This document shows, piece by piece, positions 1 through 64,000 of a DNA stretch of 64,000 bases. This DNA comes from Okamejei kenojei. Its lineage: Eukaryota. The stretch is taken from assembly GCA_035221665.1 (NCBI GenBank), contig CM069163.1, positions 16,864,001 through 16,928,000 on the forward strand, written 5' to 3'. A program made the translations under genes and the position numbers. The first letter of the stretch is position 1. Each line of letters starts with the position of its first letter. A model generated the notes under the pieces. That model was not told the origin of the DNA. It saw only the letters and a list, made by a program, of their open reading frames with translations, and did no database searches.

Positions 1-654
1 TATAGTTTGTTGCTGTGAGGCAGGGAAATGTTGTGGCTGCCCATTGAAGTGACTGAGTGTAATTACAGCTTGGTTATTATTAGTCAAATTTGATTGTACA
101 GTTTGAAAAACTTTAACTTGAAAACCACAACAACTTAAATTTAACTTAAATGTTGTCACCCAATGTCATGAAGCTTGCCTGCGGCTACGACTTGCAGTAG
201 CACACACGAGAGCAGGGCCAAGTTGACCATTAGTGTACCTTATCAGCTCTCTTATTGTTAAATGTCACACTAAATAAGTGTCGGAGAGGCCATCTACTGA
301 GACTACGTATCTTACATTTGGCACCAACCCTACCACTGTCATGGTAAGATGTAAAGGAGTTGCTATTTCATGTCTCATGGGAATCGAAGTTCTCATCCTT
401 GAGCTCTTTAGATGTTGTGCATTGGGCAACTGACACAATAGAAGTAAACATTTATAAACCCAATAAAGGAGAATTTAATAAAGGAGAATTTTCTTCAATA
501 TTTCCAAAAAATATTTTATAAAGGCTTCAACCAATAATTAGTATTTAACTGTGTGTGCTTGCCAGGATTTTTAATATTCAAGATTATATTTTTGCAATAG
601 ACCCTCTCGCTTCTACAGTATATACTTTTTGTAACATTTATTGAGCATCAACAA

Positions 655-1100
655 GGTCTTGTATTCTTATAGCACACCTATTGTAAAACATCCCACGACC
701 CTGTGCAGGGTCATCATCATCAAACAACATTTAACACTATGCCACAGAAGGGTAGATTGAGGAAGATGCCAAATGTCCAGTAAGTAAAGATACCAAAAAC
801 ATGATCCAAAAATGAGTGTTTAAGGGACATCTTTAAGGTAGAAAGAGAAAAGAGAGAGGTTTATGAAAAATTCTGAAAGGTGAGATACCCAGAGACAGGT
901 AATGTCATAGTGTTGGAAACAGACATTCCCAGTGATGAGAGTATATGTGCCTGAAACTGGTATTAAGATATGGCAATGTTAGATGGTTCAATGTTAGACG
1001 GATGCTGAGGCGAGTGATGGTTGGCAAGCAAGGAGCAGTGTTTAGGCAACCAAAGAAAGTGGCTCCACTTCTACTTGGAGTTTGGGTTGACATTTGTTGA
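655..1100 (-). mobile_element. Ancient L2-like LINE 3' fragment (degenerate)
   Basis: Resembles the second copy at 9180-9640 (ttatagcac...ttaacactatgccac vs ttatatagcac...ctgacactgagccac) and L2 3' ends; no intact ORF. Confidence 0.4.
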
Positions 1101-1248
1101 TTGCATTTATGTTGAAATAAAAAGGGTAATGAAAGATTTCAGGTGAACACCGCTGTTAGTATTGCAACATTCCCCGAATGTTACCAGGAGATCGAGAGTT
1201 TGTTTGCTCCAGGTTTGCACCATCTCCATTGTGGCACAAATTGATCAA

Positions 1249-1294
1249 CCCCACCCCCCCCCCCCCCCCCCCCCCCCCTCCCCCACCCCCCCCC
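1249..1294. repeat. Poly-C tract
   Basis: About 45 nt, almost pure C; explains the poly-Pro/poly-Gly ORFs at 1178-1444 and 1181-1369. Confidence 0.95.
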
Positions 1295-1300
1295 AATAGA

Positions 1301-1417
1301 AATACTACAGATGCTGGAATCTTGAGCGAAACACGAAGTGGTGAAGAAGCTCAGTGGGTCAGGCAGCATCTGTGGAGGGAATGGACAGGCAACGTGTCAG
1401 ACAAGGACCCTTCTTCA
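1301..1417 (-). mobile_element. Penelope-like (PLE) terminal arm, single copy
   Basis: cagatgctggaatcttgagc...ctcagtgggtcaggcagcatctgtggagggaatggacagg...gacccttcttca matches the arms at 33428, 41042, 43033 and 63095. Confidence 0.75.
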
Positions 1418-2729
1418 AAATATTACCTATTGGTGTTCCAATAGTCCTGAACTCGAGCAATAGTTGTATTGCAATATTCACCTGTTTCAAGGACCTCAGT
1501 TTGTGAAAAGTTCCACATACAAGCAGCCTTCTGAATATAACCACATCTCACGATGATAAACTTCAGCAAATTGAATGTTATAACTTTACTCTTAGAATGT
1601 GCTCCCTTTAGCACAAAGCTGACGTGGGAAGGCACATTGTGTTGGAGGAACAAGCCCTGGCTGGGGTTTCCCGACGTCTAGTTATATTGTGGAAGTGGCT
1701 TTTGTATTTCACTGAACTTTAGCAGGATGACGATCAATGCCTCTCTCCACTGGAGAGGCTTCTGGCATTTGTTGACTATCAGCAGGTCCTCTGCAGTGAA
1801 TAGGATAAAATGGAGACTGCGGCTGAGTGAAGGCATCAGCAAAGGGCCATTCCCTCTGAATGTTTCACAGACCACACTTGAATCAGCAGGCAACTCTTTC
1901 TGAATGCCACCAGCACTGTTTTTTCAGTGTGAATTCTAAACTATTGTCACAGAAGATTAACCCTTTCATTGGAAAACCGGTCGGAACCAAAAACAGCCAA
2001 TTATCCCAAAACACAGAGAGCGTAATTACTCTAATGGATGAACCAGTGCAGGGGGAGGGGGAGGGATAGAGTATACAAGATGAGTGCTGATGGCTGATTT
2101 AAACCTGAAATGTCAGTGTTTACCGTGGATGAAGGAGGTTTTGGTTAGCTCACTCGCTCTCTATTTTGCTCCACCTGATTTACAATTTAACATTTATAAT
2201 ATTTATCCATTTTCCTCTTAAAAGGTAGTGTGTTCAGCTATTTTCTCTGTATATTATGTTTTTATCCTTGCTGCAGATTTTGATTGATCACAATTGCATT
2301 ATTACAACTGAAAGGGTGATCACCCTTTCCTCTACCTTTTCGAATGTTTTAATGTTCACAAAATATACCTCGCTAACTGTGCCCACAATGTGTGTCAAAG
2401 ATTCAAAATACAGATTATCTTTCAAATAATTCTGTTTAAATGAACAGTTAAAGTAAACTTAGATTATACTATGTCATAAAGAAAGTTAAATTGAAGAGCA
2501 GTAAAGGTAATTTGAGACATGACATGCGGTAGAGAGAGCATGCTTGGCATTATGTTCGATGCTAAGAGCATGAGGAGTTTGGACCAAGGGTTCCTCAAGC
2601 TCTCACCCAAGGATCACAACTGGATCAGGGTAACTGGAATGTTGCAACTGATTCAACCATTGCATCATGTGCGGGTCATCTGGATGGATGATCAGGAACT
2701 AGATGGATGAGGATTGGAGGTGGTGCTAC

Positions 2730-3089
2730 AGGGCCTGTCCCACTTGGGGGACCTAATCCACGAGTCCAGAAGAGTGCTTTCGACCTTCAAGCTCGAGGGC
2801 ACTCTCCTGGAAAGCCTCGAGCTGGATCGACCGGCCGTGTTGAAACAGCGACCCCATTCCACTGACCTACAAATTTTACTTGTGGAAAATCTTTCAATAT
2901 GCTGAAAGATTTTCCGTGTCCTAGCTGAGGCTGCATGTAGGCGGGAACCTCCCAGGAGTATGAAGGAGAGTTCCCGCCTATGCACCTCATACGATCTCCT
3001 AGGACCTCGTGTCATCCATGCTGCGAATTTGAGTCCAGGGCAAACTCTTCTAAACTGGCAGCTTAGGTCGCCCAAGTGGGACAGGCCCT
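2730..3089. mobile_element. PIF/Harbinger-type MITE, 360 bp (internally deleted relative of 26424-27204, opposite orientation)
   Basis: Perfect 19-bp TIR AGGGCCTGTCCCACTTGGG (2730-2748) / CCCAAGTGGGACAGGCCCT (3071-3089). Right flank TAA, left flank TAC. Both ends align to the element at 26424-27204. Confidence 0.88.
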
Positions 3090-3603
3090 TAAGTATCTTC
3101 CTGTGACGTTACTGCCACATCCCACTGCTCCTCCGCTCCGCCACTGCTCCGGCAACACCTTGTCTGGTGCAAGTGAGGCACGGGAAGGGGAGAAAAGGTA
3201 GTCCACTACCAAATGGTTGAAATACCGGTTCTGGAGCAGTTAACCCAAGACATTTTAAGCAAAGATTCCAGACACTGTTCATGCTTGTTACAGGTTCTTC
3301 AGATTCACACTATCTCTGTCTAACACTAAGTGGCCATGATTTAGGATGCGCTCCGCAAACATCAGAGAGCTTTCGCCCTGTAGCTGACCTCTGCCATCCC
3401 CATCCATTTGCCCTGATATTGACTGTGGGGCTGTCGTGTCTAGGCCCCACACTGAAATACCCTCTCTCAAACTTTCTCACCTCCCCGACCTCATTTTGTC
3501 CCTCCTTAAGTGTCAGTGCCATGTGTTCTCCTGGGTTTCTGTCTGAATCTCACCAGCTATTAGTCAGTGAATTACAGGAAACAGTCTAAATTTCCATAAC
3601 ACC

Positions 3604-4808
3604 TTGTGCGGCGGCACGACTCGCGATGCAGCGGCCCCTACAGCCTGTCTGTCTTTTTTTTTTATTTTTTGTCTAGTTAAATGTAGTTGTTCGTGTTTTT
3701 TTTGTACTGTTTCTAATTGTGTATATGTGGGGGGTGGGGGAAACTTTTAAAATCTCTTCCCTGCACGGGAGACCCAACCTTTTTCCTGACGGGTCTCCGT
3801 TGTCATTGGGGCCTAGCACCGTGGAGCCAGCGGCCTCCGACCGGGACGACCTGGGGGCTCCAGTCACAGAGCCTGCGGAGCTGCGGACTTGCCATCGTGG
3901 GGCTGGCCGGCCTCGGAGCGTGGGGAGCAGTGGTGGCTCGCTGCTGCGGCCCGACTCCGGGGCTCCAGCTCCAGCTCCAGCTGTGGCCCGACTCCGGAGC
4001 TCCAGCTCCAGCTGCGGCCCGACTCCGGAGCTCCAGTTCCAGCTCCAGCTGCGGCCCGACTCCGGAGCTCCAGCTCCAGCTCCAGCTGTGGCCCGACTCC
4101 GGAGCTCCAGCTCCAGCTGCGGCCCGACTCCGGAGCTCCAGTTCCAGCTCCAGCTGCGGCCCGACTCCGGGGCTCCAGTTCCAGCTCCAGCTGCGGCCGG
4201 ACTCCGGGGCTCCACCTCCAGCTCCAGCTGCGGCCCAACTCTGGAGCTCCAGTTCCAGCTCCAGCTGCGGCCCGACTCCGGAGCTCCAGCTCCAGCTGCG
4301 GCCCGACTACGGAGCTCCAGCTCCAGCTGCAGATTACTGCCGGTGGACTGTCTGGATATCGGGAGCTCGCGGGTCCGGGTGGGAGACCGCTCTCCGGAGC
4401 TCCCGCAACACAACTTCTCCAGCCCGTGTCGCGGGGTTGGAACGACCCAGAGCGGGGCCGTACATCGCCTGGCGCGGCTTTAATGGCCGCGGGACATTCC
4501 AGCGCCTGCCGGGGGCTCCAACTTATGACTTTTGGGCCTAGAGCGGGGCCATACATCACCAGGCGCGCCCTCAATGGCCGTGGGACTTAACACCGCCCGC
4601 CTGCGGCTTCGACATCGGGAGAGAAATGGTGCGGGGGAGAGAGAAGAACTTTTCCTTCCATCACAGTGAGGAGGAGATTCACTGTGATGGATGTTTGTGT
4701 GAATTGAATTGTTTGTATGTTTTGTAGGAATTGTTTTGTTTGCATGGCTGTGGAAACAGAGTTTCGTTTGAGCCTCTGAGTTTCGAATGACGTAATATAA
4801 TCTAATCT
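3604..4808 (+). mobile_element. GC/CpG-rich non-autonomous retro-element (SINE-like) with Rex1/Babar-type tail, copy A
   Basis: Shares a T-rich leader, the GGGGGAAAC/stem/GGCCTA core and the TCCATCACAGTGA hairpin with 10523-10930 and 12960-13637. Ends tttcgtttgagcctc...aatgac...aatctaatcta. Confidence 0.7.
3944..4326. repeat. GC-rich minisatellite, 11 units of 31 or 37 bp
   Basis: Unit = CTGCGGCCCGACTCCGGAG + (CTCCAG)2-3. Units 1-3 and 4-6 form a 105-bp higher-order repeat. Confidence 0.95.
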
Positions 4809-5809
4809 ATAGGATGGTCAATGGGAGATCTCTCTGAATTGCCATACAATCTCTTCCATAAATCTCTGTGACATTCAGCATTCACAGTGTTAACACTGCT
4901 GCATTTATTCTGTCCTTCGAGGAGGTCAGTGAGGTGCAGACGCTGAACTCCGGGTGTTGTTGTACTTGTCAATACAATCTGCAGAGAGTGGAGAGATGCG
5001 GCTGGTTCTGTGCAGCTAAGCTTGGCCATCAACAACATGGGCCACTGCCCATTACCAGCCTACTGTCCTTCCACAGCCCTCAGACTTCAGAAAGACATGA
5101 ACCTTTTCTACAACACTCCTTTCTGTAAAACTGAGGGCTTTATCATTAGTTCTGATAAAACATTTAAATGCCTTCTATTTCTGTACAATCATTACTGCTA
5201 AAAATAAGTGAATTTAAATGTTCAATTTTCAATTAACCACGTAAATAGAAATAAAATAAGAAAACAATATTTTGAAGATCATAGCCTTATTTCAGAAACA
5301 GGGAACTTTTTTTTAAAAGAGAGCACAATTTAGCTAAATAATTCTCCAAACTATTCACATTGTTTACACGCGCTTCATTTTAATCAGGTTCCCTTTTAAT
5401 CTCTTCATTTTTTTTCAATTAGGAAAAATGTTGATTGTTTTTATTTGACTTTGTGATGGGATATTAAACAAATAGTGGAATATATTCTCGTATGCTACAG
5501 CTTCAGATGCTTTGAGCGAACAATGCCTTTAATGTCTGATCTCAGTTAATGACCCTCGGCTGCGCTTATCGATGGAATTACTATGTCACTGCTTTGATGT
5601 AAACACTGCTAGAAATGAAAGGTGAACAGTTAATGCTGTATAAAGAAAATGATAATACTCCAGTTAGAGAGTCAGACGTTATTAATGATTTGCCCCTTCA
5701 GGTCTCCCTGTCCACGACCTCACCTATTGTTGAACTTAGCAGATGAGGATGTGGTATGGCAGAGAGAGAGAGATGATTTTACCAAATGCATAACCTCCTG
5801 AGGTGGGAT

Positions 5810-6650
5810 AGAGTCATACAGCATGGAAGCAGGCCCAACTTGTCCATGCCAACCAAGATGCCCCATCTATGCTAGTCCCATCTGCCCACGTGTTGCCCCT
5901 AGACCTCTAATCCTTTCTTATCCATGTACCTGTTAAAATTTATTTGAATTCTTATTATAGTACTTGCTTCAACTACTTCCTCTGGCAGCTCGTTCCATAC
6001 AGCTACCACCCTCTGTGTGAAAAGGTTGTCCCTCAGGTTCCTATTAAAACTTTCCCCTCTCACATTAACCTATGTCTTCTGGTTCTTGATTCTCCTATTC
6101 TGAGTAAAAGACTCTGTGCATTCATCGTATCAATTTCCCTGGTTTTATACACCTCTATAATATCATCCCCCAGCCTTCTGATCGCTAATGTATAAAATCT
6201 GAACCTGCCCAGCCTCTCCCTAGAGCTCACGTCCTCGAGTCCTGGCAACACACTTGTAAATCTTCACTGCGCTCTTTCCAGCTCAATGACATTGTTCCTA
6301 AAGCAGGTTGACCAATTCCTAAGACAATACTTCAAATGTGGTCTTGCTAATGTATTGTACAAATTTAACATAACATCCCAACTTCTACATTCACTACCCT
6401 GACCGATGAAGGCCAATGTACCAAAAGCCTTGTCTACCACCCTATCTAACTGTGCGACCACTTTCAGGAAACTATGTACTTGTATTCTTCGATCTTCTGC
6501 TCTGTGACACTCCCCAGACGCTGCCATTCCCTGTGAAAGTTCTACCCTGGTTTGACTTCCAAAAATGCAACACCTTGCACTTATCTTCATTAAACTCGGT
6601 GAGCAATTCCTCGGCCCACCTGCCTAGCTAATCATAATCTTGCTGTAATT
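5810..6650 (-). mobile_element. CR1-clade (HER1-like) LINE 3' fragment, decayed
   Basis: Minus-strand ORFs give LYNTLARPHLKYC..WS and RRLGDDIIEVYK..SRTRRHRL, the CR1 ORF2 C-terminus. The 3' tail lies near 5810. Confidence 0.9.
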
Positions 6651-9179
6651 AAGTTGTAGCCATGAGTCAGCTCAGGTGAGCTGACTCAGGCTCGAGTTCC
6701 TTCGTGGAGAACAAGACAAAGCCATTCTGCACAACAAACCCATGCTGGTATTTAGGGTCTATTACATGAGTGATGCTGCAGACAAGCCCAACACCAGCTA
6801 CTCTTCATCTATCCTTTCCAGAGTTTTCTTCAGTTCTCTTCTCCCATGTGCATCTATCTCACATCATCAACACTTTTACAGGTACATCCATCTTGTCATA
6901 AAAAGAATTAGGATTAGAAAAATTGGAATATGAAAAAATATTTCACAATTTTAGCTTCAATTGGGAAATCTGGAAAACCATATTATTGGGTACTTAATTT
7001 AGGAATCATCTTATTGTCCTCGATCAGAACACTGATAGTCATGTTATGGTGGCTGTAGGTCATGGCCTGACGAATAATTGTTTATTTAGTTGTGAATTTA
7101 GAAAAATATATTCCACAATGCAAAACTTGTGTAATCTTCGTTTTTTGACAGATGTCATCTATTTGGTGTCTTGAAAGTGACCAACTATCAAATAAAGACC
7201 AAGTCAGTCATCTCACTCTCTCTCTGGATCCCACACCATGCCAGCCAGTTAAGTTCATCAAGTGGTGATGTGTGGCAGTACATAAGGTTGGTGTATTTAT
7301 TTTGTGTATTTTGTCCCATCCCTCTTCAGATCGTCCAAGTCTCATTTCCCAACTCTACACGAGGTAATGCATTTTCAGAACACAGGCAGCATGAGTTAGT
7401 AACAATTATAAGAACCAATATATGGCCATATGTACCCACAAAAATAACATTGTTTTCCTTTCTTCCACCCCCCCTCCCCACCCTCCACCCCGTGATATTT
7501 ACATGCACTACAAAAATAAATTACAACCGGTGAGTCAGCAGCTGAGGTCAGTTGAGCAAAGTTGTATTTATTGACACCTTTTCGGACTCCACATTTTCGG
7601 ACTTCATTTAAGCTAAAATTATATTTGAGTCAGAATAATTTGTAAAACTTCTCTGGTAATGGTTCATTGTTCCTCCATTTAGAGTGAGCTGCACAAACAG
7701 ACCCTTTGGCCCACCTTGTCCATGCCAACCAAGCTGGCCTATTGGGCTTGCCTCATTTGCCTGCATTAGGTCTATGTCTAAAACCTGCCTATCTATACTG
7801 TATATCTGCCCAAACATCTTTGCAAATGTCTTCCTTTGCACCCTTGAGAAGAATTTTGCTAAAATAATCCAGGATTTCTTTCTTTGGTCTTTTCTCGAAC
7901 CTCCAAACATTTAGCCAATTTTTTTTCTTCTCACTCTGTGAAGAAATTACCTCTAATGTTTCATGCTCTGAGTAATAATTTCACATTGATGCCTATTTGT
8001 CATTTCACTAAACTGTCAAGATTATCACTCCCTTTTTACTCCATGAAAGTTTGTTAGACTTGACCTGGGGACCCATTCTAAGTTGTGTTTTGAACTGACA
8101 CCATAACAGAATGCCAACACAAAGAGATTTTATTTGTACACATTGATTTTCTGTAATCTAGAGATAATTACTTGGCAAAACAATGGAAACAAATTCCGCA
8201 GTAACTTTTGAAAAGGAATGTCATAAATCTGCATTTCTTTGTTTCTCCAGAAAAGAATGATGTCCCCAACAGTGGTTAACCCTTTGAAAGGGCTGGCAGA
8301 GGCATGATGGGACAACTGGGTGCTCTCACTACTGCATCATTCTCTGACTCCTGCTGGTGTAAGGTAGGTGTGGGAGTTTTATAGACTCGCGCATTAGCCG
8401 TTTGATGGACCTGGCGGCACGTTTATTGCTGAGGTAATGCAGGGTGAATGCATCCTTATGGAAGGCAGAAACATTGTCATGGGAGGCTACAAGATCAAAG
8501 AAAAAGGACTAATGGAATAAAAAATTGACCAAAATATTATGTTACACACCATCATTCTCAGAGTACTTCAAGTTCACAATTATCAATAATTATCAGTCCA
8601 CTTTCCAGAAACGTCTAACTTTTATCTTTTAATGCTTTCATGTTGATACACAGCAAGTGAATTCCATAGCATAAATATGTCACCATAAACAAGCTAAATA
8701 TCTGTTCCCTTATTGTCCATTTAGCTGGGTGCTCTCTTTTTAATTTTGCCTCATTCATGGATTTTATTTTAAGTTTTACACCTTGTTCACTCCCACTCAG
8801 TCTACTCTCACCTATCCCTTATCTATCTAGCCTTTGAACTAAATGTATCTGTTAAGTACTTAGACAAACCAACTCAAAGCTTTACTTTAAGAGAAAGTAA
8901 ATGAAGACTGCTCCCAGCAGAATCTGTCACCTAACTTTAGCCTTTTGCTCTATTTTTGTAATCAGTATCTGTGCACTTAATGCATTAGGATTACTGTTTA
9001 CCAGTTCCTTGAACCAGCGATGCTGGTTGCATATAAACACATTCACCTCTGCAAAAATTAATTCCAGTCTATTAGAGATCGCTATAATTCACCTTCATTG
9101 ATCCGTGTGTTTTTTTTACACTTTTGGGTCTGTTCTTAAAATAGCGCAAACCTTGCCATTACTTGTTCCTATTCCATTT

Positions 9180-9640
9180 GACATTGCAACAAAATGCATT
9201 TATATAGCACTTGTTAACATTGTCGAGTGTTCCAAGTTACCTCACAGGTATGATAAGAAGCAAAAACTGACACTGAGCCACCTGTATTAGGACTGATGAT
9301 TAATAGCTCGGCCACAGAAGTAGATTTTAAATAGAGCCTTTAGGGAAGAGGCAGTGACTCTGGTTGGGGATCAGAGCTCCTGGCCAATCCTGGTGTAATT
9401 ATAATTGGGGAAACACAGGAGGATAGAATTGAACAATTCGTTCAACTCAGAAGCCTGCCAGGCTGGAGGAGATTAAATAGATAGTGAGAGCAAACTTTGG
9501 AGCAATTTGAAAACAAATACAAGAATTCTAAACCTGAACCATTAATTTACTGGGAATAAGTGAGCTCATGTAACACAAGTAAAGGGTGAAGAGGACTCGG
9601 TGTGAATTGGCAAGCAGATAGCAGAGGTTTATAAAGGGTG
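9180..9640 (-). mobile_element. Ancient L2-like LINE 3' fragment
   Basis: tgcatttatatagcac...ctgacactgagccac; similar to 655-1100. Confidence 0.4.
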
Positions 9641-9652
9641 CGAGATGAAAGG

Positions 9653-9827
9653 GTATGAGATTAGGCTCTTTACATGGTGTCAGAAGTGGGAAAATGCTGG
9701 GGTTAAACACAATCACCATATATAATGGATGGCCTGCTAACCCACTCGGTCCCATGTGGTGGGGCTGTCTTATCCCTCAGAAGGTATTTACATGTAAAGA
9801 GCCTAATCTCATACATGTAAATACCTT
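9653..9827. repeat. Interlocked perfect inverted repeats (24 bp and 16 bp)
   Basis: 9653-9676 is the exact reverse complement of 9791-9814; 9781-9796 is the exact reverse complement of 9812-9827. Confidence 0.9.
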
Positions 9828-10014
9828 AGTCTCACACAGGTTGAAGCACAAGCATCTTTACTGTTCCGGTCTACATCATCTAAGCAGTACATCGCACGTT
9901 CTCACTACTGCTGCTACTGGCAGGCAGTGGGCGAGTTCTTACAGTATAAATGTTATAATTAGGCGGTTTAATTACTAAGCATTCTGATTGGCTAACATGC
10001 AATAGCCTATCTAC

Positions 10015-11000
10015 ACTGGTCATGTTTTGTACTTGGGGAACTGAATACAAAATTAAGATGGTTGTAATTCAGTTATACTGGGCACTGGTGAGACAACAAC
10101 TGTATTACTGTGTACAGTATTGATCTCATAATCTAAGGAAGGGTGTTAGTACATTGGAGCTCGTCAGATGAGACAATTATCTCAAATGAACAGACTGTCT
10201 TGTGAAGAAAGGTTGGACGACTTGATTTTTTTTTTGTAGTGTTTGAAAAAGTGAAAAGGGATGTGATTGAAACGCACTGACAAATGAATGTAGAAAGAAT
10301 AGAACCGGGGCCATGGTTGGAAATAAGAGGCTGCCTTCTAAAAGGCAGAGATGAGGTGATTTTTTTCCCCTCTCATAGGCTTGTGAGCCTTTGGAACTCT
10401 CTTCCTCAAAATCTAATAGAAACAGAGTCCCTGAATATTTTTAAGGCAGATGTAGATAAATTGTTATGCAAGAGAGTCAAAGCGTACTGAGGGTAGGCAG
10501 GAATGTGCAGTTGAGCTTACCCTCAAAGTCAAAGTCAATTTTATTCATCACATGCACCCGAAGGTACAATGCAATGAATTTGCCAGCAGCGACACACTTA
10601 AAAAAGAACACACAATACGCAATAGAAATTAACACAAACATCCACCACAGCATTCTTCACTGGGGTGGAAGGCAACAAAGTTCAGTCAGTCCTCCTTTGT
10701 TCATCCATGGTCGGGGCCATGAACCCTCCGTTGTCGCCGCTACGGATGGCCATATGCACAGGCCCTCTCGTCGGGATGGTCAAAACTCCGACGTCGGGAC
10801 GGTCAAACACACTCCGGGAAAGGCCGCTCCAATTCATGCTGTTAGGCCGCAAGGGAGGCGACATGGAAAAAGTTGCCTCTCCATCGAGGAGGCGACCAAA
10901 AGCAGTTTCCCCTTCCCCCCCCCCCTCACCATATGAGGAATGATCTTATTTAATGCTGAGGCAACCTGATGAGCAGATTGGCTTCCTCCTGCTCCTAATT
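10015..11000 (+). mobile_element. Old CR1 LINE 3' fragment interrupted by copy C element
   Basis: ORF 10284-10490 RLVSLWNSLPQ...IFKADVDKLL. The CR1 3'UTR (aatgatcttatttaatg...cctcctgctcctaatt) resumes after 10930. Confidence 0.8.
10523..10930 (-). mobile_element. GC-rich SINE-like element with Rex1-type tail, copy C (5'-truncated)
   Basis: Minus strand: GGGGAAAC, then stem GAGGCAAC/GTCGCCTC, then GCGGCCTAACA. Tail cattgtaccttcgggtgcatgtgatgaataaaattgactttgactttg. Confidence 0.7.
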
Positions 11001-11714
11001 GTAATGATTGTGGTTTCTTGCTGAAACAGTTAATTAAAGTTTAAAAGTTCCAAGAGGTGTTCCCAAAGTGGACTACAATTTTTTGAAGATTTACTCTTGA
11101 AGCACAAGCCCACAGCCCTTCACCAGTGCGGTGACCTGCAAAATCATTTTAACATCAATCTATAACTTCGGATGAGAGCTGTGCTAAAACTGAAATGATT
11201 AGTCAATAATTTCAGTTTTAGCACAAAGCTTTTAAGTGTGGCGGAGACCTGGAGTGTAGCAATCCCCCTCGGGAAGCAGCAAGTGTCTAGTCAGTGGAAT
11301 CGAAGGAAAGAAACTAGTGCAAAAACCAGAAACAATGTGGCTTTCAGTAGCTCGTAATATTGGAGTAAAGAGTTACTCAAAATTAGGTAGAGAGGGATGA
11401 TGTCATGGACTTTGAAAATATGAGGATGGATGATAAATATATTGTGACAGTTTTATTGAGAAATGCTGTATCCATTGGCAAGGCAATGTCATACTATTTC
11501 TGTTCGGTGTTAAGGATTTGCTAAAGTAGTTGAGCAGAATTGTGTGGCTGACTTGGTGTGAACATGGATCACATGTAGATCAGACCAGGCCGGAAGTGCT
11601 GAATGTCATAAATTAGGTATTTTGACAATCCAGTTGTTTCTTTGTTTCCAATAGCAATGTATGACATCTTTATTAAAATAACTCGGTGAGTTTAAATTCC
11701 TTGGTAGCTAAAAA

Positions 11715-12085
11715 AGGAAGCAGCTGGAGGTACTCAGCAAGTCAAGCAGCATCTGTGGAGGAAAATAGGCCGTCTACGTTTCAGGTCAGGACTCTTCATC
11801 TGATTGAAAGAATGATGGGGAAGTAACCGGTATAAAGAGGTACTGGTGGTGGGTGGGGGGGATGGAGGTGAAGAGGAGCTGATTGGCAGATAACTGTCAA
11901 GTGGGGGAGGGATGTGTAGACAGAGGCCAGGGGATGAGTAGAGAACAAAAGGAGGGAGATGCTGGAATGTTCTGAGAATGGAAGGTGAAGAATGGAACTG
12001 AATGAGGGGTTGTGGCAGATGGAAATAACAGGGGAGGGGTGAAGAATAAAGAAGGAAGGAAATCTAGTGGGGGTGTTGGAAAAAT
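11715..12085 (-). mobile_element. Penelope-like 3' terminal fragment (arm plus purine/pyrimidine-skewed UTR)
   Basis: Arm gctggaggtactcagcaagtcaagcagcatctgtggag...acgtttcaggtcaggactcttcatctga. The minus strand reads CAGATGAAGAGTCCTGACCTGAAACG, a degenerate hammerhead-like core. Confidence 0.65.
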
Positions 12086-12539
12086 AACCAGGGTGACGGA
12101 TAAATTCCACAATGTCCCGATCCTTGGTGAGACTTGAACCCATGGTTCTGGATCTTTACCTCAAGGTTTGGAGGAGCACCCCTTTCATTTAACTTCTGGT
12201 CCTATTCCAATAGGTGAAATGGTCAGAGTTATTCTGAGTTAAGAAAGAAGGTATATTCTTGAGATCATTAAAGGTGGTGGCACAAGTAATCCCAAAAAAA
12301 TGGAAATCAAATTATTCTGGAGACGCTGAATGAGAATAAAATGAGGTAATTTTTATATTTGTACATAATTAGAGAAAATAATTATTTTGGTCATTTCTTT
12401 ATAGACAAATTTAGCTAAAAATGTTCAGCATTGATTCTCCAGAGAATGTAAAGAGTGACATGATAGAGGTTTTCAAGGTTTGAAGATGTGTATAGATTGT
12501 TTTCACTGATCAATGAGATGCTAACAAGCAGGTGTTATT

Positions 12540-12830
12540 CAGGAAGGAGTTGCAGGATTTTGACCCAGGAAGACTCAAGGAATGGTAATGTAGGTCCAGA
12601 TCAGATCAGCGAGTGACTCGGAGAGGATCAGGCAGTCTGGAGCTTTTGTGCGGCTGTTGTGGTGCGGTGAACAACAATTAACTTTGTTCTGGATGGCTCT
12701 GAGGTTCTTGAGTGTTGTTGGAGCCACATCCTCGCAGACAAGTGGAGAGTGTACCATTACACCCTGTTGTGCCTTTATGTTGATCAGAGGCTTTGGGGAA
12801 TCCGAAGCCGGTTAGCAGTAAAATATCCAG
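12540..12830 (-). mobile_element. Ancient non-LTR retrotransposon 3' fragment (same family as 52400-52930, 54985-55250)
   Basis: Reverse complement resembles the 54985-55250 segment (ccccaaagcctct..atcaacataaaggcacaa vs ccccaaagtctctccaccatgtacaaggtacaa). Confidence 0.45.
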
Positions 12831-12959
12831 ACCCTCATCTTACAAGTTCAGCACTCTTTTGATAATCAAATTGGGAAATTGTGCATGTCACTCTTCAATT
12901 TAAAAAGGGCGAGAGAGAGGAATTATGAACCAGTTAGTTTAACATCTATGATCAAGCAT

Positions 12960-13637
12960 TTAGACATAGTCGTACTTTATTTGCCAAGTATGTTTTGCAA
13001 CATATGAGGAATTTGACTTGCCATACAGTCATACTAATAAAAAGCAACAGAACACACAACACACATTTTAACGTAAACATCCACCACAGTGATTCCTCCA
13101 CATTCCTCACTGTGATGGAAGGTGAAAAAAAGTTAAATCTCTTCCCTTCTTTGTCCTCCAGCGGTCGGGGGCCTCTAACCTTCCGTTGACGGGATGATCT
13201 TATTCCCGTAGCCGGCGGCGCGCCTCCACATCGGGGCGATCAAGCTCCTGCATCGGGGGGGAATCTCAGCTCCCCCGTGCCGGGCGATCTACCTCGGGTC
13301 GGGGCTTGTCAAACGTCGTGTGGTTTTTTCCCCGACTCGGTCTCTACTGAGACTGCGAGCTCCTATGTTAAAGTCCACAGGGCGCGGTTAGAGCGTCGAT
13401 CCCAGGCAAGGAATCGGCTCCGCTGGTAAATCCACGCAGTCTGGAGCAAGGCCTCCAGCTCCATGATGTTAGGCCGCAGAGCGACCGGAGACACGACCCG
13501 GAAAACAATCGCATCTCCGGCAAGGTAAGAGATTGAAAAATAAGTTTCCCCCGACCACCCCCCCCCCCCCCCCACATAAAACAAAAACGGAGAACCAACA
13601 CAAACTTTTAAAAAATACTAAAAATAACAAAAAATTA
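12960..13637 (-). mobile_element. GC-rich SINE-like element with Rex1-type tail, copy B
   Basis: Minus strand: T-rich leader, poly-G, GGGGGAAAC, 12-bp stem, GCGGCCTAACATCATGGAGC, hairpin at 13080-13119. Tail aaattcctcatatgttgcaaaacatacttggcaaataaagt. Confidence 0.75.
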
Positions 13638-14212
13638 CTGGGATTTACGATTATCCCACTGATTTCACCATTTCACCCTACTTGCCTTGGGAGTTTACTG
13701 TTAAATCACTATTGTACCGCACCCGGCCCCATAACCTCCTCCCTGAGATGCGGTACCGAGTGCAGAACATTGCCTCTCCATTGGACAGTGACTCGAGTGA
13801 GATCTAAACCAGCTCTTTGTACTTCAGCCACCTTGGAATGAAGGCCAGCATTCCACTGGCCTTTTGAATACTTTATACCTGCTGTATTTTTGCCATCTAT
13901 ACTTTGCACATGGATAACCCAAATTTCCGCTTCTTCTCAACATTCCTCAAAGATTCTCTGATTTATTTCTACAATTCATCCTTAATTTTCCCACACTGAA
14001 TTCCATTAGTACTCTTATATGAATTCAATATATCTGCTTCTTGGCATCATGCTCCCTCCCACATTACCAATATCTTATGTACAACATTAGATGTACAACT
14101 CTTCATTCCTTTGCTATATTAATGCAAAAAAATTGAGAAAAAGCTCAATCGCAATTTGCTAATAAGGTTATGCACCATCTTACCTCACTTTATTTATTTA
14201 ATCTCCTAACCT

Positions 14213-14340
14213 TGGGTCTGTTGAACAGTCCCAAACCCGAGCCATTAACTGTTTCTCTCTCCACAGACGCTGCTTGAACTGCTAAGTGTTTCCAGCACCC
14301 ACTGCTTTTGTGTCAGATTTCTAGCATCTACATCTTTTTG
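14213..14340 (+). mobile_element. PLE terminal arm, degenerate
   Basis: ctctccacagacgctgcttgaactgctaagtgtttccagca...gatttctagcatct is the reverse complement of the common arm. Confidence 0.6.
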
Positions 14341-15589
14341 ATTCCCATTCTCTTCCACCTCTCTGTTTTCCACCTCCTGAACTCACCTGTCATCTGTGGG
14401 ATTTTGGCAATGGGCAGCTGGCAATGTGGAAGTGACAACACCTCAGAACTCATTTATTTACCCTGAAAATGCAAGATGCCTCGAATAAATGCAATTTATT
14501 CTTCTTTCTTTGAATTCCCCCTTCCTTCAGGTTTAATTAGATACTTTACTCCAGAGTGTTCTGCCTTCTATTAAACTTCAACAGCTTCCAAATTAATTCA
14601 GCCAAATGACTGCAAAGTGTACTTATTACTTTGTATTTGTTCACGTCCAGTGTGAAGAATGAAACCAGCACGTAGAGCCGCAATATAATCAGTACTTTAT
14701 TTATATCTCTAGGACAGCATGACTGCAATCAAACAAAATAGGTGCTATATTGGGAGAATGGCGACCATTTGGGAGAAGTTAATTTAGTTTTCTTATTAAA
14801 AGGAGTAGTAGATCTTTGCCGTTCATTATAAATTATGAGCAGTTCGTGCCGGAGGTTGTGCCAGTGCTGGCTGGGATCGTCAGAGCTCTGATGAAACATC
14901 AGAACACAGCAAAATCACAATATTAAAACTGTGATCAAAAGTTGCTTTTAAAATACCACTATATACTGGACTGTACAAACCCCAAACATCAGAATTCAGA
15001 CACTATTAACAGAAATAGTTCCAATAATTTGAGTCTTGTGCCTTTGATTTTCCTTCCCAAGGTTGTGGGTGGCCTGTCAGACAATGGTACCTGTTTTGAA
15101 GTGACATCCCTGGGCTCTCACGCTTGGCCAACGATACCGGGGCCATTTCTGAGATCAGGAGATTAATTAGTCATGACATCTTATGGTCTTCTCTCGGTGT
15201 AAATTGGGCATTTTGTCAAGAATGAGAATTCCACTGGATTAGTTCTCCCCGTTTCCCTCTTTGCAGCGGATTGCACCTTTTCCAACCTTGGCATTGAAAT
15301 CTCAGTTTGTCTACCTCTCGGGAATGCTCATCACACATGAAGCTTATGCACCTCTTCCCTTATCCCTTCCAAGGTAGGTGTAGGCGAACAGGACAGGCCA
15401 GGATGTTGGCTGGTGGTCTCTGGTTGACTGACAGGTGCTGTGATAAGGCCCAGGTGCACCACAGCAGGAAGAGGGGGCATTTAGCTGGTTCTTTCCCACA
15501 CCCGGACTCTCCCTACCCTGGAGCTGTTGGTGACTCAGCCTGCAGCCTAGCCCACAGTCCTCAATAATAAACAGGTATTTTGTAACGTG

Positions 15590-15897
15590 GTATTGAGGAC
15601 CGATGTGTTGCTGCTTCCAAGAGGACATAGCTTTAGGGTAAGAGGGGAGAGATTGAAGTGGGATCTCAGAGTCACCTTTTTCACTCATGTGGAATCATAT
15701 CTGGAATTAGCTGCCAGAGGAATCGAGAAGAGTGGATACCATTTCGATGTTTTTTTAAAAGACATACACGAGGAAGAAAAGCTTTAAGGGATAATGCCCA
15801 AATGAAGGCAAATGGGACTATCCCAGTAAGCTAACTTGGTGGCATGGACAAGGTGGGCTGAAGGGCCTATTTGACACAGTTCTGTGACTTATGACTA
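15590..15897 (+). mobile_element. CR1/HER1 LINE 3' end
   Basis: RGHSFRVRGERLK motif; tail ggtgggctgaagggcctattt...tgacttatgac. Confidence 0.8.
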
Positions 15898-16898
15898 GGT
15901 GAGCCTTCTGAGCTTGAGTAAACAACTTCATGCCTACCCTTTATTAATGGTGATGGGGGGAGGGGAGGGGGACAGAGGCTTTGAATTGATTTGGTCTCTG
16001 TGTGCAGCCTTGCTATTCTCAACAGCAACAGAGACACAGGTAGCCCTTGCCCATCGTGTTTCCCCAGCTTCAACACTTTACTAATGGATGAGACAGCAGG
16101 AGACGAGCCCTTCACTCGGGGAAAGGGGAGGGTAAATGTGGACACCCCTGTGCAAACGAATCGAGAGCAACACAGCTCTGTGACACATAAACCAAAACCA
16201 ATACATGGTGGCCACGGGTGTTAGAAAGACTTTGCTGCAGCCATTATCCACTTCCACCTCATGCTTACAGCTTTACAGAGATAAGTTCATTCGGAGGTGA
16301 CCATGACATCAACACCTCTACCTCAATGACAAACTTCTTCAGTTAGTGAATGTGCCCTCAATTTAATTCAACGCCCTTAGAACATCAGCTGGAGCAATTA
16401 TTCTACATGAGTGAAATGACTGACAGGCAAATGTAAAAGCTTCAGATGACCAGCGATTATAATTTGATTTCTTTGATATTGACCTTCAAATAAGGGGACA
16501 GCTCTTGTTTTCGATCTGTAGACCACTTTCAGAGGACTGCAGCTACTGTATACTCTGAGCAATTGTCTGCGTGCATGATGCTCATCAAAGGTACCTAAAG
16601 GTTGCATCACAGTTGGCTGGTGATGGTGATGAAGAACCGGTCAGAAACCAGAGCTGAAATCAAAGATCAAAGCACTGTGTTTTTATTAATTGGTATAGCA
16701 GACTAAAAGGGCTAAATGGCCTACTCCTACTCATTGCTGATACTCTTCCTACGTTCTTACCCCTGTGAAATGAGAACAGGAGAGAGACATTCCACTCCTG
16801 TGCCAACTCTGTTATTCAGTAAGGTTATGGTTGATGTGACCTTTGTTGTTCATTGCCCTTGCAATCCTTGTAGTCAAGTCATTGTAGCTTTGAATATA

Positions 16899-17212
16899 CT
16901 TTAGCTTTTAGATATACAGCGCGGAAACAGTCCCTTCGGTCCACCGAGTCCACACCGACCAGTGATCCCCGCACATTAACATTATTCCACACACACTCGG
17001 GACAATTTATATTTATACCTAGCCAATTAACCTACAAACCTGTACGTCTTTGGAGTGTGGGAGGAAACCGACGATCTCGGTGAAAACCCACGCGGTCACG
17101 TGGAGAATTACGAACTCTGTACATTCAGCACCTGTAGTCGGGATCGAACCCTGGTCACCGCCGCTACACGTGCTGGATGGTAGCAACTCTACCGCTGCCA
17201 CCGTGCCGCCCC
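16899..17212 (-). mobile_element. HE1-type tRNA-derived V-SINE, near full length
   Basis: Minus strand begins GGGGCGGCACGGTGGCAGCGGTAGAG (A box) and has GGTTCGATCCC (B box). V-domain gtgaccgcgtgggtttt...ggtttcctcccacactccaaagac; CR1-like tail gaagggactgtttccgcgctgtat. Confidence 0.9.
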
Positions 17213-17809
17213 TGAATAATGTAGCAAACATAACAACTGAAGGAGAGAATTCCAAAGACACGCAACCCTCAACAAAAAGGAATTTCTCTTTGGCAGTAAT
17301 GTGGTTAGGCTCTTATCCTGAGTCAGTGATGTCTAGTTTTAAATACCCCAAGCTCAGAAACAGCTTCACAACACCTTGACTTGTTGAGTTCACACTGAAT
17401 CTTGTATGTTTTTATGAAATCACAATTTTCCTTCTAAATCTCAGAGCACAGGCCATTTCTACTCGATCTTTCATCACAAAATAGTCCTCATTCCAGAAAC
17501 CAAACCAATCAGCTTTCTTGAAGCAAATATACCAATCCTTCACTCTGGAAACATTTCACGTACACACGATCGTATTGAATGGTGGTGCTGGCTCAAGGGG
17601 CCGAATGGCCTACTCCTGCACCTATTATCTATTGCATTGTTTCAGGTTTCATCAAAGCCCAGATGGTTCCAACAGACCTCCTTACTCTGTGCCCTCGCCT
17701 GCCCCTTGAAATAATAACCCACTTTAAACTATTAAGTCATAATTATGTTGTCGCATCTTTAAGCCAGGAAATTCCTATAATACACATTTAGACCAAATCC
17801 AGCTGGTCC

Positions 17810-18080
17810 ATAGTCATACAGCATTTAAACAGGCCCTTCAGCCCAACTTTTCCATGCTTAGATTACCCATCTAAGCTTGTCCTATTTGCCTGCATTGGTT
17901 CATATTTGTCTAAACCTTTCCTATCCATGTACCTGTGCAAATGTCTATTAAATTGTGTTATTGTACCTGTCTCCACTACTTCCTTTGGCAGCTATTTCAA
18001 TATACCCACCAGCCTCTGTGTGTAAAAGCTGCCCCTCGGGTTCTTAATAAATCTTTCCCCTCTCACCTTAAACCTATATC
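17810..18080 (-). mobile_element. CR1/HER1 LINE 3' end
   Basis: Same 3' sequence as 5810-6070 (catagtcatacagca...aacaggcccttcagcccaac). Confidence 0.8.
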
Positions 18081-18889
18081 CTATGGAATTGGCAGAGTGA
18101 ACAGAATTCACTTTCATTGAAGGGAGGCTGAAGCTGCTGTCACAGTCACCAAGATCAGAGGAAACTCAAACCACAAACAGCGTAGGAGGATGTAGGCCTT
18201 ATGGTGTTCATTTGTTCTGTCTTCTCTGGTTTACATCATTTTATTTTGTGATGTTTCAACATATTGGTAGGAATTGTGGAATAAAATGCTGAGCTTTAGA
18301 ACGAGTGAGAATAGCTTGCAACAAAAGGAAGAAATAAAATGTGCTGTTCATATTAGGCCTCTCACAGCCTCAAAATGTTTTCACTTTACTTTCAGGAGGC
18401 TGCTTTTACTGTGTGTTCCCAGTGTTCGGCCATCACACTGTTTCTGAGTGTAATCACCAGTATATACAGTATTAATGATCTGAGGCTGGATATTGGGAGC
18501 TTGAAAGGGAATATGGAATGTACAAACTTAGTAAACACTGAGAAAGACAATACCAGACCTCAGGATGGCAAACTGGCAGAATAATGCAGACAACTATGAA
18601 GGATTTGAGCGGCAGACGTGAAGAGGCAATGTGCTTAAAAAATAAATATTATACATTTCTAGGTGCCACAAGAATATATAAACCTGGCAGCACACATGAA
18701 AGTAACCTTGAAGAAGGTGGGAAATATTAAGCAAGCTGCTGAGAGCACACAGGCGTGCTGGCATCATAAAGAGAAGCAAGAATGCAAATGGAGGACGTTT
18801 TCACCGGTTGGGGGCTCAGATGGAATATTATGCTCCATTTTGGCTAACACACCTTAAGAAAGGTCAAAGCCTTAGAGAATGGGCCTTTA

Positions 18890-19018
18890 GAGAAGGGTCT
18901 CGACACGAAACGTCGCCAATTCCTTCTCTCCAGCTGCCTCACCCGCGGAGGCAGCATCTATGGAGAGATTTTTGGTCAGCATTTCCAGCATTTTCGCCCA
19001 GCATTTTTTGTCTACCTT
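18890..19018 (+). mobile_element. PLE arm with internal inversion
   Basis: agaagggtctcgacacgaaacgtcgcc is a hammerhead-like stem II plus GAAAC GTC. Internal gaggcagcatctatggagag is an inverted arm piece. Confidence 0.7.
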
Positions 19019-19039
19019 TCTGAGAATGGCCCAGGTGTG

Positions 19040-20160
19040 TGCTATTGAGTAACATCAGTGGTTGGCAAGTTGCTGGAGAAGATTCAGAGGAACAGGATTT
19101 ATGTTCACTTAGAAAGGCGGGGTCATATTAGGAGCAGTAAGTTCAGTTTTGTGCAGAGGTGATCAATCTGATTGAGTTTTTGGGGAGTTATCCAAAGAGA
19201 TTGATGAAAACAGGACAGTAGCTATTCCAGAAGCTTAAGGCACAGTGTTCAGAGGCGTGTTGATCAGGTGAAGTCGAGTTTATTGTCACACGCACAAGTA
19301 CAGTAAGGTACAGTACAATGAAATTCATGCTTGCAGCAAGATCCTCGCATAGTGACTCCAACAACACAGTGACTGTATCCAATTTCAGATGGGAAATGTT
19401 TAATAAGTGGTGCTCGCAGGAATCCATGCAGAAAACTTTGCTGTTTGTAATCTTTGTATAAATGACTTAAATAAAAATCTATGGAGGTATGTAGACAAAA
19501 AAACAGGCGGAGTCGCAGATAATGAAGAAAGTTGTTTAACGTTGTTTTGTGAGGCATTGATCAGGTGGAGAGTTGGGCAGAGCAGTGGCAGATGGACTTT
19601 AGATAAGTACATCTAGAACAAATGACATGGACCTTAGGAGCATTGATGTACAGAGAGTCCTTGGGGTGCAAGTCCACAGCTCTCTGGAAGTGATGATACC
19701 GGTTTGTAGGGTTGTCAAAATTGTCTATGCTCGCTTATCCTCGTGGGCCGAGACATTGAGTATAAGACTTGGAACGTCATGTTAAACATGTACAAAACAT
19801 TGGTTAGATTGCACTTAGAGTATCCTGTACTGTTCCAGTAGCTGCATTGCAGGAAGGATGTTGTACCAATAGTGAGGGTGCAGAAGAGATTCACCATGAT
19901 GTTGCTAGAAAGGAGGGCTAAAGTTTTAAAAATGATTAGACAGGCTGGTTTTATTCTCACAGGAATGTATGAGGCTGAAGGATAATCTTATGCAGGATTA
20001 TAAAATTATGTGGGGCACGGATATGTTAGAGAGTCAGAGTCTTTTTCCCAGGATAGTGAACTCCAGAACTAGAGAGCATAGGTTTAAAATGAGGAGAGAG
20101 AAATTTGAAGAGTAACGAGGGGTAAGCTTTTCACTCAGAACATGGTGAATATTTGGAATT
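19040..20160 (+). mobile_element. Old CR1 LINE (RT to 3' region) with nested Rex1 tail at ~19265-19335
   Basis: Decayed RT motifs (..LCINDL..; atgtacaaaacattggttagattgcacttagagtat = MYKTLVRLHLEY; agaactagagagcataggtttaaa = RTREHRFK). Confidence 0.75.
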
Positions 20161-20382
20161 ATCAGCCAGAGCTGAGAGCTTCAAGTTCCGTGATGTTCAT
20201 ATTGCCAATAATCTGTTGTGGACCAACCACATTAATGCGATGGTCAGGAAAGCACACCAACACCTCTCCTTCCTCAGGAGTCAGAAGAAATTTGGCATAT
20301 CTCCAATGACTCGTACAAACTTCTACAGATGCACCATAGAAAACATACTGTTGAGTTGCATCACAGCTTGGTTTGGGAACAG
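20160..20382 (+). mobile_element. Rex1/Babar LINE fragment
   Basis: ESFKFRDVHIANNLLWTNHINAMVRKAHQHLSFLR..KKFG..TNFYRCTIENILLSCITAWFGN. Confidence 0.88.
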
Positions 20383-20384
20383 CG

Positions 20385-20590
20385 AACAGCAATCCCCACA
20401 CATTAACACTATCTTACGCACTCGGGACAATTTACATTTATACCAAGCGAATGAACCTACAGACCTGTAGGTGTTTGGAGTGTGGGAGGGGAGAACGTAT
20501 ACTCCGAAAAGACAGCACCTGTGCTCAGGGTTGAACCCGGGACCTGGGGCTCTGGCACTGTAAGGCAGCAACTCTACCGCTGCACCACCT
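20385..20590 (-). mobile_element. HE1-type SINE, partial
   Basis: Colinear with 16960-17205; A box (gcagcggtagagttgctgcc) and B box (gggttcaaccc) on the minus strand. Confidence 0.85.
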
Positions 20591-22299
20591 GTGGAAGAGG
20601 GGTTCTGTGGAAGAGTCATCAAATACACAATCAGAGAAGAGGCCTTCCTCTGTACTCAACATTTGATGATTCTATGGTTCATTGTTCGAGGCAATGTGTG
20701 ATGCAAGGTTATTCTCTTTCCTTGGAAATTGAAAATTCAAGACATGTCTATCCATGGTTTGTAGAGGCTGAGGTAACCGGAATTTCTGGGACAACAACAA
20801 GCATGAGCACGCCTGATCTTAACCACTGTAGCTCACTCCTCCCCAACCGTTACACGTGTTATTTCTGCTGGTTATAGGAATTGATATTTCCTTTCTTCTT
20901 TTCTTTGCTGCCATGTCTTGCTCGTGTGTGAGAAATGCCTGGATTCTGTGTATCATCTACCCAGGTCATATTTTCAGTTGAAAGTTGATGTTATGTAGGA
21001 AAGAAACTGGGGTTGTGTACAAGTGATCCCACGGGTGATTAGCTCCACAATAAGAACGCTCTCACCTGCAAAAGCGACAGTGCTGAAGCAAGTAAAAGGT
21101 TGAGGACGCAGAGGGAGAATATATTTATCAAGAATTTACTTCCTTTAAATGCTGGCCTTGCTGTATTTATGGATGCAGCCTGGATGTGTTGTCTTTCTCT
21201 GAGGATTAATAATGTAAATCACATTGATCTGGCTTCTGTCAGGTCCTTACTGATTTCCCATCGTCTCACAGATATTGCACCTGTTAATCCATGGAGTCCC
21301 TTTCTGGAGCCAGAAAAGCAGAGGTCATTTTTAACAATATGGTAATCAGCAGCTAATCGATTGCTGCTTAATCAGCTGATCAATAGGACCTGCTGGCATT
21401 TGTGGCACAAATCCCAAACCCCACCAGGGAGGAACAAGCCGAGAAAAGCTCAGCAAATTAATACCGAGCACGCTGCCCACATCTATCTACTCCTGACATA
21501 TTTACTGTATAAATGAATAGTTAAATATCAGGTGCTGAGTAAAAGCAAAGTCTCACAAGGGTGATTTACTTCCCTTGGTTCTAAAGGTGTGTGCTTGGAA
21601 TGAGTAAACATGCATGCTCTGTGCTTAACGCAGTACTCAAACCCACCCCATCATGGGAGCAAAGTGAATTGTGATGGAATATTTTACGTTAGGTTGTCGG
21701 CTTCCTTTAAGATTTCTGTGAACTACTCTGAATAAGTTAATTGTTTTGGAATATATTTGGTTCCTGCAGAAATGACAGAAGCCTCACTGGAGAAATTATT
21801 CTCCATTCTGGACTTTCATTTCCGTGTTTATGCCTTGAATGTTTCTCTGGACATTTTGTGAAACATTAGTTGTTCTACCCGAATTGCTACAAATTTCCTG
21901 ATTTAACAGTTCTGATCAATGGCAACCGTAAATCCAGTTCCCTTTGGAATCCATATGATTATCAGTTGGAGAAATTGTAACCCTGATTGGCCTTTTATTA
22001 AAAAAAAAACTGGCCACATCTCCTTAAAGCTAGCTCGACTGATCAAAAAGGTTTTTCTTTGTGAGCTGGCACTTATATTCTATTTGTTTTTGGGATCTGG
22101 GCATGATTGGCAAGGCTGTTGGGAAGCAAATCCCAGCGATGATAGAGGTCTATGATACATTTCCAAGTCAATGTGCAACTTGGAGAAATCCCACAATTAG
22201 TGGTGTCCCATGTGCCTGCTCCCCTTGTAATAGTTGTATAAAAATGGGACTGCACCTGAATTATTAGCTGCATTTCCAGTAATCAGGTAACAGGAAACA

Positions 22300-22770
22300 T
22301 AAGTTCATAAATCATTGGAGCAGAATTAGGCCATTTGTCTTATTGAGTCTACTCTGCTGATCATGGCTGATCAATCCTTCCCTCTGAGCCCCATTCTCCT
22401 GCCTTCTTCGCATAACCTTTGACACCCTTACTAATTAAGAACCTGTCAATCTCTGCTTTACAAATGCCCAGTGACCATACAGCTTGGAAACAGACCCTTT
22501 GGCCCAACTTAACATGCCAATTAAGATGCTGTATCTAAGCTAGTCCCATTTACTCGCATTTGGCCCATATTCATCTAATTATTTCCTATCCATGTACATG
22601 TCCAAGTATTTTTTTAAACATATAGTATCTGCCTCAACTACCTCCTCTGGCAGCTCATTTAATGTACCCTCTCACCTTAAACATATATGTCCTCTTGTTT
22701 AATTCCCCTTCCCTGAGTAAAAGACTCTGTGTATTCATCCCCTACCTATTCCCCTCATTATTTTAATCAG
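22300..22770 (-). mobile_element. Two adjacent CR1 3' ends of different subfamilies
   Basis: 22300-22472 resembles 59190-59345; 22476-22770 resembles 5815-6150. Confidence 0.75.
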
Positions 22771-24374
22771 AATCATGAGGGGATTCGTGGAGAGGATGTC
22801 CATCCAGAGTGGGAAGGTTTAGTACTCGCTGTACAAGTGATGATGGACACATGTTCTCTCATCATATTTCAGAATGTGAACTTGAAGAGTTACCGGCAGC
22901 ATTGGTAGAAACTGAGTGCTGGAAGGCAGGATTGAGCTTGTATAGTCACAAACTCAATGTGCCAAATGGCCTCCTTCTGTCCTGCATATTGACTATAACG
23001 CGATGATACTCAACAGCTGGAAAACTACCTGGTCCTGAGCCTAATAGTTGTTCCTGGACAGCTCTCTAGAGTGGGCCGCCCAAACTCTGCAGGGTCCCAT
23101 TCCTTTCATGCTAACCGGAGTGGGTAGATATTGCCCTGACCTCTCCTTTCTATCACCGCAGGACAAAGCTGCTGGATATTATGTGGCGGGTGAGTTCCTT
23201 ACACTTGTGCGGGTGTGTAGAATCCATATCCACATCTGATCGATGTTCCTCGACAGTTATCCTGCTAAAGCGGATGCTCTGAGATTGGGGCGCTGAGGCT
23301 GCAGCTGAATGGCCATTTGCTCACCTCTGAAGGGATCCTTCCCTTCTCTACAACTCCAGTGCCCAGTCAGTCAGCATCTCCACCAGCACTGTGTAAGCTT
23401 CTCTTCAACCGATGAGCATGTGAGCTCTATTTCAAACAGAAACACACTTTATTTTACAGAAAACTAAAATAAAAAAACATTACATTTGGGAACTAGGCAC
23501 AGCAGACTAATTGAGTTCTCTTGAACAATGTAACCAGACTTGAATCAGTGACTTCACTACCAGTCTCGCAGTGTTGTCTTAGTGATGACACTAGCCTCAT
23601 TGCATTTTGTCCATCATAAAAAAGATCTGTTATTGAATGGAAACCAACACATAGTCACAACAGGCACAATTACAGCCTATTGCTCTTCCTCTACACTTCC
23701 AGGTCGATGATCAGTGGCTGGCAATTGATTCCTGGGACCTGAGCCCATTCCTTTAGTGATTCCATGTGAAGAGCAGAGAATTACTGGGGATCCACTGTTT
23801 CAGAACAGGCTGCAATCACTTATAAAGATTTCCTTTATAAGTGGTTCACCGGCATGAATCATCCAATTCCTTCAATGTGTGATGAACTTCAACCTTTGCT
23901 CAAGGCCAGAATGTAGTGCTGCAATAAAATTTGATTTGCCAGACAAATATATTTTGATGTGTATTGTTTAACCTTGGAGGCACTACAAGCCCTAATCCTA
24001 GAGACAGTCTCGGACTCAATGAATACAAACCTCTCTGTCACCGTGTGTTAAACGAGTAAAATATTACCTCGTTACACCACACATTGTATTCCATTGAATA
24101 TGATGTTCCTCTATACAGCTGGTTCATATCAAACATTAAAGAAAAGATGAGAACATTGACTTGAACTGAGGTCATTGAAACAGAATATGTTGGAAACACA
24201 AGGCCTGTCAGACGGTGTCAGTGGAATGAGAAACCGCATTAAGGTTTTGGGTGAAAGATCTTTCATAAGATCCTTCAACTGGGATAGAGAAAACTGGTTC
24301 AGTTTTAAGTTGCAGAGAAGGTAGGGAAGAGATGAGGAGGACAGAAGGAAAGGCTGAGGACAAAAGTGGCCTCC

Positions 24375-24755
24375 AGATAAACTGCAAGAGATTACCCAGA
24401 CAATGGGTTTGAAAATTATCAATGATCCACATCATCCTGACAATGCACTCATTTCACTCCTGCCATTGGGACGAAAGTACAAGAGTCTGAAAAACCATGA
24501 CCACCAGGTTCAAAAAAAGCTACTTCCCAACAACTATCAGACTTTGGAACACTGCACAACACTAACCTCAACAGTGACCGTGGGCTGGTTTTGGTTGCAC
24601 TAATGACATAGGGGTTGCTTTGCACTAGTATTGGCATTATTAATTTAAAGAATTGTTGTTTATTATATATTATTTGTGTATGTTGTGATTTCAGGCCTCT
24701 TATGCTGCTGCGTGTAAGAATTTCATTGTTGTGTTGTTGCATATGACAATTACGC
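24375..24755 (+). mobile_element. Rex1/Babar LINE 3' end
   Basis: IINDPHHPDNALISLLPLGRKYKSL; tail gtaagaatttcattgtt...atatgacaat. Confidence 0.8.
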
Positions 24756-25017
24756 ACTCTTAATATTAGAACAAAAGCTGTGAAATTTGGACAATGAGGG
24801 AGTGAGAACAAACAAAGTAATGATAAGAGTGTAGGTCCTGGCCAGCAGCTCAAGCTGTAGTAATGTGAACCTTCCTGCATGACGTAAACTGGTGAACCGG
24901 TTCCCCCCACCTTCCCTGGGCACCTGGCAGAACACAGACTCAGCTCTGTGCGCTAAGGCTCAAGTAACTGTGTGCATCTTCTGTTCAAAATCATCCGTAT
25001 GTGATACAGCAGCAGCT

Positions 25018-25988
25018 TTAGGTTAAGGTTTATTGTTGTCATGTGTACCGAGGTACTGTGAAAAGCTTTGTTTTGCATGTTATCAAAACAGTTCAGATAC
25101 AGCATACATAAATACAATTAAGTTAAACTCAAGTACAATAGATTGAGCAAAGAGTAAGATGCAAAGCGAGGAATATAGTATCTCAGCATTGTAGCGCATC
25201 TGTTCTGTAGACAAAGTCCAATGTCCTCAATAGAGTAGAAATAAGTCAGACGGTACCCGAGCTTATCAAAAGACTGTCCAGAAGCCTGAGGGGAAGAAGC
25301 TGTTCCTGAAATTGGTGGTGCACACTTTCAAGCTTCTGCATCTGCTGTCGGATGGGAGCTGGGAGAAGAAGGAATGACTGGGGTGGGATGTCTTTGATTA
25401 TGTTGGCTGCTTTTCCAAGGCAGTGTGAAGTGTAGATAGAATCAGTGTCAGGTCTGTGTGATTGACTGGGCTACACCTACAATTCTCTGCAATTTCTTGT
25501 GGACTTGGGCAGAGCTGTTTCCAAACCAAGCTGTGACGCAAGCCAACCGTATGAAGACAGACCAAATTCCCTCAGTCCCTTCAGGAACGTAGAGGCATTG
25601 ATGTGCCTTCTTGGCTGTTGCATCAATGTGATTGGTCTATGAAGATCACGGATGATATTAACAACAAGGAACTTGAAGTGCTCGACCAATTCCACTTCTG
25701 TACTATTGATGCTGATTTGGGCATGTACTCTACCATGTTTCCTGAAGCCGATTACTTACTCCTTCATCTTGCTGACATTGAGGGAGAGGCTATTGTCTTG
25801 ACACCATGTCACGAATCTCTATGTCCTTCCTGTACTCTGTCTTCTCATTGTTTGTGAATCGGCCCACCACAGTGGTATCATGCATAAACTTGCAGATGGA
25901 GTTCGAGCTGAATTTGGCTGTACAATCGTGACTGTGCAGGGAGTATAGTAGGGGACTGACAACGCATCCTCCTTTAGTACCTGCGACC
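25018..25988 (-). mobile_element. Rex1/Babar LINE, ~1 kb 3' fragment with decayed RT
   Basis: GCVVSPLLYSLHSHDCTAKFSSNSICKFMHDTTVVG (decayed KFADDTT) and VEHFKFLVVNI. Tail cctcggtacacatgacaacaataaacc. Confidence 0.88.
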
Positions 25989-26051
25989 TGGTGGATAATA
26001 TCCCCACTCAAGCAATCTTCACCATGGTCTTCACTCACTCCGTTTACAAAA

Positions 26052-26240
26052 TCAAAATACTGCAGGTGCTGGAAGAAAAACAGAAAATGCCACAAATACT
26101 CAAGTGGGGTCAGGCCACACCAGCAGAGAGAAACAAAGTCAGTGTTTGGATCAATGATCAAAGGTCTTCAATTGAAACAACACTCTTTCACTTTTTACAG
26201 GTGCTGCCATATCCTCTGAGTATTCCCAATACTTACTGTT
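26052..26240. mobile_element. Degenerate palindromic PLE-arm element
   Basis: ctgcaggtgctggaa...aaatactcaagtggggtcagg... followed by the inverted ...caggtgctgcc...ctgagtattccca. Confidence 0.5.
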
Positions 26241-26423
26241 CCTCTGATCGTCCAAATTCCATTTATTCGTACTGAACCATCTGTTCTACCCGCCCTGGAG
26301 GAAGAAAGACCTGAGGCAAGGAATAATCACAATGCCTTGACCTTAAGTTGGTAGCTGGTGGAGTTGCACTACCCTACGTCAGTGTGACATCTCAGGGAGC
26401 TGCTGACTCTGATTTCAGTGTAA

Positions 26424-27025
26424 AGGGGCTGTCCCACTGCGGCGACCTAATCTGCGAGTTTAGAAGAGTTTGCCCTTGACTCAAACTTGCAGCATGGTCG
26501 ACACGTGGTCCTAGGAGGTTCTAAGAGGTAAATGAAACTCTCCATGCTCGAGGGAAGTTCCTGAATACTCGTGGCCTCAGTTTGGTCAAGGAAAATTTTT
26601 CAGCGTGTTGAAAAAATTTCCGCGAGTAAAAATTGGTCAGCATGCTTCTTTTGAACTCGTTGTGCAGTGGAGTGAGGTCGTTATGTAGTTATAGGCAGTC
26701 GAGGGCAGCCATAGGCAATCGCCTTCGCCGACCGGGCATTTTAATTGGCTCATTGGAGTTTTCAGGACCAAGGAAAACCGACCTGTAATGTAAAGTGCCC
26801 GCTAAACTTTATTATAAGTTGGCTGGCTACTTAAAAGTGTCTCCACTCCTTCTCCCCCCTTCTCTCCTCTGCTCATCCCTTCTCTTCCCTCCTCTCCCCC
26901 CCTCCCCCTCTCCGTGCTCCCTAAAGGATTTACCGTACACTGTGCATCTGTCTTTTACCTTCCTGTTCATCGCGGGTGTAATTTCAGACAGCGCTCCCCC
27001 GCTTTCTCTGACCCCCGCCTTTGCG

Positions 27026-27079
<54 letters not shown>

Positions 27080-27204
27080 ACAGTCGATCCGGCTCGCGGT
27101 TTCATCGCTGACGGTCGATCCAGCTCGAGGTGTTTCAGGCGAGTGCCCTCGAGCTTGAAGGTCGAAGCCAGTCGCTGAAAGGTCGCATCAGTGGGACAGG
27201 CCCT
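26424..27204. mobile_element. PIF/Harbinger-type MITE, 781 bp
   Basis: TIR AGGGGCTGTCCCACTG / CAGTGGGACAGGCCCT with TAA on both sides (26421-26423, 27205-27207). Contains (TG)n; no transposase. Confidence 0.92.
27027..27076. repeat. (TG)n microsatellite
   Basis: About 25 perfect TG units inside the MITE. Confidence 0.97.
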
Positions 27205-27329
27205 TAAGGCACCTCTCATCCAAACCAACAGCATTGACAACAGAAACTGTTGTCCCAGACTCCACAACAATTTAGGTTGCCAGTGATGATTCTTTTCCTC
27301 AGCATTTCTTTAATCTATTTTTTATCAGC

Positions 27330-28280
27330 ATTTCTTTAATCTATTTTTTAATCTATATATTGATGATCTGTCTAAACAATTGAAAGCCTGTAACACTGGG
27401 TGCGTGATTGGTAATATTTTAGTGAACCATATTATGTATGCAGATGATCTTGTGGTCTTTAGTCCATCTAGCGCTGGTCTCCAGCAGCTCCTTACTGCAT
27501 GTTCCGTGTATGGTTTGGAACATGACATTAAATATAATGCTAGTAAGAGTGCTGTTATGGTCTTTGGAAGCAAAGAGGATAAAAGCCTAAAATATCCGGA
27601 TTTTAAATTGTCTGACAACAATCTTAGTGTCTGTAATAAGATAAAATATCTAGGGCATATTATTACAGAACAAATGACAGATGATGAGGATATTTATAGA
27701 CAACGATGCATGCTGTATATACAGGCGAATATCCTATAAATTTGGTGCGTGTGCAGATGTGGTGAAGATGTCGCTATTTAGAGCATACTGCACACCCCTC
27801 CACACTGCGCACCTGTGGTCGAATTATTTAAAGACAAGTATGCAGAGACTAAAGGTTGCATATAACAATGCCATGAGAACACTGCTAAGGCAACCAAGAT
27901 GGTGTAGTGCCAGTAATATGTTTGTGGCTGCAGGAGTCAGTACTTTAGAAGCTATCCTAAGACACCACATGTATAAATTCATTTGCAGGATAAATGACTC
28001 TAAAAATGTGCTTATTGTGGCCTTGACAAATATAAGGGTTAGCACTACACGCTACGAATCCCAGTTGTGGAGACACTGGTATCGTTGTCTCGTTGTACGA
28101 CATTGATCATTTTTTACTCTGGATTTTTAACTTAAGTATTGTGGGTTTTTTTTTAAATATATAAATTATGATGCTTTTATGTGATTTACTATGATTTTAT
28201 ATATATTTATGATATTTGATATGCAATGCATTTTTTAATGTAATGTTGCCCCTTGTCTGGACCTTGAGTCCGTAATAAAG

Positions 28281-28354
<74 letters not shown>
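27330..28354 (+). mobile_element. RTE-X-like non-LTR retrotransposon, 5'-truncated (RT core to 3' tail)
   Basis: YIDDLS..LKACNTGCVIGNILVNHIMYADDLVVFSPSSAGLQQLL...KYLGHII; after one frameshift near 27737, KFGACADVVKMSLFRAYCTPL. AT-rich UTR, AATAAA, then a (TTA)n tail. Confidence 0.85.
28284..28353. repeat. (TTA)n microsatellite (LINE tail)
   Basis: About 23 TTA units immediately after AATAAAGTTG. Confidence 0.97.
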
Positions 28355-28435
28355 TACAATATAATTACTCTTCCTGCACTTCTGTTCTGCTTTTGGTAAA
28401 ATATAACAATTTTTTCCAGTGGAATTCATGTTTGC

Positions 28436-29070
28436 TCCGTAACAAGAGGATTTCAGTATAGGTGTAGAGAGGTTCTTCTGCAGCTGTATAGGGCTCTGGT
28501 GAGACCACATCTGGAGTATTGCGTACAGTTTTGGTCTCCTAATTTGAGGAAGGACATCCTTGTGATTGAGGCAGTGCAGCGTAGGTTCACAAGATTGATC
28601 CCTGGGATGGCGGGACTGTCATATGAGGAAAGATTGAAAAGACTAGGCTTGTATTCACTGGAGTTTAGAAGAATGAGGGGGGATCTTATAGAAACATATA
28701 CAATTATAAAAGGACTGGACAAGCTAGACGCAGGAAAAATGTTCCCAATGTTGGGCAAGTCCAGAACCAGGGGCCACAGTCTTAGAATAAAGGGGAGGCC
28801 ATTTAAGACTGAGGTGAGAAAAAACGTTTTCACCCAGAGACTTGTGAATTTGTGGAATTCCCTGCCACAGAAGGCAGTGGAGGCCAAAACATTGGATGGA
28901 TTTAAGAGAGAGTTATATAGAGCTCTAGGGGCTAGTGGAATCAAGGGATATGGGGAGAAGGCAGGCACGGGTTATTGATTGGGGACGATCAGCCATGATC
29001 ACAATGGATGGCGGTGCCGGCTCGAAGGGCTGAATGGCCTCCTCCTGCACCTATTTTCTATGTTTCTATG
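28436..29070 (+). mobile_element. Young CR1 LINE, 5'-truncated, uninterrupted ORF2 C-terminus
   Basis: VLLQLYRALVRPHLEYCVQFWSPNLRKDI...RRMRGDLIETY...SRTRGHSLRIKG...VNLWNSLP, stop at 28978. Tail ctattttctatgtttctatg. Confidence 0.96.
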
Positions 29071-29084
29071 CTCCCTTGAGGTTG

Positions 29085-29515
29085 TTCTATCATAAGCGGC
29101 TAAATAGATTAGATCTATATTCTTGGTGTTGCAAAGAAAAAGGGATGATCTTGTTGAAACATAAACTGATTCTGAGATGGACTCAATCGGGTTGATGTCC
29201 AGATGTTTCTACTATTGGGAGAATCTCAAATGAGGATTAATCGTTAAAAGATTATGAGGGGCGCAATTTCAAACTGAACCTCACAGATGTGGATGAATGT
29301 CCAGAATTCTCCATCCTGGAGAGTTATGGAGGCATGGTCATTGGAGGTCATTAAATAAGAACTAAGTAAATTGTTGAAAGATCAGGGAGCCGAGGGTCTT
29401 GGGAAACTGGCTGAGAGGAGGAGGTGAAGCCTGAGACAGATCAGACATTGTTGTATTGAATAGTGGGGCAGGCTAGATGGGCTGAGTGGCCTACTCCTGC
29501 TCTGTTCTTATGTTC
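29085..29515 (+). mobile_element. Old CR1 3' fragment
   Basis: gatcttgttgaaacataaa, ccagaattctccatcctgg; tail gggctgagtggcctactcctgctctgttcttatgtt. Confidence 0.7.
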
Positions 29516-29569
29516 CCACAGCTCCACCCCTCTCATTGTGTAGCTCTAGCTCAGAGCTGTCCTCTGACA

Positions 29570-29885
29570 CCCCAACAGTCACGTTTTTCCCAACTGACTT
29601 TAATCTGAGCCTCTGTGCTCTGCCAGATGACAAATCACTTTTCTTTTCAATAATTTGCAAGTGCGTTTCTCGAAGTAACCTTTCTCACACTGTCGAGTCT
29701 GCAATTCTAAATACAAGTCTGTCTCTGACTCCTCCTTCCGGTGTAATTGTGTGAGACTCGCACCCTTCAGAGAGTTTGGCAGCATTGTGCTATATGGGTC
29801 ATATGACTCACCAGCCTTCTCTTCAACTGGGGAAGGTGCTTCAACAGTTGGCAATGCTGACAGACTTTCCTAGGCACAGATACTA
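29570..29885 (-). mobile_element. Ty3/Gypsy LTR-retrotransposon gag relic
   Basis: Minus strand: EEKAGESYDPYSTML, then after a frameshift TITPEGGVRDRLVFRIADSTV*ERLLRETHL. This matches the Gypsy gag pattern Q..GES...Y...L...RDRLVFGI.D..VRERLLRE..L. Confidence 0.72.
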
Positions 29886-29914
29886 TTGTGTTCTTATTCC
29901 CCACTTCAGTTGAG

Positions 29915-30385
29915 AGTATTCACAGAATATAGAACAGTATAGCACAGGAACAGGCCCTTCAGCCCACATTTTGTGCTGAACATTTTGTGCTAAACTAATC
30001 TCCACATGATCCGTATCCTTCCATTCCCTGCATATCCGTGTGCTATCTAAAAACCTCCAAAATGCCTCTATCAAATCATCCCCCACCTCCACCCTAGCAG
30101 CATGTTGTAGGTACCCACCACTCCCTGTGTAAAAAAAAACTTACACCTTACGCCTTAAATCTATGCCCTCCAGTATTTGACATTTCCACCCTGGCAAAAA
30201 GGTTCTGAATGAAAACCCTATCATTGCTTCTCATCATTGTATATACTTCTAACAGGTCTCCCCCCAACCTCTTACATTGTAGAGAAAACAATTCAAGTCT
30301 GGATAACCTCTCCTTATAGCTGTTACCATCTGATCCAAGCAGCGTTCAGGTAAACATCTTCCGCACACTCTCCAAATCCATCCAA
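29915..30385 (-). mobile_element. CR1/HER1 LINE 3' fragment
   Basis: Tail agaatatagaacagtatagcacaggaacaggcccttcagccca; minus strand ggttgggggagacctgttagaagtatatacaatgatgagaagc is a decayed RLRGDLIEVY region. Confidence 0.8.
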
Positions 30386-30659
30386 GTGCAACAAATGTGC
30401 TTGCACCCCTATTGCGATGAGAAATGCTGTTGCCGGGACTAATCCTGTCTCATCACCACTGCAAGGCTTTGCCACGATCACTCTCATATTTTCCACATTC
30501 CCATTGTGTACGCTTGCATGTCTGTGATGGTGCTAAAGCATTTCTTGAAGCGTTTCTTGAAGCGATAAATTTTGAAATGGTCAGCATGGAGGAATTGTGC
30601 CGAAGGGCATGTTTCTGTGCTGTATGACTCTATTTGCATGTGATGATAGTGATGAATGA

Positions 30660-30942
30660 GAGGACAGTGATGTGGCTATAGAGTCACTGCTCCAGCAACC
30701 CTGGTACTATCCTAACCTCCAATGCTGATGTGTTAAAACTCCCTGAGACTGTACGTTTCCATCTCTCATGCTCCAGTTTGCCACCACATTCCAAGGATAA
30801 GTAAATCTCCTCTTGTGCAGATGGGTGGAAGAATCTTTAGGGCATTGAAGGGAAATGGGAAAATCAAAATGGGACGTGTAAATAGTGGTTGCCGGTCAGT
30901 GTGGACTTGGTGGGCCAAAGAGTCTGATTCCATGCCTATGAC
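30660..30942 (+). mobile_element. Old V-SINE (HE1-related), degenerate
   Basis: tccagtttgccaccacattccaagga (V-domain remnant); tail ggacttggtgggccaaagagtctgattccatgcc. Confidence 0.6.
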
Positions 30943-33427
30943 AATCATTCTGAGACAGCATTGTCTGAACACAGCCAGTGCACAAAGGTACACCGAAATA
31001 ACTCGAGAGTTGTTTTAAACGATCATCTTACACCTGCTACCAACTTGTATATCTTGTCTCCTTCATCAATGAACATACTCAAGATTTATGACAGAGATTA
31101 ACTTTTACTTAAAGTCATTTAAAACAACACCAAAAATAAACAGGGCTGCCCATTTTTTTTCTCTCTCACAGAGAACTCTCAGGACCAGACCCAATCAGGT
31201 GAACTCAGTGACCACTGGGACAATTATTTTCACACCATGAATTACTCTGTGCTGGTGTTTGTGCAGAGAATATGTCCATGCGGAGTGGTCAAAAAACACA
31301 CATGCTTCCGTCGAGTAGATTCTGGTTGAGGAAACACTGAAAGGTTGTGCACGCAGACCTATTTGTACTTGAGGTTGAAGTAAGAACATTTGCGCATTGT
31401 CAGCAAACAAATCAAACTGAAGCTGTGCCCGAGGGTTCTTTAGTTTCGTTTAGTTTCTTGTCACATGTACCAAGGTACAGTGAAAAGCTTTTTTATTGTG
31501 TGCTGTCCAGTCAGCCGTAAAACTAGACATGATTCCGATCAAGCCGGCCACAGTGTACAGATACGTGTTGAACATCTCCCAACCTCTCCCTGGTTCTTCT
31601 CTCCCACAGGCTCTCTGTTCAGTGTGGTATCATCACGTATTGCAGATTCAGCCTTAATGCTGCTGGTGGGCCTCCTCTCGTTGACCTTCCAGGGTTCAGA
31701 ATGAAGTTTGTTTTCCTGGTGGCTGGAGAGAATAATGTTTTCTTAGGCCTGTGAGTATTATGGACACATCCTATGTGATATAGTGATAAAAGGTGGACAT
31801 GGCTTGTTACTTTAGATGAATTGTCCTTGACGACTAGTACATGCCCTTGGAGCTGACAAATTAAGCTGAGAAATTGATTTGGAGGAAGGAAGGTGTTTGG
31901 CGAGCTGCCCTTTGCAGTCCTGAGTTTTGCTGACAGCCAGGTGCTGAGGGATTAAGACATTGATAGATAAGGACCAGGGAAAATCAGACGGGGCTTAATA
32001 TGGCCATACAACCTGATGAAAACTTGCTTGCAGCATTGTATCTGTATCTCATGCTACTTGTGCACATGACAATAAGCTGAACTGGACTTGATTTGAAGAA
32101 GTTGTTGTCCAGTCTGCAGTATAACAACAGTAAAACCGTAACTTTCACTTTCATCATTTCATCACTGCCTGGTGTAAATATTATAGAATGGAAGCATACA
32201 ATGATCGCAGAAGCTGTGGAGGGAGTATGAAGTAAGCCTGACAGGATATGTTCTGCGTGTTAGTGCTTGGATACAGAAATCCAGAAGTTGCCTCCTGTAG
32301 TTCATTATTAGCCAGCAGCTGTACTCCAACATTGAGCACAGCACTTCAATGTAATTCAATGTGGGAGTAAAAACTTGCTAATTATGCACCATTTACAGAG
32401 GGAAATTGCCCCAAGATCCTGCTGCAATCCTTCTCAATGATTTTAGAAGGTCAAGGAACTCCAGTAGGAAGCTATTAATTAAAAATAAACTTCCATTATA
32501 TGTTAAAAGGGCTTTAAAATCTTTCAGAGGCATTTTAATAACTCTTTATTGGTGTGTTAATATAGAATTTTAAGTTGTTCTGTTTCTGATATTTATTTTT
32601 TAAGTCATAGAAGTTTGTTGAAAGTTTTTCTCATCCTGTGAATGTTTTTGAATGTCCCAGAAGCATTCAGATTGTTTTTTAAATGATTAAAGGGCTTAAC
32701 AACTCCGACTGAGTGCTGAACCTGTGAAAATTTTTGTTCTGATTTAGTTGGTGCAGTGGAAGATTAAGACTTATTGAGATCCCAAATGAACAGAGCATTG
32801 GAGACCATAACGTCCTATTGAAAACACTGGGGCTTGCTCTGGGAGGCTACTCCATTTAACAGATCTCGGGATGGGCGCAGGTGCAATGGACCAAACTACC
32901 TTCTACAACTGGCGTGTTGGCTCTCTACATAAAACATGGGAATGGAAATCCCACCAAGACAGCTGGGGTGGTTTAATTAAATAAATCTGGAATTGAAGAA
33001 TTGGCCTGCACAATACTAGTCATTAGCCATAAAATAAAGGTTCACTGCTGTGCTTCAGGAGAGGGAATCTGCCGTCTTGATTCCTTGCAGCCTCCTCAGA
33101 ACCGGAGCAACTATGGATGACAATAAATTCCAGCAGCATCCAAAACACGTCAACAATGAAAACAAAGTGGACATTGGATGAAGTGATAATAAATAAATAA
33201 ATGAGAGAGGAGAAATAAAATGTAATGTCAAATCAGCCTGTTACTGAAATCTGACGGCTTTTCTAAGAATCTCGCAGTCTCCATGGTGCGTGCTAATGGA
33301 TACACAGAGAGCTCCAGAGAAACACTCTGGAGTTAAAAGCTAAGTGAATTTTGTAACGCCATACATTTCTCCAAACACTTCCACTCCCCTTTGTAAGTTG
33401 GGCAAAATGTATCCTCTTTATAACAAA

Positions 33428-33584
33428 GAGACACAGGGAACACAGGGAAATCTTGAGTAGAACATAGTGCTGGAGGAACTCAGTGGGTCAGGCAGCATCT
33501 GTGGTGGGAATGGACAGACAACATTTCAGGTCGAGTCAGTGTGAAGAAGTGTCCGACCAAAATGTCATCTGTCCATTCCCTCCA
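33428..33584. mobile_element. Palindromic PLE-arm element (asymmetric)
   Basis: tggtgggaatggacagacaacattt (33502-33526) pairs with aaatgtcatctgtccattccctcca (33560-33584). Confidence 0.75.
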
Positions 33585-34524
33585 GTTTCTACTGCACCCC
33601 AATGTTATACAGCGACACACCCATTCCCAGCAGTACTATGCTCATGGTTTCATATAAAATCAAGTACAGAGTGCTCTGTTCAAAGGAATACAACTTAGCG
33701 GGAAAATAATTTTAAGAATTACCAGTCAAAATAAATAAACAAGAAAATGAGATTTATTTACATTTTATAACGATTTATAACAGCTGTATTTGCTACATAC
33801 AAAAGCAAGTGTATCACATTTACAGAATATTAGAGTAAACCAAGGCCCAGTGATTAAAAGTGACATCATCCCCAATAAACATCATGTGACAAGAACTTTG
33901 TCACTCGCCTATCTAGTGTCTGCTGTCTTCTAAAAATATACTGAATTACATTTAGCAGGTTAGCTAAGGAAGTGAATTAATAACATTTTACCAACAGCTT
34001 GCTCTAGATTTGGGAGAAAATTAGAAGGGTGATTTTCAGATTTTTTTTAAATTGCTGATTAAATAACCGGTTTTACCATCAATATCTCAAAGGAAGTGAA
34101 GCAAACGGTCCTAATCTTCATCACTTTTAGGCAATTACTGTTCTGACTGCCATATTTTTACATTTTTTAAATAAATTATGAGGCCTTACCATTGTCTTGA
34201 GGAGTTATTGAACTTTTCAACGTAAGTGAACAATGTTGTCAGTTGAAACAAGTAACATTAGTAATGCCCAGAATTAATAATGGTATTGACTGAAGGCATT
34301 GTATCGGAGTGCTACAGTGTGAACACGTCACATACTCTCCTTTGAGCATCGTGGTAAGATTATACATGTCACCCATTCTCCAATCTTCTTCAGTCATGTG
34401 CTCCCACTCGTGTACACTCTGACAATGACGAATGGAAAGGAGGGAAGACATCTAGTCCATGGTTTGATTCCAGTTTTGCGTACAAGCATTGAAAGCTACA
34501 CTTCTATGGCTTTTGTAGGAAAAC

Positions 34525-34800
34525 ATAACATTATAAAAAAATAGGAGTCACTTGACCCCTCGTGCCTGTCCCACCATTCAATGCGATCATGGCTGATCTG
34601 TCCCAGGCCTCATTTCTTTGGTGGCAGTTGCTCGGATCTTTCAGCAATTGATCTGCTTCCTCTTTAAAGACCCCCAATGGTCCAGCCTCCACAATCCTCG
34701 AAGGTAGAGAATTCCAGAGATTCGCCAATCTCTCTGAGAAGTTTCCTATGCAACTCAGTTTTAAATAACCAACCCCTTACACAGTAACTATGCCCCCTTG
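34525..34800 (-). mobile_element. CR1 LINE 3' end
   Basis: ORF 34531-34728 ANLWNSLPSRIVEAGPLGVFKEEADQLL. Confidence 0.8.
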
Positions 34801-35519
34801 TTTTGTATTGAGATAGCTCTGATGTGCAGCAATTGTCCCAATGGTGTGCTTGCTAAATTCATTCCTAACATTAGACAGCATGTACAAATAGCTCCAGATT
34901 TTGCAGATGATCCTACCCCTTGCTCAGTATTCAACTGCACTGGCTTCATGAAGAGGTCCTCCTTGAATGAATTTAATGCAATAATATTGTGTTGTACAGA
35001 TATAACAGACAAGTGCTAACTCTCAGTAATCAATCTTTACCCCCTCTGTGGAAACTTGTCCAGGAGAGGTCAAAAGAGGAAGTTGAAGGAGATGTAATTA
35101 CTGGATGCTCACAATTGTCTAGAGCAGCCTTGCTTAGGCACTTGGTGCCAAGCCAGCTCAGCAACCCTCAGCAGCGCATTTGATACAGGCCCTGGAGAGA
35201 GAGATATAAAACCAGTCAGAACCTGCAGAATGAAAATGTACAACTTAACAAAATCAAAATAAAATCAATTTCAATTGTGTGAGTAGAGTTGCAAAAAGTA
35301 TATGGAACATATCAAGAAATGTCTAATTATACTGGATACAGAAATGGCACCAACATAGCTGCAACTCTGGAGAACAGTGGACATTCTTCCATTATATCCA
35401 GATCATAGAAAAGTGTGACAAATCCAACTCCAGACAACCTCACAGCGACTCCTCCTTCTGCAGTTGACGGGGGTGGATGTGAGGGAGGAACTCCGAGAGG
35501 TGAAGAGGCAGCAAGATCC

Positions 35520-35945
35520 ACTCTTTGCCTCAGAATTCTCCAAGATCATCTTCTGATCCTGAGTCCACTCCATGGAGCAGGATGAGACGTGCCCATGCTT
35601 CTCTTTCCATAAGGTTCTGTGATCCACGACCTTAAGGAAGAGGACTGTTCGGTAATTTTCTCGCAGACGGACATATTGCTGTCTGTATGACAAAAAGGCC
35701 ACAGATAGCACAGCTTCTCAGAGCTTCCTGTTCTTTAACATGGAGGTCTTGGAAGACAGCAAGCAGGAGAGTCTAGACCAACCACTGACTAAAGAAGAGC
35801 TGACTCGCTCCATCCATTTCTTTGACTAGAATAAAACTCCCGGAAGCAAAGATTTACTGGCTGAGTTATACTCCTCTCCGTGGGATTGGGTGGGCCTGGA
35901 CCGGCTGGACATGTACACTGCTGTACTTCTGGCTGGCAGCATATC
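35520..35945 (+). mobile_element. L1/Tx1-clade LINE ORF2 fragment (linker before RT)
   Basis: From 35701: TDSTASQSFL...ESLDQPLTKEELTRSIHFFD*NKTPGSKDLLAELYSSPWDWVGLD, which fits the K(T/S)PG.DG...EFY motif. Confidence 0.8.
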
Positions 35946-36042
35946 CTGAATAAAGTTAATTATGGGGGGAATAAGAAAAAAGTTTGGTTTTGCTAAAATT
36001 ACTCAGCTCCAGACCTCATTAAAACCTCAGTCCAAATGGGAA

Positions 36043-36170
36043 TTGAAGAAGGGTCTCAACGCAAAATGTCACCTATTCCTTCGTTCCATAGATGCTGCCT
36101 CACCCGCTGAGTTCCTCCAGCATTTTTGTCAACCTTTGATTTTTCCAGCATCTGCAGTTCTTTCTTAAAC
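36043..36170 (+). mobile_element. PLE terminal arm
   Basis: ttgaagaagggtctcaacgcaaaatgtcacctattcc...gatgctgcctcacccgctgagttcctccagca...ccagcatctgcagttc. Confidence 0.8.
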
Positions 36171-36229
36171 ATTAAATAATTCCCAACAGAGGTGAGAGTG
36201 AGAGCTAACCTCGAATATTGCAATGTTGT

Positions 36230-36600
36230 GATCACCTTAGCTAAGGAAGGATATAGTCCAAAGGCGATTCACCAAGCTAATTCCTGGGATGAGAGTGTTG
36301 CCCTGACAAGAGAGGCTGATTGAGCAGTGTTCTTACTGAAACATATAAGATCCATAAGGGGCATGACAAGATGATGGTAAGAGTTTTCACATTGAAAAAG
36401 AGAGTGTCTCAAACAAGGGGTCATAGTTTTCAAGATAAGGAGCTAGTCATTTAAAAGCAAGATGTGTAGAGTAGTTTTCTCTCAGAGGTTGATGGATCCC
36501 AGGAGTTATCTGCCTCAGAGAGCTGTGGAGACTACCTCCATAGGAAGTGAATACATTGTAAAGATCAGGGGATTGAGACCTATGAAGATGGAGTTGGTGG
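36230..36600 (+). mobile_element. Old CR1 3' fragment
   Basis: aggcgattcaccaagctaattcctgggatgaga = RRFTKLIPGMR. Confidence 0.75.
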
Positions 36601-39600
36601 ATGACGAATAAAGATGGCAGTCACTTTAGCTCTCCCACATTCTATTAGAGGGGTGGGATCCATGATGAAAATGGGGACGCTTGAGGATGAGAATGAATGA
36701 GCTTGGAAGGAGATGCAACAGGAGAGTTGTGGAGTCCAATTGACTGAGTAGTAACAAGGAGGAGCCAACTGTCCAGATGACAGAAGGAACTACAAGAACA
36801 TTTTAAAAACAGGGGCAATGGGAAGACAAATACCTGTGGAGACTGATTGCAGGAGAATGAATGTTCACCTTCCCAAATCAAAACAACATTATTCAGTACT
36901 TTCAACACTCTAAACCTCAGCAGTCAATAAACCACATCAAGCCAAGAAACATGCAGATCAGTTCTTGAGCATTATGCTATTCCAATCCGTAAATAAAACT
37001 TTGCCTAAAAGCAAGCTGGAAATGTACTTATCAAACAGCAAAAAGAGCAATCTATTTCGCTCGGTCCGAATTCACAATAGCTGTGCTGTCAGTTTATTGT
37101 CAACATTTCAGTCACCTTGAAGGAATGGGGTGATGGTTATTTTCTCTCAGATGTTAGAGCAAACAATCAGGAAATTTCCACCTGTTGACTCCAAATATGT
37201 ACCTTTACTCTTTAAAGTGTATGCATCCTCTGCACACACTCCCACAGGGATCTTGACCAGGAAGGCCTCTGACCTGAAACGTTAGCACAAACTCTCTTTC
37301 CATAAATACTGCTTGACCTGCTGACCATTTGATGTATTTTCGGATTTTATTGTCCCTAATTTCACCCAAGGTACCCAGGAACGAAAGGCTCTTAATTCCC
37401 TCAGCTCTAAATATACCTTCAGTTCCTCAAAGTCAAACTCTTTGTGACTCAGCATGGGACTCAGAACAATCGCTTGGGATGCAATGCCCCAAATGGTTTC
37501 TTGCAAGTGTATCTAGTGTCACATTAGTTTTGTGTTCCGGAATATATTTGAAATTATCTGTTTGTTCCGTCGGTCAATTTGGATTTACAATTGCATACAG
37601 CAGGCTTGTTGGCAGAGGTGGAAGTAGGGATTCAAATAACAAAATATCCAGATGAGCACCTGAATTGCCAAGGCATTGGCAGATTAGGGCCAAATGCTGG
37701 TAAATGGGATTAGTACAGATAACACTTGATGGTCAGCATGGGTTTAGTGGGTTGAAGGGCCTATTTCTCTGCTGTAGGACTCAATGACTGAGTCCAAACT
37801 TGCCGACCTTTCCTGATCTCATTTTCATTGCCGGAGAGATGCAGACTGCTGAACGGGAGGTAAGGTCAATTGCCGGCACTCTGCTCCTAAACAATTGTCA
37901 TTGGACTTTATTTCATATGCAATCAATGAATGTGTGTATGCATGGGCCCACTGTTAAAATCCATAGTGGTCTATGGCTTTTACATCAAGCCATACTCAGC
38001 ATGTTTCACAGAGAGGGGGTTGTTTTCATTGAAAATATTCTGAGCCTCAGAAGACCTATTTTAAAATCAAATCTGAAAGCAAGTTCCCAGTGTTAAGCCT
38101 CGATCGCCAGGTGCGTGCTGTGGCTCAACGCTTTTTTGTGAACAAAATTTTAAAAGATTGTTAGATTGACCACAATTTTACTTGCAAAGCAAAGCACTTC
38201 ATCAGGAATTTTAGTAGCCGTCATCATCTTAATTATAAACGGAAGTGACAGATGAAGCTATAGTTGAGAAGATAAGTTGATTAAAGCTCCCAGAATCATA
38301 ATCAAGGGCGTGTAAAGTTCAATGCAAATTGTCAAGACTTCTGGTATTTAGGAATTTTGACTCTGATCATTTAAACTGTGGTCAACGATAAGGGATTCTC
38401 ATCCTCGACAAATCAGATCACTGGGAACCAGTTAATCTCCCATTTGCCTGGTTGGCTGATTCTTGCTGAGTTATAAACTATTCAGTCCCAACACCCCAAA
38501 CTGATCTTAGTGCAGAAACCCAAAGGGGTTTGATTAGGGTTGCACCCAATTCTGAGTTCAGCTGGGACAACATCTCGGCTTCAGTTTCTAGTCCACCTCT
38601 TGTGAAGGTGGGAATGGTATTTGGTTCCCTCTAGTGACTTTGATTATTTAATGCAGGGTTCCAGAATTTGCTGATTAGGCGTTAATTTTTCCAGACTTTT
38701 GTTTATCAGTGAAGAATTAATTCAAAATCTGAAATTATGCATCCTCTTAGACAGCTGTAGATGCCACTTGTTGCTGTATTTACATTAATATAAATACATT
38801 TGTGTTGATGGTATTGTTTCTCCTGCAGAGGGAACCTACCAATAATACATGAGACTTATGTTGTGATACAGCAGGGAAACTAAACCTTTGGCCCACTGAG
38901 TCCAAACTGACCAGCAATTTTCCAATTACATTACTCTTACATTAATCCCATTTTTATTCTCCCCACATTTTCATCAATTCAGCCCAGATTGTACCCCCTC
39001 ACATACACAACAGCCAGGGTACAGTCCTCTACCCCATTGCAGACATTGGACGCTTCATGTAATTGATGTGTTACAATGCTGAGAACCATATTCTGCACAC
39101 TGTATATTCCCCATTGCTCTATGTATTGTACTTGAGTTTGACGAATGTATTGATGTGTAGTATTATCTGATTTGTTTAGATAGCTTGCAAAACAACGTTT
39201 TTCACGTTGTAAACATGATAATATTCAATTTAAACCTAAACCCAAAAGGTAGTATTTCCAACAGTCTGGCATTTTCTGTATACTGCATTGGAGAGTTAGT
39301 CCAGTCTTTTGAGTTGAGTTTTTGAGTTGGACTGCAATGTGCAGTCAAGAGGTGAGAATGCCACCCTCCGAACAACAACTGACACCAGTAATCTAGCAGC
39401 ATAACCTAGGAGAATGCTGGTTCATTTTCTAGAAACTCAACACAAAGTCACTCTTCCCTGAATCAGATCCCAAGATCATGCTTGTGGCTCTCTCATTTCA
39501 ATTTCCCCATCTAATTTAATCGCAAGGTGACATGGACTACAGTGGCTGCATTGGCGATGGTCAATGGATGATTGAAATGTGCTGAGCCTAGATAGGAATG

Positions 39601-40169
39601 TATCTGCAATGTGACCTTATATGGATTATCAGACTAAAGGGGAGCGAATCCTGAAATGAAGCCTGCCGATTGCGTAGGATAACTCTCACTTTTGTTCCCT
39701 TGAAATGAGAATAATTTCTCAAACTATCAGTAAATTCTGTTTCTGTAGATTATCGTGAGGGGTAGATTGCACTTAATAATAGATGCACTGCAGATGGAAA
39801 TGTGGCATTTTGTTTAATATTGAAAATAATTTTAGTTTCCTTAATTCTGTTATTATGCATAACAGCTTTAAAAATCTAGTTTTACTCGGATGTTACCTGC
39901 CAGTTGAATTTGTGATATTGCCTGTTATCGTAAGACAAAAGGAAAGCCATTTGGCCCATTGAGTCAATGCCGGCAGACAGGAGAGGGGACAAAAGGGAAT
40001 GACTAGGGTATAATTGGTCCTTCGTTATTTTAGTCATAGTCATACAGCACGAAAACATCTTGCAGACCAAGATGCCCCATCTACATTAATCCCACCTGCC
40101 TGTGTTTGTCCCAATACCACCCACTTTGGTGATGTGTGTAAATTTGACTATACAAGGAACAGCAGTTTA

Positions 40170-40610
40170 TTTTAGCTGCTTTCCAGTGGCTGTTACAAGT
40201 GCAGATGAAGTTGTGGTGAGGGGGAGGGGGAGAGGATGTGGATGCAGTAGGGTGCGGGAGGCATGTCTATGTTATGGACTCGGTTACATAAACAGTTCTC
40301 CAATTTCTTGCAGTCTTGGTCAGAACTGTTGCGGATCAAAGCTGTGTTGCATCCTGATAAGATACTTTATACAGTGTATCTTTAGAAGTTGGTTAAGAGT
40401 GTTTGGAGACATGCCAACCTTCCTCAGAGCTGTTGGTGTGCTTTCCTGGCCACAGCTTCAATGTCTTTAAGCCAGGACAATTTTTTTTTTGGACATTTAC
40501 ACCTGGGAATTTGAACCATTTCCACTTTGGCACTGGGATGTGTATACCACCTCACTTCCCAAAGTCAATGAACAGCTCCTGCATCTTGCAGACATTGGGG
40601 GAGAGGCTGA
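40170..40610 (-). mobile_element. Rex1/Babar LINE fragment, decayed
   Basis: Colinear with 25400-25790. Confidence 0.65.
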
Positions 40611-41041
40611 GAGATTGGCGATCATTGCAAATTAGTCAGCAGGGGTGACAAACAACTTCCAGTTGGACCTCCAACATCTTCAGTTTTTACTAGGTCATTT
40701 TGATGGGGTAAGAAATGACAGGTGATCCATAAAAGTCCAAAACACAGTGATCAGAAGTATCTAGTAGGTACTGTTAACTCCCTTCACCCCATGAGAAATG
40801 GGCTCAGTGCAGACAGCCAGCTGCTGCCCCATTTGTGGTCAGTCATCGCCATATCTGAGCAGTTCCAGGAGGCAGCCACACCAGGCAGGAACCTCATCAA
40901 TTAACATCACCCAAGGTTTGCTAGGCTTTGGACGTTAATGTCAGGGCCTTCATGGCCTCCCACATAGAGCATGAAGATGGATTTGGTGAATACGACATCC
41001 AAAGTAACGAGGTGCTGAGAGGTTAAATCGAGATTACTCTT

Positions 41042-41242
41042 GGAGACACAACGAAATGCAGATTCTGGAAGCTCGAGTAGAACACAAAATGCTGGAGAAA
41101 CTCAGCAAGTCATACAGCATCCCTGGAGGACATGGATAGGTGACACTTCACAATTCTGATTCGGAAGAAGGTTCCCAACCTGAAAGGTCACCTATCCATG
41201 TCTTCCAAAGATGCTGCCAGACCCGCTGCAGTACTTTGTGTA
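41042..41242. mobile_element. Palindromic PLE-arm element
   Basis: agacatggataggtgac pairs with gtcacctatccatgtct; centre tcggaagaaggttcccaacctgaaaggtc. Confidence 0.8.
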
Positions 41243-43032
41243 CAATCCGATTTACTCCTACCAGGCCAGAAGGAGCTTGAGAACGATAAGGAATTTGATG
41301 AGAATGACATGCGCCATGGATGCCCCAGGTTCTCGATCCGCTGGAACTCCCTGTCAACTGGTTGGCCTCTGAACCAAATGATGTTGTGCCAGCCTAGAGT
41401 GGAATATCGTTCATTAAAGCTACCTGGCTCTCAAGGGTTGTGTTAATCAGGCCTTGCCATCAAAGTGAATGTAGCAACATTGATAGATGCATCGTGATTT
41501 AATTCTGTGATAGTTAAAATGTCGGGTGGCATAAAAATGCCATTACGTGTAATGTCTGACTGAGTACTTGGAGTTCCGTGATGTTTATGATCATCGAGTG
41601 TTTTCCTGTGTATGAGCTGCTGCTAGTGAAAGCCACCCTTGATTCTAAACAACCATTGTTAATTTCCCAAGCTCAGTTCACGTTCCGCCTTTATACAAGA
41701 AATGACACTTTCCCATCAGCCTGGCCAAGAACTGAATGCCCCCGATGTGAAATGACCTTTTTTTAATCTGTTGTTTTTATATTCCAGTGGTCTCCAAGGG
41801 CGTTAACCTTATGGCCCAGTCAATGAGAAATAGAGCCTGCCGTTCTGAGCATCAGAAGATTGATGGGAGTTGGGCCTCCTGATTACGTACTCACATTCCC
41901 TTTGAGATGTAATGAAGAAAGGTAGACAGCAGTCAGCTGGAAAAGATGCAGATAAAAAAATTATCAGATCTGTAATTATAGCCAAACAAGGTTTAAAAAC
42001 GTTGCCTTCTATTTTTACCAATAACAATTACTTTGATTCACCGGTTAGTAACCCTGTCCTCTTGAAGCAAGACTGTAGAACAAGCACATTCAACTGTTAT
42101 TGCTGAGCCCTGCTGCAGCGTTTGGACCCGTCCCAAGTACACTACAGCATGGTGCAATATATTGGAAATTACACAATGTCCTGCACGTTTTGGTTATGTA
42201 TCTTAACAGAAAGGTTTTATGGCTCATTTCTTTTGTGAAGAAGACATATATATAAATCCGATTCAAGTTGTTGTGAAGGTTGAATTTAGTGGCTGCTGCA
42301 AAGGTCAGCTGGTAAATCTCTTTTATTTTTCATGAGGCAGCCTGATCAAGAGTGGGAGATCCTTTCTGTTGTTCATTTAAATACTATACACATTTCTAAA
42401 ATTGTGCTGTACACAATCTGCAACTATTCTGGTTTCACTGCCTCTTCTCTATAGTTTCCCTCAACTGGATAATCATCATCTAATTATTCTCGTATGCATC
42501 CCTGTGTCACCAAGTCAGCTTCAGAAACCGACTCCGTCACCTCAACATCTCCTGGTCATTCCACATTTACCTCCCACCGTTTTCTGATTTACACACTGCA
42601 TCTTGGAACCCTAGTCATTCAGTCGTGTGGAGAATATCATTGGCAGGTAGCACTCTGTCATGAAGGAGTGAGAAATGTCTCACCCACCAAAAAGGATGTC
42701 CTTTTTCTGCAGTGGCATAAGAAGTGCTCTTGAATTATGTAAAGACAGGGCTTTTCTTTGAGACATATTTTTATCTGGAATGTCGATGACTCGCCAGGCT
42801 ATCAAGTTGTCCAATGTTGTGGTGTTTGAGATGCCAGGCAGATTCCCCTTCCCTGCCGCTGTTCTGAGGGCTCATGCAGCATTTACAGGTCAGCTGTTGG
42901 TCTGTCATTTCAGGCTGCTGGGCCTTTCTTGATATGTTTTATTCAGAAAAGTTTACAGTCTAAACAGAGCAGTGTTTTGTTTCAGTGTTCACATTTTACT
43001 GCTGGTGCCTGAAGCTGCCATCCATGTCATAG

Positions 43033-43330
43033 CATGAACACAAAGTGCTAGAGTAACTCAGTGGATCTGACATCATCTATGGAGGACATGGATAGGTGAC
43101 GTTTCATGTCGGGACCCTTCCTCAGACTCAGTCTAAAAAAGGGTCTCGACCCAAAACGTCGCCTATCCATTTCCTCCAGAGATGGCGCCTGACCCACTGA
43201 GTTACTCCAGCACTTTGTGTTCTATGCAAGATTGCAACTTTTGCATTAACAACAGATAATCCTCTGACATTTTCGCCACCTCAAACGGGATCCCACCACT
43301 GGCCACATCTTCTGCAGTTCCTTGTGTCTC
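43033..43330. mobile_element. Palindromic PLE-arm element (two 93-bp head-to-head arms) with a PLE ORF piece in its tail
   Basis: 43036-43128 is an imperfect reverse complement of 43130-43222. 43250-43312 translates QQIIL*HFRHLKRDPTTGHIF, a Penelope-like RT-to-GIY-YIG linker. Confidence 0.88.
43095..43128 (-). ncRNA. Minimal hammerhead-ribozyme-like motif (PLE type), probably decayed
   Basis: Minus strand AGU CUGAGGA A GGGUC CC GACAU GAAA CGUC ACC: CUGANGA box, short stem II, GAAA box and GUC site. Stem II is damaged in this copy. Confidence 0.55.
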
Positions 43331-44244
43331 CATGTCACAGGATGAGGTGATAAGAGAGGAGGGAGTGGGCATAGAGCAGGAATGATGGTATGTGTTTCAT
43401 CTAACGAAGCGAGAGCAGTGTACAAAAACAATTACATTGTATTAATAAATAGAGAATTGCACTGTGATTTTTCTGACCTTAACGTGTGAAGGCAGTTCCT
43501 GAATCTGATTCCAGTGATCAAGATAGCAGAGTGGAACCTCTAAAAAACAGGCATCCACAATAATATTTATCTGAAGGATTTAGCAGTCAACACAGATGAA
43601 AGAATTACAGCAATAAGCAAGGGCCTAAAAAAATGCACTGCAAAATATTCTTGAATGATAGTTCAGTCGAGGATAAATTAAACACCTAACATACTGGGAT
43701 GTTGAAACTGAGAATGAGTATCTGCTCCGCAAATGAAGTGTGAGAAGTAGCTGCCATCAGAGTTATTGCTGAATTCTACACGAGATCAAATGGTGCGTTA
43801 AAACGTGAGTGTGCTGTCTGTCATCCAGTCACTGAATGCTGGAACAATGAAGTGCAGAACAAGTGTTGGCAGGAGGGAAGGAATGAGAAGCGAACATCCC
43901 TGTGACTGCTCGTGAGCTGTGGAGTAAGGTTCAAAAAGGCCCGATGGATTCAGTTTAAAGTTTCTTGCAGAGTTAGCTAGGGAAAGAGAAAGTGTGTCAC
44001 TCATTGACCCAAACTGTCAACAGATTAGAGAGTCTGAGATTCCTTACTGCAGTGGGCTTGGGATAGCCTATCTTGAATGTGAAGCAGCCGATTGTGAAAA
44101 TGTCAGCATCTATAGCTGGTGCAACATTCCCAGTAGTGAGACAATTTTCTCTTGCCAGCAGACCACATTGACACTGGACTGCCAAAGCAAATGCTCCACT
44201 CTGACCTTTATCAGGAGAAAGTACTCGGCAGACAGAGGATAAGA

Positions 44245-44540
44245 GTCAGGGATTTGCTAAACTTTCGTTGAAGATCAATTCTTGGCAAATTCTGGCCCAA
44301 GATACACTGAAGGTAGACTCAAAACATCTGGAGTAGTGTTGAGAACCCAAAGGGCATTGGGAGCACATGGATGCTCTATTGATGGGGCAGAGAGAGCTCT
44401 CCACCTCACAAACAACTCCCTTGGATACTGGCTGCCCCCTCCATGGACAAATCTGCACTCCCCACTTTGGATTCACCAGTCACCTCAGAACCTACAAACC
44501 CAGAGCGAACCACATGGTCCTCAATCCCGAGGGACTTCCT
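44245..44540 (+). mobile_element. RTE-clade LINE 3' end, decayed
   Basis: GCPLHGQICTPHFGFTSHLRTYKP resembles the RTE C-terminal C2H2-like GL.SHLRTH motif; tail gtcctcaatcccgagggact. Confidence 0.65.
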
Positions 44541-47500
44541 GAGCAGTAGAGGAGCATTGGTGTGATTGGTCACCAGGAAGGAATCATGCTGCACCAGGCT
44601 CCTCACACCGTTAGCAGCCTCAGTATTTGGAACACAGCACTGGGAGTTTAAGTTTAATCTTTTATTTATACCATGCAGGAGAAAGTGTTGTAGTAGCAAC
44701 AGGTTTGTTGCATCCTTGTGCCTGGTTCAATGAACATTAAGTGCCTTTTAACTGTTACTATGGCAACTGTGCCCTCTCCCCTGTTATAAACAGCACATGA
44801 CATCCTGGAGACCATTCTCCTGAGACAATAAACCCAATAGGATGTGGTTTGTAGTGAAGAAATAATTCAGGGCTGTGAAAATGTTGCAGAAGAGGAGTCA
44901 AATGAAAGTTTAACCTAATATTTAATGTTGAAGATGTTAATGAGCTCGTTACCCAAGGTTCTGTTTGCAGTAGCGGCTATCTGCAGAATAACCAAGGCCC
45001 TATCTTGCAGCAAGCACCCAATGCATCAAAATAAATGGGTACCTTTGGGGTGAGACTGGGACTGGAATGGGGACAGAACCTTCAGGACACAGTGACCAAA
45101 TTTCAGAAGTGGAATTACTATTAAACAAAGAATTGGCATATTTAGCAGTCTGACCAAGCCGAGATATCTAATTGCTTTGGAAGGAATCTGTCAATACAGT
45201 GAAGATGCTGACCTTGTCATACATCCTGTAACTGGGAACAGAGACACTACCCTCGACTTATCCTTTCAAGTAAATCTCATTACGTGGCATTACATCTTTC
45301 ATTACAGCCCGATTTAAATAATTGCCACAGACCTCTGCCTCTCAGCACAGACTTGACAAGCAAGTTAAAAATTCAGCAAAAAAAAAACTCCACTGGTGCA
45401 GGAGGAATGTCAATGTTATGCTTGTGATTAAACAGAAAGATTCAACTGAGTATCTTAACATAAAGCTTACATATGATTTTTTTTCCCCAGTGCTCGTCAA
45501 GGTCTCTATAAATAATACATATCTGTGTCTGTGTATGTCTCGGACTGGCTTCTGCCTCAGGCAGTTTTACATTTAACAGATAATTTGTCAGCAAACTCTG
45601 GGAAGGGGAAAATGTAGCTCATTAATTTTTGCTAATCTGCATTCTTCCTCTTTAATAATGTATTGATTACTCTCATTTTTTAATTCCCTTGTTAGCAGTG
45701 CTGGGAGTGAGGGTCAGCTTCTGATGGATGATTCTGTTGGTGCCCACAAACTGCCTGTTAAATGATGAGATGAGCACCTTTCAAACTGACCTTCCACAGC
45801 TGGGCAGCTGAGATGCAACTTGAGTCAGGTGATAAAAATCAATATTCCTCCCCCTCTCCCAACCCCACCCCCACCCTAACAAACACCCAGAGCAGAATCA
45901 TGGGTGAACACACCCATTCATCAGTCAGTCTTGTTGATGCTTTCCCTGCCCCTGACGATGTATTAATCAGTTCTGTGTGCCCGGGCACCTGCCTGGGCAT
46001 GTTGACGGCTACAAAATATCCCCTGTCATTTGGTGATCATTAGCTAAATGCAACTTTAGGTTAGTTCATTATTGCTGTGGGCAACTTGTGCATTAATTTA
46101 TCTGTGGAAAGGATTAGCATGCATTAATTTATCCATGCTACAGGCTGTCATGTATGAGTGCATCACCACTCATTGGCTGCTTCTGCACATTAATTAATCA
46201 CCCTGAGCTCCCTCTATCCCCACCTTGCATCATCTTATCGTTCTTCACTGACAACATTATTATTAGCAGGAACAATTATTCAATGTCTGGTTCCATTGAA
46301 CCAGAACCAGATTGTTAAAACAGTGTTACAAAAGACCTCCAGTGAATCTGGCCCACACCTTTGATGTTTCAGTCAAGCACGTGGGAGCGTGCCTTTCACG
46401 CTGCCATTATTCATTCTGTCCGGCACACAGAGTAAGACCTTTCAACCATCAGCTGGTATTCAGAAGTACCCACTTCATTACAGAATCGCAGTCAAGGTTG
46501 CCACTGTGCATGCTCAACCTGATATCGTCATCTTTGTTGGGTGAATCCAATGCTTGATATTTGTGACAGGTGTCCTATGCTTAACTTGTGAGATATCACA
46601 TATTCTTCATGTTCACGGTTTTGTCCCTCAGTAACAACAGAAGCCTGATCAATGAACCTTCCTTTGAAGTGCAGTTTCCATTGTGATGAGTGAGATAGGT
46701 GTAGCTACAACTGCTGGGATTGGAATCCACGCAGTTGAGAGAAGAGAGGATTTCTTGCTTTTGTTTTCCAAGATAGTTACAGTACCAGAGAACAGATAGA
46801 GTTATTCAGATCCATTCATGCTTCAAGGAAGAATTAGTACTAGGTGAGAAGGTATGAGATAAAGAAAATCAATTTTGCTAAATGATCCAAAATTATTTAT
46901 TTAAAAAGGTGCTGGATCTTAAAAGGGAACATATTCCAGGGCAAAAGGGACAATTCTGCCATGTAGCCTCCTCAGTGAACACAGGCAAGATGGAACAATT
47001 GTCTTCTGTGCTGGATGATTCACAGAAAGTCACTGTGAATGGTATCCAGGCCCTTGTGATTTATTATTTCTCATGCAATGTTCTCTCTCCCATTCCCATT
47101 ATTGGAGGATTTGAAATGGAATTGGATAGAGACTCTTGTTCTCTACTTTGTTCCATCATTGCACAAAGATTAAGCAAAGTCTGCCATCTGTTCCATTTCA
47201 GAGGCGAAATTTTGATTTCTGAACCAAAATGGTCAACACTCACAAAAAGCAATGTATTCTTTTGCTGATGGAAGGCATTCTCATTACAAGAAAGATCCTA
47301 TTTTAAAGACCATTATGTCAAAGTGATATACAACAGAGGTTTGGGTTTTGAATTGTCACATGCTTCTTGACTAAGATGTTTTCTTCCTCATCTAGTAATT
47401 AGCACGGTATTCTTAGTTTAGCGAGAATTTTCAAGATTTGATACTTCCTGGAAACTCTGATGTGGAAGTTCATCCAAAATGTCACCATGCAGCACTGAGT

Positions 47501-49924
47501 AGACCATGAATGCTGCACACTTGTGCTTACACTACACACTTGTGCTTACAAGTAAAGTAGTGCTGAAATACCATAGAAGGTTACAGGGCCCTTTCAAATT
47601 GCAGGTATTCCAAAAGTGCTTTGAAAGTGTTATTGTCAAGGCTATAACTTTCACAATGTTAGGAGTATGTTTGATAGAACTCTAATCCTACAATGACATT
47701 TAACTAAACAACAGCAAGGCTCCGTCAACTCTTTAAAATCCTGCTTACACACACAGCTGTGAGATTCTTGTAATAAAGCTCTCAAGCTCAGCTGGAGGGT
47801 GAGCTATTGTACAAGGTAAGGAGTTCAGCTTGTAGTCGGTAAGGTGGGAGTTAGAAGCTTTATGTGACGCTTTGTACAAGCTTGACTTTATTCACATTGT
47901 TAGAAAAGCCGTACTTTCTCACTGAGCTATCTCACGCTGACATTAAAAGCTCTTTCAGATATTCAGCTCTTTCCCTCACCCGAGCCAAAGTAAAAAATAT
48001 TAATAAATAATCAAATTGATCCAATGGTTTGTTATTTATCGGGCCTATAAATAGTTTCATATCCAGGGGAGCAATTCAGCTGAAACAGCTGGTACTGAAT
48101 TCTGTTGAGTACAGTAATAGCCTACAACCTTGAGGAACAAAACCTTCACATCAGCTTGTCACCTTTCTGATCAACCCTTTGGTTTCTGTGCCATCCTGAT
48201 CATTTCTGCCTTTTATTCATTTCTCATAGATATGCCCCCCACTGACTCTGCAATCCCACTAATGGTCTATCTGCCTTGACCTGTCCCTTCTCTAATATCT
48301 TACTCCTCTTAATCAGATATTCTCTCTTCTCTTCATTGTGAAGCCATTGGAATGCTTGTTGAAGTAAGGAAGGCTGTGTCTTCAGCTAATGGGAAGAAAA
48401 ACAGGAGATGGATTAGGTGATTAACACTTAGAAATAGAGAAAGAGGGAAAGAGAGAGCAAGGAGTTCCAAAGTCTTGGATAAATAAAGAACAAAGCTGGA
48501 AGCATTATTTCTCAAATTTTTTTAATAACATATTCTTAATTGTCAATGTTCTCTAACCTAAAAATAATTGTTGACATCAAGGAATGTTCACTACAACACT
48601 CCTTTGCTGAAAATGCAATCCAGAGAAAATGTATTCTATATGATGTCTCTTCAAAGCTGTTCAGGGTTACATAAGCGTTTCACATTACAATCAATTGCAG
48701 AATGGACAAGAGCCACAAGCATAAAGCAACGATCAGCATTAGACTCCACCCCGAAATACTGCTGCCACATAACAAATAACAATGTCCATGTTCCCATGAT
48801 TGTTTATTTCTTGATTACAAACAAGGGGAGGACAGATACTGCCAGCTTTATTTGCTGTGGTGAGGGTAGGATGGTGTTGTGTGGTGAGGACGTACAAATT
48901 TTGCAGTTTACATTCTTGGCCATTTCATTTTTGACAGTCTTTACCTGCTTTGATTCCTCTGGCACCCTTATGAAAGCTATTCTCAACAAAGTTGCCCTCA
49001 ACCTTTGCAAACTTCCTATTTTCCCTTTCTAATAACTGCCTTATTTTCCAACCACTCTGTAAAAAATGTATTTTTGTACATAAGAAGCTCAGTTGAAGCA
49101 TAACTTACTGGCAGCATTGCAACGAGCATCACAAGTGTGCAAATGCAGGTCAGCATAGAACTGTCGTTAATTTTACCTCATTCAAAAAAGACGAGCCACG
49201 GAAACAGGCCCACCATGCTGCCTGATCAATACTGATCAATACTAATCCCATTTACCCTCATTAGGTCAATGACCTTTATGTTTACTATGTTTACATATTC
49301 TATTGTGCTACAGCAAGCAAGAATTTCATTGTTCTGTCTGGGACTATATGACAATAAAACATTCTTGACTCTTGCCTTGGCAATTTAAACACTTTTCTAG
49401 ACACTTCTTAAATGCTCTGAGCGTATCAGCCTCCGCGTAGTAAGGTAAAGTGGGAAATGGAAGTATTTGTCCTGCAATAGATGGTTTCAGTTCAGGATTC
49501 ATATCTACATTTGCTACACCTGACCCATTTATATTTGATATTATACTGACTATACACAGTGAAGGCTTTAATCCTTCAGTACAGATATTTTTGTTGTTAA
49601 TTAACACAACAAAATTAATGTAACTAAACACATTTTACAAGAGAAGTAAAGCTATCTGCACTCTTCCTCCAGGGGTAAATATTCTTATGGTCCCTGCTAT
49701 GAAATAATTTATCATAAGAATTATATCTCCACGGCATGAACAGATAATTTCTAGTTTGCCTACTTGAACAGGGAATCATTTTATAAAGAGAGACTAAAAG
49801 GTCATTTACAGCTCATTTGTATTTTTTCTCTATCTCAGTCTCAACTTTATTTCTGCAAATGTTTGCCCCACTCTCTTACCTCACGATGTTTCTCCACCGC
49901 ACTCGTGTCAGACGTTATTACCCC

Positions 49925-50210
49925 TCTTTCCACTCGGCCACGGAGTGTGGGTTCAAACCCCATTCCATCGATTTGAGCACCTCCTTTAACATGAGGAAGC
50001 GGGCCATTGTTACTTGTGTCATTCTTTCAAACTGAACAGAGATGTTCTTCCCATTATCCTTCCCATTAGATTATTAAAACAAATAATCCAGACCATGTAC
50101 ACACATTGACTGCCACATCTCTAGTATTACAGCTGTGACTTTAAAAGTTGTTCATTGGTTATAAAGCAGTTTAGAATGTCCTAACAAGTGGATGTAAATG
50201 GTAGTTCTTT
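49925..50210 (+). mobile_element. Ancient Deu-type tRNA-SINE remnant
   Basis: B box GGTTCAAACCC at 49950; ctgccacatctctagtattacagctgtgactttaaaagttgttcattggttataaagcagtttagaatgtcc resembles the DeuSINE 3' domain and L2 tail. Confidence 0.5.
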
Positions 50211-50419
50211 GCTTTCATGAAGGATTGGTGAGAAATAAGGTCATTGGTGCACCACTGTCCTCCAGCACTTCACCCAGGAAACTGCACTTCCTGTATGAAT
50301 AATGGAAGGTTTACCCAATGTCCCAGCAACAGTAGGATTTCATGGATGCCAATAAGATGAAAGATCTTCTGGTAATTATTTTTCTCTTATTTCTAATTCA
50401 GAACTATGGTACCTCTACT

Positions 50420-50826
50420 GAGATCAGATAGATTGGGCAGTTTAGGACTTTATTCTGAAAAGCACAGGAGGCTGAGGGTTGAAATAGCTGTGTAAAAAAT
50501 CATGAGGGTAATAGATAGAGTGAATCCAGAGTATAAGAATCAAGAACCAGAGTTAACAGGTTTAAGGTGAGAAGGGAAAAATTTACTAGGAACCTGAGAG
50601 GCAATGTTTTCTCCCATGAGGGTGGTAGGTGCAAGTAGTTAAGGTAGGTCCAATAAAAGATTTAAAATACATTTGGACAGGTATATGGATAGAAAAGGTT
50701 TAGATGGATATACTGTAGGCCAAATGCAGGTAAATGGGAATAGCTTAGATGGGGCAGCTTGGTCGGTATCTACGAGTTGGGCCAGGGGCCTGTTTCCATG
50801 CTGTATGACTGTATGAGTCTATGACC
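50420..50826 (+). mobile_element. CR1/HER1 LINE 3' end
   Basis: aggaggctgaggg...tcaagaaccagagttaacaggtttaaggtgaga; tail gcctgtttccatgctgtatgactgtatgagtctatgac. Confidence 0.85.
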
Positions 50827-51377
50827 TGAAGTAACCATTCAAGTCATAGTTCGGACTCCCTACTGTGTAGCTCAAGACAGACTCAGATGGAGACTAAGGA
50901 GGTATGCATTGCCAGTTTCAAAAGGAAGATACAGTAATCAAAATGCCAGTATTGTGCTTGCCTCATTTTTGGGAAAAGTCAGTGAAAGAGTAAAAGGTCA
51001 TTTCAATTAAGAGCATTGTATATACCAAGCAAATTGATATATGGCAGTGCTGCTCGAGATTGTATTTTGTATTAAAATATAAATGCCAAGACAAACATTG
51101 CAACCTGATAAATGTCACAGCACGGCCAGCACTGACTAGCTCAGGCTTCTGTTCTCAGCGGAGTCCAAATGCACTGCAGAGTCCACACCCGCAGCAGAGG
51201 CTAGGTATCTGAGGCATCGTGTCAGGGGCACATGTTCTACAATACCCTGTATCTTTGATATGGTATAAATGCCCAGATGCTGCAACACATGAGTGGTTCA
51301 GGGCTTTCCTTGTAACATAATTTAATTACAACCTAAGTGTTGTACTCTAGCGTTGGAGGTGAATAATTCAGTTTGAT

Positions 51378-51822
51378 GTTAGGTTTGAGTTTAACTTATT
51401 GTCACATGTACTGAGGTACAGTGAAAAGCTTTTGTTGCTTGCTAACCAGTCCGCGGAAAGAAAATACATTATTACAATCGAGCCATCCACAGTGCACAGA
51501 TACATGACAAAAGGGAATAACATGGATAACGTTTAGTACAAGGTAAAGTCCGATCAAAGATAATCCAATGAGGTAGACAGTAGTTCAGAACTGTTCTCTG
51601 GATGTTGGTAGCATGGTTTTGTTGCCTGACAACAGCTGGGAGGAAACTGTCCCTGAATCTGGAGGTGTGCATTTTCTTACTTTTATACCTTTTGCCCACA
51701 ATTGGGGAAGGGGAGAAGATGGAGTGGGCATGGTGCGACTCATCCTTGATTATGCTGGTGGCCTTGCTGAGACAGAGTGAGGTGTAAATGGAGTCAATGG
51801 AAGGGAGGTTGGTTTGTGTGAT
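51378..51822 (-). mobile_element. Rex1/Babar LINE 3' end
   Basis: GKRYKSKKMHTSRFRDSFLPAVVRQ; tail cttttcactgtacctcagtacatgtgacaataa. Confidence 0.85.
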
Positions 51823-52399
51823 TCAGCGACTGGTTGCTCACAAGTGAGTCAGTGAGATTCACACCGAGGATACGTGTTGTGGTATCAGCATAAATAGGAC
51901 TGTGACCTTATGTGAGTTCATACCTTGGTCTGTCACATCATGACAAAGTTAACTATATTTATCCTTATATGGACTTGGACTAGATGCATAGTCATTCCTC
52001 ATTATTACAGCCTTGCAGAAAAGCAGTGAGATACTATGACCTATCCAACCGTTATCCTTTCAAAGTTTGATGCACTCTTTAAAAAAACATCTTTCAGGAG
52101 GGAAGAAAACCCTTTTTCCAGGCAATCAGTCAATCTCTGGCATTTGGCAAAAGTATTTGCTCTGTCACTGGTTCCCACCATGCTTCCTGTGTGTTGAAAC
52201 TATTTAAGCTTGAGGTCCTGTATGGGAGACTGTGGCCTTGATTGGGCAATATCTCAGCACTGGAGTACGACATATGAGGCTGATGAAACAAATCCAATCT
52301 ATCTGAAGACCACCTCATCGGGGGATTTTCATTCATCACAGATTCATGGAACATGTTATTAACAGTGCAATCAGGTAGCACTTTCCAACTGCTCACGAT

Positions 52400-52930
52400 G
52401 CTTGGTTTGGATTTGACTGAGACCACTTGACCTCATACCTCACCATGGACCCAGGGAGCTCCATTCCAGGGAGGTGAGAGTGACTGCCTTTGAAATCAGC
52501 AGCATTGAAACAGGCTTTTCAGCCCATCTCATCCATGCCAACCAAAATATCTTCATGAATCATTCCTGGGTAACTTTTCATATTGTCAGGTAGATGCTGG
52601 GTAGGGTCAAAGAATAGCAGGTTTATCATAGACTTGATTGATCCCCAACTTGATGCAGACCACAGTCTGAAGCAGCAGAGTCAGAGATTCTGCACAGCAG
52701 CGGCCCTCAGTGTGATGATTTCAGGCTGTTTTCTTGTTTGTGTTTGATCTGAAGCCAGGAGATTCATGGGGTCTGACATCAATGTTGAGGATTTCTGAGA
52801 CTATCCCCTGCTACCTGTGAACTGTTGGGCTCACATCCTGTGGTGTACCCATGGATTGTAATGGAAGAGTCTGGTATGCTTTCTGTCATCTATGATTGCG
52901 TGAGAATGATTCCATCAAGCTGTTGTTTAC
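52400..52930. mobile_element. Ancient LINE pieces (RT start on +, endonuclease-region piece on -)
   Basis: agggaggtgagagtgactgcctttgaaatc = REVRVTAFEI, resembling the RT motif ..VALDI..AFD. The minus-strand assignment is weak. Confidence 0.4.
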
Positions 52931-54984
52931 TGGTCAGTGAGACGATTCGCCCAAATTAGATGCTGGTCCCGAGATACCCATGAGGAAAACATTGATAGGT
53001 CAAACAGGCTGGGAGCAATCTCACTGTGTTTAATTAATGTGGGTGGTCTGACAATTGGATCCTCATTATTTTTTAACTTGGCAATTGCAATACAACTGAA
53101 TAAGTTCTCAGACCTATTCGGAGAGCAGTTTGTAGTCTACCGCGAATCATGAAGATACACTCCTAAAGGACAGCAGTGTCATGCTGTCCCTTTTAGTACG
53201 GACAAAGAATGTTTGAAGAGCTGGCAGTAATTCAGTGGTGACACAATAGAGGATAGTAGCCGGCATGAAGATTGTGATTAATTGTACATGTAATTTTACT
53301 CTCAGAAGGGCAACAGTATATTTCAGATGATAGAGAAGTGAGAGAATGGGAATATAGGGTCTGGGATATTAATTGGTTTCTCTAGCCTAGCAGTAGAGTC
53401 ATAGAGCTGCACAGCAGAGAGAGAGGCCCTTCAGCCCACCTTGTCCATGCCGACCAAGTTGGCATATTGGGCTGGTCCCATTTCCCCCATAGCCCTCTAA
53501 ATCTCTAAACAGTCCTGACACAGTCTTTAATGGTGGTGGGAATGAGACTAGGAAGAAGCCACTTCAGGGGACCATAAGCGATCCTGTGGTGAAACACCCC
53601 CTCCCACAGCTGGTAACATCTGTCATCAGATAAGTGGAAACATCCACTGCTTTTACTTTGCAGAGGAAGTTATAAAAATGGATTTGTTATTAAGAACTAA
53701 ATATGTCAGGAACGTTGTGTGCACTAAACAGAAGCTTTTTGCAGCTTAAAGTTTTCCTCTGAGCACAAACAATGCTCATGAGACTTGCTGTCAACCATTT
53801 CCTTCCAATAGTTGACCTTTATTGGCCTTAAAAGCATTTCTGTGACAGGTCTCATAGCTGTCTATACAGTTCAACATTATGTGCTGTATAATTGATTGTT
53901 GGAGGTGCATGCGAGCATTTCCTAATGTTTTACACACATTCTCACTGTAAACGCTACTCAATCATAATGAAGACCCAAAAAAAATGGATTTTCATAAACT
54001 CCTCTCTGGTTCATGAATGTCCTTCAGTGAAAGAAATCTGTCATCATTAGTTTGTCTGGCCTAATGGGGCTCCAGACTGACAATGTGAGTTGATTCTTAC
54101 AGACCCTTGAAATACCCCAGCAAGCCATCTCGTTCTTCCAGTAGGAAGAATAAACCTGAACAGTCCTCCTGACATCGAACTAGGTACCAAATTAGGATGT
54201 GGCAAAGGGGTCTTGCAAAGTCCTCCAGACAATATCTGGTTGGTGTCTAAACTAGATGACCTGAATAGATGATTCTGAAATTATCTCCACTATTCTAGAC
54301 TCTACAGTTAAAGAGCCCTTCTGCATTCACTGCATGAATCTCTTTCTGAATCTTGCTTGTTGCAGTGAGATCACCTTTCCTCGATACCCGAGTGGGTGTA
54401 TAACAATCTTTCTCAATCTCAGATCACAGGCCAACCCTTTCATCCCAGGAATCAATTCAGTGAAACGATACTTCACTGACTTCAAGGCAAATATATCCTT
54501 CTGAGTGTTCAGAGGCTAAAATGGCATGCAGCATTTCAAATGTGTTCCTCCACAGTCCTGTTCAACCTCATTCTGGCAGTCCTAAAATCACAACTTCCAG
54601 AAGTTACAATACTTATTGGTAAGTTAAATTGACAGAAATGTAACTTTGCACATATTCTGTCAATTCCCTTCCATCCATCCATTATCTGAGGACAAGTGTT
54701 TAAATTCCGAGAGCTAGTCACACAGCAGACTTGCTCCATAGTCATACATGCTCCATAGGATCACAGCTATGAACAATGCACTTGATTCCTCCATTCCATC
54801 TACTGTGGGTTATGTACAGCTCCTCTGCACCAGAACTGGAGACACGGTGGTACACAGGTGGGAGGAATACTCCCTGGGAGGCCTCAGCATTGATTCAAGA
54901 CCACCAGAAATCTCAGGCATTAGGTTAAACGTGGGCACATGAACCTCCTCCACTCTTGACATTCATGTATAAAGAGGAGTGATT

Positions 54985-55250
54985 CACATTTTGACTCCCC
55001 AAAGTCTCTCCACCATGTACAAGGTACAAATCAGAAGTGTGATATTGGACTATGTCCTGTCTTAGTGATAGCATCAGGTGAGTATACAACAATCTTCCTC
55101 AATCTTCCTCGTGCAGCCTCCACTGCGAGCACAACCACAGACTCCCTCCCACACATGCACCACCCTGAGGACAAATACCTGAGCACAAGGTCTGACCATC
55201 TTCCCATGATGCCAGCAAGAGTTACACAGTCTGAAGTTCATTAACCTATT
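54985..55250 (+). mobile_element. Ancient LINE post-RT fragment
   Basis: LTPQSLSTMYKVQIRSVI fits the non-LTR thumb motif L...YK..VRS.MEY. Confidence 0.55.
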
Positions 55251-55634
55251 ACATTATGGAAACCTGACTATTGAGGCCAGATTGAAATCATGGCATGACT
55301 TTAAATTACAAGGCGATCTCACGTGTGGAATTAGAGCACATACAACTGAGCTAGGTATAATTTTTGGCACATTAATTCAGATTGTATTATCTTTATTGGA
55401 AAACCTTGCGTTTGGAACATCCTCCCAGTGAGTGTTGTCCTTTAAGAGTTAATCATATTATTAATTATTTTTGCTGTTTAACCCCAAATATAAATTGCAA
55501 TGGTTAAAAGTTTTAAATCAACTGAGAAGTAGGGTAAAATTAAAATATCACTTGGTTCTTCATTAATAAAGAAAGTAGCTTTTTATGTGTACATGATATG
55601 GCACAGACATCCAGTAAATTATTCATATCTTATA

Positions 55635-55990
55635 GAGCTGTAGAAGATCATGAGGGGAATAGATAGGGTGAATACACAGAGTCTTTTTCCCAGGGTAGGG
55701 GAATCAAGAACTTGAGGGCTTAAGTGTATGGTTGGAGGGGAATGATTTGATCAGAACCTGAGGGGCAACTTTTTCCACACAGAGAATGTATGGAATACCG
55801 AACAAGTTGCCGGAGGAAGTAGTTGAGACGGGTGCAATTACAACATTTAAAAGAGACTTGGACAGGTACATGGAAAGGAAAGTTTGAGGGGAATATGGGC
55901 CAAACATGGGCAAATCTTATTAGAGTAAATGGGGCACCTTCATCTGCATGGATGAATTGTGCTGAAGATGTAGTTTCTTTGCTGTCTGAC
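55635..55990 (+). mobile_element. CR1/HER1 LINE 3' end
   Basis: Colinear with 50500-50810. Confidence 0.85.
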
Positions 55991-56087
55991 AATCACTATA
56001 TCGGCACATAATCCCTCAATTCAGCATATCACTTTATTATAAAATGCAATTTAGATATTTCACATATCTAAATTATTCTCCATGGAT

Positions 56088-56484
56088 TGTCACTATGTCA
56101 TGGTGGAGAAGTTTGTGTGGTCCTGAGATCCTGAGAGCGATGCCATCTGGAGCTATGCTCCTGGTAGGGTCAATCATGGTGGTAAGGTCGAGGGGGAGGT
56201 CTCTGATAAAGAGCAATCCAACTAAGACCTCAACGGTGGAACAAGCGGAGGATGATGGCTGACTTTAGTGGAGGGTCACAACGGCTGGGAAGGCAGATGA
56301 AGGCTGTGGCAGAAAAGAGTCCCTGGTCGTCTTGGAATCCATGCCACTGGATTTTGACCCAGATCTGTCAAGGACCGTGTGGTGGTTGTCTGTGCACCAG
56401 TCTCGCCACATTAAACAAAGTCACACAGAGGGGTCCTCCATGAGGGGACAGTCATACTCATTTCGAGTGACCGCCGATGATGAT
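56088..56484 (+). mobile_element. Non-autonomous RTE (Expander/Rex3-like) derivative: 5'UTR joined to a (GAT)n end
   Basis: Start tgtcatggtggagaagtttgtgtggtcctgagatcctgagagcgatgcc...gctcctggtagggtc resembles RTE 5'UTRs. Ends gccgatgatgat; no RT. Confidence 0.55.
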
Positions 56485-56594
56485 TTAACATGATTACATT
56501 TAAATATTTAAATTATCTAAAGAAAATCATGAATTGAGCTTCTTGCAGTGCTGAGCAGAGTGATGGTGGATGTTCTGTTTCTCTTTCAAGATGG

Positions 56595-57056
56595 ATGTTC
56601 AAGTAGTAAACACTGCCCAGTCCATCATCGGCTCTGACCTTCCTTCCATCGAGGGGATCTATCACAGTCGCTGCCACAAAAAGGCTGGCAGCATCATCAA
56701 GGACCCAAACCACCCTGGCCACACACCCATCTCCCTGCTACTTTCAGGTAGAAGGTACAGGAGCCTGTGGACTGCAACAACCAGGTTCAGGAACAGCTAC
56801 TTCCCCACAGCCATCAGGCTATTAAACCTGGCTCGGACAAAACTCTGAACATTAATACCCCTTTATCTGTTATTTGCACTTCATCAATTTAATTTATTCA
56901 TTCATGTGTGTACTTACGTATATAATGGTATATGGACACACTGATCTCTTCTGTAGTCAATGCCTACTATGTTCTGTTGTGCTAAGCAAATAAATAATTT
57001 CATTGTCCTGTCAGGGACACATGACAATAAACTCTTTTGACTTTGACTTTGACTTC
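56595..57056 (+). mobile_element. Rex1/Babar LINE 3' end, well preserved
   Basis: QVVNTAQSIIGSDLPSIEGIYHSRCHKKAGSIIKDPNHPGH..ISLLLSGRRYRSL..TTRFRNSYFPTAIRLLN; tail atgacaataaa(ctttga)n. Confidence 0.93.
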
Positions 57057-57689
57057 TGTCCTCACAGAGGAATCATGGTTTTCCGGATCACATGAACGTT
57101 GACAGCAAAAGAAGGGGTATGTATATCAGTTTAAAAAAATTAAGAATTTAGCTGCAGATATCAAATGTCACAGCGTGGCGTACGGTAGATAAAGGTTAAC
57201 TTCATTTTCCTGGCCTTAAACCAGTCTGGTCATTTGTCATCCCCTGAAGAGCGGTGTCTGTTTCTTCAAAAAAGGGAGATATGGTAATTACCTCCAAACT
57301 AATCACACTCAGTCTCTAACATATAATCGCCATAGAACCATCAGGCCAGGGCATCCTGTTGCTGAAAATAATAAACTAAACTAAAGTGTCTACTTTAGCA
57401 GGCACAGGGAGAAATTCTACTTGTACCCGAAAGAGTCAAGAAGCAGGTGCAGGTGTTGGTATTTGTGTTACTTCATCACAGCCCTGATACTGCAGCTGAA
57501 TTTGGTGCAGAGTTTCATTTGAAGGGACTCAAATCCAGAGACTAAGCCCAGCCCCAGGTCGCTCGTTGGGAAACAGACAGAGTGGTGTTGCAGCAATCCC
57601 AGGCAAGCATATGCCCTTCAATGATTGCATGCAGGAGGTGGGACTGCCCTCGTTCCTCCTTGAAATATAAGATTACAACTGAAGACATG

Positions 57690-57813
57690 ATATCTGTACA
57701 CTGTGAATGGCTCGATTGTAATCATGTGTTGTCCTTCCACTGACAGGTTAGCACGCTACAAAAGCTTTTCACTGTACCTCGGTACATGTGACAATAAACT
57801 AAACTGAACTGAA
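57690..57813 (+). mobile_element. Rex1/Babar 3' tail only
   Basis: aagcttttcactgtacctcggtacatgtgacaataaactaaactgaactgaac; same tail as 51378-51510. Confidence 0.8.
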
Positions 57814-58077
57814 CGAGATGCGAAGGGAGATCACTGTCCTCATCAGAGATGCTCAGGCATCTGATGTAGCAAATAAATGAGCAGCTTGTCTCAAGTCAAT
57901 GCACTTCATACCAAGTTTCTAATGAATAGAAAGTGCACAGTGCAACCATCTCCACTGCCCCCTCCATCCCTTCCCTGTACTTAACTTCCTCCTGTCAGTT
58001 TAACAAAGGCAAAACCGACAGCCATGATTTGAAGCAAAATAGGAGAACTCAGCTGGTCAGGCGGCATCTGTGGAGGC

Positions 58078-58270
58078 CATAGAGTCATTAAGCACTGAAT
58101 TAGGCCCTTCGGCCCAACCCATCGATGCTGACCAATATGCCCCATCTAAACTAGTCCCCTTTACCCATGATTGGCCAAGATTACTCTAAACCTTTCTCAT
58201 CGATGAACCTGTCCAAGTGTTGGTTACATGTTGTTATTGTACCTGCCCAGCTACCTCTGTATGCTGCCAA
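58078..58270 (-). mobile_element. CR1/HER1 3' end abutting a truncated PLE arm (58030-58077)
   Basis: catagagtc...aggcccttcggcccaac; the arm gaactcagctggtcaggcggcatctgtggagg lies immediately to the left. Confidence 0.75.
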
Positions 58271-59184
58271 TGGCAACATACAGTCAACAGGGCAGTTTGA
58301 GACCGATCTTCTGTATCCTCCATCTTGATTTTTGTACCTATGTCTTGGGCAAGGAATCCTCACCTCAAGGTCTCCAGCACTTCTCCTCTTGGACACATCC
58401 GTCTGGTCTTTTGCCTTCCCTCTGCGTTTTCATTTCTAACAATTAACGTAATGTCAATGCCTTGCCCTCTCCACTCCCCTCACCCTCTCCACTCGCCTCA
58501 ACCCCTCCGAAAACGTTTCACCTTGTGCAGCCCTAACCTGTTCCGGAGATCTGGGAGTACTGATGACATCTAGTTATACGCTGGGCTAAGACACCTCCCA
58601 GTGGCTGCCTGGTGCAAGTGAAAGATCTGCGACCTGATCACAATGAATGCGCTTCCTTCCAGAAACAAGACAATCTGCAGTATTTTAAACTCACCTCCTT
58701 GTACTAGTGGAAAGGTTGTCAAATAATCTGCATGTCGATTCTGGAAAAAAAAAGATGGATACACATATCTGAAAACAAATCATAAAAATACTAAAGTGCC
58801 TCTATGCAGAGTTTCTAAATATAATGACTGTATCAAAAATAGTACACTTGGATCAAATGTGAGTTGATTTTGCCGAATGTTTTTCCCACATTTTGCAGTT
58901 GGGATATGGCAGGCTTTCAGCACACATGGTTGCAGGAAGCAAACCGCGCAGTAATTTCTGGCAGAGAGCTTAGCCCTCTCTCGACAAGCTTCACCACATC
59001 CTCTTCAATACATTTGTGATGCAACACATGAGTGGAGTTAGGATATTTGCATTCTGCATACCCTCCAAATTTGGCAGCTAAAGTTAGAGATGGTCAGTTT
59101 AAATATAAATAAGCTTCTTACAAAATGCCAGACACAAGATCTGGTGGTCAGGGATCCCCGAGGAAGTAGTGACCGCTGCATAAT

Positions 59185-59604
59185 AGAATTTCATAAGTTA
59201 TAGAATTAGGCCATTCGGCCCATCGAGTCTACTCCGCCATTCAATCATGGCTGATCTCTGCCTCCAAATCCCATTTTCCTGTTTTCTCCCCATAACCCTT
59301 GACACCCGTTCTAATCAAGAATTTGTCTATCTCTGCTTTAAAAATATCCACGGACGTGGCCTCCACAGCCCTCTGTGGCAATGAGTTCCACAGATTAACT
59401 ACCCTCTGACTAAAGAAGTTCCTCCTCACCTCCTTTCTAAAAGAGCGCCCTTTAATTCTGAGATTATGACCTCTGGTCCTAGATTCTCCCACCAGTGGAA
59501 ACATCCTTTCCATATCCACTCTATCTATGCCTTTCATTATTCTATAAGTTTCAATGAGGTCCCCCCTCAACCTTCTAGCCTCCAGTGAGTAGAGGCCCAG
59601 TGCT
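59185..59604 (-). mobile_element. Young CR1 LINE 3' fragment
   Basis: ORF 59241-59570 RGDLIETYRIMKGIDRVD...SRTRGHNLRIKG...RVVNLWNSLPQRAVEA. Confidence 0.95.
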
Positions 59605-59680
59605 GAAAAGTCATTTGTCCATTACCTCCACAGATGCTGCTTGGCCCGCTGAGTTCCTCCAGCACTTAGTGTTTTGCTCT
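59605..59680 (+). mobile_element. PLE terminal arm
   Basis: gtcatttgtccattacctccacagatgctgcttggcccgctgagttcctccagca. Confidence 0.75.
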
Positions 59681-60071
59681 TTAATAGCTTAAGCCAGTTA
59701 GCGAGTATAGAATCTCTACTCTGCCACCAAAACAGACCGGACTTAGATGCCAAAGAACAATGAAGTAATGCTCTGAGTTTTATAAACACAACTGGAATGG
59801 GTTCAGGCAAGAGGCTGATGTACATCAGACTCAAGGTGAGGGTGACGTCCACCATTCTCCAAAAATGAGTGGTGAGAAATCCCCGCTTTTAAATTATACT
59901 TAATTTAATCTCTGAAAGCTGTGAGGCAATTTGAAATATAATTACTGTTAATTGTGGCCATCAATTTCTCTAGAACTCAAAATTGTTTCTTGGAATGATC
60001 ATGACACAACAGTGGCTCACTGACGACTGGTGAGTCTGATCCCCTGTGATTACCTTCCATTGACATTGCCT

Positions 60072-60560
60072 TTATTATTGCGTCATGTACTGAGATACGG
60101 AGAAAAGCTTTTGTTTACTTCCTATCCAGTACAATCATACCATTCACGAGTACAATCAAACCATACACAAGTACAACAGAGGAAAATGCAGAATATATTG
60201 TTGCAGCATTGTAGCATTACAGCCATGGAGAAAAAGTGCAAGGCCCGCAATGAGGTGGGTTGGAAGATCGGGACTACACCTTAGCTTATGGCAGCAGCGT
60301 TCAGTAGTTTGATAATACCAGGAAAAAAACTGTTCGTGAATCTGGTGGTACATTCTTTCATGTTTTTGTATCCTCTGCCCAATGAGAGAGGGAATAACTG
60401 AGGTGTTAGAGCGTCGTAATTATGTTGGCTACTTTCCCAAGGCAGCGTTAAGTGTACGTGGAGTTGATGTGGGGAGCCTGGTCTGTGTGATCGACTGGGC
60501 TACATCCACAAGTCTCTGCAATTTGATTCTTCCCAGACTGAGCTGTGATGTATCCTAATC
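60072..60560 (-). mobile_element. Rex1/Babar LINE 3' end, decayed
   Basis: Colinear with 25030-25545. Confidence 0.8.
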
Positions 60561-60899
60561 GTATGTTTTTTACTTACTGGGTAGTTTTATTTCATTGAGA
60601 ATTGTAATAGTGATAAGCAGCATTTTACATAGATTTGTATTTCTCAATCACTGAAACATAAAGTGAAGGGTCATGCAGCATTATTATAGATTTATATTTT
60701 TTGATCACTAAAACATACAGTGGAGTGCTAATGATTATTGAGATTTCGATGTGCTGTGGTCTGGGAAAAAGGATACACGTTGTTACATCAATATTCTGAT
60801 CATTTCCACTTTATTCGCACCAGGACGAATATTCATTCACACCTGAGAATTTTTAACATTTTGAATGAGGTTTGATTCAGTCACAATTCCCTCTACTAC

Positions 60900-61190
60900 C
60901 CCATGAGTCCCAGTCCAGACCAGGGCCTCACTGTAGGGGTCACATTGCCAACTGCTGCTCTTCGTTCTTGGCCTCTCCTGCACAAATTGATCTTGAGGGC
61001 AGCATGTGGTGGGAATTGAGACTTCTGCTGTGTAGAGGACCTGACAGGGAGGGCTCTTCTCACCACCAGCCCAGCAAGGACGTGGTGTCAGAGAGTTCTC
61101 GGGATGAGGCGTTCTGTGTGGGGAACGATCTGAGAGGATGCACCACTTCCTTCACCCACAAGGCTTGGTGACATTCCACGGAGGCCGCTT
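60900..61190 (-). mobile_element. Tx1/L1 ORF2 C-terminal (zf-RVT region) relic
   Basis: Minus strand cagaacgcctcatcccgagaactctct...tggtggtgagaagagccctc reads QNASSREL...(frameshift) LVVRRAL. Confidence 0.55.
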
Positions 61191-61230
61191 CCTGATTGGC
61201 TTCTAGTCAAAGGCATTTCACTATACATTT

Positions 61231-61563
61231 CATAGAAACATAGAAAATAGGTGCAGGAGGGGCCATTCGGCCCTTCGAGCCAGCACCGCCATTCATTGTG
61301 ATCATGGCTGATCGTCCCCTATCAATAACCCGTGCCTGCCTTCTCCCCATATCCCTTGATTCCACTAGCCCCTAGAGCTCTATCTAACTCTCTCTTAAAT
61401 CCATCCAGTGACTTGGCCTCCACTGCCCTCTGTGGCAGGGAATTCCGTAAATTCACAACTCTCTGGGTGAAAACGGTTTTTCTCACCTCAGTCTTAAATT
61501 ACCTCCCCTTTATTCTAAGATTGTGGCCCCTGGTTCTGGACTCGCCCCACATTGGGAACATTT
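61231..61563 (-). mobile_element. Young CR1 3' end, same subfamily as 28436-29070
   Basis: Near-identical reverse complement of 28738-29070, including the CATAGAAACATAGAAAATAGG tail. Confidence 0.95.
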
Positions 61564-62592
61564 CTACAAAGTAAATTTCTTTCTACAAAGTACATTTAGG
61601 ATGCATTGTCAAATTGAAAGGAATTCCCATTAACACCATTTACACCATTAACTTCACAATAATTTAACATCTGTATAACCAACATCATATGTACCAGCAA
61701 CAGAACAATGAAATTCTTACTTGCATGATAAAGTCCTGGGAAAACGTGTGCTTGGGGAACCTTTTTCATTTTGATAAATGATCATTATGATAATGGTTAC
61801 ATCGTTTTCGCACACCCCCCACCCCACCCTCACCTGCTCCCTCAGCACCTCCCTTGCCATGTCATCCCCCCATCCTCACCTGCTCCCCATCTCCTCCCCA
61901 CCATTAACTGCTCCCCCATACCACCCTCACACACTCCCCCACCCCTCCCTCACTATTTGGTTTCACTGACATCGCTTGACCTGGATGTCTCCAGTGAGTG
62001 CAACAGACTTGTTTGGTCTGAGTGAACAAAGATGAAATTCTATCTCAGTCATTCCAAGAAACATAGAGAAAAGCCATGAAATAGGTCACAAGCTTTTTAT
62101 ATAACATCCATAAATATATAAATGATAGCTTACATTTTATGATTTGCAGAAGGATGGAGGGTCTTTCATACTTGTATTTCCATTTCTCATCACAGTCTTT
62201 GATATTGCAAAGTCTCTACAGATCCCTGCAGCTAGGAAAGCACAGACATCTGCATTGAGTTCCCACTCACTCCTCATGTCACAAAGCTTTTGAATTGAAG
62301 CTATGCTACATTTGTAGAATTATTCATACGTTGATATTCCATCGCTAAAGTTTTACTGGCACTGAATATTCAAACAGGCTTGTGAAAGAAAATAGCCTCC
62401 GGTAAGCTGCAGGCATTCAAGGTGAATCAATGTGCATTTATTTTATAAATTCCACTCCAACTTTATCTCAGGACAATAGAGATCGGGGCCCTGTTGGGTA
62501 AAATTGTGGAGAATGGGCAAAACATTAAGACCAGTTTTGATCTAATTATCTGATGATATAACATTTTCCTTCCAGATTTCTTCTCCTCCTAA

Positions 62593-62987
62593 AGGGCCTG
62601 CCCCACTTTACGAGATAATTCACGAATTCTCCAGAGTTATTCATGAATTCCCCCGAGTTTTCCCCTTGATTCAAACTCGCAGAATGTTCGTAACGGGTCC
62701 GTAGGAGGCCGTAGGAGTCCGTAGATATATCGTAGCGGCTTGCTATGCCAGCCATAGGTACTCGAGGCATCAGGTAAGTCGGGACGTTTTCTCCAGCCTG
62801 ATAAAAATGTCCACGAGTAAAAAAATAGTCGGGAGGATGCCCCGAGTACCTACGGCTGGTTTACGATATATCTACGGACTCCTATGGACCTGTTACGAAC
62901 ATTCTGCGAGTTTGAATCAAGGGGAAAACGCGGGAGAATTTGTGAATAACTCGGGAGAATTTGTGAATTATCTCGTAAAGTGGCCCT
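62593..62987. mobile_element. PIF/Harbinger-type fold-back MITE, 395 bp
   Basis: TAA-AGGGCCTGCCCCACTTTACGAGATAATTCAC...GTGAATTATCTCGTAAAGTGGCCCT-TAA; about 170-bp imperfect inverted arms; 6-bp deletion in the right TIR. Confidence 0.9.
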
Positions 62988-63094
62988 TAATTTCTCCTTG
63001 GAATGTACCGTGACTGGTAGCTCATCCATGAGACTATTATGTATAATCAAACAGAAATGAGAGAGAAACAAGTTATTTGGTCCAATAAAATGGA

Positions 63095-63220
63095 GATACA
63101 CGAGACTACAGATGCTGTAATCTTTAGCAAAATAAAAAGAGCAGCTGAAGGAACTCATGGTTCAGGCAGCATCTGTGGAGGGAAAGGGATGTCAATGTTT
63201 TGAGTCAAAATCCTTTATCT
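63095..63220 (-). mobile_element. PLE terminal arm
   Basis: ctacagatgctgtaatc...ggaactcatggttcaggcagcatctgtggagggaaaggga. Confidence 0.75.
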
Positions 63221-63224
63221 AGAC

Positions 63225-63807
63225 CAGGGGTGGGGAACCTGCGGCCTTAAGGCCGCATGCGGCCCTCTAGGCAATTAAGTGCGGCCTTTTGAATTAATCC
63301 AAATTTTGTAGAACAAATCCTTTTATTTTTATTAATATGTTTTTGTTTGTCTTTTATTATTTTAATTTTAATCTTAAAATAAACGTATTTAAAATACCAA
63401 AGAGTAAAAGAAGATTCAACTAAATCTTCCCCACACGAAAAATGCTTTCTTGCTTTTCAACCACTTATTGCTGCGAATCTACATTCTTCTACCTAACCCA
63501 AATCAAGATGCCCTTAAGATCGGATACCGATCTAGAAGATCAGCAGAAACTGCGTACCTCCATGTTGCAACCAAATATTCAAATGCTTTCCTACAAAGAG
63601 CAGTCACAACAAAGTCATTAAAAGCTTAGTTAACTTTAGAATGAACAATTTTTTTTTCATTTTCTTGAAGTTAGTACACAGTAGTTATATTTTTACAAAA
63701 TAATGTACATTTTGAAGTATATCTAATTTAAGTTTCTTGGATGCGGCCTTATTAGATTACAGCTAACTTAATGCGGCATTCCAGCATGAAAAGGTTCTCC
63801 ACCCCTG
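63225..63807. mobile_element. hAT (Charlie-type) non-autonomous DNA transposon, 583 bp
   Basis: TIR CAGGGGTGGGGAACCT / AGGTTCTCCACCCCTG (1 mismatch). Perfect 8-bp TSD ATCTAGAC at 63217-63224 and 63808-63815, fitting the Charlie nTCTAGAn preference. Subterminal GCGGCC repeats. Confidence 0.95.
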
Positions 63808-63859
63808 ATCTAGACCATTTAACTGGACCACTTCCAACACCTCTTTTTCCTATCCAAAT

Positions 63860-64000
63860 TTTCTGCCTCAGAGGGTGGTGGAGGCCGGATTAAGAGAGAG
63901 CTAGATAGGGCTCTTAAAGATAGCAGAGTCAGGGTATGTGGGGAGGTGGCAGGAACGGGGTACTGACTGTGGATGATCAGCCATGATCACATTGAATGGT
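63860..64000 (+). mobile_element. Young CR1 3' end with internal deletion (runs off the window)
   Basis: tctgcctcagagggtggtggaggcc...aagagagagctagatagggctct...gatcagccatgatcacattgaatgg; similar to 28860-29010. Confidence 0.9.

Follow-up and report, generated by a model that had tools for sequence, protein, structure and literature searches.

Three non-coding repeats at this locus carry one and the same short core, which raises the question of what keeps it conserved and what it could do. The role of conserved middle parts in non-autonomous retroposons is an open question, and their origin is called "enigmatic" in the available text of one source (PMC5786205). In the window, that is, the whole 64,000-nt stretch of Okamejei kenojei DNA that was analysed, the cores of elements A, B and C were found at 3736-3828 (+), 13458-13552 (-) and 10824-10912 (-), where an earlier sequence-only reading had placed them. 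A gapped pattern of a G-run with GGGAAAC, a purine arm and TTTTCC matched three times in the window while 0.02 matches were expected and 100 shuffles gave one match at most; this excess is optimistic because the pattern was derived from the three copies themselves. The 11-nt word GSGGCCTARCA, presented in that reading as a conserved part of the core, was alone not above chance (3 found versus 2.23 expected with one mismatch allowed). TGGAGC was present in all three copies as described, but its position was not constant, being 5 nt farther downstream in C than in A and B. A sequence profile of the three cores found no fourth copy in the 64-kb window, and degenerate copies of the TARCA..TGGAGC segment recur inside A at 3885 and 4583. 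Our reading, to which we give a probability of about one half, is that the core is a hairpin module in three non-coding repeats, conserved via paired letter changes and predicted to pair with a 3' block, and that the closed fold is likely an RNA handle for borrowing the reverse transcriptase of a Rex1-type LINE. The core described earlier is likely half of the structure, its spacer being predicted to pair with a second conserved block close to the 3' end.

Element A (3610-4810, +) is apparently full length and runs from a short GC-rich head through a T-rich tract, the core, a GC-rich middle with a VNTR and a 3' block to a LINE-type tail, whose end was read from the sequence at short TAATC repeats. 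A minisatellite with 11 copies of a 37 bp GC-rich unit (3943-4332, +) lies within the middle that would be looped out, and the same middle has a 72-nt direct repeat of 79% identity (4446-4608). Element B (12965-13634, -) is high-copy from 13634, with the T-rich tract first, and its 3' end was taken from sequence. Element C (10523-10930, -) begins at the G-run, is probably 5'-truncated and has TGACTT repeats at its end. Near the 3' ends of A, B and C there is a second shared block, while the tails are LINE-type and unlike each other. Over 3500-4000, the depth of A (summed contigs of four public runs) was 11-54 in the flank, climbed to 8,000-66,000 at 3602-3618 and exceeded 50,000 farther in, the overall range from about 3610 on being 10^4-10^6. 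The sharp rise at 3602-3620 indicates a fixed start of the A family near 3610, and loose contig ends at the start gave no consensus (agreement 0.43-0.52). In three DNA-type runs, the depth of B was 9,000-113,000 at 13600-13639 versus 13-112 beyond 13640, and the contig depth over its core reached 1.6 million. Summed contig depth is no copy number, and it is the thousand-fold step at both starts that indicates two high-copy families. Between 39 and 56% of A's words were present in runs of at least five organisms; the RNA runs X17-X20 contained 7-20% of them, and X17, the one used for depth, was judged probably DNA. The flank upstream of B (13640-13700) is single-copy and common to two other organisms, so the insertion of B predates their split, and the flank of A is likewise present in three other runs, which makes its insertion likewise old. 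No target-site duplications were found, just 5-7-nt matches away from the element ends.

The tRNA search over the elements was negative and A boxes were not found either, in agreement with the earlier statement that no tRNA A/B boxes were seen, but B does have one loose B-box-like 9-mer. Runs of at least five T occur four times in A, seven times in B and twice in C, and polymerase III is unlikely because so many T-runs would stop it. A SINE with a polymerase III head was rejected, as there is no tRNA-, 5S- or 7SL-derived head and the T-runs are internal. The observed/expected CpG ratio was 0.72-1.0 in the elements versus 0.36 in the window.

The central hairpin, H1, spans 3768-3798 (+) in A, where it has 11 bp in the family and a 9-nt loop (3779-3787) with TTTTCC, and its pair probability in the whole-element fold was 0.99. 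In B it lies at 13484-13521 (-), an 11-bp core (13487-13518) being extended to 15 bp, and in C at 10852-10882 (-), with G-C at pairs 6 and 7 and two A-C mismatches. The stems had been described as differing in sequence while still pairing, and they do pair so: 8 bp in A, 12 bp with two G-U in B, and 8 positions with one A-C mismatch in C. Yet the A and B copies in the window hold private letters, and the family-majority stems are of 11 bp. Most copies of the A family have G at 3776 (92-95% of depth, in all four runs) and T at 3789 (99%), which gives 11 Watson-Crick pairs. In the B family, 13492 is A (95-99%) and 13497 mostly A (60-80%), and the stem has 10 Watson-Crick pairs and one G-U; the B copy has three G-U in its 11-pair stem, of which pair 7 alone is a family feature. 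These family letters come from 40 of 70 variant rows for A and 40 of 99 for B, and the variants are unphased. When the two family majorities were compared, 6 of the 22 stem letters differed, and they formed exactly three whole pairs of the 11, both sides changing each time: pairs 6, 7 and 11 are C-G, C-G and C-G in the A family and U-A, G-U and U-A in the B family. The chance that six changes fall as three pairs is 0.0022, which supports the earlier proposal of a selected RNA fold. The single copy C has G-C, G-C and C-G at these positions, and so adds yet another pair type to two of the three. The G-U letters of pair 7 were kept in all three B-like translated Logan fragments, and this pair would be A-C on the antisense strand, thus favouring a sense-strand fold. 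Co-folds of the sense strand were also more stable than those of the antisense strand, by 10 (A), 19 (B) and 4 kcal/mol (C). We conclude that H1 is under selection as a fold of the sense strand. Taken singly, the cores had ordinary folding energies (z of +1.10 in A, -1.55 in B and +0.53 in C), so the support for the fold is covariation, not stability.

Two further hairpins were recognized. H2 (3810-3835, + in A; 13450-13475, - in B) consists of GGCC/GGCC closing the conserved TARCA..TGGAGC segment; its four pairs are all present in A, B and C and invariant, and a palindromic helix that never varies gives no covariation signal either way. H3 belongs to the shared 3' block and has 13 Watson-Crick pairs in A (4657-4691, +) and 13 pairs with one U-G in B (13080-13119, -), while C (10641-10669, -) has C-G at the pair in question. 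It covaries at this one pair (pair 5), which is U-A in A, U-G in B and C-G in C. That H1 and H3 form on the sense strand is strongly supported.

What is new here is a predicted long-range helix, LR, between the spacer of the core and a purine block near the 3' end. The pyrimidine spacer can pair with this block just ahead of H3, 0.2-0.9 kb downstream of the core. In A, all 14 positions of 3753-3766 (+) pair with 4629-4642 (+), two of them as G-U; in B, 13522-13534 (-) forms 12 of 13 pairs with 13136-13148 (-), with one A-G mismatch; in C, 10887-10900 (-) makes 14 pairs with 10681-10696 (-), with two single-base bulges. When each spacer was scanned along its own element, LR ranked best of 949 windows in A, best of 457 in B and third of 272 in C, and the register was the same in all three. 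Among 2000 shuffles each, the observed duplex energy was reached by 1 (A), 233 (B) and 82 (C), so that LR in B alone was not significant; the combined Fisher value was 4e-4, for three elements that are related by descent and an LR zone picked after A was seen. The cognate assignment of spacers to blocks was the best of the six permutations, and where A (in the last four LR pairs) or C has letters of its own, each strand matches the other. The spacers of A and B pair poorly with the C block (-7.9 and -8.8), and the B spacer pairs more strongly with the A block (-17.2) than with its own (-14.3). All four common variants of the 5' strand among those listed (3756, 3764, 13531 and 13533) still pair as G-U, and C-to-U and A-to-G changes always look tolerated in such counts. 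The 3' strands, and with them the covariation of LR, were read from single copies.

The strength of LR differed by element, being strong in A, weak in B and ambiguous in C. Its probability in two-strand co-folds was 0.98 in A and 0.82 in B, and the C co-fold preferred another pairing between the halves that opens H1. In C, one 9-mer occurs twice, at 10887-10895 and 10854-10862 (-), on either side of the 5' arm of H1, an arm to which 8 nt of the 3' block are complementary too; C can therefore adopt two folds between its halves, the alternative one being helped by the 9-nt duplication. LR was absent from the whole-element minimum-energy folds of all three elements, and forcing it cost 1.7 (A), 12.5 (B) and 5.7 kcal/mol (C). 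A nested helix between the G-run and the spacer, returned by RNAalifold, was invariant or rich in G-U, competes with LR and was not favoured. On balance, we hold that LR probably exists.

A pseudoknot had also been suggested, with the TTTTCC loop of H1 pairing to the conserved GGAAA upstream. Its candidate 5' strands are the G-run with GGGAAAC at 3736-3744 (+) in A, GGGGAAAC at 13544-13551 (-) in B, which makes 7 bp with the loop including one G-U, and GGGGAAAC at 10905-10912 (-) in C. The suggestion stands insofar as 5-7 bp are possible in all three copies, with bare duplexes of -6.1 (A), -7.6 (B) and -5.8 kcal/mol (C), but a two-sided change is not seen in any of them: GGGAAAC is invariant in A, B and C, the fourth pair is G-C in the A family and G-U in B and C, and the variation is one-sided throughout (G-C/G-U/A-U). 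The pairing survives two minor variants, C-to-U at 3785 (9-17%) and G-to-A at 13548 (3-16%), and the loop U that it needs differs in two of the three Logan fragments, as seen at the protein level. The GGGAAAC strand of A has other partners as well, namely the 3' U-tract (-4.0 kcal/mol) and its own spacer (-8.7 kcal/mol), and it can extend LR via the U-tract at 4650-4656 with a probability of 0.68, as given by a folding method that does not allow for pseudoknots. We hold the pseudoknot as tentative, its existence being slightly less probable than its absence.

The conserved words could instead act as DNA, for instance in an internal polymerase II promoter, and the stems could have been kept paired by template-switch repair of inverted repeats and not by selection on RNA. 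GGAAA and TTTCC are presumably one transcription-factor half-site of NFAT/Rel/ETS type on opposite strands. GGGAAAC and the TARCA..TGGAGC segment are indeed conserved as sequence, free of covariation; the segment recurs in degenerate form at 3885 and 4583 in A; the elements are CpG-rich; and the exact 9-nt duplication in C suggests template switching. However, such an origin does not agree with G-U pairs at the family level, with the asymmetry between sense and antisense strands or with covariation in two separate hairpins, and a 14-bp match over 860 nt that includes G-U pairs is unexpected from local template switching. We regard this explanation as unlikely.

A role in translation was among the functions proposed earlier, and the core might be an IRES-like fold or a -1 frameshift signal, inherited with a parent LINE's 5' UTR and kept for ribosome docking. 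GGGAAAC is a classic slippery heptamer; in the elements a heptamer of this type is followed by structure, GTG or ATG occurs in good context downstream of the core, and the three copies share one open frame across it (1 in 9 by chance). Against this, one-base spacer deletions made up 4-23% of depth in the A family and 11-24% in the B family, and 4-base indels were seen after TGGAGC. A search of eight element frames gave no Pfam family at a meaningful score, and a protein-family search of the element reading gave 0 hits. A profile search of 1.84 billion proteins gave eight hits, of which three were unnamed translations of B-like copies with one or two members, four were repetitive unrelated proteins, and the fifth of the remainder was likewise counted as not B-like. 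A protein reading of the elements was rejected on the frame-breaking indels together with the lack of a protein family, and so was the -1 frameshift signal, for which the heptamer is present but there is no ORF and indels are tolerated. As A, B and C are without an ORF, the proposed translation signal found no support, and we consider it distinctly improbable.

Protection of the 3' end by an ENE-like structure would place U-tracts on both sides just outside LR, where they would grip the poly(A) tail as a triple helix. An ENE raises the mobility of the Arabidopsis element Evade, and according to the available text a U-rich internal loop closed by adjacent G-C pairs is essential in it (PMC12501189). 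U-rich tracts flank LR on both strands in all three elements; however, when the co-folds were set against that description, the tracts formed no clean U-rich internal loop with adjacent G-C closure (PMC12501189). The 5' U4 of A pairs with AGAA, Rfam gave no match, and an ENE-like role is very unlikely here.

The remaining function named earlier, a self-cleaving ribozyme, would have to be of an undescribed or rewired class and has hardly any probability: the CC-UA(A/G)CA ... UGGAG segment, which we take to resemble the twister L1 loop, speaks for it, and against it there were no Rfam ribozyme hits even at E 10, no hammerhead core, a start of the A family that lies about 120 nt before the shared core and, among the contig ends listed, no clustering of 5' ends at that core. 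Individual classes failed as well. For the hammerhead, rewired types included, GAAA is present and CUGANGA is absent on both strands of A, B and C; for an HDV-like ribozyme there was no Rfam hit, the core lies about 120 nt inside A and the topology, compared by eye, is unlike the consensus of a nested double pseudoknot at the element's 5' end with a catalytic C in J4/2; for twister, judged by a consensus in which an L1 internal loop and P4/L4 form the pseudoknots T1 and T2, only L1-like words were seen, with no P4/L4, a P2 that would close on a 1-8 nt loop and no Rfam hit. The earlier statement that no named family could be matched agrees with Rfam, which gave the window 0 hits at gathering level. 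With E values as high as 10 admitted, 3500-14000 gave nine hits, 3600-3900 three and 13400-13700 one; all were far below the cut-off, none was a ribozyme and none was meaningful. In pattern scans, viral contigs matched neither the core nor the 3' block, and prokaryote genomes gave 0 relatives. In metagenomes, 52 loci matched the core pattern, none of which had the hairpin or any similarity to the window, and these matches are put down to chance.

We return to the two-part RNA fold and the LINE on which it may depend. A LINE 3' fragment at 56564-57052 (+), which we take to be of Rex1/Babar type from its C-terminal motif, has an end that resembles the tail of C and is a candidate partner type; a related fragment at 20126-20467 carries PF09004. 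The C tail matched the end of the former (56992-57052) at 71% over 62 nt (E 3e-4) with the same TGACTT repeats. The A tail matched another Rex1 3' UTR weakly (E 0.007), and a profile of five Rex1 tails found C weakly at E 0.19 and did not match A or B. The window has five Rex1/Babar-type ORF ends with short 3' UTRs (24415-24769, 25017-25452, 51380-51834, 56564-57052 and 60061-60421) and at least three additional lone Rex1 tails (57716, 31530 and 49304), with no full-length Rex1; none of the five 3' UTRs carries the core or H3, so a LINE origin of the fold is conjectural. For Rex1, the available text of one source gives a 3' UTR that is conserved and a terminal repeat that is short (PMC6274825). 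Rays are among the groups with the highest Rex1 coverage, Rex1 is without ORF1 and is the CR1-group LINE most often horizontally transferred (PMC13343379); in the available text of that source, the word non-autonomous does not occur.

A, B and C, which may already be annotated as a repeat family in Repbase or Dfam, are best read as Rex1-dependent ORF-less retroposons with a two-part cis-acting RNA fold and a variable middle looped out. Several species carry A and B as high-copy families that have neither an ORF nor a tRNA head. Their transcription would use RNA polymerase II and start at an internal, CpG-rich promoter, and the sense strand would then form H1 and H3, as is strongly supported. 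The pyrimidine spacer and the purine block ahead of H3 are predicted to pair over 13-14 bp, and LR would loop out a middle of about 790 nt in A, 300 nt in B and 125 nt in C, which would be free to vary. H1 (11-15 bp) and LR are of similar length, so H1 could fold back along LR to GGGAAAC, where the UUUUCC loop may meet it in a candidate pseudoknot clasp. By analogy with R2 and Ty1, such a compact two-ended fold may bring H3, the LINE-type tail and the 5' module close together, which may help the LINE (Rex1) protein to load in trans or the RNA to survive, whatever the tail of the family. If LR is real, it explains how conservation of the ends goes together with a middle of anything from about 125 to 790 nt; it would also be a compact cis-signal that loads RNA cargo onto a single-ORF Rex1 enzyme. 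If local hairpins alone hold, the elements form a repeat family that has been described little or not at all, and their structured body is an ordinary one. With a conserved body, natural compensatory changes and an explicit structure model that can be mutated, the role of such middle parts becomes testable here. A wider proposal, which we hold as doubtful, is a cartilaginous-fish superfamily of Rex1-dependent polymerase II retroposons united by a two-part RNA machine of LR and pseudoknot clasp, with a free cargo loop of any length and swappable LINE tails; it would be a portable trans-copying signal of a vertebrate LINE, possibly derived from end-to-end cyclization of the parent LINE RNA.

Several known systems resemble this arrangement in part. 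Like bipartite non-autonomous LINEs, as far as the available text describes them, A, B and C have no ORF, no small-RNA head and a 3' tail that may be of LINE type, and they share the likely use of polymerase II and, in family A, a fixed 5' end (PMC5786205). The sources listed there for the ORF-less bipartite kind are RTE, Ingi, Vingi and R2, and "Rex" occurs 0 times in that text. The elements here differ from those in the same text by a putatively Rex1-like tail, by a large GC-rich middle between the ends, and by three families that have unlike tails and one two-part fold (PMC5786205). The SINE superfamilies CORE, V, Deu and Meta, in the same available text, likewise have a conserved body with differing heads and tails; in A, B and C, however, there is no tRNA, 5S or 7SL head, and the body is in two blocks and conserved as pairing, not as sequence (PMC5786205). 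The pseudoknot-hinge-stem of the R2 3' UTR is, in the available texts, a non-LTR retrotransposon's cis-element, conserved in shape and bound by the element's protein; it occupies the final 65-68 nt of its element, which is autonomous, and was proven via structure and compensatory mutants (PMC12180492, PMC12222951). Unlike it, the fold in A, B and C is internal, two-part, predicted and in non-autonomous elements, and R2 serves as a working model for function. Ty1, as presented in the available text, likewise has 5'-3' long-range pairing (CYC5/CYC3) and a 5' pseudoknot in a retroelement RNA, but it belongs to the LTR elements, is primed by tRNA, undergoes strand transfer and has no sequence relation to A, B and C (PMC7969010). 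A, B and C work like an ORF-less bipartite non-autonomous LINE and are candidate members of that class, the tails of A and B being not firmly matched. SVA-type elements are also non-autonomous and polymerase II-transcribed, with a GC-rich VNTR between conserved ends, and are primate elements driven by L1 with Alu-like and HERV-derived ends. Element A resembles them in its VNTR between conserved ends, which is absent from B and C. Literature searches over mostly open-access papers returned no description of these elements or their fold, and no paper on bipartite nonautonomous LINEs of Rex1 type.

The window as a whole is vertebrate DNA rich in repeats, among them fragments from several LINE clades. 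Further LINE 3' fragments lie at 28400-29039, 59241-59621, 61261-61563 and 63890-63999, which we take to be of CR1/L2 type; 28737-29039 and 61261-61563 are 94% alike, indicating that this family was recently active. A reverse-transcriptase fragment at 27314-28106 (RVT_1, E 1.8e-11) is broken by a frameshift, and its C-terminus is unlike those of the Rex1 and CR1-type fragments. Related repeat copies stand in opposite orientation at 2772-3090 and 26423-27173, each interrupted or nested. Two short-repeat copies placed head to head at 43036-43222 make a 93-bp inverted repeat with a 1-nt gap, and at 62603-62983 there is a MITE-like inverted repeat whose 112-nt arms are 92% complementary.

Follow-up and report, generated by a model that had tools for sequence, protein, structure and literature searches.

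The locus described here lies in a window of 64,000 nucleotides, by which we mean the whole stretch of DNA analyzed, and consists of two arms that meet head to head. If the segment 43032-43227 is compared with its own reverse complement, 162 of the 197 aligned positions match (82%, E 5e-53). The left arm (43032..43128, minus strand) is an inverted copy of a pLTR end without tail and starts 3 nt upstream of position C3 of a hammerhead motif; the right arm (43128..43227, plus strand) is a direct copy and starts 5 nt upstream of C3. At the junction (43128..43129) T43128 can be assigned to either arm and C43129 is the natural base of the right arm, so that the microhomology amounts to 1 nt, the single shared base T43128. 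Complementary pairs flank 43129 at 77 of 93 positions per side. The arm with its inverted copy and 1-nt centre, which the initial annotation of this DNA had claimed at 43033, is therefore real. The RNA of the palindrome is predicted to fold into a single hairpin (-130.3 kcal/mol, z -18.5), and none of 200 shuffled sequences was as stable.

The unit as a whole is asymmetric. The complete insert (43030-43328) carries a tail of about 30 bp on one arm only, and is flanked by a 9-bp direct repeat, TCCATGTCA, at 43021..43029 and 43329..43337 (both plus strand). This repeat is a likely target-site duplication. It is equalled by 0.2-0.4% of random window pairs (p 0.002-0.004), and the first three to four letters of its left copy also resemble the tail end of other arm copies. 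An empty site was not seen in the public contigs, and the other three palindromes of the window show no significant direct flank repeat, leaving the focal one as one of four. The tail (43228..43328, plus strand) is absent from the left arm and is split by a foreign insert of 77 bp (43234..43310, plus strand). As family contigs jump from 43214-43233 to 43311-43313, most copies lack 43234-43310 and the tail proper measures about 30 bp.

The 77-bp insert is itself a high-copy repeat, with a summed depth of 1.7e5-1.1e6 across 43258-43299 in the three public DNA runs. It translates as a short peptide of 21 residues, and a stop codon at 43265 is absent from about 80% of the depth in public contigs. 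We presume that this peptide resembles coding sequence of a Penelope-like element (PLE). Searches with so short a query are weak tests: no match was obtained in Pfam, among 1.84 billion representatives or in the 5.8-billion set, where one candidate came up, and the PDB gave one chance match (E 0.83). These four protein searches, made with the 21-residue peptide only, thus returned no PLE protein link for the arm or the insert.

All of the three additional palindromes and ten solo arms listed initially were recovered by profiles built from the window copies. Ten arms were found by a profile untrained on them (E 5e-17 to 0.0036), the left arm of the palindrome at 26052 only by a profile trained on it; the best E of the two profiles in the reversed window was 0.074 and 3.7. 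The second palindrome (41042..41251) belongs to the focal subfamily and its tail arm begins near the GAAA box. In the third (33428..33600), which represents a different subfamily, the tail arm begins within stem II. The fourth (26046..26244) is old and divergent, and both of its arms begin near the base of stem II. The tail lies on the left in these three, and is one-sided and about 30 bp long in all four palindromes.

Solo arms with a tail are found at 1300..1420 (minus strand, starting at the CUGA box), 14213..14335 (plus strand, old subfamily, found by the window profile), 36043..36172 (plus strand, fourth subfamily, starting at the CUGA box) and 63095..63222 (minus strand, old subfamily, beginning just upstream of the CUGA box). 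A divergent arm at 37255..37346 (plus strand) was found by the window profile, and a very divergent one at 24175..24270 (minus strand) by a profile untrained on it (E 4.7e-6); judged by eye, the latter seems to continue upstream. Self-comparison and profile together gave two arm fragments that adjoin another repeat (58030..58082, minus strand; 59594..59681, plus strand). The arm at 11712..12060 (minus strand) continues upstream for about 250 bp as pyrimidine-rich sequence that ends in CAATCAG, with the upstream limit set by eye, and is read as a longer pLTR.

The solo arm at 18888..19020 (plus strand) has an 8-bp direct flank repeat (p 0.01, one of 18 tests) and contains an inversion near its middle. 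An opposite-strand joint at the equivalent region (43080 to 43187) occurs in 9, 8 and 18 contigs of the three runs, which suggests a recurrent rearrangement. The solo arm at 36043 is flanked by an 8-bp inverted repeat (36037-36044 and 36178-36185; p 0.006, one of 18 tests). An inverted flank duplication considered at the 1301 arm did not hold (p 0.33).

The abundance of the family was assessed in public runs by matching a 601-base stretch around the focal copy at 80% likeness. Contigs of three organisms match this stretch (69,968 in run X1, 48,763 in X13 and 62,530 in X10), and the depth rises from 7-105 in the flanks to a summed 1e6-1e7 in the arms. Other loci of the arm pattern were absent from viral contigs, metagenome contigs and prokaryote genomes (0 in each), all of these collections being prokaryotic or viral. 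Behind 43128 the contigs show a loose end with the purine-rich continuation GATTGTAGGGG (1004 contigs in X1, 550 in X13, 893 in X10; agreement about 0.39). Among the matches listed this is the only centre-side loose end common to all three DNA runs, and it corresponds to the longer repeat. The upstream extension of the arm at 11712..12060 agrees with this loose-end consensus. Because loose ends behind 43128 occur in all three DNA runs and in the 11715 copy, the arm is the end of a longer repeat. In organisms D and F, contigs that begin in the unique flank enter the left arm with an identity of about 96%, and the focal insertion is for this reason shared and old.

Family reads are also present in polyA RNA of organism D, where 11,662 of 7,335,232 records of run X22 match. 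They occur in both orientations, and the flanks of the focal locus have zero coverage; about 6% of the run was covered and reads were pooled over the family. A search for A-to-I editing, proposed initially as a check on the copies, gave no excess: A>G plus T>C changes account for 63 of 240 variable places in the RNA and for 35 of 151 in the X10 contigs of the same organism, a comparison in which pooling hides editing at single loci.

Each arm contains a minimal hammerhead motif. In the left arm (43098..43125, minus strand) the boxes are intact and stem II is broken by one mismatch and one G-U at its base. The motif in the right arm (43133..43160, plus strand, predicted cut after 43160) has three core mismatches, with G5, G8 and G12 changed to A at 43135, 43138 and 43153. 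These G-to-A changes (43135-43153) all lie in TC context on the opposite strand and are too few to test. A strict descriptor found no perfect minimal hammerhead in the 64-kb window, in line with the claim that every copy is mutated. The suggested comparison with Rfam hammerhead models gave no match up to E 5, and six weak matches of other kinds appeared.

The family as a whole gives a clearer picture of the motif. In the X1 contigs the majority letter is G at 43135 (95% of depth), 43138 (94%) and 43153 (61%), and the mutated stem II positions of the left arm (43106-43107) carry C at 41% and 87% of depth. The majority motif is composed of CUGAAGA, an extra A, a stem II of 5 bp, GAAA, CG and UC. 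PLE minimal hammerheads are described in PMC4209133 as having in common the CUGANGA box, an extra base, the basal G-C of stem II, the GAAA box, a palindromic CG for helix III and a UH site. The family majority has the core boxes, the extra base, the basal G-C, the palindromic 15.2/16.2 positions and the UH site, and no single window copy is complete. Judged from its letters, the majority restores an intact minimal hammerhead core as described for PLE repeats, a predicted self-cleaving motif. The initial reading, which saw in the arm the terminal repeat of a Penelope-like element bearing a minimal hammerhead, is supported by the majority core Gs and the insertion architecture, not by PLE coding sequence.

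Compared with the PLE hammerheads, stem II of the focal family has 5 bp and a 2-nt loop, and stem I of the focal subfamily, inspected by eye, has only two contiguous pairs in place of a helix I of 4-5 bp. A stem I of 2 bp is reported for D. virilis in PMC4209133. Older copies show GAC or AAC behind the cut site (by eye). Opposite-strand pairs of motifs at distances of 100-700 bp are described in the same paper, together with numerous single motifs that stem from truncated PLEs, whereas just 7 nt separate the two focal motifs, and these pair with one another.

Each strand of the palindrome holds one core, and its antisense arm is transcribed first. In transcripts of the focal mutated copy that end at the cut site, the predicted pairing probability of stem II is 0.0 on both strands. 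As isolated mutated arms also score low (0.07 and 0.0), this test mixes decay with sequestration. We predict that pairing with its own antisense arm keeps the ribozyme locked inside the hairpin. A pile-up of read ends at the family was not seen in the polyA RNA, which is a weak test of cleavage. Minimal hammerheads are described as needing a same-sense partner (PMC4209133) or the help of protein, and for the anole element the ribozyme is reported to be dispensable for insertion in vitro (PMC11167929).

Counted from C3 as +1 and read by eye, 14 of 18 arms start between about -9 and +20, two run on upstream (11715, 24175) and two adjoin other repeats (58030, 59605). A start could be read for 16 arms, and in no case does it coincide (by eye) with the ribozyme cut site (+29); for this reason cleavage does not define the 5' end of the unit. 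The region in which the starts concentrate, the hammerhead 5' edge, adjoins a splice-acceptor-like motif: the sense-strand consensus of the loose ends has a pyrimidine tract followed by TACAATCAG immediately before the core. This combination looks like a splice acceptor and is put forward as a candidate lead only; spliced reads at the candidate acceptor were not seen. In the Penelope element of D. virilis the end of the intron coincides with the helix I 5' edge (PMC4209133). The pyrimidine tract with its terminal CAG beside the cluster points to a testable explanation of the truncation, which could be either the 5' end of the RNA or a splice acceptor.

The layout of the focal unit is that of known insertions. 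According to Arkhipova et al. 2013 (PMC3846280) and Craig et al. 2021 (PMC8557442), in EN+ PLE insertions, too, an inverted, 5'-truncated copy stands head to head with the direct one, the junction is palindromic, about 30 bp of tail is present on one side only and the flanks carry a direct repeat of 8-10 bp. In contrast to these, the window units have no ORF between the repeats, their arms are cut to about 100 bp, and the starts are clustered at the hammerhead 5' edge. The focal unit is a minimal form of this PLE insertion layout, of which both the architecture and the ribozyme motif have already been described. Among titles and the starts of abstracts, in searches that did not cover most subscription journals or Repbase, no literature was found on stub palindromes of this kind in cartilaginous fish, the probable host group as judged from the repeat content, on two-ended PLE priming or on a clustering of arm starts at the hammerhead 5' edge. 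The assignment to PLEs is likely, and is based on architecture with no PLE coding sequence tied to the arm.

The animal non-LTR retrozymes (Cervera and de la Pena 2020, PMC7229834; Li et al. 2026, bioRxiv 10.64898/2026.07.22.740005) resemble the focal family in being small, non-coding, hammerhead-bearing and related to PLE pLTRs, and the latter authors report retrozymes in one chondrichthyan. As described in these sources and in PMC6765202, however, retrozymes are head-to-tail tandem arrays which give same-sense ribozymes and circular RNA, whereas the focal units are head to head with one core per strand. Self-comparison of the window found no tandem head-to-tail arms; all pairs are head to head. 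The initial annotation had suggested a retrozyme-like unit that encodes a core on both strands and folds into a long hairpin RNA. One core per strand and the predicted hairpin fold stand; the retrozyme-like mobile unit is not supported, given the head-to-head order, the differing centres, the three subfamilies and the stem II pairing of 0.0 on both strands. A retrozyme is thus probably not what lies here.

The centres deserve a closer description. The clear 1-nt centre at 43033 was not found in the other three palindromes. The two arms start at -3/-5 at 43033, at -5/+13 at 33428, at about -9 (or -3)/+20 at 41042 and at about +6 to +8 for both arms at 26052 (C3 = +1, by eye); for 41042, an alternative reading gives the focal centre in the same polarity. 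The four centres of the window thus differ or cannot be matched with certainty. The letters behind the cut site that distinguish the subfamilies are, by eye, the same in the two arms of any one palindrome, and the four palindromes represent three subfamilies. Since arms match within a locus and three subfamilies are found among four palindromes, the palindromes have formed repeatedly. A tree of 15 arms (18890, 24175 and 58030 left out) has low support, 64 for the 26052 pair and 44 for the focal pair. The tail arm of 41042 is 80% identical to each focal arm and shows no tail-to-tail affinity with 43033.

In the public contigs, seven pieces that span the centre are listed among the longest 24 of 178,640, with net lengths of 0, 0, 0, -6, -6, -7 and -7 relative to the focal copy. 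The three zero-gap pieces have mismatch counts of 20, 24 and 23 compared to mirror-image counts of 23, 25 and 26, and two of them could be the focal locus in flipped orientation. The spanning pieces show several recurring spacings rather than unique junctions, which fits a junction hot spot. No centre gap reached the 2% listing threshold in the public contigs.

We place the palindrome with good confidence in the class of PLE insertion by-products. For the route itself, we give about an even chance to the proposal that the back-to-back arms were made in place by a Penelope-like insertion with two-ended priming. Both strands of the target would be nicked by the protein of the element, and the 3' ends would serve as primers, one for a cDNA from an inner start site, leaving no tail, and the other for a cDNA from an outer start site, giving the tail. 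Both cDNAs would stop near the hammerhead 5' edge and be joined head to head via 0-1 nt or a short microhomology, while a template jump during synthesis could account for the 77-bp insert. Such a product, its ribozyme predicted to be locked in the hairpin, would be inactive from the outset and would decay neutrally.

Several published observations bear on this route. Penelope insertions are described with an inverted pLTR, target-site duplications of 8-10 bp, a 31-bp tail on one inverted pLTR and frequent head-to-head palindromic junctions, the published one-sided tails measuring 30-40 bp (PMC3846280; PMC8557442). In the anole, the PLE protein, a predicted dimer, cuts both strands and extends them, and it initiates reverse transcription at two positions, one at each border of the tail, some 111-118 nt beyond the beginning of stem II (PMC11167929). 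After removal of the insert, the focal tail ends about 117 nt past stem II, by arithmetic from the contig skips. The element in question, Poseidon PAc of Anolis carolinensis (Frangieh et al. 2024, PMC11167929), has a similar distance from stem II to the tail end and a tail between two start sites of reverse transcription, a likeness of layout. Palindromic products like the focal unit are not described in the accessible part of that report. Frangieh et al. also find the same start site between the strands (PMC11167929), and the tail asymmetry is for this reason not forced by the anole data.

The main rival to two-ended priming, which we regard as possible though unlikely, is fold-back: the inverted arm would arise by self-priming on the antisense template or on nascent cDNA, and the hairpin would then be integrated. 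It was proposed for head-to-head junction palindromes of rotifer Penelope elements (PMC3846280), and the sequence TCAG-T-CTGA, found at the hammerhead 5' edge, comes close to being self-complementary. The -6 class of spanning pieces has the length expected from annealing there, its gap positions not being displayed. Fold-back predicts symmetric centres, yet those at 33428 (-5/+13) and 41042 (-9/+20) are asymmetric, and by itself it leaves the one-sided tail unexplained. The origin of inverted and tailed PLE ends is called undefined in PMC8557442 and PMC11167929. The abundant stub insertions provide a large natural set of junctions, for which two-ended and fold-back priming predict different outcomes.

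That the palindrome is a non-autonomous retroelement in its own right, with masters of about 200-230 bp whose hairpin transcripts the PLE protein would insert again in full, without rolling-circle processing, appears improbable to us. The outer ends are alike among the four palindromes, PLE proteins can act in trans on pLTR-bounded sequence (PMC3846280), and the family reads in polyA RNA would agree with such masters; but these reads are pooled over the family, with the focal flanks uncovered. Three of the seven listed spanning pieces keep the focal spacing and the -6 and -7 classes recur in two organisms, in a listing that favours the zero class. Against this reading, the four copies in the window comprise at least three subfamilies and as many as four centres, the two palindromes of the same subfamily (43033, 41042) show no arm-polarity signal between them, and no centre gap reached the listing threshold. 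We likewise doubt that some of the palindromes form a non-autonomous, hairpin-shaped Penelope derivative that propagates itself, has its centre fixed at the hammerhead 5' edge and is copied whole by the parent protein while its ribozyme is silenced by the antisense arm. If true, such a fixed-centre hairpin derivative would be a MITE-like form of retroelement seeding thousands of double-stranded RNA hairpins.

Least probable, and rather remote in our estimate, is a post-insertion collapse in which recombination, or a deletion driven by the hairpin, removed the interior of a longer PLE that had an inverted pLTR and left the outer ends: longer copies exist (11715, contig loose ends), long palindromes are unstable and the asymmetric centres at 33428 and 41042 could be deletions, yet the near-perfect 1-nt focal centre is unlike the leftover of a stabilising deletion, solo arms begin in the same narrow zone, and the D and F contigs, whose centres are not displayed, already enter the left arm from the unique flank.

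Hairpins of this kind may be mistaken for microRNA precursors or MITEs, and a weak Rfam mir-641 match does lie inside the third palindrome (33502-33584). Several further repeats occur in the window. A larger imperfect palindrome at 62603-62983 (73% over 415 aligned columns) is unrelated to the Penelope arm, and we take it to resemble a non-autonomous DNA transposon. A reverse transcriptase fragment at 27314-27736 (plus strand, Pfam RVT_1, E 1.8e-11) is followed by a second open frame at 27678-28106, and the region 27314-28106 is likely a broken LINE. Copies of one repeat without Pfam match lie at 28642-29070, 59208-59601, 61231-61563 and 63857-63999, of which 28737-29070 and 61231-61563 are 94% identical; presumably this family is the 3' end of a CR1-type LINE. 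A dispersed family of about 300 bp with 70-75% identity, probably a SINE, is found at 5808-6163, 17810-18086, 19985-20171, 22476-22764, 50527-50815, 55627-55993 and 58078-58257, the last copy adjoining the arm at 58030. In addition, the window contains a GC-rich minisatellite with open frames on both strands (3943-4332) and a hairpin-like inverted repeat of 46 bp (11180-11225, 87%).
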